Assembly (NCBI GenBank): GCA_964460305.1 | Contig: CAYWRA010000003.1 | Location: 1-60,600, forward strand | Direction of reading: 5' to 3' | Length of the DNA: 60,600 nucleotides | Source: an uncultured bacterium | GTDB lineage: Bacteria; Auribacterota; Tritonobacteria; UBA1439 | Part shown: piece by piece, positions 1 through 60,600 of the stretch | Layout of the letters: every line of letters starts with the position of its first letter | Numbering within the stretch: the stretch's first letter is position 1 | Translations under genes and position numbers: made by a program | The notes under the pieces: model-generated | Seen by the model: only the letters and a program-made list of their open reading frames with translations | What the model was told of the DNA's origin: nothing | Databases searched by the model: none

Positions 1-91
1 CGTAATGCGACATCAGGTTCCGAAGGGACTTGCGGAATGCCGGGTGATCGTCCAAGACCATTGTGCGTAATCTATCCATGATGGCGCTCAT
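1..91 (-). CDS. Response regulator receiver-domain protein, 5' fragment (runs off the window edge)
   Basis: Manual translation from the ATG at 91 gives MSAIMDRLRTMVLDDHPAFRKSLRNLMSHY, a receiver beta1 'hydrophobic-DDH' start. It lies downstream of a two-component pair. Confidence 0.6.
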   Translation of the reverse strand, partial: MSAIMDRLRTMVLDDHPAFRKSLRNLMSHY

Positions 92-461
92 GGTAAGGAT
101 TATCGTCAGCTATGTAAATACTGCCCAGGGGGGTAATTTATGCTGAATGAAGGGGGTATTTTAGAAGGTGGATTTTCAAACGATTAAGGACGTTACTTCT
201 TTAACGAAAAGGAGATGCAATAAGGATCTTTTCTGAAAAACTTTGTTTTCAGTCTGTGGATTAACAAGCATGCTCCCCTATTGGCGAGAAGGTGTGAAAA
301 AGCGACATTTTGTCATCGCGAGAAGTCCGGTTGGGCAGAATAATGCTTAAAATTCCATCTGCTCGAAATGACAATTCGTTGAGGAGAGCGCCTCTACACA
401 AAGAGGCGCGTGCGACGCTGCGGCGGGACCGGACCTATGCTCCTTGCGGAGCAAAGCATCC

Positions 462-1112
462 TTATTCGGGAGCGGGGCCGAGATTATGCCTGCACGCAAA
501 TGCCACCAGGTCGGTGTGTTTGCGTAAGTTGAGCTTCGCCATTATGTTTCTTCGATGGGTCTTGACCGTGAGCACACTGATGTGGAGCCTCTTGGCGATT
601 TCGGCCCTGCTGACCCCTCTGGCGATCAAACTCACGATCTGCCTCTCCCTGCCCGAGAGTTTGCATGTGTCGACTTTTTTCTTCATCGACTGAGGGGTCA
701 TGAGCTCTTCCGCCACGATGTCGGAAAGCGCCGGGCTGATATACCGGGTCCCCGACATGACTTTTTCAATCGCAACGACGAGTTCCTCGACGGCGCCGTC
801 TTTTAGAAGATACCCCGATGCCCCCAGGCGGATGGCTGAAGTGACAAAGCGCTTGTCCCTGTGCATGGAGAGGACGAGAATCTTTATCCGCGGGAGGAAC
901 TCGAGAATCTGGGATATGGCCTCAAGCCCGTTCAGGCCCGGCATGCTGATGTCCATTATAATAAGGTCGGGCTCGTATTGCCGGGCGTGCTCTATCGTCT
1001 GAATCCCATCCCCAACCTCACTGACGACGGCATCGGGGAGGTATTTTTTGATAATGGCCGCGAGTCCCGCCCTGATGATCGAGTGGTCGTCGGCCAATAG
1101 TATTTTCTTCAC
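462..1112 (-). CDS. NarL/LuxR-family DNA-binding response regulator
   Basis: KKILLADDH, DLIIMDISMPGLNG and GASGYLLK receiver motifs; LSGRERQIVSLIARG...TVKTHRRNIMAKL LuxR HTH. GTG start at 1112 follows a GAGGGGGG RBS. Confidence 0.93.
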   Translation of the reverse strand: MKKILLADDHSIIRAGLAAIIKKYLPDAVVSEVGDGIQTIEHARQYEPDLIIMDISMPGLNGLEAISQILEFLPRIKILVLSMHRDKRFVTSAIRLGASGYLLKDGAVEELVVAIEKVMSGTRYISPALSDIVAEELMTPQSMKKKVDTCKLSGRERQIVSLIARGVSRAEIAKRLHISVLTVKTHRRNIMAKLNLRKHTDLVAFACRHNLGPAPE

Positions 1113-1158
1113 AAATCGACCCCCCTCGGATGCAGAAATCCCAAATCCCAACGTCGAG

Positions 1159-1250
1159 AATGATAAATACCGAATGACAAATTAATTGCAAATGACCAAA
1201 TAACAAAACCTCATGGTGTTTTGACATTCGGTATTTGTCATTTGTCATTG
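1159..1250. repeat. AATGACA/TGTCATT heptamer-repeat hairpin (copy 1 of 3)
   Basis: caaatgaccaaat...ctcatggtgttttgacattcggtatttgtcatttgtcatt; homologous to 46392-46532 and 54217-54310. Confidence 0.8.
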
Positions 1251-1253
1251 TTA

Positions 1254-2453
1254 TCAGTAGGTGACCTTGGCTTCCACGACAGTCCCCTTCCCCGGCCGGG
1301 AACTGATTCTCAGCGTTCCGCCCACCGAATCGATCCTCTCCTTCATCCCCAGGATCCCCATGCCCTTGTTGTTCGCCAGGCCGGCAATGTCAAAACCATT
1401 GCCTGCATCCTGGACCCTCAAGATAACGGAGTCGCCCTTCTTGCGGAAACTCATATTTGCTTTTGTGACGCCTGCATATTTAATGAGGTTCGTGACGGCT
1501 TCCTGCGCAACTCGGTACAGCACTATCTCTTTTTGGGGTGTGAGCCTATGATCCATATCCTCCCATGTAAATTCAATCTCCAGCCCGCTCAGTTGTTTAA
1601 TGGATTCGATCTCTTGCTGGAGGCATTCTTTCAGTCCGAGATTGTCCAGCATCGCCGGGCGAAGCTTGACCGACATCTTGCGAACGTCGTCCATGGCCCT
1701 GTCCGTGAACTGAATCGCATCTTCCAGTTCCTGCTGGATCGATCCATCAAGTTCGGGGTGATCCTTTTTGATCATCCCGAGGGTCAGCTTGATGGCGGTC
1801 AAAACCTGTCCGACCTCGTCGTGAAGCTCTTGGGCGATCCTTCTTCTTTCATCCTCTTGACACTCCATCAACGCCCTCGAAAGCTTCTCGAGCTGCTTGG
1901 CTTCATCCGCGCGTTTACGCTCCGTGATGTCCCGAATGATCCCGAAAGACCCCAGAAATTTCTGTTTTTTAGTCTTGGGATCCTCTCCCCATTTGCCGCA
2001 CGAATGTATCTCGGCGCTGCAACAGCCGGGCGACTCCTTCCCCCTGTTTTTCAAGAGAATCCTGACCTCGAGATTCTTCGTGCCCCTGTTTCCCGTCCGC
2101 CGTTCATCGAACAGCTTCGGCGATCCCGTATCGCCCGTCGCCCGTCCTTTGCACATCCGCAATACCCGCAGCCGGCTCACGGCCTTGAGATCGTGGGGAT
2201 GCACCATAACGCCGAAGTTTTTCCCGATAAGCCTGCTCGGCTCATATCCCAACTGCCGCACGGAGTCGCTGATAAAAACGAATCGTCCGCGCGAATCGAG
2301 CAGATAGATTATGTCAGGGATCGTCTGGACGATGATGCTGAATAACTCCTCGTCTACCGTCGCTTCCCTCTCGGCAGCCTCCAGCTTTATCATCCGCCGA
2401 CGGAGCGTCTCCACCTCCCGCCGCAATTGTGACTTTTCTCTGCCGTCTTTCAT
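1254..2453 (-). CDS. PAS-domain sensor histidine kinase (NarX/UhpB-like, HisKA_3)
   Basis: PAS (IPDIIYLLDSRGRFVFIS), H-box ERRRIAQELHDEVGQ, N-box QEAVTNLIKYA, G-boxes DAGNGF and GMGILGM. Confidence 0.92.
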   Translation of the reverse strand: MKDGREKSQLRREVETLRRRMIKLEAAEREATVDEELFSIIVQTIPDIIYLLDSRGRFVFISDSVRQLGYEPSRLIGKNFGVMVHPHDLKAVSRLRVLRMCKGRATGDTGSPKLFDERRTGNRGTKNLEVRILLKNRGKESPGCCSAEIHSCGKWGEDPKTKKQKFLGSFGIIRDITERKRADEAKQLEKLSRALMECQEDERRRIAQELHDEVGQVLTAIKLTLGMIKKDHPELDGSIQQELEDAIQFTDRAMDDVRKMSVKLRPAMLDNLGLKECLQQEIESIKQLSGLEIEFTWEDMDHRLTPQKEIVLYRVAQEAVTNLIKYAGVTKANMSFRKKGDSVILRVQDAGNGFDIAGLANNKGMGILGMKERIDSVGGTLRISSRPGKGTVVEAKVTY

Positions 2454-2559
2454 CTTATGTCTTTATCAATAAGCCTAGTTTGCCCAGGGTGTTTCCGGCC
2501 GGGTGAAACGCGCCTAATATTATATCATTATCCAAGGCCCTCATCACTACTACAGTGAA

Positions 2560-2706
2560 AACAGTTTCTCGTTTCTGGTTTCGGGGACAAGAAACAATCT
2601 GTGCGTAGCAGAGTTCATCCCCCGAATGGGCCGCTATGGGGCGCGGTTAAAATTAATCTGGGGTTTGTTCCTCTGTGATCTCCCCCCAAGGGGCCCCTTC
2701 GGGGAG
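2560..2706. repeat. Composite non-coding repeat element, homologous to 31210-31345
   Basis: The block aacagtttctcgtttcYggtttc..acaagaaaYaatctgt is shared with 31210-31252. It is followed by ggttaaaa..aatctg..gttt..ctctgtg and a CCC(C)AAGGG-CCCTTCGGG palindrome. Confidence 0.7.
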
Positions 2707-2713
2707 TGCCTTC

Positions 2714-3601
2714 TCAGTGGGCCCTGTGATGGTTAACGCAGAAGGCTTTCAGCCCGAGGATTGGGGCCGCGCCGACATAGTAGAGAATGGATTTTCCCAT
2801 CTGGACGACGTTGATAAGCCTGTGCTCTCTGACGACGTATTCATCTCCCATGCCGTCGGCACTCCTGATAGAAAGCGTGGTATTGAACGTATAATATCCG
2901 TCATACTTCGAAAAGACGAGCCTCTCCCCGCCATCGGGAGACGTAAGCCTATGCCGGCGGATATCGTTCCATGGAATATCGGGGAGGCGCTTCGCATCCC
3001 AAGCCACCGCCTCGGCGACCCCGTTCCCGGCCAGCGATGGATCGATCCTGACCTTCCACGTTTTCGCGTTCCAACGAGAAGGCGCCTCCCACTGCCACCT
3101 CCACGATCGCGGCTTGTCACCGGGGCAGTAGACGAAGTTGACGTACGCCGTGAGAACCCCATCTTTTTCCCATGCGACGTACGAGAACCCATACGAGAGA
3201 TAGCTTCGATCGAAACCGGGGGGCATGAAAAATTCCCGCTTTTTTCCGTTCAGGTAGTCGAAGAGGTAAAAGTCCGGCGTAGCTTGCCCGTTTTTGAAAC
3301 GCCTATTCCATTGCGGGGAATAAAGGACAAGGGATGCAAATGGAGAGACGGAGAACGCATCTGCCCTCGCGATACGGCGATGTTTCCTACTCCCCCTGTC
3401 GTAGAGGCAGAGGTCATGGCCTTCCCGAAAGCCGAGCAGGAACGGATAGTAGCGGAGCCGATCCGTCCGGTACACCACTCCCCTGCCGTCGTTCGTGAAC
3501 GAGTACTCATCCACGTTCACTTTGTATCGCGGTCCCGGGATAACCGTCCCGCAGCCGGCGAGTATCACAATGCTCATGACTATCGGAAGCGCATATCTCA
3601 T
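2714..3601 (-). CDS. Hypothetical lipoprotein, possibly TolB/PD40 beta-propeller-like
   Basis: Signal peptide with lipobox LAGC (MRYALPIVMSIVILAGCG); beta-rich aromatic sequence with an SPDGGERLVFS motif. Confidence 0.6.
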   Translation of the reverse strand: MRYALPIVMSIVILAGCGTVIPGPRYKVNVDEYSFTNDGRGVVYRTDRLRYYPFLLGFREGHDLCLYDRGSRKHRRIARADAFSVSPFASLVLYSPQWNRRFKNGQATPDFYLFDYLNGKKREFFMPPGFDRSYLSYGFSYVAWEKDGVLTAYVNFVYCPGDKPRSWRWQWEAPSRWNAKTWKVRIDPSLAGNGVAEAVAWDAKRLPDIPWNDIRRHRLTSPDGGERLVFSKYDGYYTFNTTLSIRSADGMGDEYVVREHRLINVVQMGKSILYYVGAAPILGLKAFCVNHHRAH

Positions 3602-3651
3602 ATCAATAGACCTACCCTGCGAGTACGTCACATAAAAGCTATCGAGCTATC
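3549..3651. repeat. 103-bp perfect direct repeat, copy 1 (leader plus lipoprotein signal peptide)
   Basis: Identical to 5306-5408 by direct comparison. Confidence 0.95.
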
Positions 3652-3663
3652 GAGCAATCGAGA

Positions 3664-5358
3664 TCAATTATATTGGGATTTGGGGTTTGGGATTTGGGAT
3701 TTTATCTGCCCCAGGAACGACACCCCATCCATGTTCGCACCCGCGATCCGGTCGCCATGGCCGAGATAATCCAGGATCGTAGGCGCGACGTCCACGGTGC
3801 GGACCGGGCCGAACGTCCCTTTTCGTATGCGAGGCCCGGCGATGACGAGCGGCACGAGCATCTCACCCTTGAGAAAACCGCCGTGGCCGCTCACGTTGGC
3901 CTTTTCAAAATCCCAATCGTCCGCAGAGACGATGAACAGGTCGCCGGAATAAGGGCTATCAAAAAGCGAGGGGAGCTGTGCCACGACATCGGGGTGGGAA
4001 GCGGCGCAGGTGGCGTCCAACCAGTCGCGCGAGGCGTGGAAACCGCCGTCCATGAGCGCCGAGGCAGCCGGAGTCCCGCGATATCCAAGCGGGTCCTCCC
4101 CCTCCAATACCTCGTACGCAAAGAGCGCTTTGTCCCCCACCCCCTTCCTCTCGATACGGCTCTCACCAGCCTCGGTAAAGATAGCGATCTCGTCCTTTCT
4201 CGGCCGCCCGATCACAAAGCAGATCCCCCTCGTCCGTTTCAACCTATCGACTAGATCGACCGCGCCGCGCGGCGTATGGTAGCGCCGCAACTCTTCCCAA
4301 GGCGGCTGCTCCGTCCACGATCCGGCCTGCTCCGGCGGGACCCAGCGCCCCGCGGGGTTGTGCCGCACGTAGAGCGAGGCGTTCCTGCCATTATTCGCCA
4401 CGATGATGGAAAATTTCCGGTAGTAACACTGCCTTTCCGCTATCGACCTGGAACGATCCACTCGGGATGCGCTATCCAGGACGGGAAGGCCGAGCTCCTC
4501 TGAGAGACGTTTTTCCAACAGCAGATAATTCTCCTTCTTAAGAAGCGTATGCCCGTGGTCCGCAACCATGATCCGGCATACGCTGTCGAGAGCGCCGTTC
4601 CGCGCGAGCGCTTCCATCAACTCGCCGATGGACCCGTCAATCTTCTTAAGATGCTCCCTGGCCTCTCTGGAGAACGAGCCGTGGGCGTGAGAGACGTGAT
4701 CCAGACCCGGGAGGTGAATGAACGTCAGGCGTGGGAAAACCCCTTCCCTGTTCGCGCATTCCACAACGTCCCCGAATTCCTCCATAAAAACCTCGTCCAC
4801 CTTCGCCCAGTTATTGAACATGCAATTGCGCATACCGATCAGGTTGTAGTACATGGAGATGTTATACGTACTCCCCCTGCTCGACCGGTTGCATACGCTC
4901 ACCGTCATCTCGTCTCGGAGAAACTCGAAGAGCGTCCTCCTCTTCATGTATTCGTTCGGGGTATAAAAATCGCTGACGGAAAAAACCTCGTTTCGCCGCA
5001 GTCGCGCCCGATCGAACCAGCGGTTCCCGATGACGTCGACATGCCCAGGATAAGCGCCGCAGATGATCGAGGCTACCGCCGCAGTGGTGATCGATGGGAC
5101 CGCGCTCACGGCGCATCCCGCGGAGCTGCCGCAATCGACGAAATATTTTTTGATCGCTGGAAGCTCGCCGGCGCGGACCATTTCGTCAAACAGATCCAGC
5201 CTACACCCATCGACGAGTATAAGGATGACGTGCCTTCCGTCGACGAGGCAGTTGACCTTGAAATCGACCGGATAGTCGCTCGACCGCACCCGCCCGGACC
5301 CCATGCCGCAGCCGGCGAGTATCACAATGCTCATGACTATCGGAAGCGCATATCTCAT
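3664..5358 (-). CDS. AlkP-superfamily (NPP/phosphodiesterase-like) lipoprotein
   Basis: Lipobox LAGC; ILILVDGCR, PSITT (Thr nucleophile), LPGLDHVSHAHG, VADHGH and SGHGG metal motifs. Confidence 0.85.
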   Translation of the reverse strand: MRYALPIVMSIVILAGCGMGSGRVRSSDYPVDFKVNCLVDGRHVILILVDGCRLDLFDEMVRAGELPAIKKYFVDCGSSAGCAVSAVPSITTAAVASIICGAYPGHVDVIGNRWFDRARLRRNEVFSVSDFYTPNEYMKRRTLFEFLRDEMTVSVCNRSSRGSTYNISMYYNLIGMRNCMFNNWAKVDEVFMEEFGDVVECANREGVFPRLTFIHLPGLDHVSHAHGSFSREAREHLKKIDGSIGELMEALARNGALDSVCRIMVADHGHTLLKKENYLLLEKRLSEELGLPVLDSASRVDRSRSIAERQCYYRKFSIIVANNGRNASLYVRHNPAGRWVPPEQAGSWTEQPPWEELRRYHTPRGAVDLVDRLKRTRGICFVIGRPRKDEIAIFTEAGESRIERKGVGDKALFAYEVLEGEDPLGYRGTPAASALMDGGFHASRDWLDATCAASHPDVVAQLPSLFDSPYSGDLFIVSADDWDFEKANVSGHGGFLKGEMLVPLVIAGPRIRKGTFGPVRTVDVAPTILDYLGHGDRIAGANMDGVSFLGQIKSQIPNPKSQYN

Positions 5359-5408
5359 ATCAATAGACCTACCCTGCGAGTACGTCACATAAAAGCTATC
5401 GAGCTATC
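5306..5408. repeat. 103-bp perfect direct repeat, copy 2
   Basis: Identical to 3549-3651. Confidence 0.95.
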
Positions 5409-5479
5409 AAGCTATCGAGTCTTCGTCCCAACACCCCACGCCTCACGCCCTACACCGCTTGGCATTTGTCACTTCCAAA

Positions 5480-8221
5480 TCACTGTTTCATCATCTGCTT
5501 CAGCAGCTCTTTGGATACCCCTTTTAGCATCTCGCGATTGGCGTCATTCCCCGTCGTCCCCTCGCTTTTTTTCTCCTGCTTTGGTTCGACGGCCCGGTCG
5601 ATTTTCTTCTCGATCTCTTTTCGGAGCCGCGCAGCTCCGATTTCGGCGGCGCAACTCAGTATACCCTTCCTGGCCGCTTCGGCGTCCACATGCGGATGGC
5701 CCAGGGTCCCACCAATCGGTATCGGGAACGGCACGGTTATCCATCCGCCGTCGTCGGGGAAATACGGTTCGAGCTGATTATAATAATCGGAGCCCTTCGG
5801 GAATGAGATACGGCCGCTCAGGTCGAGGGTCCCGCCAGACCCCATCTCACCCGAGAGCAAGAGCCGGAGCGGAGCGGGCTTCTCGGTAACTTCCAGCAGC
5901 ATGTTTCCCGTCCCCCAACGCTCCCCTTTGAGAGTGAAGTCACCCTCGCATTTGGACAAACTCGTTTCAGCGGGGGCTTTTTTAAGAAGATCTCCCATCG
6001 AGAGGAACTCCTTGCACTTGGCTTCCTCGCCGAGGAGGACAAAGAGAGGGGCGATCTCCTGCATCAGGCCGATGGTACGCAACCGGCCCTCATGGATCGA
6101 GAAACGCCCCTTCGCCTGGATGCTCTTCTCTATCGAAGTCCATCCCCTCCCGGCCCCCGACGCGGCGCATTCCAGCGAGAGCCAGCCCGATAGCGCATCC
6201 GAATAGCCGTAGAGGTCCGAGAGGAGCGGAGAGAGCTCCACGCGCGCGGCAGTGCCGTCGATCGCGTAGCGCGGTTCGGTCCCACCCATGTCCGCGGTCA
6301 GTTTCCACGTGCTCTCCCCCCCGTAGAGCGGCAGTGAAAACTCGTTTATGCTCAAAATGCCTTTCGACATGACGATCTTCCCTCGCCCGTCGCGCGCCCT
6401 AAGCTTCCCTAGCCGCAATTCTCCGCACGATATCCTCCCCTTGCCTTCCAATTTCGTCAGGAATGGAGGCGCCGCTAATTGCGGCGCCTGCGGCTCCGTA
6501 GGCGCCGCCTCGGCCGTGGAGGCAAAAGAGATTCCGGGGAACCGCAATGCCTCTTTCTTCACCGGGGAAGCCGCAACAAAATCCGAACTATCTATGACGG
6601 GGAAATTGAATTCGCAGTCGAAGGCGGGCCACTTTTTCAGATCGAAGCTCAGGAACCCCTCACCACAGCTCGATCCGACGCGCACGGTATTCAATCCCAG
6701 CCTCGCGTTCCCATCCGAGGCGGTACAAACGGCATCGCACATTATCGGCTTCCCGAAGCCGGCGAGCTTGAGCTCTCCGCCCGTGACCCTCACGCTGCCG
6801 GAGACGGTTGCGGAGCCGAGCGGCCGGTCAAGCGATCGTTCGAAAAGAACGTCTACGTCCCCCTTCCCCGAGGCAATGATGTTCTGGGCCAACACACTAT
6901 TCAAACCTTTCAGATCGGCGCCGTTCGCCGTGAAGCGCGCTTTTAGTGCGTGCGTTCCCGCCGTCTGGAGAGAGCCATCCGAGGCGAGCCGCAGGCCGTC
7001 AAGGAGCATGGTCGCTCCCGTCCATTGGACGTCCGCGCCCTCACGGCGGAGAGGTATCTTAAACTCCGCGCTGCTTCCCGCGCGCTTCTTGACGTGTGCG
7101 CCATACGACAAGCCGCTCTTGCTCAAATCCATGTCCAGATTGACGTTGAAATTATCTTTCCTCCCATCTATCGCGGCGCTGAACGTCGAACTGCCATCGA
7201 GCGATAGGTCGGATATCCTCAACGTCCCGATCTCATTCCATGGTAAATCCCTGGCCGTAATTTTCAGCCGCGCCTCGGGATCACGCCCGAGGGACAGGAG
7301 CGATCCGCTCATCCCCAGGTGGCCACCGAAAAATTCCGCGTCGATCTTCCTGATGTCCCACATCTTTTCCAGGTATGAGCCTTCTCCCCGAATATCAACG
7401 TTCATCGCCAGGCCGCGATTGGGCGTCACGTATCGTTCTCCATAAGACAACCGGACACCATCTACGGAGAGCTTTGCCTGGAATTGTAGTTTTTTCCCAA
7501 GCCATCCCGAGACCGCCACTGGGCCGGACAGCGAACCGCCCGTTACGTTCATTTCCTTAGTCTCTTTTATCGCACGAGCCAGATCGTCGAGGGGGGCATC
7601 TGCGATCCTGGCTTTCACGGCGAGATACGGAAGCGCCCCTTGAGCAATGTCCGTCGCTTTCAAATCCACGCCTTCCAGTACGGCCTGCCGGCCCCAAGTA
7701 GGATCGGAGATCGTGATGGAACCATCGCTGATGCGGAGACGTGAAATGGAGAACCGTCCCCCCCCGCTTTTCTCACCGGCGGCGGTTTTTCCGGCGCGGT
7801 CATGCGCGGCGGCGGGCTTTTCCTTGCGGAGCAACCCCTCGACGTTCCACTTGCCGTCCTTGTCGCGGATGAGTGCGAGCCTGGGCCGCGTTATCGAGAG
7901 CGAACGCAAGCTCAACGACTTCCAAAGGAGGGGGATGATTCGAACCCTGATAAGTATCTCGTCCGATTGGAGGCATGGGGTACGGCCGTCCTTCTCGAAG
8001 AGGGTGAAATCACGGACGCGGAAGCCGACGCCGTAGAGCAGCGATGGAGACACCGATGAGAACGACACCTTCCGGTCGAGGCCCTTTTCGAGTTCCTCCC
8101 GCGCCTGCTGAAGGAACCAGCCGGACCTTACCGTAATGGTCAGGGCGATCGCCGCGGCTAAAAAGAGCGCGAAGATACAAGCGCCTATAATAAGCATTTT
8201 TCGCATGGATGGAAGTCTCAA
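5480..8221 (-). CDS. AsmA-family (AsmA/TamB-like) envelope protein
   Basis: N-terminal TM anchor, then ELEKGLDRKVSFSSV and LSLRSLSITRPRLALIRDKDGKWNV (AsmA N-terminus), followed by long amphipathic beta-taco-like sequence. Confidence 0.8.
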   Translation of the reverse strand: MRLPSMRKMLIIGACIFALFLAAAIALTITVRSGWFLQQAREELEKGLDRKVSFSSVSPSLLYGVGFRVRDFTLFEKDGRTPCLQSDEILIRVRIIPLLWKSLSLRSLSITRPRLALIRDKDGKWNVEGLLRKEKPAAAHDRAGKTAAGEKSGGGRFSISRLRISDGSITISDPTWGRQAVLEGVDLKATDIAQGALPYLAVKARIADAPLDDLARAIKETKEMNVTGGSLSGPVAVSGWLGKKLQFQAKLSVDGVRLSYGERYVTPNRGLAMNVDIRGEGSYLEKMWDIRKIDAEFFGGHLGMSGSLLSLGRDPEARLKITARDLPWNEIGTLRISDLSLDGSSTFSAAIDGRKDNFNVNLDMDLSKSGLSYGAHVKKRAGSSAEFKIPLRREGADVQWTGATMLLDGLRLASDGSLQTAGTHALKARFTANGADLKGLNSVLAQNIIASGKGDVDVLFERSLDRPLGSATVSGSVRVTGGELKLAGFGKPIMCDAVCTASDGNARLGLNTVRVGSSCGEGFLSFDLKKWPAFDCEFNFPVIDSSDFVAASPVKKEALRFPGISFASTAEAAPTEPQAPQLAAPPFLTKLEGKGRISCGELRLGKLRARDGRGKIVMSKGILSINEFSLPLYGGESTWKLTADMGGTEPRYAIDGTAARVELSPLLSDLYGYSDALSGWLSLECAASGAGRGWTSIEKSIQAKGRFSIHEGRLRTIGLMQEIAPLFVLLGEEAKCKEFLSMGDLLKKAPAETSLSKCEGDFTLKGERWGTGNMLLEVTEKPAPLRLLLSGEMGSGGTLDLSGRISFPKGSDYYNQLEPYFPDDGGWITVPFPIPIGGTLGHPHVDAEAARKGILSCAAEIGAARLRKEIEKKIDRAVEPKQEKKSEGTTGNDANREMLKGVSKELLKQMMKQ

Positions 8222-8317
8222 CTTGATCCTCCTGAGGAAAAAGGTATACTAGGGAACGCATGATAGCAAAATTCGGGGGCCGATGATAGGGGGGGGCCAC
8301 AGATAACCACGCGGAAC

Positions 8318-8365
8318 CGTCAGGGTCAAACCTCATCTATTGACAGGTTCATTAAATTTCACCGC
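8318..8365. repeat. 48-bp perfect inverted repeat, left copy
   Basis: cgtcagggtcaaacctcatctattgacaggttcattaaatttcaccgc is the exact reverse complement of 10640-10687. Confidence 0.95.
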
Positions 8366-8651
8366 AGAGAACGCGGAGGAACGCAGAGAATAAGTTTTTT
8401 GCCGCAGATTAACACGCCCCGCCCCGTCCCAAAGGGATCCCGTTGGGAAAGGGGCTCCATTGGGGGATAAACGCGGATTTTTAGGAGGCACATGATAGGG
8501 ATCAGATATTCACAAAGAGTAAAAGAGAAAGCTAGGAGCCACTCTCTCTGACCCTCCATAATCGCTTTTTCTTAATTTATCTTTCTCTCTTTTACTCCTT
8601 GTAAAACAATTGCATTGCTTTCTCTGTGTTTCTCAGTGTTCTCTGTGGTTA
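8366..8651. repeat. Nested palindromic repeat cluster upstream of tRNA-Leu
   Basis: Contains CCAAAGGGATCCCGTTGGG palindromes, an inverted pair cacaaagagtaaaagaga / tctcttttactccttgt, and ctctgtgtt..ctctgtggtt modules. Confidence 0.7.
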
Positions 8652-8663
8652 CACATTACTCGC

Positions 8664-8750
8664 GCCGCAGTGGCGGAACTGGCAGACGCGCAGCACTCAA
8701 AATGCTGTATCCGCAAGGATGTGTCGGTTCGACTCCGACCTGCGGCACCA
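8664..8750 (+). tRNA. tRNA-Leu (anticodon CAA)
   Basis: Acceptor stem GCCGCAG/CTGCGGC with encoded CCA; anticodon arm CAGCA-CTCAAAA-TGCTG; long variable arm; GGTTCGACTCC T-arm. Confidence 0.97.
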
Positions 8751-9119
8751 CAACTACAGTAACCACAGTTACGGGTTTCTGGTTACCGGATACTCATTTT
8801 GTATTTCTCAGTGACCTCCCCCAATGGGGCCCCTCCGGAGAGTATCCTCTCAGTGGCCTCTGTGGTAAAAATCACTGTAGTTTTAATCGCAATCCGTACG
8901 AATCCGTGAAAATCTGTGGTAAACAACTGCGGTAAAGTTTCGCAAACCTGACGCTTCAGGGGACTTTCCGGCTGGTTTCTTCGTGGGACAGGATTGTGGC
9001 CCGCGGCAAGGAAATTACAGGGGCGTTTACAAACAGATATGTATCCTCTCTATCCGCCTCGATAATCTCCTCTCTTCGCGCTCTTTCCCGAAGGGACCCC
9101 CTTGGGGCGTGGTAAAAAT

Positions 9120-9285
9120 CAGCTTTCATCTTCATTGTCGTTTGGAATGCGCGGGGCAGCTACACAACCTAAGCGCGATGCGTTTCGGGGTAGGCGTGCA
9201 GGTACCCCGCGCCGGTTGATGTCTTGTTACTATCGCTCTGGGGCACAAACAACTTCAGAGCTCGCCCTATTCTCGGGGGGATATT
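9120..9285 (-). ncRNA. Candidate structured ncRNA (long interrupted hairpin, possibly 6S-like)
   Basis: Nested stems GUUGUUUG/CAAACGAC, GCGCGGGG/CCCCGCGC, CUGCAC/GUGUAG and GCCUA/UAGGU; G-U wobbles favour the minus strand; no credible ORF. Boundaries are approximate. Confidence 0.3.
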
Positions 9286-9511
9286 CTCATAAGGCGGGGC
9301 GGAGATTGTCATGGAATTGCAAGAAAATTGTAAAATTTTAGGACACCTGGACAATTTCCTGCGCGGCAACAGGTTGGGCATAACCGGCTGTAATCTCCAG
9401 TAAAACCACAGAGGCCACTGAGAAGGCACTGAGGAATAAACAGCAGATAATTTTAACCACGCCGTAAAGGGGCGTCTGTGGGGTGTGGTTGTATATTAAT
9501 ATTGAGATTTC

Positions 9512-10486
9512 TTATACAACCTTCAAATTCAGCTCGTCAGAAGAAGGGCTGAGGATGCGCAACGTCTTGACCGCTCCGTCACGCGCGCACTCGATGATTA
9601 TCGTCTCCCCTTGGCCGGCGTCGCTATAGCGCGCGCATAGGCGGGCTGCGTCGGTGATGTCCTCATCACTTCCACCGCCGGGCAGAATGACCGTTGGTCC
9701 GGGGATGTCGCGGGGGGTGAGAAACACGTCCCCTTCCCGCGCTAATGCATCGAGTTTATTGTTCTCTGCCTCATTCCTTCCGACGACCACCTTACAGCCG
9801 CTTTCAAGGCGGAAATGGCGGCCCACTTTCAGCAGTTGTATCCCCCGCACGTCGTCCAGCCCCTCACGATCGCGTAGATCCTTGAGTCGCCTGGAAAACA
9901 CGGGATCGGTCAGGAGACAGCCGCCGGCTGGCTGCATATATCCGGTAAGCCCATACTTTTTCGCAAGCTCTATCTGCGGCTTTCGGGTCCGGCCGTGGAG
10001 GGCAAGGAGTTTTTCCCTGTCCACCCTCCCCTGCTTTTCCGGTATTGTCTCATCGAGCAATTTTGCGCTCAACGGCCTGAGGAGACAGCCTACACAACAG
10101 GATTCCCGTTCGACGATGCCCAGCGCCTGCCTGTTCTGCGACATCGGCCGTTCGTTCAACACCTCGCCGGTAAAGATGAAATCGAACTTTTGCTCTTCCA
10201 TAATGCCACGGGCGATCCTTACCATAAGCGCATGACAATCGATGCAGGGGTTCATCTGCGAGCCGAAACCGTGCTTCGGCTTTTTCATGACTTCGAGGTG
10301 GGGGGTGGTAATATCCCTGACCACAAGCTGGAGCCCGAGATGTAGCGCCGCCTGCCTCGCCTTCTCAGCACTGAAGAAAGGCGTCTCGAAGGCGATGCCG
10401 GTCACTGCGATACCCTGCTCACGCAGCACGCAGGCGGCCAGGACGCTGTCCAGGCCGCCTGAGAATAATCCGAGAGCTTTGACCAT
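9512..10486 (-). CDS. PP-loop tRNA sulfurtransferase (ThiI/MnmA-like) with a C-terminal DUF814/NFACT-R-like domain
   Basis: ALGLFSGGLDS PP-loop, NPCIDCH, TGEVLNERPMSQ, PAGGCLLTD, GRHFRL and VVGRNEAEN. Confidence 0.75.
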   Translation of the reverse strand: MVKALGLFSGGLDSVLAACVLREQGIAVTGIAFETPFFSAEKARQAALHLGLQLVVRDITTPHLEVMKKPKHGFGSQMNPCIDCHALMVRIARGIMEEQKFDFIFTGEVLNERPMSQNRQALGIVERESCCVGCLLRPLSAKLLDETIPEKQGRVDREKLLALHGRTRKPQIELAKKYGLTGYMQPAGGCLLTDPVFSRRLKDLRDREGLDDVRGIQLLKVGRHFRLESGCKVVVGRNEAENNKLDALAREGDVFLTPRDIPGPTVILPGGGSDEDITDAARLCARYSDAGQGETIIIECARDGAVKTLRILSPSSDELNLKVV

Positions 10487-10496
10487 ATATATAATC

Positions 10497-10604
10497 CCCA
10501 AATCCCAAGCTGCGTTGGGCGTGGGGAGTGGGGCGTTAAGCGGAAATACCAATTACGCCATCACGCCCTACGCCTTACGCCGACACGCATTATCCCCTCC
10601 CCCG
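10497..10604. repeat. 108-bp dispersed hairpin repeat, copy 1
   Basis: Matches 18000-18107 with 2 mismatches. Confidence 0.92.
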
Positions 10605-10639
10605 AAGGAGCCCCGTTGGGGTGCGTTCTCCGCGCCTCC

Positions 10640-10687
10640 GCGGTGAAATTTAATGAACCTGTCAATAGATGAGGTTTGACCCTGACG
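10640..10687. repeat. 48-bp perfect inverted repeat, right copy
   Basis: Reverse complement of 8318-8365. Confidence 0.95.
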
Positions 10688-10689
10688 CC

Positions 10690-11979
10690 TTAAAGGGATC
10701 TGACGAACTGCTGCCCGAGGGCGGCGCAGTTATTCATGTTGCGGTCATACGGATAGATCTGGCTCGTGTTCACCAGATAGAGCCTGTCAAGGGGGGAGGC
10801 AAAGGGAGGCATTTTCGACCGGTAGCCGAGGGTGTAGATGACCGTGCCGTAATCGGCGCGGTGGAGATGCACCTTCTTCACCCACTCGCCGCGAAACTCC
10901 GGATTGATACGGCTTATGGACGCCTTGTGCGCCGCGAAGTATTCCTCGGCGTTCATCCTAAAGTACGGATTGTCCGCGCTCAAGTAATTGAATAGATAGA
11001 TGATTCTCTTGCCGCCGTACTGGCCGGGATCGACGAAATTCGTGTGTTCGATAAGCCCCCCGAACGTCATCTCCGGATCGCTGATGTTGAGCCAGTAGAC
11101 GGGGCTTATGGACCGCTCGCATTCCATTATCAGGCATGTCACAGCCTGGTAGCGGATGCTTTCGAGCCGCGCCTGGTAATCTTCGGGCAGCGGCGGGGCG
11201 ATCTTGAGCAGCGCCGGGATTGCGACTGTGGATACTACGAGGTCTGAAAAAAGCTCCTGCCCCCTGGCGATGACCCCCTTGGCGGTGTTCCGTTCCTGTA
11301 TGATGTACTCCACCTGCGCCCCCTCCACCACCTCTCCGCCGAGCGATACGATCTCTTCCTTCATCCTCTCGATCATGAGCTCGAATCCGCCCAGGAGGTA
11401 TCCCAGCTCTTCCCGCATGCCCCCCTTGCTCCTTGAGCGGGCGCGTGGGTGGATCCGCCCCCATATCCATGACGCCGGAATGCGGTCATGGGCATCGCCG
11501 AACTTCAGGCGGAGAAGCGGTTCCCAAACCGTCTCGTATGCCGCGCGGCTCACGTGTTCGGAAAACCAGTCCCTACAGGTAACGGATTCCAGCGCCTCCC
11601 AGTTTTTCACGTGCTGGAAATGGAGGACGGCGAGGCCGAGCTTTATCCGGTCTTTGAAGCTTAAGGGAGAGAACTTGAGGAGCTCTAACGGCGTGGTAAA
11701 GCGATGGATCGCGCCCTTGTGGAAAAACCCGATGGAGGACGGCCGCCAGATGAGCCTGTCTTTGAGCCCCAATTCGTCGATCCAAGCTAAGATCGCCGTG
11801 TCGGTCTTGAAGATGTGGTGGTAAAAATGCTCCAGCCAAACGTCCCCGATACGAAGCGAACCCGCGAGGCCGCCGACCCTAGCCTCCTTCTCAAAAATCG
11901 TTACCCGGTAGCCCTTCTTCGCGAGTTCGTAGCCTACGCTTAAGCCGGTGATACCCCCGCCGATAACAGTCGCTCTCAT
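10690..11979 (-). CDS. NAD(P)/FAD-dependent oxidoreductase (HemY/amine-oxidase-like fold)
   Basis: VIGGGITGL dinucleotide motif, FEKEARVGGLA, LEHFYHHIF. Confidence 0.8.
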   Translation of the reverse strand: MRATVIGGGITGLSVGYELAKKGYRVTIFEKEARVGGLAGSLRIGDVWLEHFYHHIFKTDTAILAWIDELGLKDRLIWRPSSIGFFHKGAIHRFTTPLELLKFSPLSFKDRIKLGLAVLHFQHVKNWEALESVTCRDWFSEHVSRAAYETVWEPLLRLKFGDAHDRIPASWIWGRIHPRARSRSKGGMREELGYLLGGFELMIERMKEEIVSLGGEVVEGAQVEYIIQERNTAKGVIARGQELFSDLVVSTVAIPALLKIAPPLPEDYQARLESIRYQAVTCLIMECERSISPVYWLNISDPEMTFGGLIEHTNFVDPGQYGGKRIIYLFNYLSADNPYFRMNAEEYFAAHKASISRINPEFRGEWVKKVHLHRADYGTVIYTLGYRSKMPPFASPLDRLYLVNTSQIYPYDRNMNNCAALGQQFVRSL

Positions 11980-12959
11980 GCCTTTCGAACCTCCTCGATC
12001 TCCCTCAGGCTCCAGCCGCTAGCGTTCATATAGTAAAGGCCGAGGACGGTTACGGAAACGTATTGTAGCGCATGCACGACGATGATATAGCCTATCGCCG
12101 CGTCCTTGCCCACGCCGAACGGCGCGAGAGCGGCTACGGCGGGCAAGTCAAAGGTGCCGATGTAACCGGGCATCGCCGGGACCATGATGGCGATATTGAC
12201 GATCACCAGCGTGAAAAAAGCGGCGTAGGCGGGGGCGTTGAGATGGAAGCCCCTCATGACGCACAAAAACACGCATCCCTCGATAAACCATATAAGCGCC
12301 GAGTACGCAACCACCACCGCCTGCCGTTTCCCCGACGAAAGGAAATGGAGCCCCGGGAGGAAAGAGTCCACCAAACCGTCCACGCGGGTGTGTAGCCGCC
12401 GCGGCAGGATTTTGGTCGCGCGTTTGATCATCGCGCCCGCCGCCTCCTGCCTGAACGCGGCGTACAGCAACAACCCGAACGCACCGAGGAAGATCGGCGC
12501 ACCTAAGCCAGCGTACCTCTTAACCTCCGCACTTGTCGCGCTGAACAGCAGCACGAACACGAAGAGCCCGACGAGCGTCAGGCCGTCGTAGACCCTCTCC
12601 ACGACTATTGTGGCGAACCCCGCGCTGCCGCTTATCCCCTCTTTTCTCTTGATCGCCCACGCTCGCACAAGCTCGCCCATGCGGAGCGGCAGGATGTTGT
12701 TGGCCATGAAACCGATCATCACCACGCTGAACGAGCTCTTAAAGCTCACCCTCTTCAGGGGGGCGAGCATGCACTGCCACCGGAAGCCGCGGAAGACAAA
12801 CCCGGTGATGTAGAGAGCGAGGGCCGGAACCAGATAGACGTAATCGAAGCTCCTGAGCTCGGAGGCGACCGTGCGCCAGTCGAACGTGAACACGATCACG
12901 ATCACCACCGCGAGGCTGACGGCGTAGCCGATGTAGTTGCGGACGTTCTTCACTTTCAA
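11976..12959 (-). CDS. Lysylphosphatidylglycerol-synthase TM-domain (UPF0104, flippase-like) membrane protein
   Basis: FRGFRWQCML, IGFMANNILPLRMGELVRA, TIVVERVYD, PAMPGYIGTFD. Confidence 0.85.
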   Translation of the reverse strand: MKVKNVRNYIGYAVSLAVVIVIVFTFDWRTVASELRSFDYVYLVPALALYITGFVFRGFRWQCMLAPLKRVSFKSSFSVVMIGFMANNILPLRMGELVRAWAIKRKEGISGSAGFATIVVERVYDGLTLVGLFVFVLLFSATSAEVKRYAGLGAPIFLGAFGLLLYAAFRQEAAGAMIKRATKILPRRLHTRVDGLVDSFLPGLHFLSSGKRQAVVVAYSALIWFIEGCVFLCVMRGFHLNAPAYAAFFTLVIVNIAIMVPAMPGYIGTFDLPAVAALAPFGVGKDAAIGYIIVVHALQYVSVTVLGLYYMNASGWSLREIEEVRKA

Positions 12960-14644
12960 GCTCCCACCGCCGCCGGTTCCCGTTCGTCCCTCGCCTTCAC
13001 GATATCGAAGTTATGCCGGATGAAGAACACGATGCCAAGCAGCGTCACCGGAATGTACTGGGCCGCGTGCAGCGCGATCGAATATCCCACCACCAACGCC
13101 GGATCGATCGTTGCAAGCTGGAGGAGGGCGACTTTGCAGAACCACTCGAACGTCCCAACGTATCCTATCGAGGGAACGATCAAACCGAGATTGACGATGC
13201 AGAGGACGAAGAACGGCGCGTACGCCGGGAGGACGAGATGGAACGCCTTCAGGAAGCAGGAATACATGCCGGCCTCGGCGCACCAGACAAGGATCGAGAG
13301 CCCGAATGCCGCAACCATCAGCTTCTCGTGGAGCAACACGTCAAGCCCCTTGATGAAGTTACTGATGACGAACTGCCCCTCGGCCTTGAGGTACTTCTGC
13401 CCGATGTTGTCGATGAGCCGGTAGATGCCCATCTGCCTGCCGAGCGCCCTTCCCGCAACGAGATAGAAGAGGACGATAAAAAGGAAGAAGAAGATAAATA
13501 TGCCGAGGACGAAAATCTGGTTGATGATCGGCTTGAAGCTCACGAACATGAAAATGATGGCGAGGAAAAAGATGAGCGTAAGCCCATCGATAAGCCGCTC
13601 CACCACGATCGTGGCGAAGCAAAGGCTCTTGGAGAAGCGGTGCACCCGGCCGAAATCATAAGCCCTTACAAGCTCCCCCATCCTTATCGGCAGGACGTTA
13701 TTCGCCATCCAACCGATCACGATCCCCGAGAAGAGTTCGCCGATCCTGAATTTCCTCTCAGGCAGGAGTAGTATGCGCCAGCGGATGCTCCTGAACCAGA
13801 AGCTGATGGCGTAGGCAAGCACGCCGAGCCAGATCCAACTCCGCTCCGCCTTTCCGATCTCCCTCACGAAGCCGTGGTAATCAAAGTTTTTGATGAACAG
13901 TACGATGAAGGCGGCGCTCACCAGCGAGCTGAAAATCAGCTTTTTCCAGTTGACCCTGAAGATGTGGAGCCAGAGGTGCGAGAGTTCGCGCAGGGTGCGG
14001 AAGACGTCGTGCGGCGAGACCGTCGATTTCCCTTTCGTTCGCGGCAGGTGCGTGACGCCGGTTTCGACGATCTTCAGCCCCGACCGCTTGGCCTTGACCA
14101 GAATCTCGGTGTCCACGAGGAAGCGCTCCGACTTGATCTCCACTCGATCGAATACCGAGCGCCTGAAAAGCTTGAAGGCGCAATCGATGTCGCGGACTTT
14201 CAGGCCGAATATGAGGCGGATGATGAAATTATAGACGCGGGAAACGAATTTCCTGAGCGGTTTGTCCTGCCGGTCCGCGCGGTATCCCACCACCATGTCC
14301 ACCTCCTCCTTTATGAGGGGGAGCATCTTTTTGAGGTCGTGGATGTCAAACTGGTTATCGCCATCGGTGTAAAGGATGAGGTCTTTCCGAGCTCCCAGGA
14401 AACCCGTCTTGAGCGCGGTGCCATAGCCGAGATTGTGCGGGTGGTGGATCACGCGCACGTGACTGTGCTCGCGGGCGAGCCGGTCGGCGATTTCGGCGGT
14501 GCGGTCCGTGGACCCGTCGTCAACGATGACGACTTCGTAGTCGTCGCATATTTCGCTTAGTACCCGATCGACGTCGAGCGCCTGTTGCTCTACGTTTTCC
14601 TCCTCGTTGTAGCAGGGAAAGAAAACAGTGATGGAAGGTTTCAT
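12956..14644 (-). CDS. GT2 polyprenyl-phosphate glycosyltransferase fused to an LPG-synthase TM domain (AglD-like architecture)
   Basis: FPCYNEE, IVDDGSTD, YTDGDNQF and DIDCAFKLFRR (DPM1-like); C-terminal half has RSIRWRILL and GWMANNVLPIRMGELVRA. Confidence 0.88.
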   Translation of the reverse strand: MKPSITVFFPCYNEEENVEQQALDVDRVLSEICDDYEVVIVDDGSTDRTAEIADRLAREHSHVRVIHHPHNLGYGTALKTGFLGARKDLILYTDGDNQFDIHDLKKMLPLIKEEVDMVVGYRADRQDKPLRKFVSRVYNFIIRLIFGLKVRDIDCAFKLFRRSVFDRVEIKSERFLVDTEILVKAKRSGLKIVETGVTHLPRTKGKSTVSPHDVFRTLRELSHLWLHIFRVNWKKLIFSSLVSAAFIVLFIKNFDYHGFVREIGKAERSWIWLGVLAYAISFWFRSIRWRILLLPERKFRIGELFSGIVIGWMANNVLPIRMGELVRAYDFGRVHRFSKSLCFATIVVERLIDGLTLIFFLAIIFMFVSFKPIINQIFVLGIFIFFFLFIVLFYLVAGRALGRQMGIYRLIDNIGQKYLKAEGQFVISNFIKGLDVLLHEKLMVAAFGLSILVWCAEAGMYSCFLKAFHLVLPAYAPFFVLCIVNLGLIVPSIGYVGTFEWFCKVALLQLATIDPALVVGYSIALHAAQYIPVTLLGIVFFIRHNFDIVKARDEREPAAVGA

Positions 14645-14796
14645 AGTTGGCCTCGTGCCCGTTATTTCAGATTGACCTTATTCGTTCGCGCCCGATATTC
14701 CCGATGACCTGATAGAACCGGATTCCGACTGTCGCCGGAATGACATGCTGCGCGCATCAGATGAATAGACGCGCCTGACAGGATGAACAATCCAGC

Positions 14797-15735
14797 TTAT
14801 TTCAACACTTTCCGGAAATACTCTATCGTCTCCCGGAGCCCCTCCTCCAGGCCCACCTTCGGCTCCCAGTGGAGATCCTTCTTGGCCTTGCTGATGTCCG
14901 GCTGGCGCACCCTGGGATCGTCGACGGGGAGCGGCTTGTGGACAATCGTGCTCTTGCTCCCAGTGAGGCGGAGGATCTCCTCCGCAAAATTCATCACGGT
15001 CATCTCCCGTGGGTTGCCGATGTTCACCGGATCGTTGACGCCCGACATTGCGAGCCGGTAAATCCCCTCGATCAAATCCGAGACGTAACAGAAACTGCGC
15101 GTCTGGGACCCGTCGCCGAAAACGGTAAGCGGCTCACCCCTTAGCGCCTGGCAGATGAGGGATGGAACCACCCGCCCGTCATTCGCCCTCATTCGAGGAC
15201 CGTAGGTGTTGAATATCCTGGCGATCTTGGTGTCGACGTGGTGGTACCGTTGATAGGCCATCGTCATCGCCTCGGCGAATCTCTTCGCCTCGTCATACAC
15301 CCCGCGCGGCCCGATCGGGTTGACGTTTCCCCAATAGCTCTCCGGTTGCGGGTGGAGGAGCGGGTCGCCGTACACCTCGGAGGTGGAGGCAAGGAGGAAC
15401 TTTGCCCCTTTCGATTTTGCGAGACCGAGGGTCTTGTGCGTGCCGAGGGCGCCCACCTTAAGGGTTGGGATGGGGAACTCGAGATAATCGATCGGGCTTG
15501 CGGGAGAGGCGAAGTGGAAGATGTAGAATATGCTCCCCTCCAGGTAGAGATAGTCCGTCACGTTCTGCTTGATGAAGGTGAAATCCTCGTTACCGGCGAG
15601 ATGCTCTATGTTCCTTATGCTGCCCGTCAAAAGGTTGTCGAGGCAGACGACCGAATAACCCTCCGCGAGCAAGCGGTCGCACAGGTGCGAACCGAGGAAC
15701 CCAGCCCCGCCCGTCACTACGCACGTTTTTTTCAT
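14797..15735 (-). CDS. UDP-glucuronate decarboxylase / UDP-xylose synthase-like SDR
   Basis: [45 protein letters not shown]. Confidence 0.9.
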
Positions 15736-15750
15736 CCAGCCCTCCCGTCG

Positions 15751-16638
15751 CTACCGTAAAACAAGTATCAATCCAACCGACACCGCCCAGAGAATGACGT
15801 CGGCCATCAACGGCCTGTCGGAAAGGAGCGTAATCTCAGGGCTCCCTCCCCCCTCTTTATGGTGCACCAGCCACAGATATCTGAAGATGCCATAGAGCAC
15901 GAAAGGAATGGTCAAATACAATTTGTCGCTCACGTCGTGCATGGTCCGCGGAGAAAGGGTATAGAGGACGTAAGCCATCAGCGTCGATGAGGTCACCACG
16001 GCGATCATCTGATCAAGGAGATAAGTCGAATACTCTTCAAGAATGGGCCTGTGCTGGGGAGCGTCTCCTTCAAGAAGCACAAGCTCGTGCCTCCGTTTGC
16101 TCAGCGCGAGGAAGAGCGCGAGGAGTATTGTGCAGATAAGGAGCCAGGGGGAGATTTCCACGCCTATCGCCACGCCGCCAGCAACCGCCCTGAGGACAAA
16201 ACCTATTGCGATCACGAGGACGTCGACGATGACCACGTGCTTCAATAGAAACGAATAGGCGAACAGGAGCAGAAAATATACAAGGGATACCACGCCGAAT
16301 TGCGTCCCTATAAGGAACGCGGCGATAAGCGAGGCGATGGCCATGAATACCGCCGCGGTGGCGGCGGCCGACGGCTTCAGCCTTCCCGATGCAATAGGTC
16401 GCTGCCTCTTGAGCTCATGGCATTTGTCCTCATTGATATCGGCGATATCGTTGAGTATGTAAATCGTCCCGGAAATCGCACAGAAGATCACAAATGCCGC
16501 GCATACAGTTATGACGTCCAGTGGACTGACGAATCTCCTTGCAAAGAGGAGACCGGCAAAGATAATCAGGTTCTTCATCCACTGTCGAGGCCGCATCGCC
16601 TCGATGATCAAAAGCGCGGTGCTCTCACCCATTCTCAT
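15751..16638 (-). CDS. UbiA-family decaprenyl-phosphate phosphoribosyltransferase-like protein
   Basis: RPRQWMKNL, YILNDIADINEDKCHELKRQRPIASG, SKRRHEL, YGIFRY. Confidence 0.88.
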   Translation of the reverse strand: MRMGESTALLIIEAMRPRQWMKNLIIFAGLLFARRFVSPLDVITVCAAFVIFCAISGTIYILNDIADINEDKCHELKRQRPIASGRLKPSAAATAAVFMAIASLIAAFLIGTQFGVVSLVYFLLLFAYSFLLKHVVIVDVLVIAIGFVLRAVAGGVAIGVEISPWLLICTILLALFLALSKRRHELVLLEGDAPQHRPILEEYSTYLLDQMIAVVTSSTLMAYVLYTLSPRTMHDVSDKLYLTIPFVLYGIFRYLWLVHHKEGGGSPEITLLSDRPLMADVILWAVSVGLILVLR

Positions 16639-16742
16639 CCCTTATTACTTACCACTACGATTGCTTCGTCGCTACGCTCCATCGCAAATTGTAAATTGAG
16701 AATGCGGCATTCCAACCTGATCTATTCACCAATGTGAAGCTA

Positions 16743-16818
16743 TGGTGGAGCAGATGGGATTCGAACCCACGACCCCCACGTTGCGAACGTGGTGCTCTCC
16801 CAACTGAGCTACTGCCCC
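16743..16818 (-). tRNA. tRNA-Ala (anticodon CGC)
   Basis: GGGGCAGTAGCTCAGTTGGGAGAGC...CCACG-TTCGCAA-CGTGG...GGTTCGAATCCC...CTCCACCA; 76 nt with a G3-U70 pair. Confidence 0.97.
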
Positions 16819-16889
16819 ACATGATGAAATACCAAATGACAAAACTCGATAACTCTCCCGGTAACTCCCCACTCCCCACGCCTAACGCC

Positions 16890-17717
16890 TTACGCACTAG
16901 GCCGTTCCATCAACCAGGCTCCCCAAACACAGATCTCGTACAGCAACAGCAACGGTATCGCCATGATAATCTGGGAAACCGCGTCGGGGCCTGGGGTCAT
17001 GACTGCCGCCAAAATGAATACGAGTACTATAACATATCTCCTTTTTTCACTCAATAGCCGGTAGTTAAGGACCCCCATCCCGACAAGCAGAAGGATGATC
17101 AGCGGGAACTCGAAGACAAGGCCAAAAGCAATCAACATGCGGCTTACAAAGGTAACGTACTCGTTGATCGTCCACAGATTGCCTATTCCCAAAAGCCTGT
17201 TGAAACTCCAGAAAAATCGGATCGTCCATGGCAGCGTGGTGAAATAACAGAAGGCCATACCGGCATAGAACATGAGCGTGCCGCCGCCGAGGAGGGGGCC
17301 GAAATAGCGCCGCTCTTTCCGCGTGAGGGCCGGGAGGATGAAGATGCCGAGGATGTAAAAAAGCACCGGGAGCGATATAACGAGAGCGGCTTCAGCCGAG
17401 ACCCTCATGGCTACCGCGATGCCTCCCGCCGGAGAAAGCGTCGGCAGGAGCGCCGCCGCCTGCCCGCCTCCCTCCCGGTGAATGACGAGCATAAGCGGCC
17501 GCTTCAGGAAATCGAGGATATACCCGCGAAGCGTCAGCGGAACCGATATCAGGAAAGCACACCCAAATGCGCACAGCAACTTGATGATCGTGCGTCTCAG
17601 GTCTTCAAGGTGTTCGATGAAAGGCTTTTCCTCAAGCTTTTCGGCGCTGGAGGCTGGACTCATTTCATCACGCTCTTCGACGCGCGCCGCGTCAGGAGGT
17701 CGGCGGTTTTTTCTCAT
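16890..17717 (-). CDS. tatC: Twin-arginine translocase subunit TatC
   Basis: [25 protein letters not shown] and [13 protein letters not shown]. Confidence 0.95.
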
Positions 17718-17907
17718 CCGGCGTGGATTCTCTCTCGCCTTCCTCCCCCTCCTTCACACCCTTCTTGAACTCCTTAACACCCTTCCCAAGGCTCCTCATT
17801 ACTTCAGGGAGTCTCTTGGCGCCGAACAAGAGGAGGATGATAAACAATATGACAATGAGCTCCGGGAGCCCTATGTTTTGAAGAAATGCGAGCGGCATGC
17901 GTATCAT
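17692..17907 (-). CDS. tatA: Twin-arginine translocase subunit TatA
   Basis: [39 protein letters not shown]. Confidence 0.95.
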
Positions 17908-17999
17908 CGGCCATTTCTCCTTTCAGTATCGCGACAATAGCAACTTTCGGTGATTATAATTATGGTACCAAAGACCGGGGAGATACCGATATCAGAAAT

Positions 18000-18107
18000 C
18001 CCAAATCCCAAGCTGCGTTGGGCGTGGGGAGTGGGGCGTTAGGCGGAAATACCAATTACACCATCACGCCCTACGCCTTACGCCGACACGCATTATCCCC
18101 TCCCCCG
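18000..18107. repeat. 108-bp dispersed hairpin repeat, copy 2
   Basis: Matches 10497-10604 with 2 mismatches. Confidence 0.92.
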
Positions 18108-18243
18108 GAGGGGCCTCTTTCCCAACGGGATCCCTTTGGGACGGGGCTCGACGATCCGCGGCAAAAAACTCATAAATCAGGTAAATCGGGTGTTCGATAA
18201 TCTCTTGTGCCAATCTTGTTAAATCTCGTGGTTCCAATCCGGG

Positions 18244-19362
18244 TTATACACCGTTCAGCGCCACGAAAGTCTGCCCGACGCAGATACCCAGATCGTTCAG
18301 CGGGACGTCCCTGCTCTCAAGCAGGGTAAATCCCCCCTCCCTCAACAACCTCGACACGTTCTCGTAAAGGAGCCTATTCTGGAAAACGCCGCCGCTTAAG
18401 ACTATCGTATCGAGCCCGAGCTCGCTTTGGAGCCGGCGCGCTATCTCCACAACGAGCCTTGCAATAGAATTGTGGAACTTGCGCGCAATTCGCTCCGGAG
18501 GCACCTGCGCCGCCATATCACAGACCAGCCCATCAAGCATCTCTCCGAAACCGATGACGTAAACGTCCTTACCCTGGATATCAAAATCATAACTCCCGCT
18601 CTCCTCCGTCTGCGAAGCCCTTTCCTCCAATTTGATCGCGGCTTCCGCCTCATAGCCGGCCACCTGGACAAACCCAAGGAGGGAGGATACGGCGTCGAAG
18701 AGCCTGCCGCAGCTCGAAGTGAGGGGGACGTTTATACCTTTGTCGATTGCGCGCTTCAAAAATTCGAGTTCCTGCTTCGTTTTTCCCCTTAGAAAATCAA
18801 ATCGCATCTCGAATATCTCGTCTCCCAGATGCTCGTACATCATGCCGAAGATCATCCTCCACGGCTCTCTGACCGCCGCTTCCCCTCCGGGCATTTTCAT
18901 GTACTCGAAATGGGCGCGCCTGGAAAAACCGGTGCGGGAAACAACCAGGAACTCACCTCCCCATAAATTTCCGTCCGTCCCATACCCCGTGCCGTCAAAA
19001 CTGACGCCGATAACCGGTCTCTCGAGCTCGAACTGGGCCATAACGCTAGCGACATGGGCATGGTGGTGCTGCACGCCCATCCGTGAAACGCCGTCGAACA
19101 TATGCATGGGCCGTGAGGAGAGATACATCGGATGCAGGTCGTGCGCGACGAGTTTGGGAAAAATGCGCGCATTCGCCGTCATCTCCTCGACCGAGCGGAG
19201 GAATCGCGCATAGCTGTCGGGATTCGAGAGATCGCCATTTTCTCCAGAATAATGCAGCCGTCCCCCCTCGAAGAGGGAGAACCTGTTTTTTACGTCCGCC
19301 CCGCAGGCGAAGACAGGGCATCCCTTGTCGATCAAGCCCTTGAGTTTTATGCCGTGTGCCAT
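18244..19362 (-). CDS. hypF: Short HypF: C-terminal carbamoyltransferase (Kae1-like) part only
   Basis: AHDLHPMYLS, VQHHHAH, FDGTGYGTDGNLWGGEF, TSSCGRLFDAV, LSGGVFQN and PLNDLGICVGQ. No acylphosphatase, Zn-finger or YrdC domain; the ATG at 19362 has its own GGAG RBS. Confidence 0.8.
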   Translation of the reverse strand: MAHGIKLKGLIDKGCPVFACGADVKNRFSLFEGGRLHYSGENGDLSNPDSYARFLRSVEEMTANARIFPKLVAHDLHPMYLSSRPMHMFDGVSRMGVQHHHAHVASVMAQFELERPVIGVSFDGTGYGTDGNLWGGEFLVVSRTGFSRRAHFEYMKMPGGEAAVREPWRMIFGMMYEHLGDEIFEMRFDFLRGKTKQELEFLKRAIDKGINVPLTSSCGRLFDAVSSLLGFVQVAGYEAEAAIKLEERASQTEESGSYDFDIQGKDVYVIGFGEMLDGLVCDMAAQVPPERIARKFHNSIARLVVEIARRLQSELGLDTIVLSGGVFQNRLLYENVSRLLREGGFTLLESRDVPLNDLGICVGQTFVALNGV

Positions 19363-19419
19363 ATTGCCGCTCTCCTGTGAGACCACAATATCAATTATAA
19401 CCACTATGGTAGTTTTTCA

Positions 19420-19690
19420 CCACAGAGACACGCCCCAAGGGGGCCTCTTTGGGGGAGAGCACGGAGAGAGACACAGAGAGATTAGATTTTCACAAAGAGT
19501 AAAAGAGAGGGAAGAGAGGCCAGGGAGACCGCTGGAATCTACGGATTGACACGGAGAATTTGCCGCTGATTGACGCGCCCCGTCCCAAAGAGATCCCGTT
19601 GGGAAAGGGATCCCTTTGGGGCGTGGTTAAAATCAATCTGTGGTCCTCAGTGGCCTCAGTGCCTTCTCTGTGCACTCTGTGGTTATCGTT
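19420..19690. repeat. Nested palindromic repeat cluster in the divergent hypF/ppx spacer
   Basis: caccacagagacac..., CCCAAGGGG/CTTTGGGG, cacaaagagtaaaagaga, CCCAAAGAGATCCCGTTGGGAAAGGGATCCCTTTGGG, ...ctctgtgcactctgtggtt. Confidence 0.75.
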
Positions 19691-19908
19691 GAATTGTCAT
19701 TTCTCTCTTGTGGCGAAACCCGTTAATGCCGTAAACTGGGAGCCTGCCTGAGTAATGGGCCCTGCCGCGCCGCCAGCCGTTTGCGAGCGGATCAAGGCGC
19801 AAGGTCGAAGGCGTATCCATTGTGATACGTCGAGGCCGCGGCAACGCACCCCAACGGAGCCCCTTTGGGGGAGACGCGACGCAACCGGCAGCGGCCCGGA
19901 GGTAAACC

Positions 19909-20829
19909 ATGCGTGTGTGCGCTATAGACATCGGATCCAATTCCGTTCGCTGCCTTGTCGCCGACGCCGCGCCGGGAGGGAGCATCTCTACAATCGAGCG
20001 CGGCCTTGAGATCACGCGCCTCGGCGAAGGGATGGGGAAAAAGCAGACGATCTCCCCCGAAGCGGGCGAGAGAACCACCGCCGCCGTGGTTCGATACGTG
20101 GAGCTCGGGCGGCGCGCCAGGGCGGAGAGCTTCCTGCTTTTCGGCACCGCCATCCTGCGCGAGGCCGACAATGCGCAATCGTTCGTCGACGGGGTCAGGG
20201 AAAAAACAGGCTACGAGATCCGGATACTTAGCGGCGAAGAGGAGGCGGAGTTCGTTTATCGCGGCGTCACGCGGGCGATCTCCCCTCCCCCATCCGATGC
20301 GCTGGTCATCGACATCGGCGGCGGGAGCGTCGAGTTCATCACTCAGGCAACAAAGGGGAACCTCGCCCTCAAAAGCATACCCATCGGCTGCGTGAGGATG
20401 ACGGAACGGTTCCTGCGCGCCGATCCTCCTAGGGCGGACGAGCTGACTTCACTCAGGGCGCACGTCGCTCGCATGCTCGTGCAAGAGGTGCCCCTAGGCG
20501 GCGCCCCGCCCGCGAGGCTCTTCGGGGCGGGCGGCACAATCACCACCGCGGCCTCTCTCATCCTCGGCCTCGCGCACTACGAGCCGGCGAAGATCCATGG
20601 CTGCGTGCTATCGCTCGCACAGGTCACTGGTCTCGCCGCGAAACTCTCCGCGATGCCTCTCGATGCGCGGAGGAAGGCGCCGGGGCTCGAAAAGAAAAGG
20701 GCCGACATCATCGTCGCCGGCCTCATCACCCTCCGACGCATCATGGAGTTCTACGGGCTCAATAAGATCACCGTGAGCGACGAGGGGATACTACATGGGG
20801 CAATTTTGGAATCGGCTGGCAGCCAGTAA
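19909..20829 (+). CDS. ppx: Exopolyphosphatase / pppGpp phosphohydrolase (short Ppx/GppA)
   Basis: AIDIGSNSVR, ILSGEEEA, DIGGGSVE, GAGGTITT, RADIIVAG, VSDEGILHG. Confidence 0.92.
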   Translation: MRVCAIDIGSNSVRCLVADAAPGGSISTIERGLEITRLGEGMGKKQTISPEAGERTTAAVVRYVELGRRARAESFLLFGTAILREADNAQSFVDGVREKTGYEIRILSGEEEAEFVYRGVTRAISPPPSDALVIDIGGGSVEFITQATKGNLALKSIPIGCVRMTERFLRADPPRADELTSLRAHVARMLVQEVPLGGAPPARLFGAGGTITTAASLILGLAHYEPAKIHGCVLSLAQVTGLAAKLSAMPLDARRKAPGLEKKRADIIVAGLITLRRIMEFYGLNKITVSDEGILHGAILESAGSQ

Positions 20830-20885
20830 AGTCCATGGTCGATAGCTGGTTTTACAGCGCATCGTTTTACTATCGACTATGGACT
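20830..20885. terminator. Inverted repeat between convergent ppx and argF (possible bidirectional terminator)
   Basis: agtccatggtcgatag ... ctatcgactatggact: 16-bp arms with one G-U pair. Confidence 0.5.
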
Positions 20886-20900
20886 GCTCAGGACCATGGA

Positions 20901-21833
20901 CTACTTCCCCAACAACAGCGCCATGATACCCTTCTGCACGTGGAGGCGATTCTCGGCCTGGTCGAAGATGATGGAGCCGGGGCCGTCGAGCACTTCATCC
21001 GTCGCCTCCTCTCCACGGTGGGCCGGGAGGCAATGCATCACCTTCGCACCCTTCTTCGCCTTTGTCATGAGGCGCTCATTGAGCTGGAACGGGGCAAATA
21101 TCTTTAGCCGCTTCTCCCTCTCCTGCTCCTGGCCCATGCTTGCCCAGACGTCGGTATAGATGATGTCGGCGCCGCTGACCGCCTTTGACGGGTCGCGCTC
21201 GATGGCGATCTTCGCCCCCTCCTTCTTCGAAGCGGCCCAGATCTCTCTATTTGGTTCGTAACCCGAGGGGGGACATATCGTGAAGGAGAAGTCGAGCTTC
21301 GCGGCGGTTTCGACCCAGGAATTAGCGACGTTGTTGCCGTCCCCGAGAAAAACGATCCTGACACCTTTCATCTTCGGCTTTGCGGGATCGAGCTTTAGGC
21401 GCTCCGCGATCGTGTAGATGTCGCCTAGGATCTGGCACGGATGACTCAGGTCGGTCAGGCCGTTTATCACGGGGATCGACGCATGGGCCGCAAGGTCGAC
21501 CACGTCCTGGTGCTTGAAGGTGCGGATCATGATACCGTTCAGGTATCGGGAGAGCGTTTTGGCCGTGTCCGAGATCGTCTCGCCTCGGCCGAGCTGGAGG
21601 TCGCCGGCCCCGAGATAGAGCGCGTGCCCGCCGAGCTGGAACATCCCCACCTCGAACGAGACGCGGGTGCGGGTCGACGGCTTATGGAAGATCATGCCGA
21701 GCGTTTTTCCCGCGAGCACCGGTGTCGGCTTCCCCTTCTTGAGCGCGTTCTTCAGGCGCTTCGTCTCGGCGAAGATTTCGAATATCTCGGCGCGCGATAG
21801 ATCGGATATGTTGATCAGGTCCTTGCTCTTCAT
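20901..21833 (-). CDS. argF: Ornithine carbamoyltransferase (canonical)
   Basis: STRTR, HPCQ, GDGNNVANS, the ornithine-binding DVWASMG motif, and HCLPAHRGEE. Confidence 0.93.
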   Translation of the reverse strand: MKSKDLINISDLSRAEIFEIFAETKRLKNALKKGKPTPVLAGKTLGMIFHKPSTRTRVSFEVGMFQLGGHALYLGAGDLQLGRGETISDTAKTLSRYLNGIMIRTFKHQDVVDLAAHASIPVINGLTDLSHPCQILGDIYTIAERLKLDPAKPKMKGVRIVFLGDGNNVANSWVETAAKLDFSFTICPPSGYEPNREIWAASKKEGAKIAIERDPSKAVSGADIIYTDVWASMGQEQEREKRLKIFAPFQLNERLMTKAKKGAKVMHCLPAHRGEEATDEVLDGPGSIIFDQAENRLHVQKGIMALLLGK

Positions 21834-21891
21834 CTACTCCTCCGGAAAAATCCCAAATCCCAAATCCCAAATCCCAAACCCTAATGTCGTA

Positions 21892-23130
21892 TTACTCAAT
21901 CCCCGCGGTGGCGATCGCCTTTTTCAGGCTGTCAAGCTCCGGCTCGATGGAGATGGTTTGACCGGCTATCTTCATGGCGGTATCGACATCTTTAAGTCCG
22001 TTCCCGGTGATCAGGCATACAACCCTCTCCGATCCCGAGAGCTTCCCGTCGGCGATGAGTTTCTTCAACCCCGCAACGCTTGTCGCCCCCGCCGGCTCCG
22101 CAAATATCCCGGACGTGCGGGCGAGCAGCGGTATCGCGTCCAGGATCTCCTGGTCGCTCACCGTTATCGCCATACCCTTCGACTCTTTCACCGCGCGCAC
22201 CGCCATGTCGCCGTCCCTCGGGAGATCGACGGATATGCTGTCGGCGACCGTCGTGGCCTTGACCGGATGGATCACGCCGTCTCCGTTCACCGCGTTCGCC
22301 ACGGCGTTGCTCTTATCGGACTGCACCGCCACAAGCGCCGGCAGGCTATGGATCAGTCCCACACCGTGCAGGTCTTTGAAGCCCTTCCATATACCGCTGA
22401 TGATGTTGCCGTCGCCGACGGGCACAAGCACGAGATCGGGGACCTCCCAGTTCAACTGCTCGCATATCTCGAAGGAGCAACTCTTCTTCCCCTCGCGCGT
22501 ATAGGGATTGTAACCGGTGTTCCGGTTGTACCAGCCGTATTCCGCTGTCGCCTCGAGGCACAGATCGAATGCGTCATCGTACGACCCCTTCACGGCGAAC
22601 ACCTTCGCGCCGAAGATGAGGAGCTGGGCGATCTTCGCCTTCGGGGCGGTCTCGGGGACGAAAATGATCGGGCTCAGGCCGATGCTTGCGCAGAGACACG
22701 CGGTCGATGACGCGGCATTGCCGGTTGAGGCGCCGCATATCTTGTCGAAGCCGAGCTCCACCGCTTTCGCCACCGCGACGGAGCTCGCCCGGTCCTTGAA
22801 AGACGCGCTCGGGTTTCTCCCGTCATCCTTGAGGAGGATCTTTGGCATCCCCAGGAGATGGCCAAGCGCCTCGGCGCGATAGAGCGGGCTCCACCCTATC
22901 GAGAGAGGCATGATCGTGGAATAGTCTTCCAGTGGATAGAGATCCCAGTAACGCCAGACGGAGAAATCGGTGTTCTCCGCCAGGGTCTCGCGCGTGAGCT
23001 TCTTGCGGATGGCGCCGTAGTCGTAGACGACGTCGAGGTTTTTCCCACAGCGGTCGCACACGTAGCGCATGCCGCGCGGCTCAAACTCCCGGCCGCAGCC
23101 GGTACATTTCAATCCGAGGACGTTGTGCAT
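21892..23130 (-). CDS. thrC: Threonine synthase-family PLP enzyme (fold type II)
   Basis: N-terminal CxxC Zn ribbon, NPSASFKDR (PLP Lys), ASTGNAA, PVGDGNII, EPAGA and TGNGLKD. The true substrate is uncertain. Confidence 0.75.
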   Translation of the reverse strand: MHNVLGLKCTGCGREFEPRGMRYVCDRCGKNLDVVYDYGAIRKKLTRETLAENTDFSVWRYWDLYPLEDYSTIMPLSIGWSPLYRAEALGHLLGMPKILLKDDGRNPSASFKDRASSVAVAKAVELGFDKICGASTGNAASSTACLCASIGLSPIIFVPETAPKAKIAQLLIFGAKVFAVKGSYDDAFDLCLEATAEYGWYNRNTGYNPYTREGKKSCSFEICEQLNWEVPDLVLVPVGDGNIISGIWKGFKDLHGVGLIHSLPALVAVQSDKSNAVANAVNGDGVIHPVKATTVADSISVDLPRDGDMAVRAVKESKGMAITVSDQEILDAIPLLARTSGIFAEPAGATSVAGLKKLIADGKLSGSERVVCLITGNGLKDVDTAMKIAGQTISIEPELDSLKKAIATAGIE

Positions 23131-23143
23131 TGGTCTTCGCCCG

Positions 23144-24115
23144 TTATTCCTTCACCGGGTCCGGAACGATCCGCGTTCCCGCTTTCCCGATGAGGGCGTC
23201 GACCGCTTTGTCCAGACTGGTGATGATGGCGCACTCGCCGCCCCATTCGACAAACCGGATGCAGGCCAGCACTTTCGGCCCCATGCTCCCCGCTTTGAAA
23301 TGCCCCTCCTTGTAGAGCTTTTTCATTTCTGAGAGAGTGACGTTTCTTACCGGCTTTTCCTGAGGGGTCCCGAAGTTGATCCGCGCGGCATCCACGTCCG
23401 TGAGGACGAGGAAAATGTCGGCGCCGACGACCTCAGCGAGGCGCTCCCCCGCCTTGTCCTTGTCAATGACGGCCGCGGTCCCCCGAAGGTTGTCGTTTTT
23501 ATCGTACACCACCGGCACGCCGCCGCCGCCAGAGGCGATGACGACGATCCCCGAATCCACCATCCGCCGTACGGCGACGTACTCCATGTTCCTGATCGGG
23601 TCGGGAGAAGCCACGACGCGCCGAAACCGTTTCGCGACGCTCTTCGGCTTGACCTCCTTGATCACGTAGTCAGGCCGCTCCTTCTTTATCCGGGCGGCTT
23701 CTTCCTCGGTATAGAACGGGCCCACGGGCTTTGTCGGGTCCTGATAGTCCGGATCGTCCTCGCTCACGAGCACCTGGTTCACGATGGATACCACGGGGAG
23801 CGGGAGCTTCTCCTTCCAGAGCATGTTCTGCATCGTCTGCTGGAACATGTAGCCGATCTGCCCCTGCGTCATCGCCCCTACTATGTCAAGCGGCTGCGCT
23901 GGCACCTCGTCGGTAGCGGCCTCCTGCTGGAGGAGCAAGTTCCCCGCCTGCGGGCCGTTGCCGTGGGTGATCACGAGCCTGTGTCCGAACTTCAACATGC
24001 TCACAAGCTGGGCTGAGGTGATCTCGACGTTCCTGAACTGTTCTTCGGCCGTGCCCTTCTCGTCGGCCTGCTTGATCGCGTTGCCTCCCAACGCCACCAC
24101 AATCACTTTTCTCAT
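23144..24115 (-). CDS. arcC: Carbamate kinase
   Basis: VVALGGNAI, THGNGPQAG, PTKPVGPFY, RRVVASP, GGGGVPV, AVIDKD, GSMGPKV. Confidence 0.95.
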   Translation of the reverse strand: MRKVIVVALGGNAIKQADEKGTAEEQFRNVEITSAQLVSMLKFGHRLVITHGNGPQAGNLLLQQEAATDEVPAQPLDIVGAMTQGQIGYMFQQTMQNMLWKEKLPLPVVSIVNQVLVSEDDPDYQDPTKPVGPFYTEEEAARIKKERPDYVIKEVKPKSVAKRFRRVVASPDPIRNMEYVAVRRMVDSGIVVIASGGGGVPVVYDKNDNLRGTAAVIDKDKAGERLAEVVGADIFLVLTDVDAARINFGTPQEKPVRNVTLSEMKKLYKEGHFKAGSMGPKVLACIRFVEWGGECAIITSLDKAVDALIGKAGTRIVPDPVKE

Positions 24116-24182
24116 CGTGAACCTACCTCCTTATTGGAAATCCCAAGGGAAAAATCCCAAACCCCAAATCCCAATATCAGCG

Positions 24183-24461
24183 TCATCCCCCGCGTGGGGG
24201 GCGCGTGCCGGAACCGCCGGACTTTCTCTTCTGTATGCGAGCGGAGATCGCCCAACTGCCGCACACAAGGACGATGGTTGCCACCACAAAACTCAGAATC
24301 TGAACCGACACTCTGAATCGGTACACCGCCTCCACCAACGCGATAACGGCCGCGAGCCCGAGATAGAACAGATATGAACCCATTTTCATCCATGCGCCCA
24401 ACATCAATAGCGCCGTCAGGATGCTCCAAACGAGCCAGTGCTGCACCATACATGGATCCAT
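24183..24461 (-). CDS. Small membrane protein resembling the NfeD/YbbJ N-terminal TM region
   Basis: Three hydrophobic segments (WLVWSILTALLMLG, YLFYLGLAAVIA, QILSFVVATIVLV) and a basic tail; GGGA RBS. Confidence 0.5.
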   Translation of the reverse strand: MDPCMVQHWLVWSILTALLMLGAWMKMGSYLFYLGLAAVIALVEAVYRFRVSVQILSFVVATIVLVCGSWAISARIQKRKSGGSGTRPPRGG

Positions 24462-24551
24462 ATCGGTTTCCCCGGACGCGGCGAAAACAGCCAAAAGCTG
24501 AAAGTGTAAAGATCAGCGCTCTTACTTCACGAGAGGTCAGTTTCGGTAGGG

Positions 24552-24601
24552 TCTCCCCCCTCCCAAATCCTCCCCCTTTGAAGGAGGAGGATTTGGCGGG
24601 G
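24552..24601. repeat. GC-rich palindrome (CCTCCCCCTTTGAAGGAGGAGG type)
   Basis: ccaaatcctccccctttgaaggaggaggatttgg hairpin. Confidence 0.65.
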
Positions 24602-24654
24602 GTGATTACCACAACAACCGTCCCATCCTCCACTTCAAGCTTTCGACTTTAAAC

Positions 24655-25677
24655 TTACGGCCGTAGCTTGGCCATTGTGAGCGCCATGATCGCCTTCTGG
24701 ACGTGCAGGCGGTTCTCAGCGACGTCGTAGATGATCGAGCGCGGCCCGCTTGCGACCTCGTCGGTCACTTCGTGACCGCGGTCGATCGGCATCGGGTGGG
24801 TGAACAGCGCGTTGTTGCTGAGCTTCATCTTTGCAGCGTCACAGATCCACTCCGTGTACTTCAGCGCCTTTTCGATCTCGCCGGCCTTGTTGAACTCGCC
24901 CGAGTCGTAGGCGTGGGGGGTCATCCAGTTGCGGGAATACACAACGTCGGCTCCCTTGTAGCCTTCGCGCGGGTCATGGGTGACGTTAAACTTCGCCTTG
25001 TTATCGGCACAGTTCTTTTTTACCTGCTCGATCACCGCTGGATCGAGGTCGTACCCATCGGGGTGAGCGAGCGTAACGTCCATGCCGAGACGGGAACAGA
25101 TGAGGATGCTTTCCTGGACCGAGCACCATGACCGGGCGAGCGCCCCGTGACCCCATACCTGAAGCAGCTTCTTTCCCTTCAGGTTCTTGCCGATGTGCTT
25201 CCTGAGCCCCATGACGTCCGCAAGCCCCTGGCAGGGATGAAATTTGTCGTGCGCCATACTGATGATCGGGATGTCGGACCATTTGGCGTACTCGCGGAGC
25301 AGCTCGTCACCCTCACCGTACCTGCTCACCTTGTCCTCGAGTATCCGTATACCGAGGCCGCATGCGTAGCGGCTCATCACCTTCGCCGCATCCTCAACCG
25401 TCTCGCCTGCGGTCGTCGCGGTCTTCAGCCTCATCGACTTGGGCTCGAGGAACTGCGCGTGGCCGCCCAGCTCCGTCGCGGCGCACTCGAAACTCTGGCG
25501 CGTGCGGACCGACGGGTTGTAGAAAAACATGAAGAACGTTTTGTTCAGCAAAAGCTTCGTATATTTCTTGTCATAGCGCTTCTTGCGCATCTGCTCGGCC
25601 AATTCAAGGACCTTGATCAGCTCCTTTACCGACCATTCCTGCGTGCACACCAGATCTCTTCCCGTTAAATCTGCCAT
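24655..25677 (-). CDS. Atypical transcarbamylase (AOTCase/YgeW-like subfamily), paralog 2
   Basis: NPSVRTRQSFE, HPCQ and AENRLHVQKA are present. There is no DxxxSMG motif, and HPMP replaces HCLP. Confidence 0.85.
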   Translation of the reverse strand: MADLTGRDLVCTQEWSVKELIKVLELAEQMRKKRYDKKYTKLLLNKTFFMFFYNPSVRTRQSFECAATELGGHAQFLEPKSMRLKTATTAGETVEDAAKVMSRYACGLGIRILEDKVSRYGEGDELLREYAKWSDIPIISMAHDKFHPCQGLADVMGLRKHIGKNLKGKKLLQVWGHGALARSWCSVQESILICSRLGMDVTLAHPDGYDLDPAVIEQVKKNCADNKAKFNVTHDPREGYKGADVVYSRNWMTPHAYDSGEFNKAGEIEKALKYTEWICDAAKMKLSNNALFTHPMPIDRGHEVTDEVASGPRSIIYDVAENRLHVQKAIMALTMAKLRP

Positions 25678-25811
25678 GTGTCTTTCACCTCTCCTCTCTG
25701 AATTATGGTTGATTGGCGCCCGTCCGCCCACGGCCCACAAAGCACAGGTGGTAAGCACATCCGCTTACCACCTGTCGCTCTTTCGGGAACTCTACTCTAT
25801 CACTGCCGCTC

Positions 25812-26807
25812 TCACATCGTCAACGCCATAATGGCCTTCTGGACGTGCAGGCGGTTTTCCGCCTCGTCATTCACGATGGAGATATTCGGATCGTCGATGA
25901 GATCATCGGTCACTTCCTTACCGCGCTTCGCGGGCAGGCAGTGCATGTAGACGGCCCGCGGATTGGCCGCCTTGAAATGCTTGTGGGAAATGCACCAATC
26001 CTTTGCGTACTTCGGCCCCTTCTCGGCGTGGACGTCCGGCTTACGGGCCCAGCTCTTACAGTAGATCACGTCGGCGCCCTTGCAGGCCTTCCATATATCA
26101 TGCTCCACCGTGATTTTCCCGCCGGATGCCTTTGCGGCGTCCTGGGCGAACTTCAAGTACTCGGGGTCTATGTCGTAACAGCCCGCCTCGTCCGGGTAGG
26201 CCAGGACGATGTTCATTCCAAGGATGCCGCCGGCCACGACCATGGTCTGCGGCACTCCCGCCGACTTGTCCCTATCGTCCCACGCCCATCCCATGACGAC
26301 CTTTTTCTCCTTATACTCCTGGCCGAACTTCTCTCTCATCGTCATTATATCGGCCATGATCTGGCAGGGGTGCTCTTTGTCGTCGAGCATGTTGAGAACC
26401 GGGATGCCCGCATCCTTTGCGATGGCGCAGAGCACTTCCCTGGCGTCGCCGTAGTCGTACTTCTCGGCGCCCATCTGGGCCTTCAAATTGTAGAGCCGGA
26501 TGGCAAAACCGTCAATGAACCGGCTGATCATCTCGGCCGTGTCTTTCCACGACTCTTTGTTTTTGAGCTGGAGCTGCTCGGGGCTGTAGTATTGAGCATG
26601 CCCGCCGAGCTGCGTCATACCCGTTTCAAACGAGATGCGCGTCCTGGTAGAAGGCGACGCGAAAAGCATTCCAAGCGTTTTCCCCTTGAGGAGTTCGTGC
26701 GTTTCGCCGATAGCCCACTTCATCTTGAGATACTGGGCCACCTCGAAAATGCTCTCGAGTTCCTCCAGGTTGTAATCCATTATGCTGATGAAATCCTTAC
26801 CCCTCAT
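25812..26807 (-). CDS. Atypical transcarbamylase (YgeW/AOTCase-like subfamily), paralog 1
   Basis: SPSTRTRISFE, HPCQ, WAWDDRDKSAGVPQ (compare YgeW WAYSPSYGKPLSVPQ), YCKSW and HCLPAKRG; no SMG motif. Confidence 0.85.
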   Translation of the reverse strand: MRGKDFISIMDYNLEELESIFEVAQYLKMKWAIGETHELLKGKTLGMLFASPSTRTRISFETGMTQLGGHAQYYSPEQLQLKNKESWKDTAEMISRFIDGFAIRLYNLKAQMGAEKYDYGDAREVLCAIAKDAGIPVLNMLDDKEHPCQIMADIMTMREKFGQEYKEKKVVMGWAWDDRDKSAGVPQTMVVAGGILGMNIVLAYPDEAGCYDIDPEYLKFAQDAAKASGGKITVEHDIWKACKGADVIYCKSWARKPDVHAEKGPKYAKDWCISHKHFKAANPRAVYMHCLPAKRGKEVTDDLIDDPNISIVNDEAENRLHVQKAIMALTM

Positions 26808-26902
26808 CCTTCTGGTAATCACCGCACCAACCTCCTTTCTCAGAGTGTGCCAGACACCCTCATTCTGCAACACATCCGCTCTCAATACTATAATAGCTGG
26901 GA

Positions 26903-27009
26903 AGTTTACGTGATACCGGGCCAGCCTGTCAATCAAAAATCAATGACACCAAAAATCAATGACAATTCACGCGAAAACTTTTGACTTACCCCTCTTCATT
27001 TGTTAGCGT
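26903..27009. promoter_or_regulatory. Back-to-back sigma70-like promoters separated by a tandem 15-bp direct repeat
   Basis: Minus strand: TTGACA-N18-TAAACT (26932 to 26903). Plus strand: TTGACT-N17-TAGCGT with an extended TG (26981-27009). CAAAAATCAATGACA occurs at 26934-26948 and 26950-26964. Confidence 0.55.
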
Positions 27010-27077
27010 AATCCCCTTTATGCCACAATTGTCGGCGGCGCGAGGATGCCCGCAAACCACACATACGGAGGAGCGAC

Positions 27078-28553
27078 ATGATCGATCTGCGGATTGACAA
27101 AAAGAAGCTTGAAAAAGCGGTGCGGCAGTGCAAGGAGCGCAATGTCATCATCCCGACGTTCAAGGAGCAGCGGGACCCCGATTCCATACCGGCCAAAATA
27201 AAGCAGCGCCTGAAAAAGATCGGCCTATGGGATTTCGATTCCACCAACCTCTTTAGAATCACCTGGAAAAACGAGCCTGTCCCGAAAGGCGGCCTCTTCG
27301 ACGGCGTGAACTACCTCGAACTCCCCAGAGAGATCACCGGCACCAACGCCAGGATCATCTGCCTCACGGGCAAATGGTTTCCCACGGGCGCGCATAAGGT
27401 AGGGGCCAGCTTTGGCTGCCTCGTCCCCAGGCTCGTCACCGGCCAGTTCGACCCCACTTCGCAGAAGGCGGTCTGGCCGTCAACGGGCAACTACTGCCGA
27501 GGCGGGGCGTACGACTCCCACCTGCTCGGTTGCGAGTCCATCGCCATCCTCCCCGAGGAGATGAGCAAGGAGCGGTTCGAATGGCTGAAGCAGGTCGCGG
27601 GCGAAGTCATCGCCACTCCCGGTTGCGAATCGAACGTGAAGGAGATCTACGACAAGTGCTGGGAGCTCAGGAAGACCCGCAAGGACGACATCGTTATCTT
27701 CAACCAGTTCGACGAGATGGGAAACCACCTCTGGCACTACGAGATCACCGGCCATGCAATGGAAGAGGTGCTCAAAAAAGAGATGAAGAAGGGCGACCGG
27801 TACGCGGGCGTCGTCCTTACGACCGGTTCCGCTGGCACAATCGGATGCGGCGATTACATGAAGAAAATATTCCCGACCAGCAAGATCGCCGCGGGCGAGG
27901 CCTGGCAGTGCCCGACGCTCCTTCTCAACGGTTTCGGCGGACACCGGATCGAGGGGATCGGCGACAAACACGTCCCGTGGATCCATAACGTGCGCAACAC
28001 AGACTTGGTGATAGACGCGGATGACGAGAACTGCATGAACATCATCCGGCTCTTCAACGAGCCCGTGGGGAGGAAATACCTCCAGAAGCAGGGCGTCTCC
28101 AGAGAGCTGACCGACAAGCTCGGCCTCATCGGCATCTCCGGCGTGGGAAACATCCTCTGCTCCATCAAGTTCGCCAAGTGGTACGAGCTGACTGAGAGGG
28201 ACATCGTCCTCACGGTACTCACCGACTCGATGGAGCTCTACGGCAGCCGCATCAAAGAGCTAAAGGCGCAGTTCGGCGAGTACAAGGAACTGGACGCCGC
28301 GAGGGATTACCACCGCTATCTTATGGCGCTCAAAACCGACAGGATGCTTGAGCTATCGTTCCAGGACCGGAAGAGGGTCCACAACCTCAAGTACTACACC
28401 TGGATCGAGCAGCAGGGGCGCGAGCTTAGCGAGCTAAACGAGCAGTGGTACAGGTTCCCCGCATACTGGGAAGAGGTCCATAACCAGGTCGGCCAGATCG
28501 ACGAGCTCATCAACGAGTTCAACGATCGGACCGGTTTGTTGAAGAATCTCTGA
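27078..28553 (+). CDS. PLP-dependent enzyme, fold type II (cysteine synthase / Trp synthase beta superfamily), uncharacterised ~490-aa subfamily
   Basis: FPTGAHKVGA (Schiff-base Lys), PSTGNYCRGGA, TTGSAGTIG, HRIEGIGD; GGAGGAG RBS. Confidence 0.85.
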   Translation: MIDLRIDKKKLEKAVRQCKERNVIIPTFKEQRDPDSIPAKIKQRLKKIGLWDFDSTNLFRITWKNEPVPKGGLFDGVNYLELPREITGTNARIICLTGKWFPTGAHKVGASFGCLVPRLVTGQFDPTSQKAVWPSTGNYCRGGAYDSHLLGCESIAILPEEMSKERFEWLKQVAGEVIATPGCESNVKEIYDKCWELRKTRKDDIVIFNQFDEMGNHLWHYEITGHAMEEVLKKEMKKGDRYAGVVLTTGSAGTIGCGDYMKKIFPTSKIAAGEAWQCPTLLLNGFGGHRIEGIGDKHVPWIHNVRNTDLVIDADDENCMNIIRLFNEPVGRKYLQKQGVSRELTDKLGLIGISGVGNILCSIKFAKWYELTERDIVLTVLTDSMELYGSRIKELKAQFGEYKELDAARDYHRYLMALKTDRMLELSFQDRKRVHNLKYYTWIEQQGRELSELNEQWYRFPAYWEEVHNQVGQIDELINEFNDRTGLLKNL

Positions 28554-28568
28554 GCCAAACGATCTTCA

Positions 28569-28610
28569 CCTCCACCCTCCCCCCTCCGAGGGGGAGGGCT
28601 GGGGAGGGGG
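28569..28610. repeat. GC-rich palindrome (CCCTCCCCC..GGGGAGGG type)
   Basis: cctccaccctcccccctccgagggggagggctggggaggggg, directly after the stop codon. Confidence 0.65.
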
Positions 28611-28819
28611 GCTACCTTCCCGAGACTGATACGGGCCGTTTTTTTGTTCCTCTTTCTCTCTTTTACTCTTTGTGAAAGTGTTACTATTCTTTCCTCCGTG
28701 TTCTGCCACCCTTGGCCCCCCGGCAATTGCACATGATCCGCGATGATGCTATCATTACTCCGTGGGAGGGTGAAGATTAACACGTCGGCGACGACGGTCA
28801 CCGGACGGTGGAAACCGAA

Positions 28820-29764
28820 ATGAGCCAGCGCTTCGACCTTGGCATCGCGTGGGAATGGGAGCACGACCATGCTTTCATCTCCGCCATGGAGCTGGCGTGC
28901 CAGCGGCGCCGGGTCTCGTACCGTATCGTCGATCCCGCAAACCTCGCGGACGTCGAAAACTCAGCGTCCGCCGGCGAGATCTCCTTCGGCGTCTTTTTCG
29001 ACAGGGCGTCGGACACGCGCAAGGAATTCTCTCCGCTCGTCAACCGCCTCATACAGCAGCACGTCCCCTTTGTAAACAACCCCCGTGATGCCGAAATCGC
29101 CGGCAATAAGGCCGCGATGCACCTCGAGTTCATCACCCACGGGATAAACGTTCCCTATACGATCATTCTCCCCCTTTTCGATGAAAGCGGCCCCACCGAG
29201 AACATCCTGAAGCTCGAAAACGTCGGCATCCCTTTCATCATAAAGCCGGCCCACGGCGGCGGCGGAGATGGCGTGCTCCTCGGCGCAAAATCCCTCGTGG
29301 AGGTGATGGCGGCCTGGAAGGATTATGCCCATGACCAGCTACTCATACAGGAGAACATCGTTCCCCGCAGCCTGGACGGGAGACAGGCCTACTTTCGGGT
29401 CTATTACGCGGGGGGGGGCGTCATTTCCTGCTGGTGGGACCCCAAGCACCACGTTTCCGAAAGGCTCTTGCCCGAGGATTCGGCGCGGTACGGGCTCCAG
29501 GAGATCGACCGGATCGCCCGCAAGATCCACGAAATCTCGAGATTGAACTTCTTTTCGACGGAGATCGCCCTCACGGAGGCGATGAAATTCATATCGGTGG
29601 ATTACGTCAATGAACCGTGCGACATGCGGCTGAAATCAAACGCGTGGGACGGCGTACCGGATGAAGTGGTGGAGCTTGTTTGCGATTCTCTGGTGGAGTT
29701 TGCGGGTCGGGAGATTGGGCGGGGGGAAGCACCAATAAATCCCAAATCCTCCGCCGAAGGCTGA
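28820..29764 (+). CDS. ATP-grasp domain protein of unknown function
   Basis: NKAAMH, PFIIKPAHGGGGDGV, LLIQENI, FFSTEIAL and DYVNEPCD match the ATP-grasp K/G-loop/E-x-N layout. Confidence 0.7.
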   Translation: MSQRFDLGIAWEWEHDHAFISAMELACQRRRVSYRIVDPANLADVENSASAGEISFGVFFDRASDTRKEFSPLVNRLIQQHVPFVNNPRDAEIAGNKAAMHLEFITHGINVPYTIILPLFDESGPTENILKLENVGIPFIIKPAHGGGGDGVLLGAKSLVEVMAAWKDYAHDQLLIQENIVPRSLDGRQAYFRVYYAGGGVISCWWDPKHHVSERLLPEDSARYGLQEIDRIARKIHEISRLNFFSTEIALTEAMKFISVDYVNEPCDMRLKSNAWDGVPDEVVELVCDSLVEFAGREIGRGEAPINPKSSAEG

Positions 29765-29853
29765 TCCGCCTATGGCGGACAAATCCCAATAACAACGCCG
29801 TCACGCCCTACGCCTGACGCCGATACGCGCTTGGCTTCGTCATTATCCTCTCC

Positions 29854-31110
29854 TCAGTGCACCGAGCAGGAGAAGCAGGGATCGTAGGCCCTAAGCAACT
29901 GTTCGCACATGAGCCGTATCTCATCCCTGCTCCTGTGAACGTTTTCGTCCACCAACTGTTTCAAATCCTTCTCGATGTTGAGGAAATTGTGCGACGTGGG
30001 GGTCACGAGGTTGGCCTTTTCGACGATCCCCTTCCCATCGATCCTGTACCAGTGATAAAGAAGCCCGCGTGGGGCTTCCGTGATGGCCCCACCCTCGCCC
30101 GACCTGACCTTCACGTGTCTCTTCTCATCCTCAAATGAATGCGACTCCAGCAACCGTATGCATCTCAGCACCCCGTCGTACAGCTCCAGCGCCTGGGCCA
30201 GGTTGTTGTAATAAGGATTATCACAAGGGGTCGAAAAGCCGATCTTCTTAGCAAGCGCCTTCGTCTCGTCCTGGAGATCGTCGGACTTAAGATTTGTCCT
30301 GGCAAGAGCGCCCACCATGAACGGACCGCGCGCCCGTATCACCGACTGCTTTGCCATCGCGTAGGGCACCTGGGATTCCTTAAAATGCCGCTCGTATTCG
30401 TCGACGGAAATATCCAGCCCCTTGGTCGATACGATCCTTCCCTCGTTGAACGTATACTCACCACTCCCCTGCAGCGCCACGTACTCGGAAGCGGGATGAA
30501 AATCGGCCGCCTGGAACTGCGCGACGACCTCCAACACCCTCTCCGCATCGGGCAATATCTCCTTGAGTTTCACGATGGCCGCCCGGCGATCCGCGTCATC
30601 GGGGATGCAGGTGAACCCACCCGGCATATGGGTGACCGGATGCAACGCCCTTCCGCCGATGAGCGACGTCAGGCCGTTCATCACCTCTTTCATTTTCAAC
30701 AGACGGTCGATCTCTCCCTTGAATTGGGGGAGCATGTCAACGACCCCGCTGCATCCATAGTAATCCGGCATGGCGAGCATGTAGAGGTGTATCAGGTGGC
30801 TTGCGACGACCTGGCTCAAGGTCATTACGTTTCGCATGACCTTCGTCTGGGGGCTCACCTCGATGCCCATCGCCTTTTCAATGGCGAGGATCGCCGTGGT
30901 CATGTGCGAGACGGGGCATATGCCGCATATCCTCGAAACGATATCGCCGACCTCGTCGTACCTCCTTCCAACCAGCATCCCCTCAAAAAATCGCGGAGGC
31001 TCGAAGATCTTGAGCTCGATGGGGGTCCCCTTCTTCAACTCTATCCTGATGGCAGTCTCACCCTCGACCCTCGCGAGGTAATCTATGTCGATATGCTCCT
31101 TGTGGCTCAT
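29854..31110 (-). CDS. hydA: [NiFe]-hydrogenase large (alpha) subunit, group 3b-type
   Basis: ARVEGE, L1 SRICGICPVSH, EAPRGLLYH, L2 RAYDPCFSCSVH followed directly by the stop codon. Confidence 0.95.
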   Translation of the reverse strand: MSHKEHIDIDYLARVEGETAIRIELKKGTPIELKIFEPPRFFEGMLVGRRYDEVGDIVSRICGICPVSHMTTAILAIEKAMGIEVSPQTKVMRNVMTLSQVVASHLIHLYMLAMPDYYGCSGVVDMLPQFKGEIDRLLKMKEVMNGLTSLIGGRALHPVTHMPGGFTCIPDDADRRAAIVKLKEILPDAERVLEVVAQFQAADFHPASEYVALQGSGEYTFNEGRIVSTKGLDISVDEYERHFKESQVPYAMAKQSVIRARGPFMVGALARTNLKSDDLQDETKALAKKIGFSTPCDNPYYNNLAQALELYDGVLRCIRLLESHSFEDEKRHVKVRSGEGGAITEAPRGLLYHWYRIDGKGIVEKANLVTPTSHNFLNIEKDLKQLVDENVHRSRDEIRLMCEQLLRAYDPCFSCSVH

Positions 31111-31209
31111 GGCTTCTCCCCTGAAAAATCCCAAATCCCAATATTAATGTATAACCACAGAGGACACGGAGAAGTAATCACTGAGGACACAGAGATTTAC
31201 TACAGCAAC

Positions 31210-31345
31210 AACAGTTTCTCGTTTCCGGTTTCTGGAACAAGAAATAATCTGTATTTATCCGTGTTCAACCGTGGTAAAAAATAATCTGAGGTTTATTTCT
31301 CTGTGCTCTCAGTGGCCTCCCCCGAAGGGGACCCTTTGGGATGTG
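31210..31345. repeat. Composite repeat element homologous to 2560-2706, inside the hydrogenase operon
   Basis: Shared ~43-bp block plus an aatctg..ctctgtg module and a CCCGAAGGGGACCCTTTGGG palindrome. Confidence 0.7.
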
Positions 31346-31348
31346 GTT

Positions 31349-32230
31349 TTAATGTGCCCGTTTAGCGGCCCCGTTGGGGCTGAGGTTAAACTCCTCCGCC
31401 GGCTCGCCGAATTCCGTGAATTTTCTGAAGACGTCTTCCCTGCTCAAACCCATCTCCTTGAACCGAACCGCCAATGCCTTGGCATTCGCGTCCTGCATCG
31501 GTCCCCAGCACGAATAACATGGGCGTTCCCTGGACGGGCAGAGCGCGCCGCAGCCCGCGGCCGTGACGGGCCCCATGCATGGCTCGCCGTACGCCGTCAA
31601 TACGCAGATCGTCCCCTTGAGTTTGCATTCGACACAAACGCAGTACTCGAGAAAATCGGGTCGCTTGCCAAGCAACAACGAGGTGACAAGCTCCGCCAGG
31701 TCCCTCTCCCCCATCGGGCAGCCCCGCACCGCTCCATCCACCTCCACGAGTTGCGAAATGGGCCTTGCTATGCCTGAGTGGATGACGGACCTGTCCGAGT
31801 AGACCCTCTTTTCCACGTCCGATTCCATCGACGTATTTTTGATCGCCGGTATACCGCCGCAAACGGCGCAGGAGCCGATGGCGATCAGGCACCGGCTCGC
31901 CTTGCGCACCCTTTTCAACTGGGCCGCCTGCCATTCCTCGGTAATCGCCCCTTCGACCAACGCGACGTCGAACGGCCCCTCCTCCGCTCCCCCCGATTGC
32001 AACATCCTGCAATAGACGATCTCCACCGCCCCCAGGGTTTCCAGGATATGCTTCTGGAAATAGATCAACTGAAACTCGCACCCGGCGCAGCAACTGTACT
32101 TGAATATGCCGATCTTGGGCTTTTTCCCCATTGGGATTTGGGGTTTGTCCGCCAGCGGCGGATCAGCCTTGGGCGGAGAATTTGGGATTTTCCCTTGGGA
32201 TTTGGGATTTGGGATTTGGGATTTTTTCAT
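31349..32230 (-). CDS. hydD: [NiFe]-hydrogenase small (delta) subunit; N-terminus extended by a repeat-encoded peptide
   Basis: KYSCCAGCEFQ, VEGAIT, AIGSCAVCGG, GCP, CVCVECK, CMGPVTAAGCGALCPS. The ATG at 32230 is coupled (ATGA) to the gamma stop; an alternative ATG lies at 32131. Confidence 0.9.
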   Translation of the reverse strand: MKKSQIPNPKSQGKIPNSPPKADPPLADKPQIPMGKKPKIGIFKYSCCAGCEFQLIYFQKHILETLGAVEIVYCRMLQSGGAEEGPFDVALVEGAITEEWQAAQLKRVRKASRCLIAIGSCAVCGGIPAIKNTSMESDVEKRVYSDRSVIHSGIARPISQLVEVDGAVRGCPMGERDLAELVTSLLLGKRPDFLEYCVCVECKLKGTICVLTAYGEPCMGPVTAAGCGALCPSRERPCYSCWGPMQDANAKALAVRFKEMGLSREDVFRKFTEFGEPAEEFNLSPNGAAKRAH

Positions 32231-33066
32231 AACAGCGTATCCACAAACCTCTTTATATCGCCGTATGGAAACACAGGCCCATCCTTGCAAACGTATTTAG
32301 CGCCTATCTGGCAATGCCCGCAGTGGCCGATACCGCACTTCATCCGCCTCTCCAGCGAGACGAAGATATCGCAGGGCCTCTGCCCTTTCAAGAGGATCTG
32401 CCGGGCGACGAAACGCATCATGATCTCCGGCCCGCAGGTGAAGGTGACCGAATCCTGCAGGGGCGCATCGATCAGGTCGAAAAGGGTCGTCACTACGCCC
32501 ACGTGCAACCCGGCTTGCGCTTTCGGCGGCGCTTCATCGACCGATAGGCGCACGGCTACATCATGCACGCTCCCCCATTTTTTGAGCTCTTTACCGTACA
32601 GGATGTCGCCCACGGTCCGGGCACCGTAAAGCAGGAATACCCGCCCGAATTTCTTCCTGTCCCGAACGACGTGATAAATCACCGGCCGGAGCGGCGCCAT
32701 GCCGATACCGCCCGCAACGATGACGAGATTTTTGCCGTACGCCTTCTCCACGGGCCAGCCGTTGCCGAAGGGGCCGCGGAGCTGCACCAGATCGCCGACG
32801 CGCCGGTTACAAATCTCCCGTGTCACGTTCCCCACCAGCCGTATGGTGTGAACGAACTCCCCCCCATCGGTAATGAGAGAGCTGAAGGAGATCGGCGCCT
32901 CGCCGAAGCCGGGCAGTCCCAGCATGTTGAATTGACCCGCATGAAACGAATAGTTCTCCCCATCCGCAAGGGCCAATGTCAATGAAACCGTATCCGGGTT
33001 CTCAAGAACCCTCTTCTTTACGACCGCAGCGCGCGGCATGAGGGAATTCTTTGCTTGCGCTTTCAT
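32227..33066 (-). CDS. hydG: Hydrogenase gamma subunit (FAD/NAD(P)-binding, 2Fe-2S)
   Basis: GQFNML, GEAPISFSS, RGPFGNGWP, AGGIGMAPLR, CGPEIMM, ERRMKCGIGHCGHC, CKDGPVF. Confidence 0.92.
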   Translation of the reverse strand: MKAQAKNSLMPRAAVVKKRVLENPDTVSLTLALADGENYSFHAGQFNMLGLPGFGEAPISFSSLITDGGEFVHTIRLVGNVTREICNRRVGDLVQLRGPFGNGWPVEKAYGKNLVIVAGGIGMAPLRPVIYHVVRDRKKFGRVFLLYGARTVGDILYGKELKKWGSVHDVAVRLSVDEAPPKAQAGLHVGVVTTLFDLIDAPLQDSVTFTCGPEIMMRFVARQILLKGQRPCDIFVSLERRMKCGIGHCGHCQIGAKYVCKDGPVFPYGDIKRFVDTLL

Positions 33067-34130
33067 CTCGCCCGCCCCCGTTGATCGTCTTCCCGTATTT
33101 CTCCGGCCATCTCGGCAAGGTCGATTCCGGTGGGGCACCACGTCATGCACCGGCCGCATCCGACGCATCCGAAACATCCATACTGCTCAACCCATGTGCA
33201 GAGTTTGTGGGTCACGAACTGCCTCAGGCGCGCCTCGCGCGAGGAACGGAAGTTCCCACCGTGCACCTTCGCGAAATTCAACGTCTGGCACGAATCCCAC
33301 TGCCGCTTCCTGACGGAGCGTTTGAGATCGAAAGACGTCTCATCGCCGATGTTATAGCAGAAACAGGTCGGGCACACCATCGTGCAATTGGCGCATCCCA
33401 GGCATTTCTGCTCGGCCGTCCGCCGATAGACGGCGTGATCGAGATTCCCCGCTAGGAGATCGACCAGGCCGTCCGTATCCAGGCGCTTCACGAACGAGCG
33501 GCCAGCCTCGGCCTCTCTTCCAACCTTCTCCGCCAACGCTTCCTTATCCGCTTTCCTCATGCGCCTGCCGCGCTCGACAAGCCCTCTACCGCGCTGAGAT
33601 CCGCACTCCACGAGGTAAATAGTGTCTCCGCCATCGGGATGCAGCCGCGTCAGCTCGACGTCATACCCCTCGCGTAATTTCAGAAAAGGCCCAGTCCCCA
33701 TCGATGCGCAAAAGCCCTTCTCGCACGCCCGGCCGCAATTCAACACAATCGTAACGGTGTCTCTCCGCATTTTTTCATAATGAGGATCGCGGTAATCGCC
33801 GAGCAAGACCTTATCCAACACGGAGATCGCATGCATGTCGCACGGATGGACCGCGAAAAGAAGGGGATGGGCCGCATCGCCGGCTGACGCAGGTACGCAT
33901 TGATTCGGATCCCGTCCCATCTCCAGAAGCGTCCGGCAGGAAGGATAGATGAACCGGCGGGGAGCGAGCATCGTGGAACGGTATTCCAGGAAGAGCCGGT
34001 CGGTGCTGTCAACCTTCTCAAAAACCGTCTGCCCCCGCTTGGTAAGCACGGGCCCGATGACGGTGAATTCCCCCATCAGATCCGCGCACCAGCTCATCAA
34101 CTCGCGCGCGGAGACAACGTACCCGGTCAT
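33063..34130 (-). CDS. hydB: Hydrogenase beta subunit (AsrA-like 4Fe-4S)
   Basis: VHPCD, CGRACEKGFC, CLGCANCTMVCPTCFC, CVGCGRCMTWCPTGI; GGAGGAG RBS. Confidence 0.92.
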   Translation of the reverse strand: MTGYVVSARELMSWCADLMGEFTVIGPVLTKRGQTVFEKVDSTDRLFLEYRSTMLAPRRFIYPSCRTLLEMGRDPNQCVPASAGDAAHPLLFAVHPCDMHAISVLDKVLLGDYRDPHYEKMRRDTVTIVLNCGRACEKGFCASMGTGPFLKLREGYDVELTRLHPDGGDTIYLVECGSQRGRGLVERGRRMRKADKEALAEKVGREAEAGRSFVKRLDTDGLVDLLAGNLDHAVYRRTAEQKCLGCANCTMVCPTCFCYNIGDETSFDLKRSVRKRQWDSCQTLNFAKVHGGNFRSSREARLRQFVTHKLCTWVEQYGCFGCVGCGRCMTWCPTGIDLAEMAGEIREDDQRGRAR

Positions 34131-34312
34131 TGCTCCTCCCCTTGTAACACACCCCAAAGTGCGAGACGGAGAAACGGAGAGCAGGAGAGCGGGCGACACA
34201 ATGACAATCGCCGGCTCTCCGATTCTCCCACTCGCCGTTTCGAATTGTGTTGGATACTATTCCCACGAAGAGATCCTGTTAGGACATGGTCAAAAAATCG
34301 ATCCACGCCGTG

Positions 34313-35371
34313 CTACAGCGTCGGGTGTCTCTCTCCCCAGCCGTACCATTTCCAGACGTCTTCCGTGAGATCGTCGTAAGCCCTCTTTGTATGTTCGTAC
34401 AGTCGCGCGTTTTCGAGCGCGACCACGCCAAAATCCCCAAGTATGTTGAGGAACTCGAGATCCTCGCGGTCATACACGTACCCGTAGCCGGTGTAGACCC
34501 TAAGCGTCCCCACCATTTTGCCCTTGAGCTTGAGGGGGATGCAAACCAACGACTTGATCCCCTCCCTCTTCAACTCGCGCGGATATTGGAGGCGCTTGTC
34601 TCCGGCCGTATCCTCGATCACCACGTTCTTACCCTCGAGGCATTCGCGCACCGACTTGTCGACGCTCACGGGGCCCTTGCGGGTGAATCGTCCGCTGAGG
34701 CCATGGGTGGCAGCCACCTCAAGACGCCCGGAGTCTCTATTGATCAACATAATGGAGGCGCCCTTCGCGGACATGTCTTTCGTCGCATGCTCGCATATCA
34801 TCGTGAGCACGCTTTCGATATCCAGTTGCGAGGCGATCTTCCTCCCTATTTCACTGAGCGTCTTCAGCCTCCCGTACCGCTGCGAATTCTTTATAACCAC
34901 GGCCCCCTGCGCCGCAAACGTCTCTATCAAGACGATTTCGTCGGGGCTGAACACGTGTTCTTTATTCGTATAGAGGCGGAGCACGCCAAGCATCCTCCCC
35001 CTGAACTTAAGAGGGACGCACAAGAGCGACGCAATCCCCTCGCGTTTTGCCTCGGCGCGGTATTGGATCCTCTTGTCCGTCGCCATGCTCCTGATCTGCA
35101 CTATCCGCCCTTTAAGCACAGCCCTGTCGAGAGGGCTTTTCTCTAGGGCTACCAGACCCTTTTGCAGATACTTCCGCGAGAGTCCACAGGAAGCCACGCT
35201 CTCGAGGATCTTCCCCGTTTTATCCAGGATCCTTATCGAGCTTGCCTTGGCCCTCAAGCATTTAGCCGCTTTATCAACCACTGAACGCAGCGCCTCGTGA
35301 TAATCAAGCGTAGAGGTCACGTTCTCGCAGGTCGAGCAGAGCGCGCCCAGGAATCTCCTTTGTGTCGCCAC
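34313..35371 (-). CDS. Stand-alone tandem GAF-GAF protein
   Basis: Two homologous GAF repeats (ASSIRILD..SCGLSRKY..SLLCVPLKFRGRMLGVLRLYT and ASIMLIN..THGLSGRF..SLVCIPLKLKGKMVGTLRVYT); no output domain; AGGAGGT RBS before the GTG. Confidence 0.88.
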   Translation of the reverse strand: MATQRRFLGALCSTCENVTSTLDYHEALRSVVDKAAKCLRAKASSIRILDKTGKILESVASCGLSRKYLQKGLVALEKSPLDRAVLKGRIVQIRSMATDKRIQYRAEAKREGIASLLCVPLKFRGRMLGVLRLYTNKEHVFSPDEIVLIETFAAQGAVVIKNSQRYGRLKTLSEIGRKIASQLDIESVLTMICEHATKDMSAKGASIMLINRDSGRLEVAATHGLSGRFTRKGPVSVDKSVRECLEGKNVVIEDTAGDKRLQYPRELKREGIKSLVCIPLKLKGKMVGTLRVYTGYGYVYDREDLEFLNILGDFGVVALENARLYEHTKRAYDDLTEDVWKWYGWGERHPTL

Positions 35372-35417
35372 GGCACACCTCCTGTAGATGCATGTCAAAC
35401 GGTCGCGCCGGCGGCCG

Positions 35418-36746
35418 TCACGTCCTCGGTCCGCTTCCGCCGGTACCATTCTCTATGATACCACAGACATCCCCCACCCAGGGACGGGCGGGAACGGCGG
35501 AATTTTCCAACCGGTTCGATCGCACAAAGAGAAAGGCATTATCCTGCGTGTGAGCCCCCGTGAATACGCCCCGCGTGGCAAGCTGATTCGCCGCCAGCCT
35601 GGCCTTCAGGTCAAAGCCGCGCTGAGGCAAAACAACCAGGTCGGGAGCACGGTCCGTGTAGGGGCCGAAGAACGTATCTTCGCGTCTGCACAGCCGCCGC
35701 ACCACGGGCCGGCCGCTTACCTTAAGCTCTCCGAAGGCCGCTTCGAGATCGTCCACGACCCGCGCCCTGTCCTTATCGCTAACGCAGCCCCTCGGGTACC
35801 TTCCCGCCGCGTTCACGTATATCCGCGCGGGGTCGAGGGCAAAGGCGCGCGATCCCTCCCCTACTCCTTCGAACGAGTCAACAGTCGGATTTACTATATG
35901 AAGGAACCCCTTTTCTTTCAAGAAATAATTCACGTTGACCTCGCTCTCGATCGTCCCAAACCCGTGATCGGAGAGCATCATAAAAAGATCGTCTTCCCCC
36001 AGCCCATCGTATATCTCACCGATGATTTCGTCTATCCTCTTAAAATGCCCACGGAACGCCTCGTGGTAGGGATGATCCGTTTTCCCGCATGCCTCAAAGA
36101 GGAAATGACTGAGGCGGTCCGTGCTGGTAAAGACAATGAAGAAAAGCCCGCACTCCTCCCGCTCCCAGAGGTAACGGAACGCCCTGATCCGAGCATCGAG
36201 CGTCTCCTCGCAATCACGGAGGAATGCGGCCATGTCGGTATGCCCCTTTGCCGCGTCCACGTCTATCCGGTAGCCGAGTTCCCGTAGTTTCGGAAGGAGG
36301 CTCTTGGGATAGACCGCCCGATCGATGTCAATCGCGACGAAACCGGAAATCATCACCCCATCGAGGGCGCGGGCGGGGTACGTTCCCGGGACGTTTAAAA
36401 TGACTGAGCGCCCAATAGGGAGCCTCTCCCAGAGGGGCGCGGCCTGGAGGTCGTTGAACGTGGGGAACGCGAAGCGGTACGTCCCCGGCGATAGATTCAT
36501 GAACCCATAGATGCCATGCTCGCCGGGATTCTTACCAGTGATCACCGTGCCCCATGCCACGCATGAGACGTCGGGTATGGACGATTCCATCCTCCTCATC
36601 TCGCCGGAGGAAAGGATCTTCCCCATGTTCGGCATGGTTCCGTCGGCCGCAAAGCGCACGATCAGCTCATGGGGAACACCGTCGAGACCGATGATAACGG
36701 CTCGGTTCTTATTTTGGGATTTGGGATTTGGGATTTGGGATTTCAC
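35418..36746 (-). CDS. AlkP-superfamily (NPP/phosphodiesterase-like) protein, no signal peptide
   Basis: IIGLDGVP, IPDVSCVAWGTVITGKNPGEHGIYGF, DRLSH, LSDHGF, TGAH. Confidence 0.88.
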   Translation of the reverse strand: MKSQIPNPKSQNKNRAVIIGLDGVPHELIVRFAADGTMPNMGKILSSGEMRRMESSIPDVSCVAWGTVITGKNPGEHGIYGFMNLSPGTYRFAFPTFNDLQAAPLWERLPIGRSVILNVPGTYPARALDGVMISGFVAIDIDRAVYPKSLLPKLRELGYRIDVDAAKGHTDMAAFLRDCEETLDARIRAFRYLWEREECGLFFIVFTSTDRLSHFLFEACGKTDHPYHEAFRGHFKRIDEIIGEIYDGLGEDDLFMMLSDHGFGTIESEVNVNYFLKEKGFLHIVNPTVDSFEGVGEGSRAFALDPARIYVNAAGRYPRGCVSDKDRARVVDDLEAAFGELKVSGRPVVRRLCRREDTFFGPYTDRAPDLVVLPQRGFDLKARLAANQLATRGVFTGAHTQDNAFLFVRSNRLENSAVPARPWVGDVCGIIENGTGGSGPRT

Positions 36747-36815
36747 AAGAGATTTGCCTGCCCGGCGGAGCCTTGGCGTAGTCGGGGGATTTGGGATTTC
36801 AATCAGCCCTACGCC

Positions 36816-38069
36816 TCACGCTGAATGTGTAATGATGACCCCCGCTACAATATCATTCCCGCGTTCCAGGACGAAACGGCCCATCTCGGGGATAAACGAA
36901 AACAGCTCGAACGCCAGCGGGCGCCCCATTTCGATGACGACTTCACCCACCTCGGTTTCATTAAGCGCGCGCGCACGTTCCTCAACCGTATCGAGCGTCG
37001 AGGAATCGATCCTCTTTCGTATCTCACTGATCGAGCATCGCCGCTCCTGCGTGTTCGCCCGTAATGTAAGCGTCTCGCCGAGCGTAAAAGGCCGGGGCGA
37101 CATCCAGAAGAGGCTCGCGGCGAGCCTCCGTTCCAGCCTCGGCGCGTTATCGGAAGAGCCCAGGACGTCCCCGCGCTTCACCGCGCCGTCCCCCGATAGC
37201 ACAATACCGATGCTCTCACCCGCCACAGCATCGCTCCGTTCTCTGCCGAACTCGAGAACCTGCGCGATCCTCGCCTCCCGCCGATCGGGGAAAATGGTGA
37301 TCTCGTCACCCTCGGCGAACCGGCCGGACTCTATCCTCCCCGCCACGATCTTCCGGCCCCCCCGCAGATACACGTCCTGGACGGGCATCCGGAGCGGCTT
37401 CTCATGTATATCCTTGTCCTTCTCCAGGGCATCGAGGGCCTCAAGGATCGTCGGGCCCGTATACCACGGCATCTTTTCCGAATGAGAGGCGAAGTTGTCG
37501 CCCCCGGTCCCGGAAACCGGAATGACGAAAGAGGGCGCGATGTCCAGCCGTTTTAGGAATGCGGCGATTTCGTCGCGGACCTCCTCAAATCTCTCCTTGC
37601 CGAACCCGACGAGGTCCATCTTGTTAAGGACCAGGATATTGCGCCTAAGGTTCAGCATGCCGAGAACGTAGGCATGGCGCCTCGTCTGCTCCATCACCCC
37701 TTCGTTCACGTCGATGACGAGGATCGACGTCTCCGCCTGGCTCGCCCCGGTGATCATGTTCTTCATAAACTCCTTGTGGCCAGGCGCGTCTATGATGACG
37801 TAGTCCCGCGTGGAAGTCCTGAAAAACGTCTGGGCGGTGTCGATGGTCATCCCCCGCTCACGCTCCTCCCGGAGGTGGTCCATCACGAATGCGAACTCAA
37901 CCGGCTTCCCCATCCCCTCGCAGGTTTGCCGGATGACCTCCATCCTGTCGGGAGGCAGCGAACCGGTATCGTACAGCAGCCGCCCGATGAGGGTGGACTT
38001 GCCGTGGTCCATATGCCCCACGATGACGATCTTCATGCTTTCACGCGCCGCCCTTTGATCTTCTTTCAA
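36816..38069 (-). CDS. cysN: Sulfate adenylyltransferase large (GTPase) subunit, no APS-kinase domain
   Basis: [32 protein letters not shown]; lies directly downstream of cysD. Confidence 0.9.
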
Positions 38070-38097
38070 CTTTACACCTTACACTTTCCGCCGTCTC

Positions 38098-38901
38098 TCA
38101 CATATACCCCAGCGCCCGCAGCTTCTGCATCGTGTACGCGTCTTCCTTGTCCTGCGCCCGCCCCGCCCGTTCTGAGATGTCCGTCGTCTCAATCTCATGG
38201 ATGATTTTGTCGATCGTGTCCGCATCCGAATCAACGGTGGAGCAACAGCACGCACAGCCGATGGAGCGGTAGCGCTTGCCGCCCTTCGCGAAGTAGAGGT
38301 CCACGATGGGGATGTTCTCCCGCTTGACATAGCGCCAGATGTCGAGCTCGGTCATGTGCAGGATCGGGTGGACCCTCAGGTGGTGGTGCCCCTCCGCGCT
38401 CGACTTGAACTGGTCCCAGAGCTCCGGCGGCTGGTCCTGATAGTTCCATTGGAACTGCTCGTCACGGGGGGAAAAATAACGCTCCTTGGCGCGTATCCCG
38501 TGCTCGTCCCTTCGGATCCCCAAGAGGATCGCATCAAGCTTCTCCCCGGCGATAAAATCCTTCAGTGCCTGCGTCTTCAGGGCATGGCAGCAATCGAGCT
38601 TGGATCCCTTGCCGGGGCCCATTCCCGCCGAGAGCGCCTTTTCGTTCCGCGCGATCTTCAGGTCGAGCCCCCACTCCCTCGCGTAGCGATCGCGGAACTC
38701 GTAAATCTCCTTGAATTTATATCCCGTATCTATGTGGATGATCGGAAATGGTATATCGCCAAAGAACGCCTTCCGTATCATCCAGAGCAGGGAGGTGGAA
38801 TCCTTCCCGATCGACCATAGCATCCCCATGCGGGGGAACCTGCTATAGGCCTCTCTGACGACGTATATCGTCCTGCTTTCCAGTTCGGTTAAATAATCCA
38901 T
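38098..38901 (-). CDS. cysD: Sulfate adenylyltransferase small subunit
   Basis: WSIGKDS, HIDTGYKF, GIRRDE, RAKERYFS, RVHP, RYRSIGC, ERAGRAQDKE. Confidence 0.93.
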   Translation of the reverse strand: MDYLTELESRTIYVVREAYSRFPRMGMLWSIGKDSTSLLWMIRKAFFGDIPFPIIHIDTGYKFKEIYEFRDRYAREWGLDLKIARNEKALSAGMGPGKGSKLDCCHALKTQALKDFIAGEKLDAILLGIRRDEHGIRAKERYFSPRDEQFQWNYQDQPPELWDQFKSSAEGHHHLRVHPILHMTELDIWRYVKRENIPIVDLYFAKGGKRYRSIGCACCCSTVDSDADTIDKIIHEIETTDISERAGRAQDKEDAYTMQKLRALGYM

Positions 38902-38965
38902 ATTATGAAATCCAAAATCCAAAACCCCAAATCCCAAAATTACAGTTATAACGTGCGGTGGAAAA

Positions 38966-39790
38966 TCAAAACTCCACCCCGATAAAACGTTTGAGAAGCA
39001 TACCAAAGATGATCGCCATCAGGAAGTAGGCAATGCTCCAGTGCATCCGTATGCCGAATAAATTGATCCTGGAGGACCGATACTCTACCGAGATGGAATA
39101 CGCCGGGGAATCAGCAGGGAGGGGTCGATCGCCAGGATTGACGAGACTGTTAAGGAACGACTTCTTCGCAGTCACGGGATACAGCCTCTGCACCCCGTTG
39201 TCGATGACGATTTCTTTCCGTATGTCGAGGCCTCCAACGACAAACTCAAGATACTGGTCCCCGGTCTCCTTGACCCCGATCCTCCAATCCAGTTCTCCCT
39301 TTCCCGGAATGCGCATCGGCGGCGTCTCCAACTCAAGGCCGGGCGAGGTAGTAAGCCGCACCCCTTCCGCCGTCAGTGCCATGCCGGGCAATGCGTCCAA
39401 CGACGCGATGAACCTGTCGCCGGGCATCGGGCTTGCGTGTCCATAGCGCAACTGCATCTGGATGCAAATGAGCGCGATCGGCGCCAGCACCACTGCAAGA
39501 GGAACGAGCGAGTAGCCGACGTAGCGGAGAGAGCATGCGCACACATTCCCCAGAGACTTGATCACCTGTGACGGATCGTCCCTGAAAAGATATATCCCGA
39601 GGAAATGGCCCTGGACCTGTCTCTTGAGCCGCGCGATCGCAATCTGATTCGATACCAACTTATACACCGCCAAGATGACGACCGCGGTGAGCAAAGCCAG
39701 GAATGCCACACCCCATACCGGCGCCGCTTTTTGGAATGGAGCAAGAACGACGTCAAAGACCCGTGTTAGGATGTTGAAGAATGTGTTCAT
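38966..39790 (-). CDS. Membrane protein with DUF106/EMC3/TMCO1-like layout and an inserted soluble beta domain
   Basis: TM1 (GVAFLALLTAVVILAVYKLVSNQ) then an amphipathic/coiled segment and TM2 (PLAVVLAP); C-terminal HWSIAYFLMAIIFGMLLKRFIGV resembles the DUF106 end. The family assignment is by pattern only. Confidence 0.55.
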   Translation of the reverse strand: MNTFFNILTRVFDVVLAPFQKAAPVWGVAFLALLTAVVILAVYKLVSNQIAIARLKRQVQGHFLGIYLFRDDPSQVIKSLGNVCACSLRYVGYSLVPLAVVLAPIALICIQMQLRYGHASPMPGDRFIASLDALPGMALTAEGVRLTTSPGLELETPPMRIPGKGELDWRIGVKETGDQYLEFVVGGLDIRKEIVIDNGVQRLYPVTAKKSFLNSLVNPGDRPLPADSPAYSISVEYRSSRINLFGIRMHWSIAYFLMAIIFGMLLKRFIGVEF

Positions 39791-39865
39791 ATAAAATCCC
39801 AATCACATGATTCGTACTTCGTCGTTCGTACTTCGTTATTCGATGTACGAAGTGCGATGTACGCT

Positions 39866-40051
39866 TCACGACAAGTACCCCAGCCCCCGAAGTTTCTCCT
39901 TCACCTTTTCGGCATCGTCGCCCGAGCCGATGCCTGCGGCGGCTTTTTCGAGAACGTGCACAATGAATTCCTCCGCACTGGAATAGCCCGCCGCCGCGGC
40001 GCACTTTCCCAGCTTCTCGTACAAATCATTATCTATCCCGATTTTAGCCAT
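39866..40051 (-). CDS. Small ribbon-helix-helix-like protein with a C-terminal LRGLGY tail
   Basis: Strong RBS (GAAGGGAGAGGG); beta-alpha-alpha pattern KIGIDNDLYEKL..GYSSAEEFIVHVLE; ends EKVKEKLRGLGYLS. Confidence 0.75.
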   Translation of the reverse strand: MAKIGIDNDLYEKLGKCAAAAGYSSAEEFIVHVLEKAAAGIGSGDDAEKVKEKLRGLGYLS

Positions 40052-40078
40052 TGCATCCCTCTCCCTTCGTATTTCTCA

Positions 40079-40230
40079 GAAGGTGTGAAAAAATCGAGAC
40101 TGTGTCATTGCGAGGAAGCCCCGTTGTATGGGATGACGCGGCAATCTCTTTGCGACCGCTTAAAAACGAGATTGCCGCGCTCCGCTCGCAATGACAGTTT
40201 GTAGATGCTTTCAATTATTTCACGCCCTCT
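40079..40230. mobile_element. MITE-like palindromic element
   Basis: Imperfect terminal inverted repeats gaaggtgtgaaaaaat / attattttcacgccctc enclose gtcattgcgagg..gcggcaatct..agattgccgc..ctcgcaatgac. Degenerate relatives lie at about 310-372 and 16668-16690. Confidence 0.55.
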
Positions 40231-40236
40231 CTCTTC

Positions 40237-42237
40237 TCACATATACGGCAATGCCTTGATATTGTCACTGGATCCGGGCGGGGCTTGAAATACGTCATTC
40301 CCCACCATATCTTTCGGTTTCTCAATCCCGAACTCGGCCAGTATCGTCGGCGCGAGGTCGTACAGGTGCGGTTGCGCCAACGCTATCTTGCTGCTGGCGA
40401 ACAGGACGCCTGGCACCACCCCCGTCGCCCCGCAGTGGTCGCCGCTCCACTTCTCTTTGCTCACCGCGATGAGCTCCGCCATGACGTCGCCAAGCGCGCT
40501 CTCCCACGACGTCCGGTATCCCCAGTCATAGCCCACGATGATATCGGGCGCCGCGCCGACGTATTCCCCCGAATAAACATCTTTCGCAATGTGCGCGCAC
40601 TTCACCACCCTCGCGCCATTCGCTGGATCGGTCACCTTTTCGAGCTTTTCCTTGATCTCTTTCTGGAGCGCCTCAGCCTCGGCGCCGGAAGGGACGATGC
40701 CGTTTCTCTCCCTGCCGCGGAGGTTGAGATAAAGAGAGTTCAGCCCGAGCGCATATGCCCTCGTCCTCCCCCAGTCGACGTTCTTAAAGAGGGAGCCGGT
40801 TGCCGCGCCGTCCCTGAGAGTAAGGTAGCCATTCTGCATCAGCCACGTGTTGAGGCTGAAAGATTTATAATAGGGACCGAAGCCGTGGTCGGACATGACT
40901 ATGAGCGTCGTGCGATCATCGAATCTCGCAAACACCTTAGCGACCGTCTTATCCATCTCCTCGTAAATATTTTCGATGACGTCCCCGAGCCGCTCTCTCG
41001 CGGCGGCGTCATACATCTGGTGGTTCCTATCCCGGAGGTGCCAGAAGATGTGCGTGCCCAAATCGGTGCTCGAATAGTAATAGAAGAAGAAACCCCGCGT
41101 GAACTTCGAGAAGAGGTAGTCGAAGAGGCGGTGGTTCTCTTCGAGGACCATATGGAACTGCGTGTAGAACTCGTCCGTGGTAAAGGTGTCGTTCGTCAGG
41201 GTCTTGGTGTTCTCCGGCATGCCCTGCGTGTAGAAATAACCGACATTGTCGGCGATCTCCTTGGCATACCCTTTTGGCGTGTCGATCGGCAGGGCCGGAT
41301 GTTTCGGGTCTATGTTGATCGGCGTCACGTAGAGCCTGAAATGCGGAGCGACCTCCTTTAGATAAAACCGGCAGATCCCTTTCACGGAGGGGACCAGCGG
41401 CAGCGTCGGGAAGTCCAGGACGATCCAGTCGCTCCATTCCCCCTGAGAAAGGATGATGCGCTGCCCGGGAAGGTCGATCCTCGCCATGCGCTGCAGCGGA
41501 TCAAGGCAGGCGGTGAAATCGACCGTGATCTTAGGAGATCCCTTCTTGTAGCTGTTGCGCGGGCCGGCGATCGAGGACCGGACAACGTCGCCCACACAAC
41601 TAACGCGGGTGAATTCGGCCCCCGACGGATCCTTGGGGATATCGGAGGCGCACGTCGTGAAGTATTGGTAGATTCCGTAGGTCCCCATCAGGTCGGGAGT
41701 TCCCATCCCGGATACGCTCTTCGCCCCGCACTCCACGGGAGGGAAGTTCGACGGTATCTTGAATATGACCGCTGGGATTCCCTTCTCGGACAAATACTCC
41801 CAGAACGCCTTCCCCTGTCTCTTCAATACCACGGACCCGCTCGATAAGGGTATTACATATTCGCCGACCTTAAGCGTGCGCATGGGAGGGATCGTCTCGG
41901 AGGTCGAGAGATAGGGAAGGTAGGTGGAGGGATCCCTGTGGACGAAATCAAAGATCGCATGCCCCCCGGGGTTTTTCCCGGTGATGAAGTTGGACCAGGC
42001 GACGGGGCTCTGGGGCGGTATGCTCGACCAGAGGTCTTTGAAGCCCCCCATCTCGGCCAATTTCCTCAAGTTCGGGAGTTTGCCTTTTGCGAACATCTCC
42101 CGCACGATCCTCGGGTCCATTCCGTCGAATCCGAGGACGATCACTTTCTTATCCCCGGCCCACTCCGCACGACGGCCGCAGTTCAGCGACAGGAGACAGG
42201 AAAGGAGAACCGTCCCCAAAATTAACATTCTTTTCAT
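40237..42237 (-). CDS. AlkP-superfamily (NPP-like) protein with an N-terminal export or lipoprotein-like signal
   Basis: MKRMLILGTVLLSCLLSLNC; VLGFDGMD, PPQSPVAWSNFITGKNPGGH, DLGTH, MSDHGF, SGDH. Confidence 0.88.
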   Translation of the reverse strand: MKRMLILGTVLLSCLLSLNCGRRAEWAGDKKVIVLGFDGMDPRIVREMFAKGKLPNLRKLAEMGGFKDLWSSIPPQSPVAWSNFITGKNPGGHAIFDFVHRDPSTYLPYLSTSETIPPMRTLKVGEYVIPLSSGSVVLKRQGKAFWEYLSEKGIPAVIFKIPSNFPPVECGAKSVSGMGTPDLMGTYGIYQYFTTCASDIPKDPSGAEFTRVSCVGDVVRSSIAGPRNSYKKGSPKITVDFTACLDPLQRMARIDLPGQRIILSQGEWSDWIVLDFPTLPLVPSVKGICRFYLKEVAPHFRLYVTPINIDPKHPALPIDTPKGYAKEIADNVGYFYTQGMPENTKTLTNDTFTTDEFYTQFHMVLEENHRLFDYLFSKFTRGFFFYYYSSTDLGTHIFWHLRDRNHQMYDAAARERLGDVIENIYEEMDKTVAKVFARFDDRTTLIVMSDHGFGPYYKSFSLNTWLMQNGYLTLRDGAATGSLFKNVDWGRTRAYALGLNSLYLNLRGRERNGIVPSGAEAEALQKEIKEKLEKVTDPANGARVVKCAHIAKDVYSGEYVGAAPDIIVGYDWGYRTSWESALGDVMAELIAVSKEKWSGDHCGATGVVPGVLFASSKIALAQPHLYDLAPTILAEFGIEKPKDMVGNDVFQAPPGSSDNIKALPYM

Positions 42238-42611
42238 GATTGCACTTTTTACTTCCACAAAGAGTAAAAGTTAACCTGGCCTACTCACTAACCACCGATG
42301 CCATACTCCAACTTTCAACGTTCTTATCCACGTCCCAACGGGATCCCTTCGGGACGTGGATTCCAACAGTTCTCTCGATTTCTCTTTCCCTCTTTTACTC
42401 TTTGTAAAACAACTGCCTTGTTTTCTCTGCGTACTCTGCGGTGAGCTATTAACCTGATCTATTCATCAACTTTGATCGGCCGATAAATACTTACTGTAGC
42501 GTAAATAGTTATGCAAAACTGCCAACATTCCGCACCAGACTAGTCGGTGCGGGGTTAACCCCGTAGGGTGGATTATTCATCTCACATTTCAAACGAGATG
42601 AATAATCCGGA

Positions 42612-44711
42612 TTAAAGCTCCACCCCCAACACCTTCCCGTCCATGTACACCGGCGGCGCGATGCCGAAGAGGTCGAGGACCGTTGGAGCGATGTCCTGGA
42701 TGTGGGGCGCGCTAGAGCCGATCCTCCGGTTGCAAAATAACACCCCGGGAACGAACCGGTGGTCGATGCAGTGGTCCGCGCTCCATGCCCTCTCATTGTC
42801 CTCGATTACTTCGGCGCCCACCCGCCCGGTGACCGACTCCCACGATGCCCGATAACCCGGCCGGTAGCCGACGATAAGATCGGGTGCGTTTTCGGCGTAC
42901 GGCCCGCGATAGATCTCGCGCGTGTCGTAGACCGCGGCGATCGGGGTGTCGCCTGACCGCTCGTCCTTTAGCCCCTGAATCTTTCCGGCAATCTCCCTTT
43001 TTATCGCCTCGGCATCGCGTGGATCGACGAGCCCTTCGGCCTCCCTCCCCTTGAGGTTCAGGTAGATGCCCGATAGCCCGAGGGCGTATGCCTTCGTCTT
43101 CCGCCAATCGACGCCCTTAAACCATTCACCGCACGTCGTGGCATTGTCTTTCATGCTAAGGTATCCGTTTTTATGGAGCCAGGCGTTGACGTTCACACCC
43201 CTGCGGAACGTCTTGAACCCGTGATCGGAGAGGACGACCAGAACGTCTCCGGGCGAGAGCTGTTTCCTTACGCGGCCGACAAGCTCGTCCATTCTTGCAT
43301 AGAGATCCGCAATTATTGACGGGCGGGAGGGCTGGCCTTCCGGAAGCGCCGGATGGCCCGTGTCGAGATAGCGCCAGAATTCGTGCTGGATGGCGTCGGT
43401 GGCGTCGAAGACGCAGCAGAGAACACCCCGATTCACTTGCGCCATTGAACGGAAAAATATCTCTTCGAGCTCGGCGTGCATACGGTACGTCTGCTGGAGG
43501 AACGCGTCATCGGTTAAAACCTTCTCGTTGAGGGCCCAGGTGTCTTGCGGTAAGCCCAGCGTTGCGAAAGGCCCCGCAATTTTACTCAGATACACGGAGT
43601 ATATCAGCGGATGTGAAACGGGTAGCGCCGGTTTCTCGGGGTCGATATGGATGGGGGAAAGATAAAGCTCAAGGGACGGCGTCGTACGTTTCAGGAAAAA
43701 GTGGGCGATCCCGGTGATCGTCGTAGCAAGACCCGCCTTGAATTTCAGGCGGATCCAATCCGTCATCTCACCCTCGCGAAGCGTCCACTTGGCACGCCCG
43801 ATCGTCAACGTCGCCGTCTTCCCTTCCCCGTCCACCATGATCCTCAGGGGAATTCGCAAATCCCTATCCGGCTTGAACGGGTCCCGCGGGCCGGAGATAA
43901 ACGCGTCATAAACAGGGCCATGCCCATCGAGGCGCACAAGAAAGCCTCCCGTATATGACGTCTCGTGCGACGCCGCATCGGTGTAGAAGGCGAACGTCCC
44001 CTGTGAGCCCTTAAGATCCGGCGTGCACAGCCCAGAGAGGAGCAAACCCTTAAATCTCTCCGGAGGAAACGTGATCGGGACCTTCAGTACGATGCTAGGG
44101 ACCCCATGTTCACCTAGGATCTTCCAAAATGGAACGCTCTTCCGCAACATCTTGATCCGGGGCTTCCCTATGGGGAGTTGCCACCTGCCTAAACCCACCG
44201 ACCTGGCCGTCTCCGCGATCTCCGCCGAGGAGAGGGAAGGCATGTAGGTCTTTGCATTACGGCTTAGGAAATCAAAGATGTTATGCTTCCCAGGATTGAC
44301 GCCCGTCATGAACGACGACCATGCGACCGGCGATATCGGGGGATTGGTCGTGCGTAGGGGCGAGAAACAACCCTCCCGGCGCATGGCCGAGAGGTTCGGA
44401 AGCTTCCCCTCGTTCATATAAGAAACTGCGAGCTCTGGATCCAGACCGTCAAGACCGACGATGATCAGCCGCCCGACGCGCGCGGCGGAGAGCGCTTTTT
44501 TCGACCGGAGCTTCCTCACGCACAATCTCACCGGAAGAGTCAGCAGCACGACGATCGCCAGGAGAATCCCGCCGAGGATAAAGATGAACGAGCTCAGGAA
44601 AGCGAATCCCGCGCCCGGCCCGATATACCCCAATGCCGACGAGGGGAGGAACAGCGCTCCGACTGCGCACGCTTCCACGCAATATGTAAAATATTTACAG
44701 GGTCTTGTCAT
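42612..44711 (-). CDS. AlkP-superfamily (NPP-like) protein with an N-terminal YIGPGAG membrane anchor
   Basis: Signal-like segment, YIGPGAGFAFL TM helix, RKLRSKK; then VGLDGLD, PPISPVAWSSFMTGVNPGKH, DAIQH, LSDHGF and SADH. The 914-aa ORF call over-extends through repeats. Confidence 0.85.
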   Translation of the reverse strand: MTRPCKYFTYCVEACAVGALFLPSSALGYIGPGAGFAFLSSFIFILGGILLAIVVLLTLPVRLCVRKLRSKKALSAARVGRLIIVGLDGLDPELAVSYMNEGKLPNLSAMRREGCFSPLRTTNPPISPVAWSSFMTGVNPGKHNIFDFLSRNAKTYMPSLSSAEIAETARSVGLGRWQLPIGKPRIKMLRKSVPFWKILGEHGVPSIVLKVPITFPPERFKGLLLSGLCTPDLKGSQGTFAFYTDAASHETSYTGGFLVRLDGHGPVYDAFISGPRDPFKPDRDLRIPLRIMVDGEGKTATLTIGRAKWTLREGEMTDWIRLKFKAGLATTITGIAHFFLKRTTPSLELYLSPIHIDPEKPALPVSHPLIYSVYLSKIAGPFATLGLPQDTWALNEKVLTDDAFLQQTYRMHAELEEIFFRSMAQVNRGVLCCVFDATDAIQHEFWRYLDTGHPALPEGQPSRPSIIADLYARMDELVGRVRKQLSPGDVLVVLSDHGFKTFRRGVNVNAWLHKNGYLSMKDNATTCGEWFKGVDWRKTKAYALGLSGIYLNLKGREAEGLVDPRDAEAIKREIAGKIQGLKDERSGDTPIAAVYDTREIYRGPYAENAPDLIVGYRPGYRASWESVTGRVGAEVIEDNERAWSADHCIDHRFVPGVLFCNRRIGSSAPHIQDIAPTVLDLFGIAPPVYMDGKVLGVEL

Positions 44712-44986
44712 AAACCTGATCCATTTACCAACCGCCGCAGGAAAATCCCCCGCCTGCCAACCGGCCTCGTCCCAAAGGGATCCCTTGGGGCGGGCAAGCA
44801 AACCCTTTGCAAAATCCCAACTCCCAAACCCCAAATCCCAAAGTATGAGACGGAGAAACGGGGAAGGGGCGACATAAAGAAATCGCCGGCGATCCCCCGA
44901 AGGGGCCCCTTTGGGGCGTGGATTCCAGCGGTTTTCTTGGTCTCTCTTTTCCTCTTTTACTCTTTGTAAAACAACTGCTCCGCGGT

Positions 44987-46369
44987 TCACATGATCCCGT
45001 ACTTCTTCAACTTGTACCACAAGTTCCGCTCGCTGATCCCCAGGAGTTTCGCGGCGCGCGCCTTGACGCCATCGGCTTCCCTCAATGCCTTTCCGATCAT
45101 CTCTCTCTCGAGCGACGACACCGCCCCATCCAGATCGCCACGGGCCCCAGCCGCAAGGCTGGGGACACCCGAACTCCTCTCCGGCGCGCCATAGACGATC
45201 TCCGGCGGCAAGTCGTCCATCTCGATCCGGCCCGTGGCGTTCAGCGCCACGGCCCGCTCGATCACGTTTTCCATCTCGCGCACGTTCCCAGGCCAACCGT
45301 ACAGGCTGAGCGCCCTCAATGCACCCTCCGAGGGCGGGGCGACCTCCTTCCCCCACTCGCTGGAGTATTTTCCGGTGAAATACTCGGCCAGCGGCTGGAT
45401 ATCCTCAACCCGCTCCCGTAAGGGGGGGACGACGATTTTCACCACGTTCAATCGGTAGTAAAGATCCTCGCGAAAATTTTTCTCCTGGATCATATCTTTC
45501 AGGTCTTTGTTCGTAGCGGCAATAACCCGCACGTTCACGCCGATCGTTTCGGCGCTCCCCACCTTTTCGAATTCTTTCTCCTGCAGCACGCGGAGAATCT
45601 TCGCTTGAAGCGCCAACTCCATGTCGCCGATTTCGTCAAAGAAGATACTGCCGCCGTCGGCCTTTTCGAATCTCCCCGTCCGCTCGACCTCGGCCCCGGT
45701 GAATGCGCCTTTCACGTGGCCGAATAGCTCGCTCTCGAGAAGCGTCGCGGGGATCGCCGCGCAGTTCACCGCGACAAACAGCTTATCCCTGCGGACGCTC
45801 TTATCGTGTAGGGAGCGCGCGAGAAGCTCTTTGCCGGTGCCCGTCTCCCCGTAGAACAACACCGAGGCGTCCGTGCGGGCAAGCCTGTCGATAAGGGAAT
45901 GGATCTCCCTCATCTTTTTGCTGCACCCGACGATCTGCTGCCCCTCGTGCTGCTGCTTCAGCTCCTCCTTGAGATAAACGTTCTCTCTCCTCACCTTCTC
46001 AAACTCGAAGACCTTGGAGATCACCATCTCGATGCTGTCGACGTCAAAGGGCTTGAGAATGTAGTCACTCGCCCCCTGCTTCATCGCCTCCACGGCGCTC
46101 TTGATCGTCCCATACGCGGTCATGATCACCACGGGCATCTTCAACACCCTCCGCCTAATTTCCATGAGGAGATCGATCCCGCTCATCCCCGTGGGCATTT
46201 TGAGGTCGGTGAGCACCAGATCCACGCGTTTCCCGTCAAGGATCCTGATCGCCTCCTCGGCGTTGTCCGCCTGGAGCGATTCATAACCGAGCTCCTCAAG
46301 CATCATCTCCGCGAGCCGGAGCATGTTGCGCTCGTCGTCGACAACGAGTATGCGTTTTTTCATAAGCAA
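44987..46369 (-). CDS. Sigma54-dependent response regulator (NtrC/AtoC family)
   Basis: Receiver (ILVVDDE, TDLKMP), GETGTGKE, ESELFGHVKGAFTGA, FFDEIG, WPGNVREMEN, Fis HTH. Confidence 0.95.
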   Translation of the reverse strand: MLMKKRILVVDDERNMLRLAEMMLEELGYESLQADNAEEAIRILDGKRVDLVLTDLKMPTGMSGIDLLMEIRRRVLKMPVVIMTAYGTIKSAVEAMKQGASDYILKPFDVDSIEMVISKVFEFEKVRRENVYLKEELKQQHEGQQIVGCSKKMREIHSLIDRLARTDASVLFYGETGTGKELLARSLHDKSVRRDKLFVAVNCAAIPATLLESELFGHVKGAFTGAEVERTGRFEKADGGSIFFDEIGDMELALQAKILRVLQEKEFEKVGSAETIGVNVRVIAATNKDLKDMIQEKNFREDLYYRLNVVKIVVPPLRERVEDIQPLAEYFTGKYSSEWGKEVAPPSEGALRALSLYGWPGNVREMENVIERAVALNATGRIEMDDLPPEIVYGAPERSSGVPSLAAGARGDLDGAVSSLEREMIGKALREADGVKARAAKLLGISERNLWYKLKKYGIM

Positions 46370-46391
46370 AATCCCTTATTTACTACGAACT

Positions 46392-46533
<142 letters not shown>

Positions 46534-46545
46534 TCAGCATATCGC

Positions 46546-48615
46546 CTATCCCACCGGGAGTACGACGGTAAACGCGGTCCCCTTCCCATGATCGCTCTTT
46601 ACCTCCAGCCGCCCCTCATGTCCCTCCACAATCCTGTAGGCAATAGCAAGCCCCAGCCCCGAACCGCTCGCCTTGGTGGTAAAGAACGGGTCGAAAATGT
46701 TATCCACGATGCTCTCATCGATTCCCTCGCCGGTATCGGCCACCCCCGCCCACACCGTCTCTCCGCCATCCATCCCCGTGGATAGCGTGAGCCGCCCACC
46801 CTTCGGCATCGCTTGGATGGCATTGATGATGAGATTCAGAAAGACCTGACAGATCTGCTCGCGGTCCACCGGCGCCTTCGGGAGTCCATGAGTGTAATTC
46901 TTCACCACCTCAAGATTCTGAACGCGATGCTGCGGCCCCGCCAGCGCAAGCGCCCTGTCCATGATCTCTCCGATGTCGCAAGGCGCAACGTTCGGCACGG
47001 AGGGCTTTGCAAAATCCAGGAGGCGGGTCACCACGCGGTTGAGGCGATCGACCTCTTCGATCAGGAACCCCGCCAGCTCGTAATTCTGCTCCCCCGCATT
47101 AAAACTTCTCTTTATCATGTCCGCTGACGTTTTCATGATGCCGAGGGGATTGCGTATCTCGTGAGCGACGCCCGCAGCGAGTGTCCCAATGGCCGCGAGC
47201 TTCGCCGACTGGAACAGCTTCCTTTCGAGGGCGACCTTCTCGCTGATGTCCTTCGCATACTCGATCACCTGGACGACCCTCCCCTCTTCTTCCTGGAGGG
47301 GAAAAATGTATATCTGCATGTCCCTCGCCTTCTGGCCTGGGACACACCAGCGGATCTGACCGGCGGAGACCCTGCCGTCTTTGAAAGTGTTTTCGGCGGG
47401 GCATCCGGGGCACGGGGAATCGCTCCCGTTATATGAGCGGTAACAGGCCGCTCCTATGAGCTCTGTCTCTCCACGGTTAGCCATCGTAATGATGCCGGCA
47501 TTGGGGTTCACGATGCGGTATTCCCTATCGATGACCGAGATGCCGTCGGAAATGCCGTCGAAGAGGCGCCGCAACTGCCGGTTGGACTGCTCGAGCTCCC
47601 TCGTCCGCTCCCTCACCTTTTCCTCGAGGGCGCCGTATGAGGTCTTGAGCCTGAACGCCATCGTGTTGAATCGCTCGGCGAGATCTTCAAGCTCGTCGCC
47701 GGTATCGAGTTTCAGGCGGTGATCGAAATTCCCTTCTCCGATGAGCCTGGCGCCTTTGTCCAGTTCCATGACGGGCCGCGAAAAAGAGCGGGAGAGATAC
47801 AGCGCCAACACGAGACCGCAGGTGAGGACGATCACTGCTCCCACCCGCATGAATTTCCCCGCGCGGCGGTCGGCAAAGGCCGCCATTTCAACGGCCATGC
47901 TCCCCTCCCGTTGGGAGATCTCCCGCAGTTCTCCGATCTTTTCAAGCGCGCGCTCCTTCGCCCTTACGAGCTGGATGGAGCGCTCCCGCAGGCGGGATTC
48001 CGATTCGGATATCGTCGAGCTCAGCAGTTCGAGCTCCTTAAGCCGTTTCTGCGCGTCGCTGGTGCTCACCCCAAGCCAATCCTCGATAACGTTCAATCCC
48101 CCACCCGGATCACCGGTCGCCGGTCGCTCGCTCTTCTTGACCATTGCCTTCTTTACCGCCGAAACCGTATCCTGAATGATCTTATGGCCCTCCGCCCGTT
48201 CGATCGTATCGGCGAGAGCCAGGATCTCCCTGGAACTAACGTCAATCGCATCCAACTCGACTTTCAGCTCGCCGATCTTCTTCGCCTCGACGGCGCCGCT
48301 TTCGTCTCCTCCGTAGTCTTTCGAAATGAGATCGAGCGCTTTAACTTGTCTTTTATAGAAGAGGACGAGTTGAACGAAGGTGGCGCGTCGCGCTTGTTTC
48401 CCCGATACCAGATAATCCCCGAGCGCGGTCACAGCCCTGTCGATGGTCGTCTGAAGGTTCGCGACAAGGTTCTCCTTCTCCTGCACGCGGACGAGCCGCC
48501 GGTTGCTCTCGATCATGATGTGCGTCGAGATGAGCGCGAAAACTATCAGCGCGACGATGAGGGCGACCATCGCCGTGAAGCTAAGCAGTATCTTGGATTG
48601 TATGCTGATCTTCAT
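46546..48615 (-). CDS. Membrane sensor histidine kinase (TM-sensor-TM-HAMP-PAS-HisKA-HATPase)
   Basis: HAMP (DELEDLAERFNTM), H-box AAGVAHEIRNPL, N-box NLIINAIQAM, FFTTK, GSGLGL. Confidence 0.92.
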   Translation of the reverse strand: MKISIQSKILLSFTAMVALIVALIVFALISTHIMIESNRRLVRVQEKENLVANLQTTIDRAVTALGDYLVSGKQARRATFVQLVLFYKRQVKALDLISKDYGGDESGAVEAKKIGELKVELDAIDVSSREILALADTIERAEGHKIIQDTVSAVKKAMVKKSERPATGDPGGGLNVIEDWLGVSTSDAQKRLKELELLSSTISESESRLRERSIQLVRAKERALEKIGELREISQREGSMAVEMAAFADRRAGKFMRVGAVIVLTCGLVLALYLSRSFSRPVMELDKGARLIGEGNFDHRLKLDTGDELEDLAERFNTMAFRLKTSYGALEEKVRERTRELEQSNRQLRRLFDGISDGISVIDREYRIVNPNAGIITMANRGETELIGAACYRSYNGSDSPCPGCPAENTFKDGRVSAGQIRWCVPGQKARDMQIYIFPLQEEEGRVVQVIEYAKDISEKVALERKLFQSAKLAAIGTLAAGVAHEIRNPLGIMKTSADMIKRSFNAGEQNYELAGFLIEEVDRLNRVVTRLLDFAKPSVPNVAPCDIGEIMDRALALAGPQHRVQNLEVVKNYTHGLPKAPVDREQICQVFLNLIINAIQAMPKGGRLTLSTGMDGGETVWAGVADTGEGIDESIVDNIFDPFFTTKASGSGLGLAIAYRIVEGHEGRLEVKSDHGKGTAFTVVLPVG

Positions 48616-48731
48616 AAAGACAAATCCTAAACTCGAAACTCTAAACAAACCCAAAACTCGAAATCCAAAACCGACGGAAATCTGTTGGTTTTGAGTTTTG
48701 TATTTTGGATTTATTTCGGGTTTCGAGTTTG

Positions 48732-50561
48732 TTACTCCACCGTCACGCTCTTTGCTAGGTTCCTGGGCTTGTCGATGTCGCAACCGCGGATGCGCGCCAC
48801 GTGATAGGCGAAAAGTTGCAGGGGCGCCACGTTGACGATCGGCGAGAGTTCTTCCAGGGTTTCTGGCACGAAGATCACGTCCTCGGCGATTTCCTTCAGG
48901 TTGTCATCTCCTTCCGTCGCAATTGCGATGATTCTCCCCCCTCGCGCCTCTACCTCCTTCATGTTCGAGATCATCTTGTCGTATTTCTCGCCCCTTGTGC
49001 AAAGGCATACGACGGGGAATCCCCGGTCGATCAACGCAATGGGGCCATGCTTCATCTCTCCCGCCGGGTACCCCTCCGCGTGCATGTAGGAGATCTCCTT
49101 GAGCTTCAGCGCCCCTTCCAGCGCATTCGGGTAGTTAAATCCCCTCCCGAGATAGAATGCGCTTCTTGCGCCAGCGTACTTCGGGGCGAGCGCCTTGATC
49201 TGCGACTCCGTCTTTAGCGCGCGCTCGACCTTCCCGGGGATCGCCTCGATCTCCGTGATGAGCCGCCTCGCCTCATCCGCGCTGATCTGTCCCCGCAACC
49301 TCCCCACGTAAATCGTGAATAGCACGAAGGCCGCGAGCTGGGCCGTGTACGCCTTGGTGGACGCGACTCCGATCTCCGGCCCCGCGTGCGTGTAGATAAC
49401 CCCATCGCTCTCGCGGTCGATGCTGCTGCCGACCACGTTCACGACGGAGATTATCGTGCATCCCTCTTCCCTCGCCATGCGGAGGCTGGCGAGGGTATCC
49501 GCCGTCTCTCCCGACTGGCTCACCGTCATCACGAGTGTATTCCGGTCAAGCTTGGGGCTCCGATAGCGGAATTCGCTCGAATAGTCGACCTCCACGGCGA
49601 GATCGGTATGGTGTTCGAGGAAATAGCGCCCTCCCATACCGGCGTAGCACGCCGTGCCACAAGATATGATGAACACCTTATCGAGGGCCTTGATGGTCTT
49701 TTCGTCTATGTTCACCATCTCCAGCGCCACGCCGGTCTTGTCGGGAAGGATCCGTCCGAGCAGCGCATTTTTCAACGACGTCGGCTGCTCGTAAATCTCC
49801 TTGAGCATGAACGTCTCATACCCGCCCTTTTCCGCCTGCTCCAGCGTCCACTCGATGGCGTGCGTGTCGCGAGCGACCTTTTTCATGTTGAGATCGTAGA
49901 TTTCCACTCCGCCCCTGGTCAGCCGGCAGACCTCGTCGTCATCCAGGTAAATGACGCGCTTCGTATATTCCAGGATCGCCGGGACGTCCGAGGCTATGAA
50001 ATTCTCCCCCTCTCCGATCCCTACCACGAGCGGGCTTGCTTTGCGCGCCACCACGATCTCGTCGGGGTGCTCCTCCGAGATCACTGCTATCGCATACGCG
50101 CCCTCCGCCAGCGAAACAGCCTGCCGGACGGCGGCGAGCAGATCGCCCCTGTAATATTTTTCCACGAGGTGCACGAGGATCTCGCTGTCGGTCTCCGAGG
50201 TGAAGGAGTGCCCCTCTTCCCTAAGCATCGCCCTTAGCCCTGCGTAATTTTCGATGATGCCGTTGTGGACAAGGGCGAGCCGTTCCGTGCAATCGGTGTG
50301 CGGGTGGGAGTTGGGAGTATCGGGCCCACCGTGCGTGGCCCAACGGGTATGGCCTATGCCGGTATGCCCTTTAAGCGGGCGCTCTTTCAGCAGATCGACA
50401 AGGCCGTCGAGCCTCCCCTCTCTCTTACGCACCACGACCTTGCCGCCGTCGATGATCGCGATACCGGCCGAATCGTACCCCCTGTACTCAAGCCGGTACA
50501 GGCCCTTGATGATTACCTCTTGCGCGTCTCTTTCACCGATATATCCCACGATACCGCACAT
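48732..50561 (-). CDS. glmS: Glutamine-fructose-6-phosphate aminotransferase
   Basis: MCGIVG, LEYRGYDSAG, GHTRWATHG, SQSGETADT, DKPRNLAKSVTVE. Confidence 0.98.
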   Translation of the reverse strand: MCGIVGYIGERDAQEVIIKGLYRLEYRGYDSAGIAIIDGGKVVVRKREGRLDGLVDLLKERPLKGHTGIGHTRWATHGGPDTPNSHPHTDCTERLALVHNGIIENYAGLRAMLREEGHSFTSETDSEILVHLVEKYYRGDLLAAVRQAVSLAEGAYAIAVISEEHPDEIVVARKASPLVVGIGEGENFIASDVPAILEYTKRVIYLDDDEVCRLTRGGVEIYDLNMKKVARDTHAIEWTLEQAEKGGYETFMLKEIYEQPTSLKNALLGRILPDKTGVALEMVNIDEKTIKALDKVFIISCGTACYAGMGGRYFLEHHTDLAVEVDYSSEFRYRSPKLDRNTLVMTVSQSGETADTLASLRMAREEGCTIISVVNVVGSSIDRESDGVIYTHAGPEIGVASTKAYTAQLAAFVLFTIYVGRLRGQISADEARRLITEIEAIPGKVERALKTESQIKALAPKYAGARSAFYLGRGFNYPNALEGALKLKEISYMHAEGYPAGEMKHGPIALIDRGFPVVCLCTRGEKYDKMISNMKEVEARGGRIIAIATEGDDNLKEIAEDVIFVPETLEELSPIVNVAPLQLFAYHVARIRGCDIDKPRNLAKSVTVE

Positions 50562-50664
50562 GATGACCTCGCTTCGAACCCAGAATCCAGAAGCCGGAAT
50601 ACCGGCTCCACAACTCTATCTTCTGGATTCTGAATTCTGTATCCTGGATTCTAACCCGATTAGC

Positions 50665-51834
50665 TTACTTTGAATTATACACAACCTTCCCCTTGACGAT
50701 CGTCGTATGGACGTTCAGATCGTCATCAAATACCACCACGTCGGCATCCTTCCCCACTGCAAGGGACCCCATGCGACCGTCCAGCCCGAGAACCCTTGCT
50801 GGATTGATCGTGGCAAGCGTAACGACCTCCTCGATGGAAGCGCCCGTGTATCTCCGCATATTCATGATGGCCTTGTTCATTGTGAGGATGCTGCCGCAAA
50901 GCGTCCCGTCATCGAAATGAGGGGCGCCGCTGTGCACCGTCGATTTCCTCCCATTGAAGACGAATTCATCCGAATCCATATCGAGCACCTTCATGCAATC
51001 CGTGACGAGAACAATCCCCCTCAGCCCCTTGATCATCAGCGTCATCTTGACAATGAGCGGGTGGAGATGAATTCCATCTACGATCAGCTCCGCGGTAACA
51101 CGCTCATCCGCCAGCACGGCGGCCGCGAGGCCGGGATTCCTATGGTGCATACTGCTCATACCGTTGAAAAGGTGGGTTGCGTAGCGCACCCCCGCCGAAA
51201 AAGCCTTTTCCGCCTCCTCCACGCTGGCATTCGAATGCCCTATCGCCGGCACTATCGCCCTTTCCCTGAGGAGCGCGACGAGATCCAGCCCCCCCTCAAG
51301 CTCGGGCGCCAAAGTCACCATTCTCACATGACCGCCCCCGAGATCCAATAAGGCGTCGAGTTCATCCCGGCACGGCATCCTCAAATAGTCTGCCGAATGG
51401 GCGCCACGCCTCACGGGATTGAGGTACGGCCCCTCCAGATTGATCCCCAGGATGTTCCCTCCTCCGGCGTCAATCGCCTCCCGGAGACAGGCAATCCCTT
51501 TCTTCATCGACTCGGGTCGCCCCGTGCAGAGCGTCGCGAGTAGCGAGGTAGTGCCATAACGCGCGTGCGCCGCGGCAATCCTGCCGGCAGCCTCAGGCCC
51601 GTCGTCGAGAAAGTCCCCGCCGGCTGCGCCGTGGACGTGGAGATCGATGAAGCCTGGGCCCACATAACCGCCCCTGGCATCGATCACCATGCCTTTCCCG
51701 ACAGGCGTTCCCATACGCGGGCCGGCGAACGTGATCCCCCCCCCGGAGATCTTGAGCATTCCGTCGGGGACGGTTCCGGAATCGAGGATGAGTCGCCCGC
51801 CGATGATCGTTAGTAAATCTTCTCTGTCAGTCAC
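50665..51834 (-). CDS. nagA: N-acetylglucosamine-6-phosphate deacetylase
   Basis: PGFIDLHVHG, LEGPYL, TLAPE, GHSNA, THLFNGM, DGIH, LVTD. Confidence 0.95.
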   Translation of the reverse strand: MTDREDLLTIIGGRLILDSGTVPDGMLKISGGGITFAGPRMGTPVGKGMVIDARGGYVGPGFIDLHVHGAAGGDFLDDGPEAAGRIAAAHARYGTTSLLATLCTGRPESMKKGIACLREAIDAGGGNILGINLEGPYLNPVRRGAHSADYLRMPCRDELDALLDLGGGHVRMVTLAPELEGGLDLVALLRERAIVPAIGHSNASVEEAEKAFSAGVRYATHLFNGMSSMHHRNPGLAAAVLADERVTAELIVDGIHLHPLIVKMTLMIKGLRGIVLVTDCMKVLDMDSDEFVFNGRKSTVHSGAPHFDDGTLCGSILTMNKAIMNMRRYTGASIEEVVTLATINPARVLGLDGRMGSLAVGKDADVVVFDDDLNVHTTIVKGKVVYNSK

Positions 51835-51879
51835 GCGAGACCCCTGATGTCAAAATCCCAAATCCCAATAATAACGCCG

Positions 51880-53265
51880 TTACGCCCCACGCCCTACGCC
51901 GCCACGCCTGCCGGCAGGCTTCCAGGCCTTCATCGCCTCCCCCGCCAGATAGGTCGACCCGGTGACGAGGATGCCGTCAGCCATATTCTCAGTGACTATC
52001 TTACGCGCGAGCGAGAGCGCCCCTCGAAGATTTCTTGTTTCTCTCACGACCGCCCTCGATAGGCCGCGGCATGCGCGTGCGACCTCCGCCGCCTCCGCGG
52101 ACCTATCGCTCGGCACCGCCGTCGCAATCACCGCCGACGCGAGCGGAAGAAGCGCCCGGCATATTTTAGAGATATCCTTGTCTTTCAGGATTCCGAGCAC
52201 CAGGCGCCATCGGCGACCGGGAAATATCTCCCTAATCGCCAGAGAGAGGGCGCGTGCCGCCGACGGGTTGTGCGCACCGTCCACGACGAGCAACGGATCG
52301 CGGCCGAGCACTTCGAGCCTCCCCGGCCACCGTGTGGAGGCAATCCCCTCACGCACACGCCGTTCGGGGAGGACCGTCCCCAACCTCTTAAGCCCCTCAA
52401 TCACCCCTAATGCCGCCGCACAGTTAGACAACTGATAACGGCCAGGGAGTGGCAGAAAGAGATCATCGTACGTCCCGCATACCCCGCTCGCTTCAAAAAC
52501 GCTCCCATCGGGAGATTGCCGGATCGGCGAATACAGTATATCATCTCCGATTTTTACGAGTGTAGCCCCTTTTGTCCGGCAGCGCTTGGCGACCGCCTCC
52601 CGCGCGGCGCCCGGCATCTCGCCGCACACCACGAACGCCCCCCGCGTAATGACGGCCGCTTTCTCGGCGGCGATCTTCGAGAGCGTACGCCCGAGCTGCG
52701 CCTGATGCTCCAGTCCGATTGAGGTGATGGCAACGACGGGTGCGGAGACGACGTTTGTAGCATCGAGCCTGCCGCCTAAGCCCGTCTCCAGAACGGCGTA
52801 ATCCACCCCTTCGCGCGCGAACGCGCAGAAGGCGAGCGCCGTCATGAATTCAAAATAAGTCGGCGATCCGGCGGAGGATGCCGCCATATCCTCCGCGTAC
52901 GGAATGAGCTCTGCGGCTAGCCGGTCAATCTGCGCTTTGCTTATCTCCCTTCCGCACAGCCTGATCCTCTCTCTATACGAAACCAGATGCGGGGAGGTAT
53001 AAAGTCCCGTTCGATAACCGGCCGCGCGCAACACCGATTCAACCATCGCGCAGACGGATCCCTTGCCGTTCGTCCCGGCGACGTGAATGCAGGTGAGCGA
53101 CCGATGGGGATTGCCGCAGCGCTCTAAGAGGGCAACGATGCGATCGAGGCCCGGCCGCATGCCGAAGCGTTCGAGACCGGAGAGATACGCCTCGCAAGAG
53201 GTGGGCGCTTTGGATGCGCCGCCGTTACGGCGCGGCGGCCGGCGATGGGGGCTGGGAGGCCGCAT
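51880..53265 (-). CDS. folC: Folylpolyglutamate synthase / dihydrofolate synthase
   Basis: HVAGTNGKGS, YTSPHL, LETGLGGRLDATN, WPGR, DGAHNP. The start overlaps the 3' end of accD. Confidence 0.93.
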   Translation of the reverse strand: MRPPSPHRRPPRRNGGASKAPTSCEAYLSGLERFGMRPGLDRIVALLERCGNPHRSLTCIHVAGTNGKGSVCAMVESVLRAAGYRTGLYTSPHLVSYRERIRLCGREISKAQIDRLAAELIPYAEDMAASSAGSPTYFEFMTALAFCAFAREGVDYAVLETGLGGRLDATNVVSAPVVAITSIGLEHQAQLGRTLSKIAAEKAAVITRGAFVVCGEMPGAAREAVAKRCRTKGATLVKIGDDILYSPIRQSPDGSVFEASGVCGTYDDLFLPLPGRYQLSNCAAALGVIEGLKRLGTVLPERRVREGIASTRWPGRLEVLGRDPLLVVDGAHNPSAARALSLAIREIFPGRRWRLVLGILKDKDISKICRALLPLASAVIATAVPSDRSAEAAEVARACRGLSRAVVRETRNLRGALSLARKIVTENMADGILVTGSTYLAGEAMKAWKPAGRRGGVGRGA

Positions 53266-54145
53266 GCGAATCGCTGCTCCGGATGGCGTTCTGCGGGATC
53301 AGTTCGCGCGTAAATTTAGGCGTCTCGAACATGTTGAGAATCTTTATGAGCGTCCCCTTGAGCTCCCGTCGCCCCGTGATGAGTTCGATCATGCCGTGGG
53401 CGATGAGGAACTCCGACGTCTGGAATCCCGGAGGGAGGTCCTGCTGGATCGTCTGTTTGATCACCCGCGGGCCGGCGAAACCGATGAGCGCGCCCGGTTC
53501 CGCGATAATGATATCTCCGAGGGATGCAAATGAAGCAGTGGTGCCGCCGGTCGTGGGGTTTGTCATCACCGAAATATAGAGGAGGCCGGCCGCATCGAAC
53601 CTGGCGAGGGCCGCGCTCGTCTTGACAAGCTGCATGAGGCTGAGCGCGCCCTCCTGCATCCTGGCGCCGCCCGATGCGGAGATGATGACCAGCGGGATGC
53701 GTTTCTCAAGCGCCAATTCGATGAGCCTGGTGATTTTCTCGCCGACCACCGACCCCATGCTGCCCCCCATGTACGTAAAATCCATGGCCGCAAGCGCCAC
53801 CACGAAGCCGCCGAGCGATCCGACACCCGTCACCACCGCCTCGGGGACTCCCGCCTTCCGCTCCGCGCTTATCTGCCTCTTCGGATAAGGGACCGAATCG
53901 ACGAATTTGAGCGGGTCCGTGGGCCGCATCTGGGCGTCGATTTCTAAAAATTCCCCCTCTCCGAAAAGCGTCCTGATCCTCTGCCATGCCGGCAGCGGGT
54001 AAAGATAGCCGCACTTCGGGCAGGTCTCGATGTTCGACACCACCTCTCCCCTCGTGATAAGCTCCCCGCAGCTCTTACACTTCATCCAGAGCCCCGCGGG
54101 GATGTCCCTTTTCTTGACCTTGATATGTTTACTGAAGAAGCGCAT
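53225..54145 (-). CDS. accD: Acetyl-CoA carboxylase carboxyltransferase beta subunit
   Basis: GLWMKCKSC..CPKC, GGSMGSVVGEKI, SGGARMQEG, IGFAGPRVI. Confidence 0.97.
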   Translation of the reverse strand: MRFFSKHIKVKKRDIPAGLWMKCKSCGELITRGEVVSNIETCPKCGYLYPLPAWQRIRTLFGEGEFLEIDAQMRPTDPLKFVDSVPYPKRQISAERKAGVPEAVVTGVGSLGGFVVALAAMDFTYMGGSMGSVVGEKITRLIELALEKRIPLVIISASGGARMQEGALSLMQLVKTSAALARFDAAGLLYISVMTNPTTGGTTASFASLGDIIIAEPGALIGFAGPRVIKQTIQQDLPPGFQTSEFLIAHGMIELITGRRELKGTLIKILNMFETPKFTRELIPQNAIRSSDSHAASQPPSPAAAP

Positions 54146-54216
54146 GGTAACTATGGCCTAAGGTTGAAAGTTTAAAGTGGAACTTGATCTAATCACCAAC
54201 CACTGATGCCAAAAGG

Positions 54217-54310
54217 ATGACAAATGCCAAAGCACAAATTACAAATGAATTACAAATGACCGAATTCAAAAACAAAGTCATTGTGTTTTGTCATTTGATA
54301 TTTGTCATTA
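54217..54310. repeat. AATGACA/TGTCATT heptamer-repeat hairpin (copy 3 of 3)
   Basis: caaatgaattacaaatgaccgaat...gtcattgtgttttgtcatttgatatttgtcatt. Confidence 0.8.
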
Positions 54311-54354
54311 TCCTCTCCGCGGTTTCCTAATTCTTCATTCACGAATAATCCAGG

Positions 54355-55788
54355 TCAGGCCAGTCTTTCCTGCAGCACGCGGGTGACGACCTTGGGGTTC
54401 GCCTTCCCCCCCGTAGCCCTCATGATCTGGCCCATGAGGAAACCGAGCGCCTGTTTTCTTCCGCCTTTATAGTCTTCAACCGACTTCGGATTCGCCTTGA
54501 TGACCTCTTCGACGATCTTCGTGAGTTCCCCCTCGTCGCTGATCTGCGTGAGGCCCCGGGAGGCGACGATCTCCGCCGCGCCTTTCCCAGCATCAAACAT
54601 TTCAGCGAAAACCTCCTTGCCGGTTGTGGCGTTGATGGTTCCGGCGCCGACGAGCTTGAGAATTTCAACTATACCCTCCGGCCTAACCTTACACTCACCA
54701 AGCGGCAGATCCTTCTCCTTGAGCGTCCTCAGGAGTTCTCCCATGATGAAGTTGCTAGCCGCCTTCGGCTCAGCCCCCGCCTTCACGCACGCCTCAAAGT
54801 AGTCCGCAAGCGCGCGCTCCGAGGTGAGCACGTCTGCATCGTATTCCGGGATGCGGCATTCGGCGACCAGGAGGTCGCGCCGTCTCAAGGGCGCCTCGGG
54901 AAGGGTCGCCCTCAGCTCTTCCACCCAAGCCGCATCGACCACGACCGGCGCAAGGTCCGGCTCCGGGAAATAACGGTAATCGTGGGCCTCTTCCTTGCTG
55001 CGCATGGGGTGCGTCATCTCGCTCTCCGCCTCCCACAGCCGTGTTTCCTGGACTATGCGCTCCCCTTCGCGGAGAGCCCGTTTCTGGCGTTCGATCTCGT
55101 AAGCGAGCGCCTTCTGCACGGCGCGGAATGAATTCATGTTTTTCACTTCGGCCTTTACGCCGAGTGGCGTCGAGCCAATGGGGCGGATCGAGACGTTGGC
55201 ATCGCAGCGCAGGCTCCCCTTTTCCATGTCGCAGTCGGAGACGCCGAGATACTGGAGCGTGAGCTTGAGCTCCTTGAGGTAGGCGAACGCCTCGTCGGGC
55301 CCGGAGATCTCGGGCTCGCTCACGATCTCAAGCAACGGGACGCCCGTCCGGTTGAAATCGACTCCCGATTCGCCCCCCGTAACCTCCGCGTGGACGAGCT
55401 TGCCCGCATCCTCCTCGAGATGTACGCGCGTAATGCCGATCGTCTTACGCCCCTCTCCCAAGTCGATCTCAATCCCGCCTCCTATACAGAGCGGAAGGTC
55501 GTACTGGGATATCTGGTAGTTCTTCGGCAGGTCAGGGTAGAAATAGTTCTTCCGGTCGAATTTGCTGAAGGGCGCGATGCGGCTGCCGAGCATCAGGCCG
55601 GCGAGCACCGCGGAGCGTAGGGCAACCTCATTGAGCACGGGGAGCGTCCCGGGGAGCCCCAGGCAGACCGGGCAGACGTTCGTGTTCGGCGCCGCGCCGA
55701 ACGTCGTGGGGCATCCGCAGAAGACCTTGGAGATCGTCTTCAGTTGGACGTGAACCTCAAGCCCTATTACCGCCTCGTAGTCAGTCAT
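54355..55788 (-). CDS. gatB: Asp/Glu-tRNA amidotransferase subunit B
   Basis: IGLEVHVQL, RKNYFYPDLPKNYQISQ, HLEEDAGK, RSKEEAHDYRYFPEPDL. Confidence 0.98.
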   Translation of the reverse strand: MTDYEAVIGLEVHVQLKTISKVFCGCPTTFGAAPNTNVCPVCLGLPGTLPVLNEVALRSAVLAGLMLGSRIAPFSKFDRKNYFYPDLPKNYQISQYDLPLCIGGGIEIDLGEGRKTIGITRVHLEEDAGKLVHAEVTGGESGVDFNRTGVPLLEIVSEPEISGPDEAFAYLKELKLTLQYLGVSDCDMEKGSLRCDANVSIRPIGSTPLGVKAEVKNMNSFRAVQKALAYEIERQKRALREGERIVQETRLWEAESEMTHPMRSKEEAHDYRYFPEPDLAPVVVDAAWVEELRATLPEAPLRRRDLLVAECRIPEYDADVLTSERALADYFEACVKAGAEPKAASNFIMGELLRTLKEKDLPLGECKVRPEGIVEILKLVGAGTINATTGKEVFAEMFDAGKGAAEIVASRGLTQISDEGELTKIVEEVIKANPKSVEDYKGGRKQALGFLMGQIMRATGGKANPKVVTRVLQERLA

Positions 55789-55800
55789 AATCCACTTTCC

Positions 55801-55884
55801 ATCCGACACTAGATTTTACTCAAAACTTCGGTCATTCCTCTTTTATCCGACACAATATCCGACATTTCTCTGACTTATCCGACA
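55801..55884. repeat. Four ATCCGACA direct repeats
   Basis: Copies at 55801, 55845, 55857 and 55877. Confidence 0.8.
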
Positions 55885-55890
55885 TGATTT

Positions 55891-57360
55891 TCATACGGCC
55901 TTATAAATGGCATCTTTCTTAAAACCTTCTTTCTTAACCAGTTCCATTTTTAACAATAAATTCAAATCTCTTAATGCCGTTCTATCCGTAACGTTAAAAC
56001 TTTTGCGATAAAGCCTGTTGGTCATGATCTTTTTCTCGTTCACCATTAACTCTAACGCCTTAATCTGCCTGTCATTCAATCCCATTCCCCTTAAATCTAT
56101 CTGCATATCCTCTGGTATATTCGAAGCTAAATCCAAAATGTTTTCACCGGGTCCATAAAAAGTCACCCTGAAAAAATCGCCTTTTTCGCTCAAGGTCGGA
56201 GGTTTTAAGCCCTGGTCTTTCATTAAATGCTTCATCCTCATAATGCCTGTCCCAAATCGTTCCATATCTCTTGTTTCATGAAATATCTTGCAGATTTCTC
56301 GATTCCTTGTTTTGTGAATTCCTTCCAACCGCTTAATATCCAGGCCTGGCAAGATTCCCCCAGGGCTAGTGACCTCGATTCTGTCATCAAAAATCTCTAT
56401 TTGAACGTTTGCACCTCTTTGGTCATAATCTCTATGAGCAATAGCATTGATAACGGCTTCCCTTATAGCCTCAAAAGGATATTCCGGGATGTCTATCCTT
56501 TTAAAACCTACGATCTTCCCCGCAAGATGAGTGTTCTTAATGAAGAATGCTTGCACATCTTTATCAATAATTGAATAGAGGTCGCCTTCAATCTCACAAG
56601 AGTCAAGGGTCCTGAGCCTGGTGGGCCCTTTGTATCGAGCTATTTTGATGCTGCTCTGGGGGATATACTTCTGCGGATGATCACAGAAAAAAAGTATCGC
56701 TGTATTATTTGGCTGGAGTTTCTTGCCTATTTTCTTAACTATTCCTACCGTTTTCAAGAGAAAATCTTTCACCGTGATTTGAGGAATAGTTGTCTTTAAC
56801 TTCATAGCCCTTGTGTCCAAAAACTTCCTTACGAGATTCTCGTTGATATCCCTGTACCCTGCTTCTGGATCAAACGCAGAATCAAACTCTGGTAATGGAA
56901 TTTTCCCCTTCTTAGATAAAAACTCTATCAAACTGTCATAAACTCCTTTTTCCAGGTGTAAGATGTTGTTAAATCTTTTACGGATGAGCTGACTACCGGC
57001 TTCCGTAACCAATTTTTGCACTCTGGGGTCACGGGCATCGTCGTTACTCCTTTTAACATATATAAGTCTCTCTTTCCCCAGTTTTGTTGCTCTACGAAAT
57101 TCCTCCTCAGTAGGAGAAAATCCGTCTGCTCCTGGCTTCCCATATTGATTTCCAAGCAACCCCAAATAGATGTCGCTTTGACCAACCTCTTTCAGATACA
57201 AATTCTGGGGATTTCTGTCCTGCGCCGGCAAATCTTCAAAAAGGAAAACCTCGAAATACCTCTTAAAGAGTACATTACTCTCGATATATCTTTTAATAGC
57301 TTGCCGCTCTTTGTGTAATTCCTTTTGCGCGCTGCTAACAAATATCCTATACCTTTTCAT
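55891..57360 (-). CDS. DUF4062-like domain + RecG-like/HATPase ATP-binding domain + C-terminal HTH protein (AT-rich, inserted in gatCAB)
   Basis: RIFVSSAQKEL, YLGLLGNQYG and SPTEEEF (DUF4062 pattern); REAVINAIAHRDY, DDRIEVTSPGG, RNREI and ERFGTGI (ATP-binding); VTDRTALRDLNLL (HTH). Visibly lower GC than its neighbours. Confidence 0.8.
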   Translation of the reverse strand: MKRYRIFVSSAQKELHKERQAIKRYIESNVLFKRYFEVFLFEDLPAQDRNPQNLYLKEVGQSDIYLGLLGNQYGKPGADGFSPTEEEFRRATKLGKERLIYVKRSNDDARDPRVQKLVTEAGSQLIRKRFNNILHLEKGVYDSLIEFLSKKGKIPLPEFDSAFDPEAGYRDINENLVRKFLDTRAMKLKTTIPQITVKDFLLKTVGIVKKIGKKLQPNNTAILFFCDHPQKYIPQSSIKIARYKGPTRLRTLDSCEIEGDLYSIIDKDVQAFFIKNTHLAGKIVGFKRIDIPEYPFEAIREAVINAIAHRDYDQRGANVQIEIFDDRIEVTSPGGILPGLDIKRLEGIHKTRNREICKIFHETRDMERFGTGIMRMKHLMKDQGLKPPTLSEKGDFFRVTFYGPGENILDLASNIPEDMQIDLRGMGLNDRQIKALELMVNEKKIMTNRLYRKSFNVTDRTALRDLNLLLKMELVKKEGFKKDAIYKAV

Positions 57361-57385
57361 ATAACGTTATATCCGGAAGGCATGT

Positions 57386-58846
57386 TTAAATAGATGGTTT
57401 CCTGTGATGCCAGTCTGTCGAGCGCTCGTACGCATAGGCGGCCCTTAAGAGAGTCCCCTCGTCAAAATGCCGCCCGATGAGTTGGAGTCCGATGGGGAGC
57501 CCTTCGGAAGTGAATCCGCAGGGAATGGATATCGCCGGGACGCCGGCAAGGTTGGCGGATATCGTGAAGATATCGGAGAGGTACATCTGTAGCGGGTCGT
57601 CCAGTTTCTCCCCCGCCTTGAACGCCGCCGTCGGGGATACCGGCGTCGCCAACAGATCGCACGAGGCAAACGCCTTTTCAAAATCGTTTTTCATGAGCGT
57701 GCGAACCTTCTGCGCCTTGAGATAATAGGCATCGTAGTAGCCTGAGCTTAAGACGTATGTCCCGAGCATGATTCGCCTCTTCACCTCATCGCCGAATCCC
57801 TCCGACCTCGTGCGTTCGTACATATCAAGGAGGCCGGCCGGCTTCGGCGCCCGATAGCCGTACTGCACGCCGTCGTAGCGCGCGAGGTTTGAGCTCGCCT
57901 CCGCCGTGGCGACTATATAATAGGTAGCCACCGCATATTCCGTGTGCGGCAGGCTCACCTCAACAAGCTCGGCGCCGCCCGACTGCATCTGCTTTATTGC
58001 CTCCTCGACCGCCGATTTTACTTCCCGGTCCATCCCCTCGACAAAATATTCCTTCGGGATGCCAACGCGCACCCCTTTCATTCCTCCCTCGATACCGTTC
58101 ACAACGTTCCGCGGCGCTTCTTTCACGGAGGTCGAGTCGCGGGGATCGTGTCCCCCGATCACGTCGAAGAGGAGGGCGATATCGCGTACGCTCCGCGCAA
58201 TCGGTCCGATCTGGTCGAGAGAGGAGGCAAACGCCACCAGGCCATACCTTGATATACATCCATAGGTTGGCTTGAGCCCTGCGACACCGCAGAGGGATGC
58301 CGGCTGCCTGATCGACCCTCCCGTGTCGGAACCGAGCGCGGCGGGGACCTCCCGGGCGGCGACCGCGGCCGTCGATCCACCGCTCGAACCGCCGGGGACC
58401 CTCTCCATGTCCCACGGGTTCCGCGTGATGCCGTAACAGGACGTCTCCGTAGATGAGCCCATGGCGAACTCATCCATGTTCGTCCGTCCGAGGAACACCG
58501 CGCCGGCCGCGCGCAGCCGCTCGATCACGGTAGCGTTGTAAGGCGCCACAAAGCCTTTTAGAATCCTTGACGAACAGGTTGTGGGGCGCCCCTCTATGCA
58601 AAGGTTATCTTTGATACCGAGCGGGATGCCTTCAAGCGGCCCCCGAGTCTCGCCTCTTGCGATGCGCGCATCCGCGGCCTCCGCCACGGCCAGGGCTTCC
58701 GCCTCATAGACTTCCGCGAACGAATGGATTTTATCCTCGATCCCTCTCGCCCGTTCGAGGCAGGCGGCGACGAGTTCTCTGGAGCTCAGCTCCTTCTTTT
58801 TAATCGCCGCCGATGCTTCGAATACGGTCAGATCTATTGGATTCAT
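57386..58846 (-). CDS. gatA: Asp/Glu-tRNA amidotransferase subunit A
   Basis: [34 protein letters not shown]. Confidence 0.98.
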
Positions 58847-58899
58847 GATTGTCTTTAAGCGCCCGATTTCTCTGATTGTCCTGATTTAAAATAAGCTTT

Positions 58900-59102
58900 C
58901 AACCACAGATTTACACAAGATTAGCACAAGATTCATTACAACCAAATTCTCGTGAAAATCCTGTGGGTTTCTGAATCCCCTCTGCGTTTATCAGCGCTAA
59001 TCTGCGTCCCATTCCCCATGCTTAGCGGTCCTCTCGGTCCCTCTTTTACTCTTTGTAAAACAACTGCCTTTTTTCTCCGTGGTTAAAAACTACCGTGGTG
59101 GT
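58900..59102. repeat. Nested palindromic repeat cluster between gatC and gatA
   Basis: aaccacagatttacacaaga..aatcctgtgggtt, ctcttttactctttgtaaaacaactgc, ctccgtggttaaaa..ccgtggt. Confidence 0.65.
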
Positions 59103-59122
59103 TATGATAGGTGCAAAGCTTT

Positions 59123-59410
59123 TCACTCTATTATCTGCGGCACCTTGATAAAACCATCCCCTCCCCTCGGCGCAAGTTTGAGGATCGTCTCCCTATCCAG
59201 GGATGGCCGCGACTCGTCGGGCCGCGTCACGTTCTTCAACGGGATGACGTGCGCGGTCGGCTCCACCCCTTCCGTGTTAAGCTCGTTGAGCTTCTCGACG
59301 TACTGCACGATCTTGGCGAGCTGAGAGGCAAAGCGCTCCTGATCCTCCCCCGAAAACTTCAGCCTCGCCAATCGGGCGATATGCTCCACGTCTTTTCTGG
59401 TGATTGCCAT
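59123..59410 (-). CDS. gatC: Asp/Glu-tRNA amidotransferase subunit C
   Basis: ITRKDVEHIARLARL, LNTEGVEPTAH, FIKVPQII. Confidence 0.96.
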   Translation of the reverse strand: MAITRKDVEHIARLARLKFSGEDQERFASQLAKIVQYVEKLNELNTEGVEPTAHVIPLKNVTRPDESRPSLDRETILKLAPRGGDGFIKVPQIIE

Positions 59411-59574
59411 ACGTTCCCCTCGAAATGGTGGGATTAAGACAAGCGGCCTTATTGTATCACATCCGATAGGGAGACAAAGCATTTCCTGAAAACGTCAAAA
59501 TGGAACCACAAAGAGGGGTTACTCCCCGAGCCAAGTTTCCATCTGAAAATATCGTATATACGCCATAGGGCGTA

Positions 59575-59973
59575 TCAGCTATGAGGTAGAAATCGAACGG
59601 TTTTAACTACGGCGACACGCGTATCGCAGAGGAGAACAGTCGAGTATTCATCTAAGAGCGCGGGATCTATCCCCCGGCGGGACGAGACGATGAAAATCTT
59701 TTCGCCAGGCCCCGGCTCTTCAATCTTTCCATATTTCTCTCCGAGGCCGGCTATAGTTCCTTCTTGATCGGGTGCCGCGCTGACAATGGCCAACTCCCTC
59801 TCCCCCATCCAGAACGTCGTCCAGACATGGACATCGGATGGCATCGCCGCCGGCGACTCGATGAAGAATAGTTCCTCTCCCTGAGGCGCTTCGCTTGCCG
59901 GGGCGTTGAGGCACAGGGCCATCATCGCCAGGGAAACAAATAGTAAGAAACACTGCGTAGTATTTTTATTCAT
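59575..59973 (-). CDS. Hypothetical exported protein, possibly truncated
   Basis: Signal peptide-like N-terminus (FLLFVSLAMMALCLNAPA); ends abruptly at VAVVKTVRFLPHS. Confidence 0.45.
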   Translation of the reverse strand: MNKNTTQCFLLFVSLAMMALCLNAPASEAPQGEELFFIESPAAMPSDVHVWTTFWMGERELAIVSAAPDQEGTIAGLGEKYGKIEEPGPGEKIFIVSSRRGIDPALLDEYSTVLLCDTRVAVVKTVRFLPHS

Positions 59974-59984
59974 ATTCGATACGG

Positions 59985-60254
59985 CTATATTTTGTTGATG
60001 AGCTTTTCATAGTCGGCGTGAGAACCTATCCAGAACCAGATTATGTCCTCCCCGCCGATAACTCCCAATGCCCGCCAACCGATGCCGACACGTATCGAAT
60101 AAACGGCGGGCTTTTTCGCCACACGCTTGAATTGAAGGCTGGGGTGGGAGGAATCTCGTTTCCAGAGCCGGTAATTTTTTCTTGCGAGGTCCTGAATGCG
60201 CTTGGGAAGCTTGCGGAAGCAAGCGGCGAAGTCGTCGGTAAGATGAGATTTCAA
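59985..60254 (-). CDS. Type II toxin, RelE/ParE-like
   Basis: FAACFRKLP..QDLARKNYRLW..HPSLQFKRV, YSIRVGIGWRALG, WFWIGSHADYEKL; overlaps the antitoxin stop by 4 nt. Confidence 0.85.
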   Translation of the reverse strand: MKSHLTDDFAACFRKLPKRIQDLARKNYRLWKRDSSHPSLQFKRVAKKPAVYSIRVGIGWRALGVIGGEDIIWFWIGSHADYEKLINKI

Positions 60255-60469
60255 AATTCGTCGAAGCCCATTTCCCTGGTTTTACCCGCCGTGTATTCGC
60301 GCAATGCTTTCTCGGCCAACTGCCCAAGCTTGTTCTGGGACGCGCCGAGGCTTTTATCCCAGCTCCCCTCCCATGCAATCTCTTGTATCAATTCCTGTGC
60401 AAGCTGATCCTGCAAATCCTCTGGAAGCCGGGAGGCTTCCTTGAAGGCTTCTGCGAGCAGTTTAGTCAT
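60251..60469 (-). CDS. Cognate antitoxin
   Basis: 72 aa, acidic and helical (LLAEAFKEASRLPEDLQDQLA..WDKSL..KLGQLAEKAL); lies upstream of the toxin with a coupled stop/start. Confidence 0.8.
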   Translation of the reverse strand: MTKLLAEAFKEASRLPEDLQDQLAQELIQEIAWEGSWDKSLGASQNKLGQLAEKALREYTAGKTREMGFDEF

Positions 60470-60512
60470 AATTCACCTCGACCGGAGCATGGAGCTTTCT
60501 TAAGCACAAATC

Positions 60513-60550
60513 AGTTTACTACATCTCGGCTTTTTTGTCAAATTACCGAG
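60513..60550 (-). promoter_or_regulatory. Sigma70 promoter of the TA operon with an overlapping inverted repeat
   Basis: TTGACA (60541-60536)-N17-TAAACT (60518-60513); CTCGG (60525-60529) and CCGAG (60546-60550) flank the -35 box. Confidence 0.7.
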
Positions 60551-60600
60551 TTGCCTCATAATAAAAGTACTCGAAAAGGATTCGTTGATTCAAAATAAAA

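Follow-up and report, generated by a model that had tools for sequence, protein, structure and literature searches.

Probable gene conversion between the leaders of two adjacent, unrelated lipoprotein genes in an uncultured groundwater bacterium

Introduction

How do two neighbouring genes with unrelated mature products come to begin with the same stretch of DNA, which of them held it first, and does the duplication serve as a recombination switch? These questions are raised by a locus on contig CAYWRA010000003.1 of an uncultured bacterium (GenBank assembly GCA_964460305.1), located in a stretch of 60,600 nucleotides, hereafter the window, that was analysed as a whole. Two lipoprotein genes, designated A and B in this work, carry here a perfect direct repeat over their upstream regions and signal peptide codons. 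A preliminary description of the sequence explained this repeat by gene conversion or by the recent capture of a signal-peptide cassette, and pointed out that recombination between both copies would cleanly excise gene A. In this work, we examined the extent of the repeat, its reproducibility among assemblies, and the leaders of orthologous genes in related genomes.

Results

Two unrelated lipoprotein genes

The genes and their upstream neighbour are arranged as follows:
2714..3601, minus strand: gene B, conserved lipoprotein of 295 aa, with a model that is beta-propeller-like and has a C-terminal helix
3664..5358, minus strand: gene A, lipoprotein of 564 aa, alkaline-phosphatase superfamily (type I phosphodiesterase / nucleotide pyrophosphatase-like; PF01663)
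5480..8221, minus strand: upstream neighbour, AsmA-family protein (PF05170 / PF05359)

Gene A matched PF01663 with 105.8 bits (cut-off 23; E = 4.6e-30; residues 44-289), and distant ENPP1/NPP matches were obtained in the PDB (E about 6e-6); no NCBIfam equivalog level was reached. Candidate motifs for the metal-binding Asp/His residues and the Thr/Ser nucleophile (VDGCR, PSITT...YPGH, LDHVSH and ADHGH) were read by eye from its translation. Gene B displayed no match in Pfam or NCBIfam; its AlphaFold2 model (pLDDT 74.9, pTM 0.74) resembles weakly the TolB and S9-peptidase propellers (TM about 0.3), which hints at a propeller-like fold. The mature proteins, previously described as an AlkP enzyme and an unrelated beta-rich protein, showed no relationship in our comparison either (best BLASTP E = 0.5), PF01663 being present in A only. 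Other neighbours include a histidine kinase and a LuxR-type response regulator, with no recombinase close by, and an Rfam scan of the window yielded two tRNAs only.

Extent and copy number of the repeat

The repeat and its associated elements are located as follows:
3549..3651, imperfect to 3544-3662, minus strand: repeat copy at gene B, putative native (donor) copy, orthologous to the sequence upstream of B in L037, L038 and L049
5306..5408, imperfect to 5301-5419, minus strand: repeat copy at gene A, putative derived (acceptor) copy; orthologous A genes have other leaders
3637..3662, minus strand: octamer array CTCGATAG x3.2, 5' edge of copy B (TRF)
5394..5419, minus strand: octamer array CTCGATAG x3.2, 5' edge of copy A (TRF and alignment)
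3611..3633, minus strand: ATGTGACGTACTCGCAGGG, the conserved 5'UTR block, with the Shine-Dalgarno-like GGTAGG after it, in copy B; twin at 5368-5390 in copy A
3673..3702, minus strand: AAATCCC heptamer array x4.3, 3' end of gene A (TRF), into which the final ~10 codons of this gene extend

Direct reading of the sequence, a repeat search and a pairwise alignment agree on the 103-bp perfect direct repeat that had been described, with about 50 bp of upstream sequence plus leader codons; 103/103 nucleotides are identical between copies that start 1757 nt apart. Each copy comprises 50 nt 5' of the ATG and 53 nt of coding sequence, the latter consisting of MRYALPIVMSIVILAGC and two of the three bases that encode the +2 Gly. 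Identity stops, as had been stated, just past the lipobox Cys, at the third base of this codon (GGC in A vs GGG in B). The imperfect extension amounts to 114-119 nt at 97-98% identity, and its mismatches fall in the distal octamer array, two of them within the array of copy A as aligned. Copy B spans nearly all of the A-B intergenic spacer in addition to the B signal peptide. The outer ~25-29 nt of the repeat correspond to the CTCGATAG array, a type found in at least 25 other intergenic regions of this genome; thus, the private part of the repeat is ~85-90 nt.

A 53-nt probe had 2 exact matches in the window vs 0 in 100 shuffles. The genome-wide search for further copies that had been proposed returned these two only, both in DNA and as peptide with up to 7 substitutions, and none was found in seven other family genomes. 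Genes A and B and their 3' flanks had no other repeat of 20 nt or longer in common. In a genome-wide screen for gene pairs with a shared N-terminus and diverging downstream parts, the matches listed included only paralogues and spurious ORFs arising through dispersed repeats; among these matches, A-B appears to be the only pair of unrelated genes sharing a leader. The genome is full of short dispersed repeats, AAATCCC arrays with at least two exact units being present at 234 loci. In addition, its two EF-Tu copies are 99% identical across 1360 nt.

A shared lipoprotein signal peptide

Both signal peptides were delimited by eye from the translations:
3548..3601, minus strand: signal peptide of B, 18 codons, peptide identical to that of A
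5305..5358, minus strand: signal peptide of A, 18 codons, lipobox L-A-G-C, Gly at +2

The leader is organized as M-R-Y / ALPIVMSIVIL / L-A-G-C, with the Cys at position 17 of the translation. It displays the features of a bacterial lipoprotein (SPase II) signal peptide, i.e., a short positive n-region, a hydrophobic h-region and a lipobox of the form [LVI][ASTVI][GAS]C some 15-25 residues in, and processing by this route is predicted. A lipobox occupies the aligned position in all A and B orthologues except the A of genome G008, and the leaders of B orthologues follow the pattern MRYALPII(T/I)..(S/P)GCG.

The GGTAGG motif of the cassette sits 9 nt 5' of the ATG. An upstream GTG was considered as an alternative start and is disfavoured, since it is preceded by no Shine-Dalgarno box and its segment is deleted in the relative L035, where Shine-Dalgarno box, N9 spacer and ATG are all retained; exact-protein look-ups with the GTG start matched nothing, and those with the ATG start matched contigs. 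In the public annotation, both genes are begun at an internal Met, which cuts off half of the signal peptide. A sigma-70 scan gave a single match, lying across the start codon, and thus provides no grounds for a promoter within the cassette; the cassette RNA does not fold more stably than its shuffles (z = +1.27), arguing against a structured leader.

The repeat in independent assemblies

The genome is a metagenome-assembled genome (MAG) in 173 contigs, and a repeat in such a genome could derive from assembly or binning, either as a strain chimera or as a collapsed or duplicated segment. Against this, seven MEGAHIT contigs assembled at k=127, a k-mer length that exceeds that of the repeat, reproduce identical junctions at 99.6-100% identity; they come from seven independent assemblies, one per sequencing run (ERR1527267, -72, -76, -81, -82, -83 and -85), all of them from one site (trench water of the Little Forest Legacy Site), one project (PRJEB14718) and one assembler, which leaves a slight chance of a population-level artefact common to all. 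Three of these contigs (L034, L047 and L048) begin in AsmA and traverse both copies: L048 displays the order AsmA, leader, A, leader and 138 codons of B, and L034 and L047 stop at or just beyond the second copy. An assembly artefact, one of the outcomes under which the earlier reading would have fallen, is already close to refuted by these contigs, and we give it hardly any credence.

The same assemblies bear on the excision of gene A. The geometry agrees with the preliminary description, since the direct repeats flank exactly one gene and B would retain an intact leader after recombination. Furthermore, the Logan contig L032 (ERR1527276) joins the 3' end of AsmA and the sequence upstream of A, via the repeat, to mature B, which is the structure predicted for the deletion product. 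However, L032 stems from a k=31 assembly and is the sole contig with this form; the deletion form adds no 31-mer to those of the full form, so that L032 may represent a path through the collapsed repeat, and in L030, assembled from this run at k=127, the 3' end of A lies before B. Assemblies made at short k are likely to break at the repeat, as seen in L032. None of the seven k=127 contigs carries the deletion, the surrounding genes (AsmA, histidine kinase, response regulator) include no recombinase, and the A-B pair is retained in all relatives complete enough to judge. The repeat has the arrangement that clean excision calls for; excision itself is hypothetical, and the sole contig in its favour is ambiguous. 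We consider it quite unlikely that the repeats constitute a working switch, by which trench-water cells would lose the AlkP-type phosphodiesterase gene through a 1757-bp deletion and could regain or amplify it, in a recombinase-free form of phase variation. If this were true, it would provide on/off control of a phosphate-scavenging surface enzyme, and recurrent homogenisation of the leaders would be selected as a means of keeping the switch functional.

Leaders and gene order in related genomes

Orthologues of gene A were identified in 8 related genomes. Gene B is always located directly downstream of A, and AsmA precedes the pair also in L036-L038. The comparison of orthologous signal peptides, which had been suggested as a check, revealed that the A and B leaders differ in all relatives examined, the L035 lineage excepted; adjacent A and B genes with two different leaders were found in G001-G004, G006, G008, L036, L037 and L038. 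In L037, L038 and L049, A begins with MRNLRFKQLA...TGCG, and the sequence upstream of B consists of an AAATCCC array, ATGTGACGTACTCGCAGGG, n, AGG, N9 and ATG AGA TAT GCN CTT CCG. The B orthologues of these three species carry the MRYALPI leader, preceded by the Shine-Dalgarno box and by a 19-nt 5'UTR block identical to that of our genome, although the genes share only about 72% of their DNA sequence. The AAATCCC array occupies the matching position in these three relatives, which argues that copy B stands in its ancestral context.

BLASTN against L038 and L049 yielded an unbroken alignment from A via the spacer into B, and the copy before A matched only the B leader of these relatives (78.8% over 85 nt). 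Upstream of A, the intergenic sequence of the closest relatives is unalignable. The cassette is native to B in three species in which the leader of A differs, suggesting that the B region overwrote that of A, i.e., that the direction was B to A.

These comparisons also bear on an older origin of the identity, either as an ancient leader kept by selection on the peptide or as a mobile 'portable leader' that inserts before genes. The 19-nt 5'UTR block is indeed unusually conserved across species. Nevertheless, A orthologues carry other leaders, and the identity between copies includes silent and non-coding sites. A mobile element or MITE carrying the leader was rejected as well, with two copies in this genome, none in the seven family genomes, ends lacking terminal inverted repeats and no target duplications. 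On the orthologue comparison, both variants, including the ancient leader under protein-level selection that had been named as a refuting outcome, are already refuted, and their probability is negligible.

Searches for further B genes were of limited yield: gene B alone had no relatives in JGI metagenomes, and an alignment-based search of the same metagenomes gave 4 loci, L042 and L043 being known contigs and L044 and L045 sharing 46% identity. A recent horizontal transfer of the 'MKRY..' B leader between clades was considered and discarded, as the G001 and L036 leaders align at ~74%, like their genes.

A proposed conversion tract bounded by short homologies

Taken together, the differing leaders of A orthologues, the orthology of the cassette to the B region and the identity of silent and non-coding sites argue for gene conversion (non-reciprocal recombination) within a conserved two-gene lipoprotein unit, an explanation that we regard as highly probable and that agrees with the one first proposed. 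Regarding the capture reading, replacement of the leader is supported, whereas the gain of an export signal is not, given that A encoded a lipoprotein, lipobox included, before the event.

In the scenario that we favour, the ancestral order would have been AsmA, A with its own lipoprotein leader, and B with its own leader. Some 105-115 nt from before B would then have overwritten the equivalent stretch before A; the copied tract would comprise the A-B spacer, with its octamer array, 5'UTR block and Shine-Dalgarno box, and the B signal peptide as far as the lipidated Cys. The ends of the tract were presumably set by short sequences common to both sites beforehand. On the 5' side, the homology would be the CTCGATAG octamer array, as judged from the present-day sequence; on the 3' side, it would be the lipobox codons (C)CGGCTGCGG, present in native A and B leaders. 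Native A leaders end in ...ACCGGCTGCGGCATGGGG and those of B in ...GCCGGCTGCGGGACGG, the lipobox codons CCGGCTGCGG being already common to both. A second recombination joint in the family falls at the place that corresponds to the end of the cassette: G001 and L049 share 85% identity in A and 94% in mature B, with an unalignable stretch of spacer and leader after which homology returns at the Cys codon. These observations are consistent with a homology-bounded mechanism.

The same homologies could have acted in two steps instead. Unequal crossing-over between sister chromosomes at the A/B lipobox codons would duplicate A behind a B-type leader, and a deletion between octamer arrays would then remove the original copy with the leader of A. 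Both homologies are present, CCGGCTGCGG at the lipoboxes and CTCGATAG arrays in the spacers, and short dispersed repeats able to mediate deletions are abundant in the genome. However, this route requires two rare scarless events, and a single short tract of conversion or template switching is the simpler account; no relative or assembly was found to contain two A genes as an intermediate, and we consider the two-step route improbable.

Returning to gene conversion, the L035 lineage (run SRR23086382) informs on the number of events. Its A gene is 85.4% identical in DNA to that of our genome and carries a B-type leader, MRYALPVVMSIFVLSGCG, which matches the leader of our A at 45/54 nt, with a 13-nt indel upstream. 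Concerted evolution would leave such a pattern, with 103/103 identical positions within one genome against 45/54 between lineages. At ~15% divergence, 103 nt would be free of differences with a probability of 0.85^103 (about 5e-8); set against the diverged B-type leader of L035, the perfect repeat points to a conversion that came later or was a second one. These data suggest a minimum of two such events: either an old capture was re-homogenised by concerted evolution, or capture occurred twice. No B gene was obtained for the L035 organism, also with B residues 1-120 as the query for partial genes, and these two histories are not separable for this reason.

Discussion

Overall, the repeat is real and probably represents a clean, but fairly ordinary, gene conversion. 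Both genes encoded lipoproteins before the event, so the exchange would be like-for-like and was probably near-neutral; its sole predictable effect is that A and B would share a translation-initiation region and a Sec/Lgt/LspA entry signal. It opens no new mechanism and resolves no long-standing question. Its interest lies in providing a clean natural example of export signals exchanged between unrelated genes: the joints lie in a common intergenic repeat and exactly at the lipobox codons, which no lipoprotein gene lacks, indicating that few common bases may suffice. Further, it illustrates how a 5' module evolves in concert in a free-living groundwater bacterium of a barely studied candidate phylum, with relatives labelled Candidatus Aureabacteria or Auribacterota, and outside the pathogen antigen families that are the usual setting for such cassettes.

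Among those families, the Vlp, Vsp, Vpma and Vsa loci of Mycoplasma have near-identical promoter/5'UTR and signal peptide regions and differing mature parts; they are multigene, repetitive surface antigens associated with site-specific recombinases and inverted sites. Recombination at or just past the leader is common to these loci and to ours. Unlike them, the pair described here consists of an enzyme and a propeller-like protein, its repeats are direct and have no adjacent recombinase, and both genes possess a full start. In Borrelia burgdorferi, the upstream homology box genes (erp, ospE/F-related, mlp) display recombined 5' flanks and leaders common to different lipoprotein genes. These belong to plasmid-borne, many-copy paralogous families, in contrast to the single chromosomal pair of the present genome.

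The closest resemblance in layout is with Borrelia hermsii, in which a block of 61-62 bp, part 5'UTR and part the first 26 bp of coding sequence, is common to Vlp and Vsp genes (PMC6011951). In B. hermsii, as proposed for our genome, non-reciprocal gene conversion crosses over at a short 5'UTR and N-terminal block on non-homologous lipoprotein genes. The block of our genome is longer, at 103 bp (50 nt in the 5'UTR, 53 nt coding), and spans the whole signal peptide to the Cys. Also in contrast to B. hermsii, its two copies are both located on complete, adjacent and co-oriented genes of a conserved operon-like unit, with no silent archive, single expression site, downstream homology sequence or telomeric context, and the organism is free-living, with no sign of programmed switching.

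Finally, the locus resembles the concerted evolution of tuf-type genes, in which non-reciprocal copying holds two chromosomal segments identical while orthologues diverge. Classical concerted evolution acts on whole paralogous genes, whereas here it would act on a ~110-nt 5' module of non-homologous genes, bounded by very short homologies.

A perfect repeat heads two unrelated lipoprotein genes

The genes concerned are adjacent on the minus strand, with an AsmA-family gene upstream of A, and a HisKA_3 histidine kinase gene and a LuxR-type response regulator gene downstream of the pair:

5358..3664, minus strand: gene A, 564 aa
3601..2714, minus strand: gene B, 295 aa
5306-5408: repeat, copy A
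3549-3651: repeat, copy B

Direct reading of the sequence, a repeat search and a pairwise alignment agreed that the two copies are identical at 103/103 positions; beyond them about 11 further bases match save two mismatches, and then identity ends. Each copy comprises 50 nt 5' of the ATG, in which an array of CTCGATAG octamers takes up the outermost 25-29 nt of the repeat, and a coding part of 53 nt, namely MRYALPIVMSIVILAGC plus the first two bases of the +2 Gly codon (GGC in A, GGG in B). Past this Gly, A and B are unrelated (best BLASTP E = 0.5). The preliminary description, which had reported two unrelated mature proteins sharing a 103-bp leader made of about 50 bp of upstream sequence and the codons to just past the lipobox Cys, is thus borne out. 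It had also proposed a search for more copies; across the whole 2.66-Mb, 173-contig genome, BLASTN and a six-frame peptide search allowing up to seven substitutions recovered these two only, and a 53-nt probe gave 2 exact matches in the window and 0 in 100 dinucleotide-preserving shuffles.

Gene A matches PF01663 (type I phosphodiesterase/nucleotide pyrophosphatase) at 105.8 bits (cut-off 23) and reached no NCBIfam equivalog, the closest solved structures being ENPP/NPP enzymes (E about 1e-5). Gene B matched nothing in Pfam or NCBIfam; its AlphaFold2 model, built on 12 homologues (pLDDT 74.9, pTM 0.74), consists largely of beta-strands, plus a long helix at the C-terminus, and only weakly resembles TolB and S9-peptidase beta-propellers (TM about 0.3). 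Both proteins have a predicted, textbook lipoprotein signal peptide with the lipobox L-A-G-C, read by eye. Public annotation starts both genes at the internal Met codon 9, MSIVILAGCG (window 3577 and 5334; P0001, 287 aa, and P0060, 556 aa), which cuts off half of each signal peptide together with the n-region; orthologues and Shine-Dalgarno spacing support a start at MRYALP. Elsewhere in the genome, contigs C97, C99 and C127 hold a large tandem family of many near-identical paralogues, secreted proteins about 260 aa long that have signal peptides in common and the conserved core VATPFPQCDA..KKFFCTVAGSWGLKTG.

The repeat in independent assemblies

The concern that the repeat might be an assembly artefact, raised in the preliminary description, was tested with independent public MEGAHIT assemblies. 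Seven contigs, named k127 and each from a different run, gave gap-free alignments to the window at 99.6-100% identity. Four (L030, L031, L033 and L046) extend from within A across the repeat into B and further, and three (L034, L047 and L048) run from AsmA through the repeat and A to the second copy; L048 goes 138 codons into B, and so holds both copies in one contig, flanked throughout by unique sequence. The repeat, at 103 nt (perfect) or 114 nt (near-perfect), is shorter than a k-mer of 127, so real reads must underlie each junction, and an artefact is hardly credible. Contigs with exactly these proteins come from ENA project PRJEB14718, on Little Forest Legacy Site trench water near Sydney.

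L046 (ERR1527282 k127_45253) has three substitutions in gene B, at the equivalents of window 3476, 3481 and 3529, two of which, both C-to-A, create in-frame stops; these may be low-coverage errors instead of a pseudogene allele. In the one sample behind L048, copy B has a lone A-to-T at window 3610, a single base downstream of the Shine-Dalgarno box, where copy A is unaltered; this change is either a sequencing error or a first post-conversion mutation.

The layout of the repeat means that recombination joining the two copies would excise gene A precisely, with B retaining its whole leader. A Logan contig (L032, ERR1527276_16412, run ERR1527276) has this deletion form, with window 6046..5306 joined via the repeat to 3662..2181, so that the AsmA 3' end and the sequence upstream of A lead directly to mature B. 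However, Logan assembly uses k=31, and every 31-mer of the deletion form is also present in the full form, so the contig may be an assembly path and not a real variant; L030, a k127 contig of the same run, keeps A before B, the deletion is found in 0/7 k127 contigs, no recombinase lies nearby, and the pair is kept in every relative genome complete enough to judge. Programmed or frequent excision of A is therefore very improbable.

Relatives and the probable direction of copying

The relatives are labelled Candidatus Aureabacteria, a candidate phylum also named Auribacterota (PMC9324843). In the congeneric genome G001, A and B are neighbours with the same orientation; they are also adjacent in the family genomes G002, G003, G004 and G006, in the same-class genome G008 and in metagenome contigs L036, L037 and L038. 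In all of these the two leaders differ, with examples as follows.

Leaders of A and B in three relatives
G001: A leader, MRNLRFKQLADILWLAGLAMVITGCG; B leader, MKRYFPFFVVSFFALVGCG
L036: A leader, VLKKTFFKAALVAGACLVLAGCG; B leader, MKRYLPFFVAGLFVLAGCG
L038: A leader, MRNLRFKQLANILWLAGAAMVITGCG; B leader, MRYALPIITVIIIFSGCG

Before the event, A therefore already encoded a lipoprotein and had a leader of its own, and the common leader of the present genome is the derived state; the orthologues thus exclude an ancient leader held by protein-level selection, the other objection entertained beforehand.

The source of the leader is indicated by L037, L038 and L049, from other species with a B leader of the MRYALP type, whose B protein is just 67-69% identical to the present one. 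Upstream of B, they have an AAATCCC array at the A end, (C)ATGTGACGTACTCGCAGGGAAGG, nine bases and ATG/GTG AGA TAT GCA CTT CCG AT; the present genome has an AAATCCC array, the 19-nt block unchanged, GGTAGG, nine bases and ATG AGA TAT GCG CTT CCG AT, and, unlike these three, an octamer array between the heptamers and the 19-nt block. BLASTN of the locus against L038 and L049 runs unbroken from A through spacer and leader to B, and copy A matches solely their B leader (78.8% over 85 nt). The AsmA stop lies 60 nt from the repeat, and no remnant of an A-type leader is left in this interval. From these alignments, the copy in front of B is taken as the original, so that A's leader would have been overwritten by the spacer and leader of B. 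Signal-peptide cassette capture or gene conversion, as first proposed, was right in its main point.

Tract ends and a probable mechanism

Identity ends on the 3' side at the string GGCTGCGG. The native A leader ends in ACCGGCTGCGGCATGGG in L037 and L038, and the B leader in GCCGGCTGCGGGACGG in this genome and GCTGGCTGCGGGACGG in L036; native A and B leaders have 8-10 bases of GGCTGCGG in common because both encode the lipobox end and Gly. The 5' edge falls within the CTCGATAG array, which many intergenic regions of this genome carry. We infer a short conversion or template-switch tract that would have begun and finished in pre-existing homologies, the octamer array 5' and the lipobox-Gly codons 3'. 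Unequal crossing-over at the lipoboxes followed by deletion between octamer arrays would give the same end product in two steps, and we consider this route unlikely.

Short repeats are common in this genome. The CTCGATAG arrays (window 3637-3662 and 5394-5419; C1:39837, C7:14223, C14:33690, C59:13000, C67:3416, C110:6605 and others) occur in at least 25 other intergenic regions, usually just 5' of promoter-like or ribosome-binding sequence; they have 2-4 units with 1-base differences between units, and typically CTTTTTA next or promoter-like/Shine-Dalgarno sequence directly downstream. AAATCCC arrays (for example window 3673-3702, 21848-21878, 32195-32224, 36713-36743 and 44812-44842) number 234 loci with at least two exact units and 50 with at least three, and are mainly intergenic, often joined with TTTGTCA, GCGTGGG and CTCGATAG arrays; the one at the end of gene A has a matching position in related species, and the A reading frame enters it, giving the protein tail ..IKSQIPNPKSQYN. 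A dispersed repeat of about 115 nt, seemingly MITE- or REP-like, has 42 near-full-length copies and 67 BLAST hits (window 42449-42563; C71:10745, C2:27857, C90:526, C16:12990 and others). In all, the genome has 1606 repeat pairs of at least 95% identity.

Evidence for more than one event

Among the A orthologues found, the closest is P0014 (86% protein and 85.4% DNA identity), on Logan contig L035; a tree built from mature A places its lineage as sister to this genome. P0014 has a leader of the B type, MRYALPVVMSIFVLSGCG, with octamers and AGCAGGGCAGG-N9-ATG 5' of it; 13 nt of the 5'UTR block are missing and the leader is identical to this genome's at 45/54 positions. The B gene of this sister organism was sought and not recovered. 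Had capture preceded the lineage split, the copies in the present genome would be expected to be no less divergent than the orthologues, and the chance of 0 differences in 103 nt at about 15% divergence is 0.85^103, about 5e-8; perfect identity thus implies later re-homogenisation (concerted evolution) or independent capture in both lineages.

DNA identity between G001 and L049 is 85.3% for A and 94.3% for mature B, the spacer and leader are unalignable, and homology restarts at the Cys codon; another recombination joint is seen here at the same spot, which makes the lipobox edge a recurrent crossover point in the family. Most simply, it recurs because conserved sequence starts there after a fast-evolving spacer and leader. 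The G001 locus (C64, L019) is mosaic relative to L049, and its A-B spacer of about 345 nt, flanked by tandem CACGGAG units and, at the opposite end, by CTCCGTG units, has the look of a small insertion element.

Function of the cassette and comparison with known systems

A sigma-70 scan found no promoter in the cassette, its sole hit overlapping the start codon, and RNA folding gave no stable structure (z = +1.27). A Shine-Dalgarno-like box, GG(T/A/C)AGG, is retained nine bases 5' of the ATG in all versions, which supports this start. An in-frame upstream GTG is less likely, as it has no such box and L035 has lost the segment that holds it. The 19-nt block does not vary between species and may act in regulation. 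As both leaders were already lipoprotein leaders, the swap was probably near-neutral; a speculative side effect would be equal translation initiation and targeting for two proteins always found together.

Similar arrangements occur in Mycoplasma variable lipoprotein loci and Borrelia burgdorferi upstream-homology-box genes. Nearest in anatomy, among described elements, is the upstream homology sequence of Borrelia hermsii, a stretch of 61-62 bp that begins just 5' of the transcription start and takes in the first 26 bp of the coding region, and which is common to non-homologous Vlp and Vsp lipoprotein genes and serves as a gene-conversion crossover point (PMC6011951). The present pair resembles these systems in the shared 5' module and the conversion mechanism; unlike them, it has no silent-copy archive, single expression site or downstream element, and no recombinase or inverted sites. 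The finding is real and is accounted for by a known process, and it fits best under concerted evolution, with short-tract gene conversion acting on the 5' module of two non-homologous neighbours.

Follow-up and report, generated by a model that had tools for sequence, protein, structure and literature searches.

The window analyzed here is a single stretch of DNA of 60.6 kb, within which seven genes form the locus of interest. Six of them lie on the minus strand in the order TC2 and TC1 (two atypical transcarbamylases), a small membrane protein, carbamate kinase, a ThrC-like PLP enzyme and a canonical ArgF, and the gene of a 491-aa PLP enzyme with a CysK fold (PLP491) is divergent from this operon. 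This layout, as described in a first-pass annotation of the sequence, is borne out, since all seven genes (7/7) are intact open reading frames (ORFs) located where that annotation had placed them. Chance is excluded as the source of the arrangement, because the identical gene order recurs across phyla. The annotation had further stated that neither a deiminase nor an amidohydrolase is encoded in the window. No arginine deiminase or agmatine deiminase is found there, but both an Amidohydro_1 protein beside GlmS (50665-51834) and a GatA-type amidase (57386-58846) are present, each an unrelated hydrolase distant from the cluster. The genes ssnA, hyuA, ygfK, xdh and ygeY are all absent from the window.

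The carbamate kinase (23144..24115, minus strand), equivalent to ArcC/YqeA, meets ArcC membership with a TIGR00746 (arcC) match of 412 bits against a cutoff of 358.25, which spans residues 4-317 of 323. ArgF, the ornithine carbamoyltransferase (OTCase) encoded by the last gene of the operon (20901..21833, minus strand), meets OTCase membership (NF001986, 430.7 vs 306; TIGR00658, 400.7 vs 280.85), contains both the SMG (DxxxSMG) and HCLP motifs, and occupies the equivalent position in 10 loci spread over three clades. Hairpins resembling terminators lie 3' of it at 20783-20768 and 20722-20700. The small membrane protein also exists as previously proposed, but its gene is a 103-aa ORF (24183..24494, minus strand) with a probable start (MDP) at 24461, leaving ~92 aa; a longer 173-aa ORF in another frame was rejected in favor of this one, which is conserved with 54-60% identity at the equivalent position in six relatives (L005, L006, L007, L008, L022 and L089). 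The protein is clade-specific, has three hydrophobic segments and yields no match in Pfam. The 160-nt spacer separating its gene from TC1 has a predicted fold of -69.4 kcal/mol (z = -4.5 relative to shuffled sequences) and includes a perfect 15-bp stem-loop without a U-tract (24563..24596, minus strand), which may act in mRNA processing or stability. Weak miRNA-like Rfam matches on both strands at the stem-loop are a sign of the palindrome. Within the divergent intergenic region, a perfect tandem direct repeat, CAAAAATCAATGACA x2 (26934..26964), is a predicted candidate operator overlapping a promoter-like site (TTGACA-18-TAAACT, minus strand, 26932-26903); promoter-like sites in this region are no more numerous than expected by chance.

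TC2 (25812..26822, minus strand) and TC1 (24655..25677, minus strand) both contain the Pfam OTCace_N and OTCace domains and have lengths of ~336 aa and 340 aa, respectively. The TC2 ORF extends to 26936 with a probable start at GTG 26822 (8 nt after AGGAGG) or ATG 26807, while that of TC1 extends to 25758 with a probable start at 25677. Neither protein reaches the curated threshold for any NCBIfam transcarbamylase family, and assignment as AOTCase, OTCase, PTCase, ATCase or YgeW was rejected on this basis. The best NCBIfam match of TC2 is OTCase, at 268.7 and 268.8 bits for TIGR00658 and NF001986 (cutoffs of 280.85 and 306), and it is missing the SMG motif; TC1 reaches only 212 and 224 bits with the same models. 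The AOTCase model NF003384 (cutoff 288) yields 246.3 bits for TC1 and 225.9 for TC2. With the YgeW models TIGR03316 and NF005538 (cutoffs of 500 and 453), TC1 scores 123 and 128 and TC2 scores 125 and 133, as compared with 664 and 708 bits for a true YgeW from a related locus (L172). Neither protein fits the build of YgeW, which is ~396 aa long and is characterized by a lengthened 240s loop, an insertion in the 120s and additional helices at its termini: both are shorter, and the insertions are missing when they are aligned with E. coli YgeW. When the YgeW active-site motifs WAYSPSxxKPxSVPQ, YPKSW and MHCLPAD are compared, TC2 retains YgeW-like KSW, MHCLPA and VPQ but differs in its loop, which is WAYDDRAKSAGVPQ. 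YgeW-type motifs are common to TC2, TC3 and TC4, the latter two being transcarbamylases of related loci. TC1 departs from them throughout (WGHGALARSW, YSRNW and HPMPID), and the motifs of its family are SVRTR, WGHGALARSW, YSRNW and HPMPIDRGHEVTD. TC1 family members share 72-92% identity across more than 10 phyla, and TC2 orthologs (63-94% identity) occupy the equivalent position in 12 loci.

Both PLP enzymes are of fold-type II. The ThrC-like protein (21892..23130, minus strand) has a PALP domain and an N-terminal zinc ribbon (CxxC...CxxC), and it meets the sequence cutoffs for threonine synthase, with TIGR00260 at 212.9 vs 167.1 and PRK08197 (NF006050) only marginally at 314.6 vs 303. Since it passes these curated cutoffs, ordinary threonine synthase activity is not excluded; catalysis has not been assayed, and the role is questioned only by genomic context, as orthologs (39-83% identity) adjoin TC1-carbamate kinase, the 491-aa protein, XDH, SsnA, YgfK and YgeY. 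DpaL/YgeX orthology is not met, with an alignment to E. coli YgeX that covers 234 aa at only 24% identity (60 bits), and no DpaL model is among the best 25 of its 43 profile matches. PLP491 (27078..28553, plus strand) has a PALP match of 41.9 bits, a PTGAHK lysine motif and a GSAGT loop, and consists of a CysK/CBS-like core with ~100 additional residues at each end forming N- and C-terminal helical regions. It scores 81.9 and 55.8 bits with TIGR01139 (CysK) and TIGR01137 (CBS), against cutoffs of 351 and 510, and no DpaL model is among its 9 profile matches. The best PDB matches of its AF2 model (pLDDT 86.6) are CysK/CBS at 20-25% identity (TMt 0.70-0.78), and its family retains 64-91% identity across phyla.

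When examining related genomes, it is evident that these families are part of a recurring set. Across the species-representative genomes of GTDB, 393 sites carry a confirmed TC1 relative. The ~170 related loci, which span over 10 phyla, place cluster families in the same operons as hydantoinase, xanthine dehydrogenase (XDH), SsnA, YgeY and YgfK or PreA-like reductases, the genes that mark the reductive urate (2,8-dioxopurine) pathway described in 2025. Carbamate kinase is located within 2.5 kb downstream of TC1 in 55/71 loci, a second transcarbamylase is upstream in 48/73, and a ThrC-like gene is downstream in 26 of 58. For example, L017 encodes SsnA (559 bits vs 444), PLP491, YgeY, TC3, TC1, carbamate kinase and the ThrC-like enzyme; L011 encodes YgeY (417 vs 321), TC3, TC1, carbamate kinase, the ThrC-like enzyme and ArgF; and L049 encodes XDH, SsnA, TC3, TC1, carbamate kinase, PLP491 and the ThrC-like enzyme. 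The first-pass annotation had looked to ssnA, ygeY and xdh as possible neighbors of the 491-aa family, and all three are found there in many phyla, together with YgfK, hydantoinase, transcarbamylases and carbamate kinase. Among loci seeded with PLP491, L086 contains TC3, an allantoinase-like protein, TC1, carbamate kinase, the ThrC-like enzyme, M20, PLP491, XDH, an 8-oxoG-deaminase-like protein and SsnA (595 bits), and L087 contains YgfK (986 vs 835), the ThrC-like enzyme, M55 and PLP491. The 80 PLP491-seeded metagenome loci include ThrC-like genes in 33, transcarbamylases in 27, cyclic amidohydrolases in 19, carbamate kinase in 18, XDH in 15 and M20 in 13. Two loci seeded with the ThrC-like protein exhibit the same pairing: L170 encodes YgeY, a mini-YgeW transcarbamylase, a carbamate kinase-like protein, the ThrC-like enzyme, PLP488, a reductase and SsnA, while L172 encodes its true YgeW (708 vs 453), YgeY (523) and a carbamate kinase-like protein, with the ThrC-like enzyme and PLP479 at the expected place of ygeX. 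The cluster has the gene context expected of YgeW, although only the adjacent carbamate kinase lies in the window itself, whereas ssnA, ygeY, ygfK and xdh are found only in related loci.

A DpaL/YgeX ortholog was observed in 0/167 of the loci searched (L001-L167; L170-L172 were outside the search), the best result being a 60-bit partial match onto ThrC-like genes. We propose that the ThrC-like and 491-aa proteins are the two halves of a DpaL/YgeX replacement, even beside the true YgeW of L172, which the YgeX search did not include. In these loci, YgeW is similarly replaced by short non-YgeW transcarbamylases. The distribution of M20/M55 hydrolases is also skewed, as 9/13 loci without TC1 encode one, compared to 16/63 with TC1 (Fisher p = 0.007, uncorrected for phylogeny or differing seeds). 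Among the four TC1-less loci that have no hydrolase, L129, L131 and L137 contain a TC1-like second transcarbamylase and L100 has only TC4. That TC1 loci mostly lack a YgeY-type hydrolase suggests that 2,3-diureidopropionate loses each of its two ureido groups by phosphorolysis. A simple model in which TC1 replaces YgeY does not account for the YgeY also present in approximately one quarter of TC1 loci.

Based upon these features, we consider it reasonably probable that the cluster supplies the final, energy-conserving steps in a variant form of the reductive (2,8-dioxopurine) route of purine/urate degradation, in which uncharacterized families most likely replace YgeW and YgeX and probably YgeY as well. 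TC2, with its YgeW-like active-site motifs, would phosphorolyze one ureido group of 2,3-diureidopropionate, and TC1, as a distinct family, would phosphorolyze the other, a step performed in E. coli by the hydrolase YgeY; the substrates and the assignment of each enzyme to a ureido group are inferred. Each reaction would release carbamoyl phosphate, from which carbamate kinase would generate ATP from ADP, for an inferred yield of up to 2 ATP per purine rather than 1. Together, the ThrC-like and CysK-fold enzymes would convert 2,3-diaminopropionate to pyruvate and ammonia in place of YgeX/DpaL, and this removal could pull the unfavorable phosphorolyses forward. Any division of work between the two is likewise inferred, and the proposed pathway does not explain the need for both. 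ArgF may divert carbamoyl phosphate to citrulline, or citrulline may feed the kinase. The first-pass annotation had inferred an ATP-yielding phosphorolysis of ureido amino acids with PLP-dependent deamination replacing DpaL, and this remains the best-supported reading given that curated cutoffs place neither TC1 nor TC2 within AOTCase, OTCase, PTCase, ATCase or YgeW, together with the conserved neighborhoods and the absence of DpaL from 167 loci. Presently, no substrate has been tested, and the pathway assignment rests upon genomic context rather than biochemistry.

An alternative we regard as unlikely, but which survives better than others, is that only the lower module is present and the organism ferments exogenous ureido compounds instead of purines that it degrades itself. 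Candidates include citrulline via ArgF, as well as carbamoyl-amino acids, albizziin or diureidopropionate leaked from neighbors. Upstream genes are missing not only from the 60 kb of the window, but also from the regions flanking the locus in its closest relatives (L005, L007, L008, L022, L088 and L089), the TC1-carbamate kinase unit is mostly free-standing (of the 38 TC1 loci flanked by 6 kb or more on each side, just 4 contain an upstream-pathway gene within 10 kb), and the operon includes a canonical OTCase. However, no recognizable transporter is encoded in the operon, whose sole membrane protein is of ~92 aa; genes of the pathway are often scattered, as with the C. sporogenes carbamate kinase gene, located elsewhere on the chromosome; and in other genomes the PLP pair is closely bound to purine clusters.

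It is quite unlikely that the cluster is biosynthetic, with carbamate kinase acting as a carbamoyl-phosphate synthase to feed ArgF, TC1 and TC2 being AOTCase-like or synthesizing ureido amino acids, and the PLP enzymes being ordinary synthases. In Pyrococcus, carbamate kinase does serve as a carbamoyl-phosphate synthase. ArgF is canonical, the ThrC-like protein exceeds threonine synthase cutoffs, the upstream transcarbamylase attains the AOTCase cutoff in some related loci (302 vs 288 in L019), and among solved structures AOTCase and P. furiosus OTCase come nearest to TC1. The AF2 model of TC1 matches AOTCase best (TM 0.83-0.85, 35% identity), specifically Xanthomonas ArgF' (PDB 3kzc/3l02), with which TC1 has an extended 120s region in common. 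Yet both TC1 and TC2 score under the AOTCase cutoff, and TC1 lacks the Trp-containing 80s loop, has GHGALARSW in place of the proline-rich loop HPKPLN and HPMP...H in place of HCLP...K302, and occurs outside an arginine biosynthesis context. Besides argF, no arginine, threonine or cysteine biosynthesis genes adjoin the cluster, and its families recur in operons with catabolic XDH, SsnA, YgeY, YgfK and hydantoinase.

CysK/CBS-fold and ThrC-family enzymes catalyze beta-elimination/replacement of good beta-leaving groups. Accordingly, one PLP enzyme could eliminate urea directly from albizziin, the reported YgeW product (Li et al., PMC12507026), rather than act on diaminopropionate, giving one ATP and leaving TC1 with another substrate, and the M20-less five-gene operons TC4-carbamate kinase-ThrC-like-PLP491-HyuA of L121, L133, L153 and L166 are compatible with this, but it seems improbable, as an M20/M55 hydrolase is usual in single-transcarbamylase loci, the freed urea would call for a urease, which the loci do not show, and TC1 is nearly always coupled directly to carbamate kinase.

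The preferred reading, a variant purine degradation module, belongs to a known pathway. The first-pass annotation's suggestion of an undescribed one cannot be maintained, since the parent route, the reductive uric acid/2,8-dioxopurine pathway, was described for E. coli and Clostridium sporogenes in 2025 (Liu et al. 2025, bioRxiv 10.1101/2025.04.24.650524; Li et al. 2025, PMC12507026); only the enzyme set is new, and the novelty lies in widespread, highly conserved, unstudied enzyme families. According to this literature, E. coli YgeW and YqeA yield ATP from 2,3-diureidopropanoate, and YgeX forms pyruvate from diaminopropionate. Like that lower half (YgeW, YqeA, YgeY and YgeX), the cluster couples a transcarbamylase to carbamate kinase and a fold-type II PLP enzyme, and operons of its relatives unite the same families with SsnA, YgeY, YgfK, HyuA-like proteins and XDH. 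Unlike E. coli, it encodes no YgeW ortholog (31-37% identity, without the insertions and far under the cutoff), two transcarbamylases plus an OTCase rather than one transcarbamylase, and the ThrC-like and CysK-fold pair instead of YgeX; YgeY is usually missing where TC1 occurs, and the upstream genes are missing from the window. The arginine and agmatine deiminase pathways (ArcB/PTC plus ArcC) similarly convert a ureido compound and phosphate to carbamoyl phosphate, from which carbamate kinase forms ATP, and the operon studied here also includes a canonical OTCase, although the cluster is without a deiminase or antiporter and curated cutoffs exclude TC1 and TC2 from OTCase and PTCase. A precedent for steps of this pathway being filled by non-orthologous enzymes in individual lineages is provided by Clostridioides difficile, in which UacX substitutes for YgfK and UacY for YgeW/YqeA (PMC12507026). 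There, phosphorolysis has given way to hydrolysis and ATP is forgone, whereas the present cluster appears to be the opposite, with hydrolysis giving way to a second phosphorolysis.

Six co-oriented genes on the minus strand (20901-26936) and a seventh, divergent gene on the plus strand make up the cluster, with families assigned by Pfam and NCBIfam profiles at their curated cutoffs. In coordinate order, the minus strand genes encode a canonical ornithine carbamoyltransferase, ArgF (20901-21833; 430.7 bits vs. a cutoff of 306, with the SMG and HCLP motifs), a threonine synthase-like PLP enzyme (ThrC-like) with an N-terminal CxxC...CxxC ribbon (21892-23130; PRK08197 314.6 vs. 303, TIGR00260 212.9 vs. 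167), a carbamate kinase (23144-24115; 412 vs. 358), a small membrane protein with three hydrophobic segments (24183-24494), and two atypical transcarbamylases, TC1 (24655-25677) and TC2 (25812-26822). The plus strand gene (27078-28553) encodes PLP491, a 491-aa PALP protein with a weak resemblance to CysK (81.9 vs. 351). The first-pass annotation had reported a small membrane protein, which does exist and is kept at the same position in six relatives, except that its gene is the 103-aa ORF and not a longer 173-aa ORF in another frame (24112-24633), the translation of which is not hydrophobic and has no family match. The intergenic spacers of the minus strand cluster are 13-160 bp and terminator-like hairpins are located 3' of argF, both of which fit a single operon.

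Both TC1 and TC2 contain complete OTCace_N and OTCace domains, and neither reaches the curated cutoff for any transcarbamylase family (TC1: AOTCase 246 vs. 288, OTCase 224 vs. 306, YgeW 128 vs. 453; TC2: OTCase 269 vs. 306 and 281, PTCase 238 vs. 500, YgeW 133 vs. 453). When 193 transcarbamylases from the related loci were aligned and clustered with E. coli YgeW, ArgI, and PyrB and the Xanthomonas AOTCase, they separated into TC1 (90 sequences; 31% identity to YgeW, 36% to AOTCase, and 22% to PyrB), TC3 (54), TC4 (14; 37% to YgeW), TC2 (12, the type found in the window), operon ArgF (11), and ATCase-like (5) groups. The YgeW signature segments WAYSPSxxKPxSVPQ, YPKSW, and MHCLPAD are common to TC3, TC4, and partly TC2, whereas all three groups lack the YgeW insertions and terminal helices; judging from their sequences, they may be regarded as “mini-YgeW” enzymes. 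The TC1 motifs differ throughout (SVRTR, WGHGALARSW, YSRNW, HPMPIDRGHEVTD, and an ATCase-like HPxP), and several conserved basic residues in its substrate loops are compatible with an anionic ureido-acid substrate, which remains an inference. AOTCase is the nearest match to an only moderately confident AF2 model of TC1 (pLDDT 78; TM 0.83-0.85, 35% identity). Three features of that enzyme, its proline-rich loop, Trp-bearing 80s loop, and Lys302 motif, are missing from TC1. The ATCase-like type, found in the purine-type clusters of L091, L098, L106, L126, and L147, has 37% identity to E. coli PyrB and an HSLP motif, and is reminiscent of ureidoglycine transcarbamylase, for which the term “pseudo-ATCase” has been used.

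The families of this cluster are unusually conserved, with 65-90% identity across phyla. TC1 homologs with 72-92% identity occur in Auribacterota, Elusimicrobiota, Caldisericota, Chloroflexota, Eremiobacterota/Vulcanimicrobiota, Cloacimonadota, WOR-3, Marinimicrobia, “Deltaproteobacteria”, and others; the closest matches are Auribacterota MAGs (88%), which makes this group the probable origin of the window. Screening a single genome from each GTDB species confirmed TC1 relatives at 393 places. Window proteins were mapped onto 80 TC1 loci, counting only those with enough flanking sequence. A carbamate kinase lies ≤2.5 kb downstream of TC1 in 55 of 71 loci, another transcarbamylase ≤3 kb upstream in 48 of 73, a ThrC-like gene downstream in 26 of 58, and PLP491 within 8 kb in 8 of 38, while ArgF is the last operon gene in 10 loci from three clades. 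The gene order of the cluster, down to the small membrane protein and the divergently oriented PLP gene, recurs in the nearest relatives of the window (L005, L007, L008, L022, and L089). A divergent, longer carbamate kinase-like protein (360-369 aa; 34-36% identical to the window kinase; arcC 249 bits vs. a cutoff of 358) follows TC1 in L002, L003, L014, L017, L023, L024, L027, L032, L073, L170, and L172 and may constitute a distinct subfamily.

The reductive pathway of urate degradation was established by two 2025 studies (Liu et al. bioRxiv 10.1101/2025.04.24.650524; Li et al. PMC12507026) and has so far been worked out for gut Proteobacteria and Clostridia only. XdhD or XdhAC reduces urate to 2,8-dioxopurine, YgfK (UacX in C. 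difficile; PMC12507026) dearomatizes the purine ring, and SsnA together with HyuA opens it to yield 2,3-diureidopropionate. YgeW then phosphorolyses one ureido group, with the resulting carbamoyl phosphate converted to ATP via YqeA, YgeY hydrolyses the other, and YgeX (DpaL) turns 2,3-diaminopropionate into pyruvate and ammonia. The two groups disagree as to which ureido group is attacked by YgeW, and both the cleavage order and the stereochemistry are unsettled.

Operon-level linkage of the cluster families to hallmark genes of this pathway is directly observed. All neighboring ORFs of the related loci were clustered and the recurrent ones annotated, leaving out two neighbor families (3 and 7) that were antisense artefacts of greedy longest-ORF calling. 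YgeY-family M20 hydrolases (417 bits vs. 321) and SsnA (559 vs. 444) share operons with TC1, as illustrated by the gene orders SsnA, PLP491, YgeY, TC3, TC1, carbamate kinase, ThrC-like (L017); YgeY, TC3, TC1, carbamate kinase, ThrC-like, ArgF (L011); SsnA, HEAT, HEAT, SsnA, YgeY, x, TC3, TC1, carbamate kinase, ThrC-like, ArgF (L043, L061, and L066); and XDH, SsnA, TC3, TC1, carbamate kinase, PLP491, ThrC-like (L049). The first-pass annotation had proposed examining the neighborhoods of the 491-aa PLP family and looking for ssnA, hydA, ygeY, and xdh, and this independent seed did recover the same links: xanthine dehydrogenase Mo, FAD, and FeS subunits, SsnA (595 bits), YgfK (986 vs. 835), an 8-oxoguanine-deaminase-like hydrolase, dihydropyrimidinase/hydantoinase- or allantoinase-like enzymes, M20 or M55 peptidases, transcarbamylases, and carbamate kinase. 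With the ThrC-like protein as seed, all 3 contexts sampled agreed with this picture, the most telling being L172, where a true YgeW (708 bits vs. 453), YgeY (523 bits), a carbamate kinase-like gene, and an amidohydrolase are accompanied by a ThrC-like gene and a PLP491 homolog (57% identity) at the position expected for ygeX. As separate observations, pairs of HEAT-repeat proteins are encoded between two SsnA paralogs upstream of YgeY-TC3-TC1-carbamate kinase (L043 and L061), and L004 has a HEAT_2 protein upstream of its transcarbamylases. Some Chloroflexota loci have glycosyltransferase genes beside YgeY; these look like a neighboring operon with no relation to the cluster.

No ortholog of E. 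coli YgeX/DpaL was detected across the 167 loci L001-L167, the best match being a partial, 60-bit alignment onto ThrC-like genes; the ThrC-like protein of the window is 24% identical to YgeX over 234 residues. Of 55 loci with sufficient sequence upstream of PLP491, 25 have a ThrC-like ortholog (39-77% identity) immediately before it. PLP491 homologs from different phyla show 64-91% identity, and >594 metagenome contigs carry the 491-aa protein; among 1.8 billion representative sequences, it accounts for just a few full-length clusters at 50% identity. A confident AF2 model (pLDDT 86.6) shows a CysK/CBS-type core flanked by additional helical regions at each terminus; the lysine motif is PTGAHK, the phosphate loop is GSAGT, and the nearest solved structures are only 20-25% identical. 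Since hydantoins racemize and E. coli YgeX accepts both isomers (Li et al. 2025, PMC12507026), the two PLP enzymes may each take one diaminopropionate enantiomer; alternatively, they may act sequentially. In L087, L094, L104, and L106, a Peptidase_M55 gene (D-aminopeptidase family) is located between ThrC-like and PLP491 in place of an M20 hydrolase, a placement that hints at D-configured intermediates.

TC1 and the M20/M55 hydrolases are inversely distributed, as would be expected were a second phosphorolytic enzyme to take the place of the hydrolase. Among loci without TC1, which usually encode one TC4-type enzyme, 9 have such a hydrolase and 4 do not, compared to 16 with and 47 without among loci encoding TC1 (Fisher's p = 0.007, similar at other flank thresholds). 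Three of the 4 hydrolase-less loci without TC1 (L129, L131, and L137) have a TC1-like second transcarbamylase, and L100 has TC4 only. Because the test is small, mixes seeds, and lacks phylogenetic correction, and because about one quarter of TC1 loci still have YgeY, the substitution can be considered suggestive only. Were it correct, the yield would rise from one to two ATP per purine.

A perfect tandem direct repeat (CAAAAATCAATGACA, two copies at 16-nt spacing, 26934-26964) in the 255-bp divergent spacer between TC2 and PLP491 overlaps a promoter-like TTGACA-18-TAAACT site and is a candidate operator of an unidentified regulator; a σ70 promoter scan returned no more sites than expected by chance. 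DNA-level comparison of the divergent region with L022 and L008 found no conservation, a weak test given that the loci were aligned in the wrong relative orientation. Upstream of the operon, Rfam searches at gathering thresholds and at E ≤ 1 yielded no riboswitch or known RNA (including the xanthine, guanine, and guanidine classes), the matches being limited to two tRNAs elsewhere and a hairpin. The spacer that separates TC1 from the small membrane protein gene has a folding energy of -69.4 kcal/mol (z = -4.5) and contains a perfect 15-bp stem-loop without a U-tract (24563-24596, minus). This stem-loop may act in processing or stabilizing the operon transcript; L022, with a spacer of just ~37 bp, does not share it.

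The remaining genes of the 60.6-kb window have housekeeping, regulatory, envelope, and hydrogenase functions. Just downstream of PLP491, a 318-aa ORF (28808-29764, plus) with faint ATP-grasp/RimK similarity (38.6 bits vs. 143) is conserved in L088 (72%) and L022 (61%), adjoining or close to the PLP gene, and might be part of the cluster. Group-3-like NiFe hydrogenase genes are found at 29854-33177, and a 386-aa protein (18244-19404, minus) corresponds to only the C-terminal Kae1-like half of HypF (TIGR00143 positions 387-740 of 741, 276 bits); in two Caldisericota loci, L035 and L036, a similar gene occurs ~8 kb from the transcarbamylase cluster. As HypF uses up carbamoyl phosphate, hydrogenase maturation is another process that the nearby carbamate kinase cluster could feed. 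Four paralogous type I phosphodiesterase/nucleotide pyrophosphatase genes (PF01663; 3664-5388, 35418-36746, 40237-42258, and 42612-45356) would fit a nucleic acid-scavenging lifestyle.

Taken together, we propose that this cluster supplies the final, ATP-generating steps of a variant of the reductive purine pathway. The two ureido groups of 2,3-diureidopropionate would be removed by phosphorolysis through TC2 and TC1, carbamate kinase would make ATP, and the ThrC-like and PLP491 enzymes would replace DpaL, with their disposal of diaminopropionate pulling the unfavorable phosphorolyses forward. ArgF might salvage carbamoyl phosphate into citrulline or provide access to citrulline as a further ATP source. 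All of the substrate assignments, the division of labor between the PLP enzymes, and the yield of two ATP are inferred. In its broadest form, the proposal is of an energy-maximized form of anaerobic purine fermentation that occurs widely among uncultured phyla of sediment and groundwater, in which TC2/TC3 and TC1 are dedicated families saving both ureido groups as carbamoyl phosphate for two ATP per purine, and the PLP pair is an unrecognized two-enzyme DpaL replacement; this we advance tentatively, as a reading that stands a better chance of being wrong than right.

The main rival of the terminal-module model is a stand-alone module scavenging exogenous ureido compounds, which is supported by the absence of upstream pathway genes within reach of the cluster in the window and its nearest relatives; of the 38 TC1 loci flanked by ≥6 kb on each side, only 4 have such a gene within 10 kb, and neither ssnA, hyuA, ygfK, xdh, nor ygeY is encoded anywhere in the window. 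Under the broadest purine fermentation reading, the module may likewise stand alone in window-like lineages, fed by pathway intermediates from other community members. A biosynthetic role is unlikely, as these families keep catabolic company. A natural product role involving diaminopropionate carbamoylation, as in viomycin or zwittermicin, was rejected given the lack of NRPS/PKS neighbors, the constant presence of carbamate kinase, and the catabolic neighbors. An arginine deiminase or agmatine pathway was rejected, since no deiminase is encoded anywhere in the window, which agrees with the absence recorded in the first-pass annotation.

Current annotations of these families read “ornithine carbamoyltransferase”, “threonine synthase”, and “cysteine synthase”, and the ThrC-like protein does satisfy curated threonine synthase thresholds, which is a weak point of the proposed model. 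Reassigning the families would correct widespread misannotation, bring Elusimicrobiota, Caldisericota, Anaerolineae, Auribacterota, Caldatribacteriota, and others into the range of anaerobic purine fermentation, and alter the ATP yield in models of necromass and nucleic acid fermentation. Two transcarbamylases of presumably different regiospecificity also offer a direct experimental handle that could settle the order of ureido cleavage. Li et al. (PMC12507026) surveyed SsnA neighborhoods in Elusimicrobiota, Chloroflexota, and Spirochaetota, scoring any PF00185 protein as “YgeW” and any PF00291 protein as “YgeX”; hence, the families described here were lumped in and went unrecognized. Our literature searches found no paper treating them separately, and nothing on the Rabinowitz clostridial purine pathway that bears on them. 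As a type of system, the transcarbamylase/carbamate kinase module is already known from the 2,8-dioxopurine pathway. What is new is the enzyme set, consisting of two uncharacterized transcarbamylase families and an uncharacterized PLP pair, and probably also the exchange of a hydrolase for a phosphorylase.

Follow-up and report, generated by a model that had tools for sequence, protein, structure and literature searches.

A predicted envelope-associated AlkP-superfamily cassette joined to ATP sulfurylase genes in an uncultured Auribacterota bacterium

What might an ATP sulfurylase be doing when its genes lie among those of three AlkP-superfamily enzymes? The question is raised by a minus-strand run of seven co-oriented genes (35418-44711) in a 60,600-nucleotide stretch of DNA from an uncultured Auribacterota bacterium, hereafter the window, which encodes AlkP1, AlkP2, a mini-protein, a membrane protein, CysD, CysN and AlkP3 (Table 1). 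A preliminary description of this DNA had reported seven such genes, with three AlkP-fold paralogues and cysDN, and no APS kinase, APS/PAPS reductase or sulfotransferase in the window; both statements held. Pfam scans of about 45 ORFs and phmmer searches of all window ORFs, seeded with CysC, sulfotransferase, CysQ and CysD, recovered no CysC/APS kinase, CysH/PAPS-APS reductase or sulfotransferase. CysC and sulfotransferases may be encoded elsewhere in the genome. One description of Auribacterota presents them as anaerobic fermenters and does not list assimilatory sulfate reduction among their capacities (PMC9324843).

Table 1 Features of the cassette and its surroundings (positions in the window)
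Feature	Position	Strand	Details
HAMP-PAS histidine kinase	46546-48783	-	upstream, next to the response regulator; Pfam and NCBIfam matches
Sigma-54-dependent response regulator	44987-46369	-	directly upstream of the cassette; Pfam and NCBIfam matches
Intergenic repeat, second copy (GTTTTACAAAGAGTAAAAGAGG core)	44951-44972		upstream of AlkP1
AlkP1	42612-44711	-	699 aa; PF01663
Dispersed intergenic repeat, core GTTTTACAAAGAGTAAAAGAGG	42389-42410	-	in the 353-bp gap upstream of AlkP2
AlkP2	40237-42237/42258	-	666-673 aa; PF01663; probable ATG at 42237
Mini-protein	39866-40051	-	61 aa; C-terminal end LRGLGYLS
Membrane protein	38966-39790/39802	-	274-278 aa; 274 aa from the ATG at 39790
CysD, short type	38098-38901	-	267 aa; PP-loop SIGKDS; end KLRALGYM
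CysN, GTPase subunit of ATP sulfurylase	36816-38069	-	417 aa; without APS-kinase domain
AlkP3	35418-36746	-	442 aa; PF01663
Protein with two GAF domains	34313-35449	-	directly downstream of the cassette; Pfam

All three AlkPs matched PF01663 above its gathering score (1e-28 to 1e-35), and members of the family carry the JGI label 'predicted AlkP superfamily phosphohydrolase/phosphomutase'. The serine motif said to be common to the paralogues, P-x-x-S-x-x-A-W-x4-T-G-x-N-P-G-x-H, was confirmed by reading each sequence (PPQSPVAWSNFITGKNPGGH, PPISPVAWSSFMTGVNPGKH and PDVSCVAWGTVITGKNPGEH). AlkP1 and AlkP2 share 36% identity from end to end (E 4e-150); AlkP3 aligns with their N- and C-terminal parts and lacks about 230 intervening residues, a large insertion. 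An AlphaFold2 model of AlkP2 (mean pLDDT 90.2) has an NPP-clade fold into which this beta-rich segment is inserted, and its best Foldseek matches were ENPP1, Xanthomonas NPP, PhnA and PafA. Ser84 of AlkP2 aligned with the NPP nucleophile Thr90, and D45, S84, D399/H403, D457/H458 and H608 were invariant in 63 AlkP2-family sequences. By alignment and model, the active site is a standard two-metal site of the NPP phosphoryl-transfer type. Two-metal serine sites in the AlkP superfamily are typical of phosphoryl transfer and, according to published work on the promiscuity of the superfamily, poor at sulfuryl transfer, so direct sulfuryl transfer would be unexpected. The resemblance to NPPs (Xanthomonas NPP, ENPP1/3/5/7), PhnA and PafA extends to PF01663 membership, the two-metal ligands, the TGxxPxxHGI motif, the nucleophile position and the structure. 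However, the sequences are only about 10-12% identical, and sequence searches of the PDB gave nothing better than E 3e-4; the nucleophile is Ser rather than Thr, PVAW replaces the FPNH that follows it, AlkP1 and AlkP2 carry the extra insertion, and the cassette enzymes come in fixed paralogue sets with a membrane partner.

Judging from N-terminal sequences of 68-80 orthologues, the paralogues appear to be divided between the two sides of the inner membrane, in agreement with the membrane-spanning picture proposed at the outset. In 68 aligned orthologues, AlkP1 begins with a signal-peptide-like segment; a nearly invariant (A)YIGPGAGFAFLSSF motif comes next, and after it a single TM helix and a linker rich in K/R. 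Because the signal-like segment and TM anchor precede this linker, the positive-inside rule predicts a catalytic domain facing the cytoplasm. AlkP2 is predicted to be periplasmic because it carries an export signal, lipoprotein-type (LLSLNC) in the window and twin-arginine (RREFLK) in the Aminicenantes-type orthologues. AlkP3 has no signal peptide or TM segment and is therefore read as cytoplasmic. LtaS, EptA, OpgB/MdoB and BcsG are envelope AlkP-fold enzymes that form a covalent Ser/Thr intermediate, and PF00884 proteins broadly of the LtaS/EptA/OpgB/BcsG type are frequent neighbours of the cassette. AlkP1-3 differ from them in lacking the N-terminal five-TM domain and in having one paralogue predicted to face the cytoplasm and one predicted to be soluble. 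AlkP1-3 also belong to PF01663 and not to PF00884, for which the match (E 0.0098) fell under the cut-off.

Comparison across genomes separated a widespread core from a local addition. AlkP1, AlkP2, the mini-protein and the membrane protein formed a conserved unit kept in essentially all 80 species-representative loci, a few short or atypical loci showing it only in part. Hosts include Acidobacteriota, Aminicenantes, Dadabacteria, Desulfobacterota and other groups, and relatives of AlkP2 are encoded in at least 588 stretches of the genome collection. By contrast, cysDN lies inside the cassette only in the window's Auribacterota clade; 1 of the 80 species loci has it there. The seven-gene set is real in the window, but as an arrangement it is limited to one clade, and what is conserved is a core of four or five genes without cysDN. 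We found no paper describing an AlkP/membrane-protein/mini-protein system; the cassette is widespread, unstudied and undescribed, and the window holds one lineage's version of it.

The label 'DUF106-like' given to the membrane protein proved right: its profile matched the archaeal DUF106 protein MJ0480 (5c8j) over residues 4-118 (E 6.4e-8). By sequence, it is a bacterial relative of archaeal DUF106/Ylp1 in the Oxa1 superfamily, and YidC-like. The match covers TM1, the coiled coil and TM2, and the three-TM architecture of the model (AlphaFold2, mean pLDDT 85.6) also recalls Ylp1 and the Oxa1 superfamily (YidC, EMC3, GET1, TMCO1). From the N terminus the layout is TM1, a helical hairpin in the cytosol, TM2, a predicted periplasmic beta-sandwich (about 130 residues) and TM3; the sandwich between TM2 and TM3 sets the protein apart from Ylp1 and the Oxa1 superfamily. 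In the literature DUF106 is archaeal and eukaryotic (PMC5868721), whereas the cassette protein is bacterial and scores below the Pfam gathering threshold, PF01956 matching sub-threshold in 4 of 23 members. It is also encoded in an enzyme operon, not as a general insertase. Matches fell into 2173 clusters at 50% identity (E <= 1e-10), with a uniform length near 274 aa.

The mini-protein has a ribbon-helix-helix (RHH)-like N-terminal half and, across 76 distinct aligned orthologues, an invariant C-terminal tail, (K/R)L(K/R/Q)GLGY(I/L)(S/E). The strand-helix-helix pattern and short conserved tail are shared with RHH proteins that bind partners through a C-terminal tail, such as type II antitoxins and NikR. 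Unlike in those proteins, all RHH matches were below threshold (RHH_1 and FitA-like RHH, each in 7 of 23 members; NikR RHH domain, E 0.23), there is no toxin gene, and the tail is a CysD-like LGY motif. A homologue is also encoded in an archaeal locus (L107).

CysD and CysN are recognizable as the PP-loop and EF-1-alpha-like GTPase subunits of ATP sulfurylase, as in CysDN/NodPQ, and both exceed NCBIfam cut-offs. CysD passed NF003587 (335 bits against a cut-off of 195) and matched 1ZUN chain A (6e-57), and it did not reach the cut-offs of TIGR02039 and NF009214, the models for classical CysD. It belongs to a short type that is 69-79% identical across phyla. CysN passed TIGR02034 (347.8 against 336.1 bits), its G motifs, including NKMD, could be read straight from the sequence, and it aligns with NF004035, the model for bifunctional CysNC, over model positions 18-430 of 632 only. 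In CysDN/NodPQ sulfate activation, CysC is usually fused or adjacent to CysN, and in other organisms cysC often sits directly downstream of cysN. The window differs in its short CysD, in having neither a kinase domain nor a nearby cysC, and in placing a PF01663 gene after cysN, where cysC often sits. The CysD tail differs as well, KLR[AS]LGYM replacing the classical KKRQGYF; it forms the C-terminal end of 118 of the 120 best CysD homologues. The same LGY tail is carried by all mini-proteins, by Auribacterota AlkP2 (in the window as the degenerate IKALPYM) and by cytoplasmic PF00884 and PF01663 proteins on either side of cysDN in L106. No other gene among the 1227 called in the loci has it.

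Comparative genomics supports, from several directions, the proposed functional tie between the AlkPs and ATP sulfurylase. The order membrane protein-cysD-cysN-AlkP3 is kept in the window and in six further contigs of the clade (L004, L008, L090-L093), even where membrane-protein identity drops to about 50%. Orthologues of AlkP3 follow cysN in all six and also in L104 (478 bits) and L108 (455 bits), outside the clade. We sampled five outside loci with short CysD, from a bacterium, an Armatimonadota member, a complete 4.1-Mb genome, an archaeon and a Planctomycetota member, and PF01663 genes adjoined short-type cysDN in 5/5 (L104-L108). In L104, cysD-cysN-AlkP3 lies within a Wza/Wzz/Wzx/Wzy polysaccharide cluster; L105, L106, L107 (the archaeon) and L108 likewise have cysDN next to a PF01663 gene. 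Adjacency of the two is consistent when approached from short CysD but not when approached from the cassette, where it is confined to the one species locus given above. These distant bacterial and archaeal pairings point to an undescribed use of activated sulfate.

In neither L004 nor L104-L108 was a sulfotransferase Pfam family recorded within 8-10 kb, and no APS kinase was recorded in the window or in those loci. PAPS-dependent sulfation clusters (PMC11641403, PMC11766843) resemble them in placing sulfate-activation genes inside envelope or polysaccharide loci, as in L104, but the loci described here have an AlkP-fold enzyme instead of a recorded sulfotransferase or APS kinase. Among the 80 cassettes, 15 lie within 3 kb of cysDN, cysC, a sulfotransferase gene or a cysQ-like gene. 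At least six arrangements occur, and in several of them these genes run in line with those of the cassette. About 65 cassettes have no sulfur-related gene within 10 kb. In Acidobacteriota, cassettes adjoin conventional PAPS genes (CysC, sulfotransferase, CysQ), which argues against the AlkPs as sole sulfotransferases. Loci with AlkP3 (about 25 of 80) and those with adjoining cysC, sulfotransferase or cysQ (14 of 80) do not overlap, a pattern that is confounded by phylogeny and would fit two alternative sulfation modules.

The reading we favour, at a probability of about 40%, is an envelope-associated NPP-clade AlkP system coupled to sulfate activation, in which AlkP3 uses APS and/or PPi and AlkP1 and AlkP2 act on a glycoconjugate. 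AlkP1 would be tethered to the inner membrane by its procoat-like N-terminal anchor and AlkP2 exported to the periplasm, with the mini-protein as a cytoplasmic RHH-like part of the core. In the window's clade, the short-type CysDN without kinase domain would produce APS and PPi, and soluble AlkP3, encoded directly after cysN, would most likely consume one or both, either passing the sulfuryl group on or carrying out phosphoryl transfer on APS. At the two membrane faces, AlkP1 and AlkP2 would go on to work on the anionic group so formed, or on a related one, of a membrane-bound or exported glycoconjugate. The Oxa1-like protein would insert or hold the AlkP1 N-tail anchor and might scramble a lipid-linked intermediate, and the LGY tail could dock CysD, the mini-protein and neighbouring AlkP-superfamily enzymes to a common partner. 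Against a shared docking role, classical CysD (1ZUN) also ends in GY and a hydrophobic residue, and the tail may serve CysD-CysN contacts only. Two further points count against the favoured reading: attack on the phosphorus of APS by an AlkP site would merely hydrolyse it, and the cysDN-adjacent AlkP of L105 has an additional TM helix, given which its domain would be predicted to be periplasmic.

The NPP-type fold and active site would also suit phosphodiester or phospho-headgroup machinery, with the AlkPs cutting or transferring phosphate-linked groups on both faces of the inner membrane and sulfate genes lying nearby since the same polymer is sulfated by ordinary PAPS sulfotransferases. The GPI ethanolamine-phosphate transferases are PF01663 members; in 36 loci the cassette has PF00884 neighbours bearing a Thr nucleophile (PLTTPSH) and TPR domains; genes for PAP2, UDP-glucose dehydrogenase, PMT_2 and UbiA are found close to cassette relatives; and the conventional sulfation genes beside Acidobacteriota cassettes point the same way. 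Candidate groups are lipid head groups, polyprenyl-phosphate-linked glycans and teichoic-like polymers, and the PAPS-dependent sulfotransferases would be encoded in the operon or elsewhere. We nevertheless consider this somewhat unlikely, since it leaves unexplained both the tail shared with CysD and the finding that, in five distant lineages where no sulfotransferase family is recorded nearby, the gene for a soluble cytoplasmic AlkP comes after a kinase-less cysDN. A role in nucleotide housekeeping, with cytoplasmic paralogues hydrolysing APS, PAPS or PAP (a CysQ- or NPP-like clean-up) or PPi to pull or limit the CysDN reaction without transfer to an acceptor, appears improbable. The nearest structural relatives are nucleotide pyrophosphatases, mammalian NPPs degrade PAPS, and AlkP3 directly follows cysN; yet APS hydrolysis would waste ATP and GTP, some loci have CysQ-like genes alongside the cassette, and an exported paralogue, a membrane anchor, a DUF106-like partner and a mini-protein, conserved in essentially all 80 loci, would have no explanation.

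More doubtful still is a phosphate-sparing regulon, in which the enzymes scavenge phosphate from phosphodiesters both inside and outside the cell and sulfation provides anionic groups free of phosphate, the two being co-regulated without a common substrate. AlkP and NPP are classic phosphate-starvation enzymes, a Ppx/GppA gene occurs in the window and near L006, and a two-component system lies upstream. However, the locus showed neither PhoB/PhoR nor Pst nor a Pho box, and the fixed partnership with the mini-protein and Oxa1-like protein, together with the Wzx/Wzy cluster setting, points to a dedicated biosynthetic machine. Chance adjacency, with cysDN inserted into the cassette in one clade and the remaining associations coincidental, would account for the single species locus with internal cysDN and for the many cassettes without a sulfur-related neighbour. 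It is already very unlikely: adjacency to a PF01663 gene would be expected by chance in well under 1% of loci (a rough estimate from the few PF01663 genes per genome) and was found in every outside locus sampled, the associations recur across many different arrangements, and CysD and cassette proteins have a tail motif in common.

Around the cassette, the response regulator and histidine kinase (44987-48783) are candidate regulators. No convincing sigma-54 promoter was found; the pair is also present upstream in L004 and L090 and absent there in the more distant relatives examined. The two-GAF protein, with synteny kept in L091 only, is treated as context, its membership of the system being uncertain. 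The repeat with the GTTTTACAAAGAGTAAAAGAGG core occurs in six copies across the window, against zero expected.

The seven genes at 35418–44711 share one orientation, as the preliminary description had it; they follow one another on the minus strand with intergenic gaps of 28–353 bp, the two largest being those 5′ of AlkP1 and AlkP2 (see table). The serine motif that it ascribed to the three AlkP-fold paralogues, AlkP1, AlkP2 and AlkP3, was found in each of them. Pfam scans of the approximately 45 window ORFs recorded no APS kinase, APS/PAPS reductase or sulfotransferase in the 60.6 kb, and phmmer searches seeded with CysC, sulfotransferase, CysQ and CysD returned the same absence, upholding what had been noticed there. 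The nearest relatives come from Candidatus Auribacterota (Aureabacteria, Ca. Tritonobacter; PVC group). Below, L-numbers denote related loci from other genomes or contigs, the cassette denotes AlkP1, AlkP2, the mini-protein and the membrane protein, and the clade is the Auribacterota group of the window (with L004, L008 and L090–L093).

Genes of the seven-gene set in the window, and gene arrangement at five short-CysD loci sampled outside its clade
Feature	Positions	Strand	Description
AlkP1	42612-44711	-	699 aa, first in transcription order
AlkP2	40237-42237 (ORF reaches GTG at 42258)	-	666 aa, second
Mini-protein	39866-40051	-	61 aa, third
Membrane protein	38966-39790	-	274 aa, fourth
CysD	38098-38901	-	267 aa, fifth
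CysN	36816-38069	-	417 aa, sixth
AlkP3	35418-36746	-	442 aa, seventh
L104 (GCA_964457585.1)	4114-15919		Wza-Wzz-(P-loop protein)-cysD-cysN-AlkP3-Wzx-NTP_transf_5-Wzy, polysaccharide cluster
L105 (Armatimonadota)			cysD-cysN, 67-aa TM protein, AlkP1-like enzyme
L106 (complete 4.1-Mb genome)			cytoplasmic PF00884 protein, cysD-cysN, two cytoplasmic PF01663 proteins
L107 (archaeon)			PF01663, mini-protein homologue, PF01663, cysD-cysN
L108 (Planctomycetota)			cysD-cysN-AlkP3

All three paralogues scored far above the PF01663 gathering cut-off of 23 bits (AlkP3, 123.9; AlkP1, 106; AlkP2, 99.2). AlkP1 and AlkP2 are 36% identical from end to end, and AlkP3 consists of the N- and C-terminal catalytic parts that it has in common with them, minus the roughly 230 residues between. 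Across 63 sequences of the AlkP2 family the two-metal set D45, S84, D399/H403, D457/H458 and H608 is invariant, and the corresponding motifs (D ... nucleophile ... DxxxH ... DH ... H) can also be read in AlkP1 and AlkP3. Ser84 of AlkP2, in the motif PPQSPVAW, aligns with Thr90, the nucleophile of Xanthomonas NPP; the NPP hallmark of a Thr nucleophile in a PxxTFPNH motif is not found in AlkP2, which has Ser as a variant nucleophile. Ser also serves as the nucleophile of E. coli alkaline phosphatase. The nearest structures to the AlphaFold2 model of AlkP2 (mean pLDDT 90.2) were ENPP1, Xanthomonas NPP, PhnA (phosphonoacetate hydrolase) and PafA, at about 11% identity, Foldseek E values of 1e-9 to 1e-7 and target-normalised TM-scores of up to 0.64. 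Judging from this model, the core of AlkP2 is NPP-like in three dimensions, and it carries a large, mostly beta insertion at approximately residues 106–345. No solved homologue of AlkP2 scored better than E = 3e-4, and AlkP3 had no close one. The more than 8000 homologues of AlkP2 are all labelled merely ‘alkaline phosphatase family protein’ or ‘predicted AlkP superfamily phosphohydrolase/phosphomutase’; a search of the plasmid collection gave no AlkP2 homologue. Elsewhere in the window, a fourth, distant PF01663 protein of 574 aa with an N-terminal hydrophobic segment (3664–5388, minus strand) adjoins the gene for a 913-aa AsmA-family protein (5480–8221, minus strand); phmmer detected no paralogy between it and AlkP1–3.

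Enzymes of the LtaS/EptA/OpgB type combine PF00884 with a five-TM N-terminal module, and AlkP1–3 have neither: PF00884 reached E = 0.0098 and 15.7 bits against a cut-off of 25, and the window AlkP proteins contain zero to two hydrophobic segments. We therefore rejected membership of the LtaS/EptA type, since the Pfam family differs and the five-TM module is absent. Formylglycine sulfatases were likewise rejected, as no (C/S)xPxR motif was found; AlkP1 and AlkP2 read S-P-V-A-W at this position, AlkP3 reads S-C-V-A-W and the PF00884 neighbours discussed below read T-x-P-S-H. A defence system was also discarded: PADLOC had no hit to any AlkP protein, to the mini-protein or to the membrane protein, its only matches being generic PAPS-reductase-fold ones of CysD to BrxP and SspD. 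The window set differs, too, from PAPS-dependent sulfation clusters (PF00685/PF13469) in that no sulfotransferase domain was found in it.

The N termini suggest different locations for the paralogues. AlkP3 is read as cytoplasmic because it has no signal. AlkP2 is read as exported, since it starts with either a lipoprotein signal (Auribacterota, Terriglobia and Dadabacteria) or, at Aminicenantes-type loci, the twin-arginine signal RREFLK. AlkP1 begins with a signal-peptide-like segment ending in AxA, followed by the motif A-Y-(I/A/V)-G-P-G-A-G-F-A-(F/V)-L-S-S-F, near-invariant across 68 loci, then a single TM helix and a linker rich in K and R; for this layout, the positive-inside rule predicts that the catalytic domain faces the cytoplasm. 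The layout resembles that of M13 procoat, a classic YidC substrate, and the AYxGPGAGFA-type motif may be a recognition element for a YidC-like partner. At L105, a related AYIDPGSG stands at the extreme N terminus of an AlkP enzyme (9985–12069), and the adjacent 67-aa TM micro-protein (9756–9959) also starts with AYID.

A profile of 23 homologues of the membrane protein matched the archaeal DUF106 protein MJ0480/Ylp1 (PDB 5c8j) at E = 6.4e-8, residues 4–118 aligning with 5–123 across TM1, the coiled coil and TM2. PF01956 matched 4 of the 23 members, all below threshold (best E = 6.9e-4), and did not match the window protein. The AlphaFold2 model (pLDDT 85.6; helices 24–46, 49–68, 73–116 and 251–270) has three TM helices, the first two separated by a helical hairpin, and the K/R-rich cytosolic hairpin is visible directly in the sequence. 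Between TM2 and TM3 the model places a beta-sandwich (residues 120–250) that would be periplasmic. Foldseek found weak Ig-like matches to the beta-sandwich (best E = 4e-3) and left the TM part unmatched, which speaks neither for nor against the DUF106 assignment. The family is large, comprising 2173 clusters at 50% identity (E ≤ 1e-10), nearly all of about 274 aa. DUF106 has been described as an archaeal and eukaryotic family that forms a branch of the Oxa1 superfamily (PMC5868721), and scramblase activity is reported for YidC (PMC11997395). One homologue, at L103 (10001–10825), stands alone with no AlkP gene alongside, its neighbours being GT2-PRK-PMT_2-UbiA-DUF3276-TatC-TatA. A PRK-PMT_2-UbiA-TatCA set adjoins the full cassette at L006 (13374–18664), and the window encodes UbiA and TatC at 15751–17717; such a neighbourhood is suggestive of a link to polyprenyl-phosphate glycans in this phylum.

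CysD scored 335 bits with NF003587 (cut-off 195), contains the PP-loop SIGKDS and stayed under the cut-offs of the classical models (TIGR02039, 254.7 versus 396.6; NF009214, 249.7 versus 413). It belongs to a short, 267-aa type that is 69–79% identical across Planctomycetota, Armatimonadota, Firestonebacteria, Nitrospira, Thermodesulfobacteriota and archaea. CysN passed TIGR02034 (347.8 bits; cut-off 336.1) with its G motifs present, including NKMD, and matched positions 18–430 of 632, the first two thirds, of the bifunctional CysNC (CysN/APS-kinase) model. No APS kinase (CysC) fused to or near CysN, as in CysNC/NodQ, was found in the window. The AlkP3 gene directly follows cysN, a slot that cysC often holds in other organisms.

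A one-genome-per-species scan yielded at least 588 stretches encoding an AlkP2 relative, of which the best 80 loci were kept. These represent Terriglobia and other Acidobacteriota, Aminicenantes, Dadabacteria and Desulfobacterota, together with MAGs that are labelled as Spirochaetia and Fibrobacteraceae. The four cassette genes occur together in essentially all 80, a few short or atypical loci being partial, in the order AlkP1-AlkP2-mini-protein-membrane protein or AlkP2-mini-protein-membrane protein-AlkP1; AlkP3 stands at the front in about 25 loci, of the Aminicenantes type. This establishes that the multi-component AlkP cassette is real and widespread. Its commonest extra neighbours (36 loci) are PF00884 ‘sulfatase-family’ proteins, which have TPR domains and a Thr nucleophile (PLTTPSH) and not the formylglycine motif; the remaining neighbours reflect lineage-specific synteny. 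cysDN lies inside the cassette at a single species locus of the 80 (L008, Ca. Tritonobacter) and additionally in the window, at L004 and on the metagenome contigs L090–L093, whose membrane proteins are 51–71% identical to that of the window. Somewhat more distant loci (L006, L088, L089 and L094/L095) carry the cassette without cysDN, and this cysDN-free cassette is the conserved unit.

The adjacency of cysDN, from which the preliminary description argued, was rejected as a trait of the whole cassette family on the strength of that 1/80. All five short-CysD loci that we sampled outside the clade (L104–L108) have PF01663 genes beside cysDN. The wider neighbourhood of the cassette also spoke for a sulfate connection: in 15 of the 80 loci, cysDN or a gene for an APS kinase, a PF00685/PF13469 sulfotransferase or a close CysQ-like protein lies no more than 3 kb away, in at least six different arrangements. 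At L007, cysC is directly 5′ of AlkP1, with a sulfotransferase gene and cysQ divergent from cysC; a sulfotransferase gene is directly 3′ of AlkP1 at L028, L046, L050 and L052 and directly 3′ of the membrane protein gene at L062; and cysQ-like genes lie 65–228 bp downstream at L033 and L049. Seven Acidobacteriota-type loci have a sulfotransferase beside the cassette. No locus among the 80 combines AlkP3 with cysC, a sulfotransferase or cysQ next to the cassette, a pattern that fits two alternative modules but is confounded by phylogeny. No sulfotransferase or APS-kinase family was recorded within 8–10 kb at L104–L108 or L004, and no sulfotransferase family in the 16.8 kb seen of L104. Auribacterota have been described as sulfide-zone fermenters, with assimilatory sulfate reduction absent from their listed capacities (PMC9324843); on the evidence of the window, such a profile would fit a non-assimilatory role for cysDN.

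A shared C terminus connects several of these proteins. In 76 distinct orthologues, the mini-protein has an RHH-like N-terminal half and an invariant C terminus, (K/R)L(K/R/Q)GLGY(I/L)(S/E); among 23 members, RHH_1 matched 7 (best E = 0.0012), FitA-like RHH 7 and DUF7557 12, and the NikR RHH domain reached E = 0.23, all below cut-offs. An LGY-type tail ends every mini-protein, including the archaeal one (HRLKALGYI). CysD ends in KLR[AS]LGYM in 118 of its 120 best homologues, and classical CysD (1ZUN) ends in KKRQGYF, aligned at the same position. AlkP2 of Auribacterota has the tails IKALPYM (window), MKALGYI (L008) and LKALDYI (L006), and the cysDN pair of L106 is flanked by the cytoplasmic PF00884 protein ending in ELRSLGYL and a 531-aa PF01663 protein ending in SLRALGYLDE. 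Multi-TM PF00884 and PF01663 proteins at L010, L013 and L022 bear LGY-type tails as well. A C terminus of GY followed by a hydrophobic residue occurs 14 times in the 1227 genes called in the loci, solely in the LGY-tail families. Candidate partners of the tail are CysN, the PF01663 domain and the membrane protein. A RaxX-like role for the mini-protein tail, as a site of tyrosine sulfation, was set aside because no acidic residues flank the Tyr and because the tail also occurs on enzymes and on CysD.

These associations are strong guilt-by-association evidence that the AlkP enzymes work with sulfate activation. That the system is coupled to it in the following manner we put at roughly 40%. Most economically, the cytoplasmic paralogue (AlkP3 here) would consume a CysDN product, the membrane-tethered and exported paralogues would handle, at both faces of the inner membrane, an anionic group borne by an envelope or exopolysaccharide component, and the DUF106-like protein could insert or hold the N-tail anchor of AlkP1, or be a scramblase. 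APS ordinarily passes through APS kinase to sulfotransferases or PAPS reductase, or else to APS reductase. A more exacting version of the sulfate-activation reading, in which the PF01663 enzymes partner a kinase-less CysDN and use its APS in a sulfation route that dispenses with APS kinase and classical sulfotransferases, is unlikely. It could take the form of direct sulfuryl transfer from APS via a Ser-O-sulfo enzyme, or of PPi-driven 3′-phosphorylation of APS by a phospho-Ser enzyme, which would use both CysD products. The active site has the look of one made for phosphoryl transfer, and the direct transfer of a sulfuryl group from APS would therefore be unusual; a route through phospho-Ser, such as PPi-dependent 3′-phosphorylation of APS, would, by pure inference, fit the AlkP fold. 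Plain APS hydrolysis by an AlkP enzyme would be futile. In the more exacting version, the CysD-like LGY tail would dock the enzymes to the activation complex, and the anchored and periplasmic paralogues, with a DUF106/YidC-like scramblase or insertase, would pass the group across the inner membrane to acceptors in the envelope or exopolysaccharide.

The main rival, which we consider somewhat unlikely, is that the AlkP enzymes handle phosphate-linked envelope groups, sulfation being a separate decoration of the same product; the phosphoryl-transfer character of the site speaks for this rival, and the tail common to CysD and some AlkP enzymes speaks against it. Nucleotide housekeeping by these NPP-like enzymes is less probable still, and a phosphate-sparing regulon seems very unlikely. 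Chance adjacency, for which the single cysDN-bearing cassette among the species loci speaks and against which the five sampled short-CysD loci speak, we regard as most improbable.

Individually, the parts are new subfamilies of known superfamilies (NPP-clade AlkP, short-type CysDN and Oxa1/DUF106), to which the mini-protein possibly adds a new subfamily of the RHH superfamily. As a system, they have no match among the known systems that we identified, and we rate them as new in kind, with an inferred function; literature searches on the system, on cysDN with nucleotide pyrophosphatase and on AlkP-superfamily sulfuryl transfer from APS found nothing relevant. A highly conserved kinase-less short CysDN, present in several bacterial phyla and an archaeon, adjoins AlkP-superfamily enzymes in every sampled locus, and some of these enzymes bear CysD's own C-terminal tail. 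Should they consume APS, sulfur metabolism, and the modification of envelopes or exopolysaccharides, would have a branch that has been overlooked. Acidobacteriota, Aminicenantes and PVC candidate phyla are among the lineages with the cassette. Separately, the cassette yields a large bacterial DUF106/Ylp1-related family (more than 2000 clusters at 50% identity), for which the procoat-like anchor at the N terminus of AlkP1 is an obvious candidate client; questions about a specialised insertase or scramblase thereby become directly testable.

Immediately upstream, in the window and in its closest relatives, L004 and L090, are genes for a sigma-54-type response regulator and a HAMP-PAS histidine kinase. 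The search for a sigma-54 promoter 5′ of AlkP1 gave no convincing site, the best candidate being TTGCAA-N5-TTGC without GG, and sigma-54 matches in the window were fewer than in shuffled sequence. Counts of sigma-70 promoters and terminators in the region equalled chance expectation, so operon structure could not be defined. An Rfam scan returned no riboswitch, two tRNAs being the sole matches. An intergenic repeat that is dispersed over the window and has a conserved core of some 50 nt (GTTTTACAAAGAGTAAAAGAGG) occurs in six copies against none expected (8586–8607, 19487–19508, 28657–28678, 42389–42410, 44951–44972 and 59040–59061), with one copy each in the gaps 5′ of AlkP2 and AlkP1; a promoter, a leader and a small mobile element are possibilities. 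Short tandem arrays (2–4.6 copies) of the heptamer AAATCCC / TTGGGAT occupy at least 11 short spacers beside gene starts (at 1136, 3673, 17996, 21848, 24152, 31126, 32195, 36713, 38908, 44812 and 51853), among them those 5′ of AlkP1 and CysD. At AlkP3, an array extends over the first called codons. A leader or spacer element specific to the lineage is one possibility.

Other parts of the window also stood out. An unusual carbamoyl-transfer cluster at 20901–26936 groups three paralogous OTCase-fold carbamoyltransferase genes (20901–21833, 24655–25758 and 25812–26936) with an amino-acid-kinase-family gene (23144–24115), a gene for a PLP-dependent enzyme (21892–23130) and an unassigned 173-aa ORF. 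Within 11976–15735, a GT2 glycosyltransferase fused to an LPG_synthase_TM domain (12956–14644) adjoins a stand-alone LPG_synthase_TM protein (11976–12959) and an NAD-dependent epimerase/dehydratase. The stretch at 55891–58000, which encodes a DUF4062 + HATPase_c_4 protein (55891–57360), has a GC content of 46% versus about 57% for the window and may be acquired DNA. Directly downstream of a GAF gene, four genes at 29854–34199 resemble those of a cytoplasmic NiFe sulfhydrogenase (a Fer4_22 protein, an NAD-binding/DHODB Fe-S protein, and the small and large subunits), a set that fits the published description of Auribacterota.
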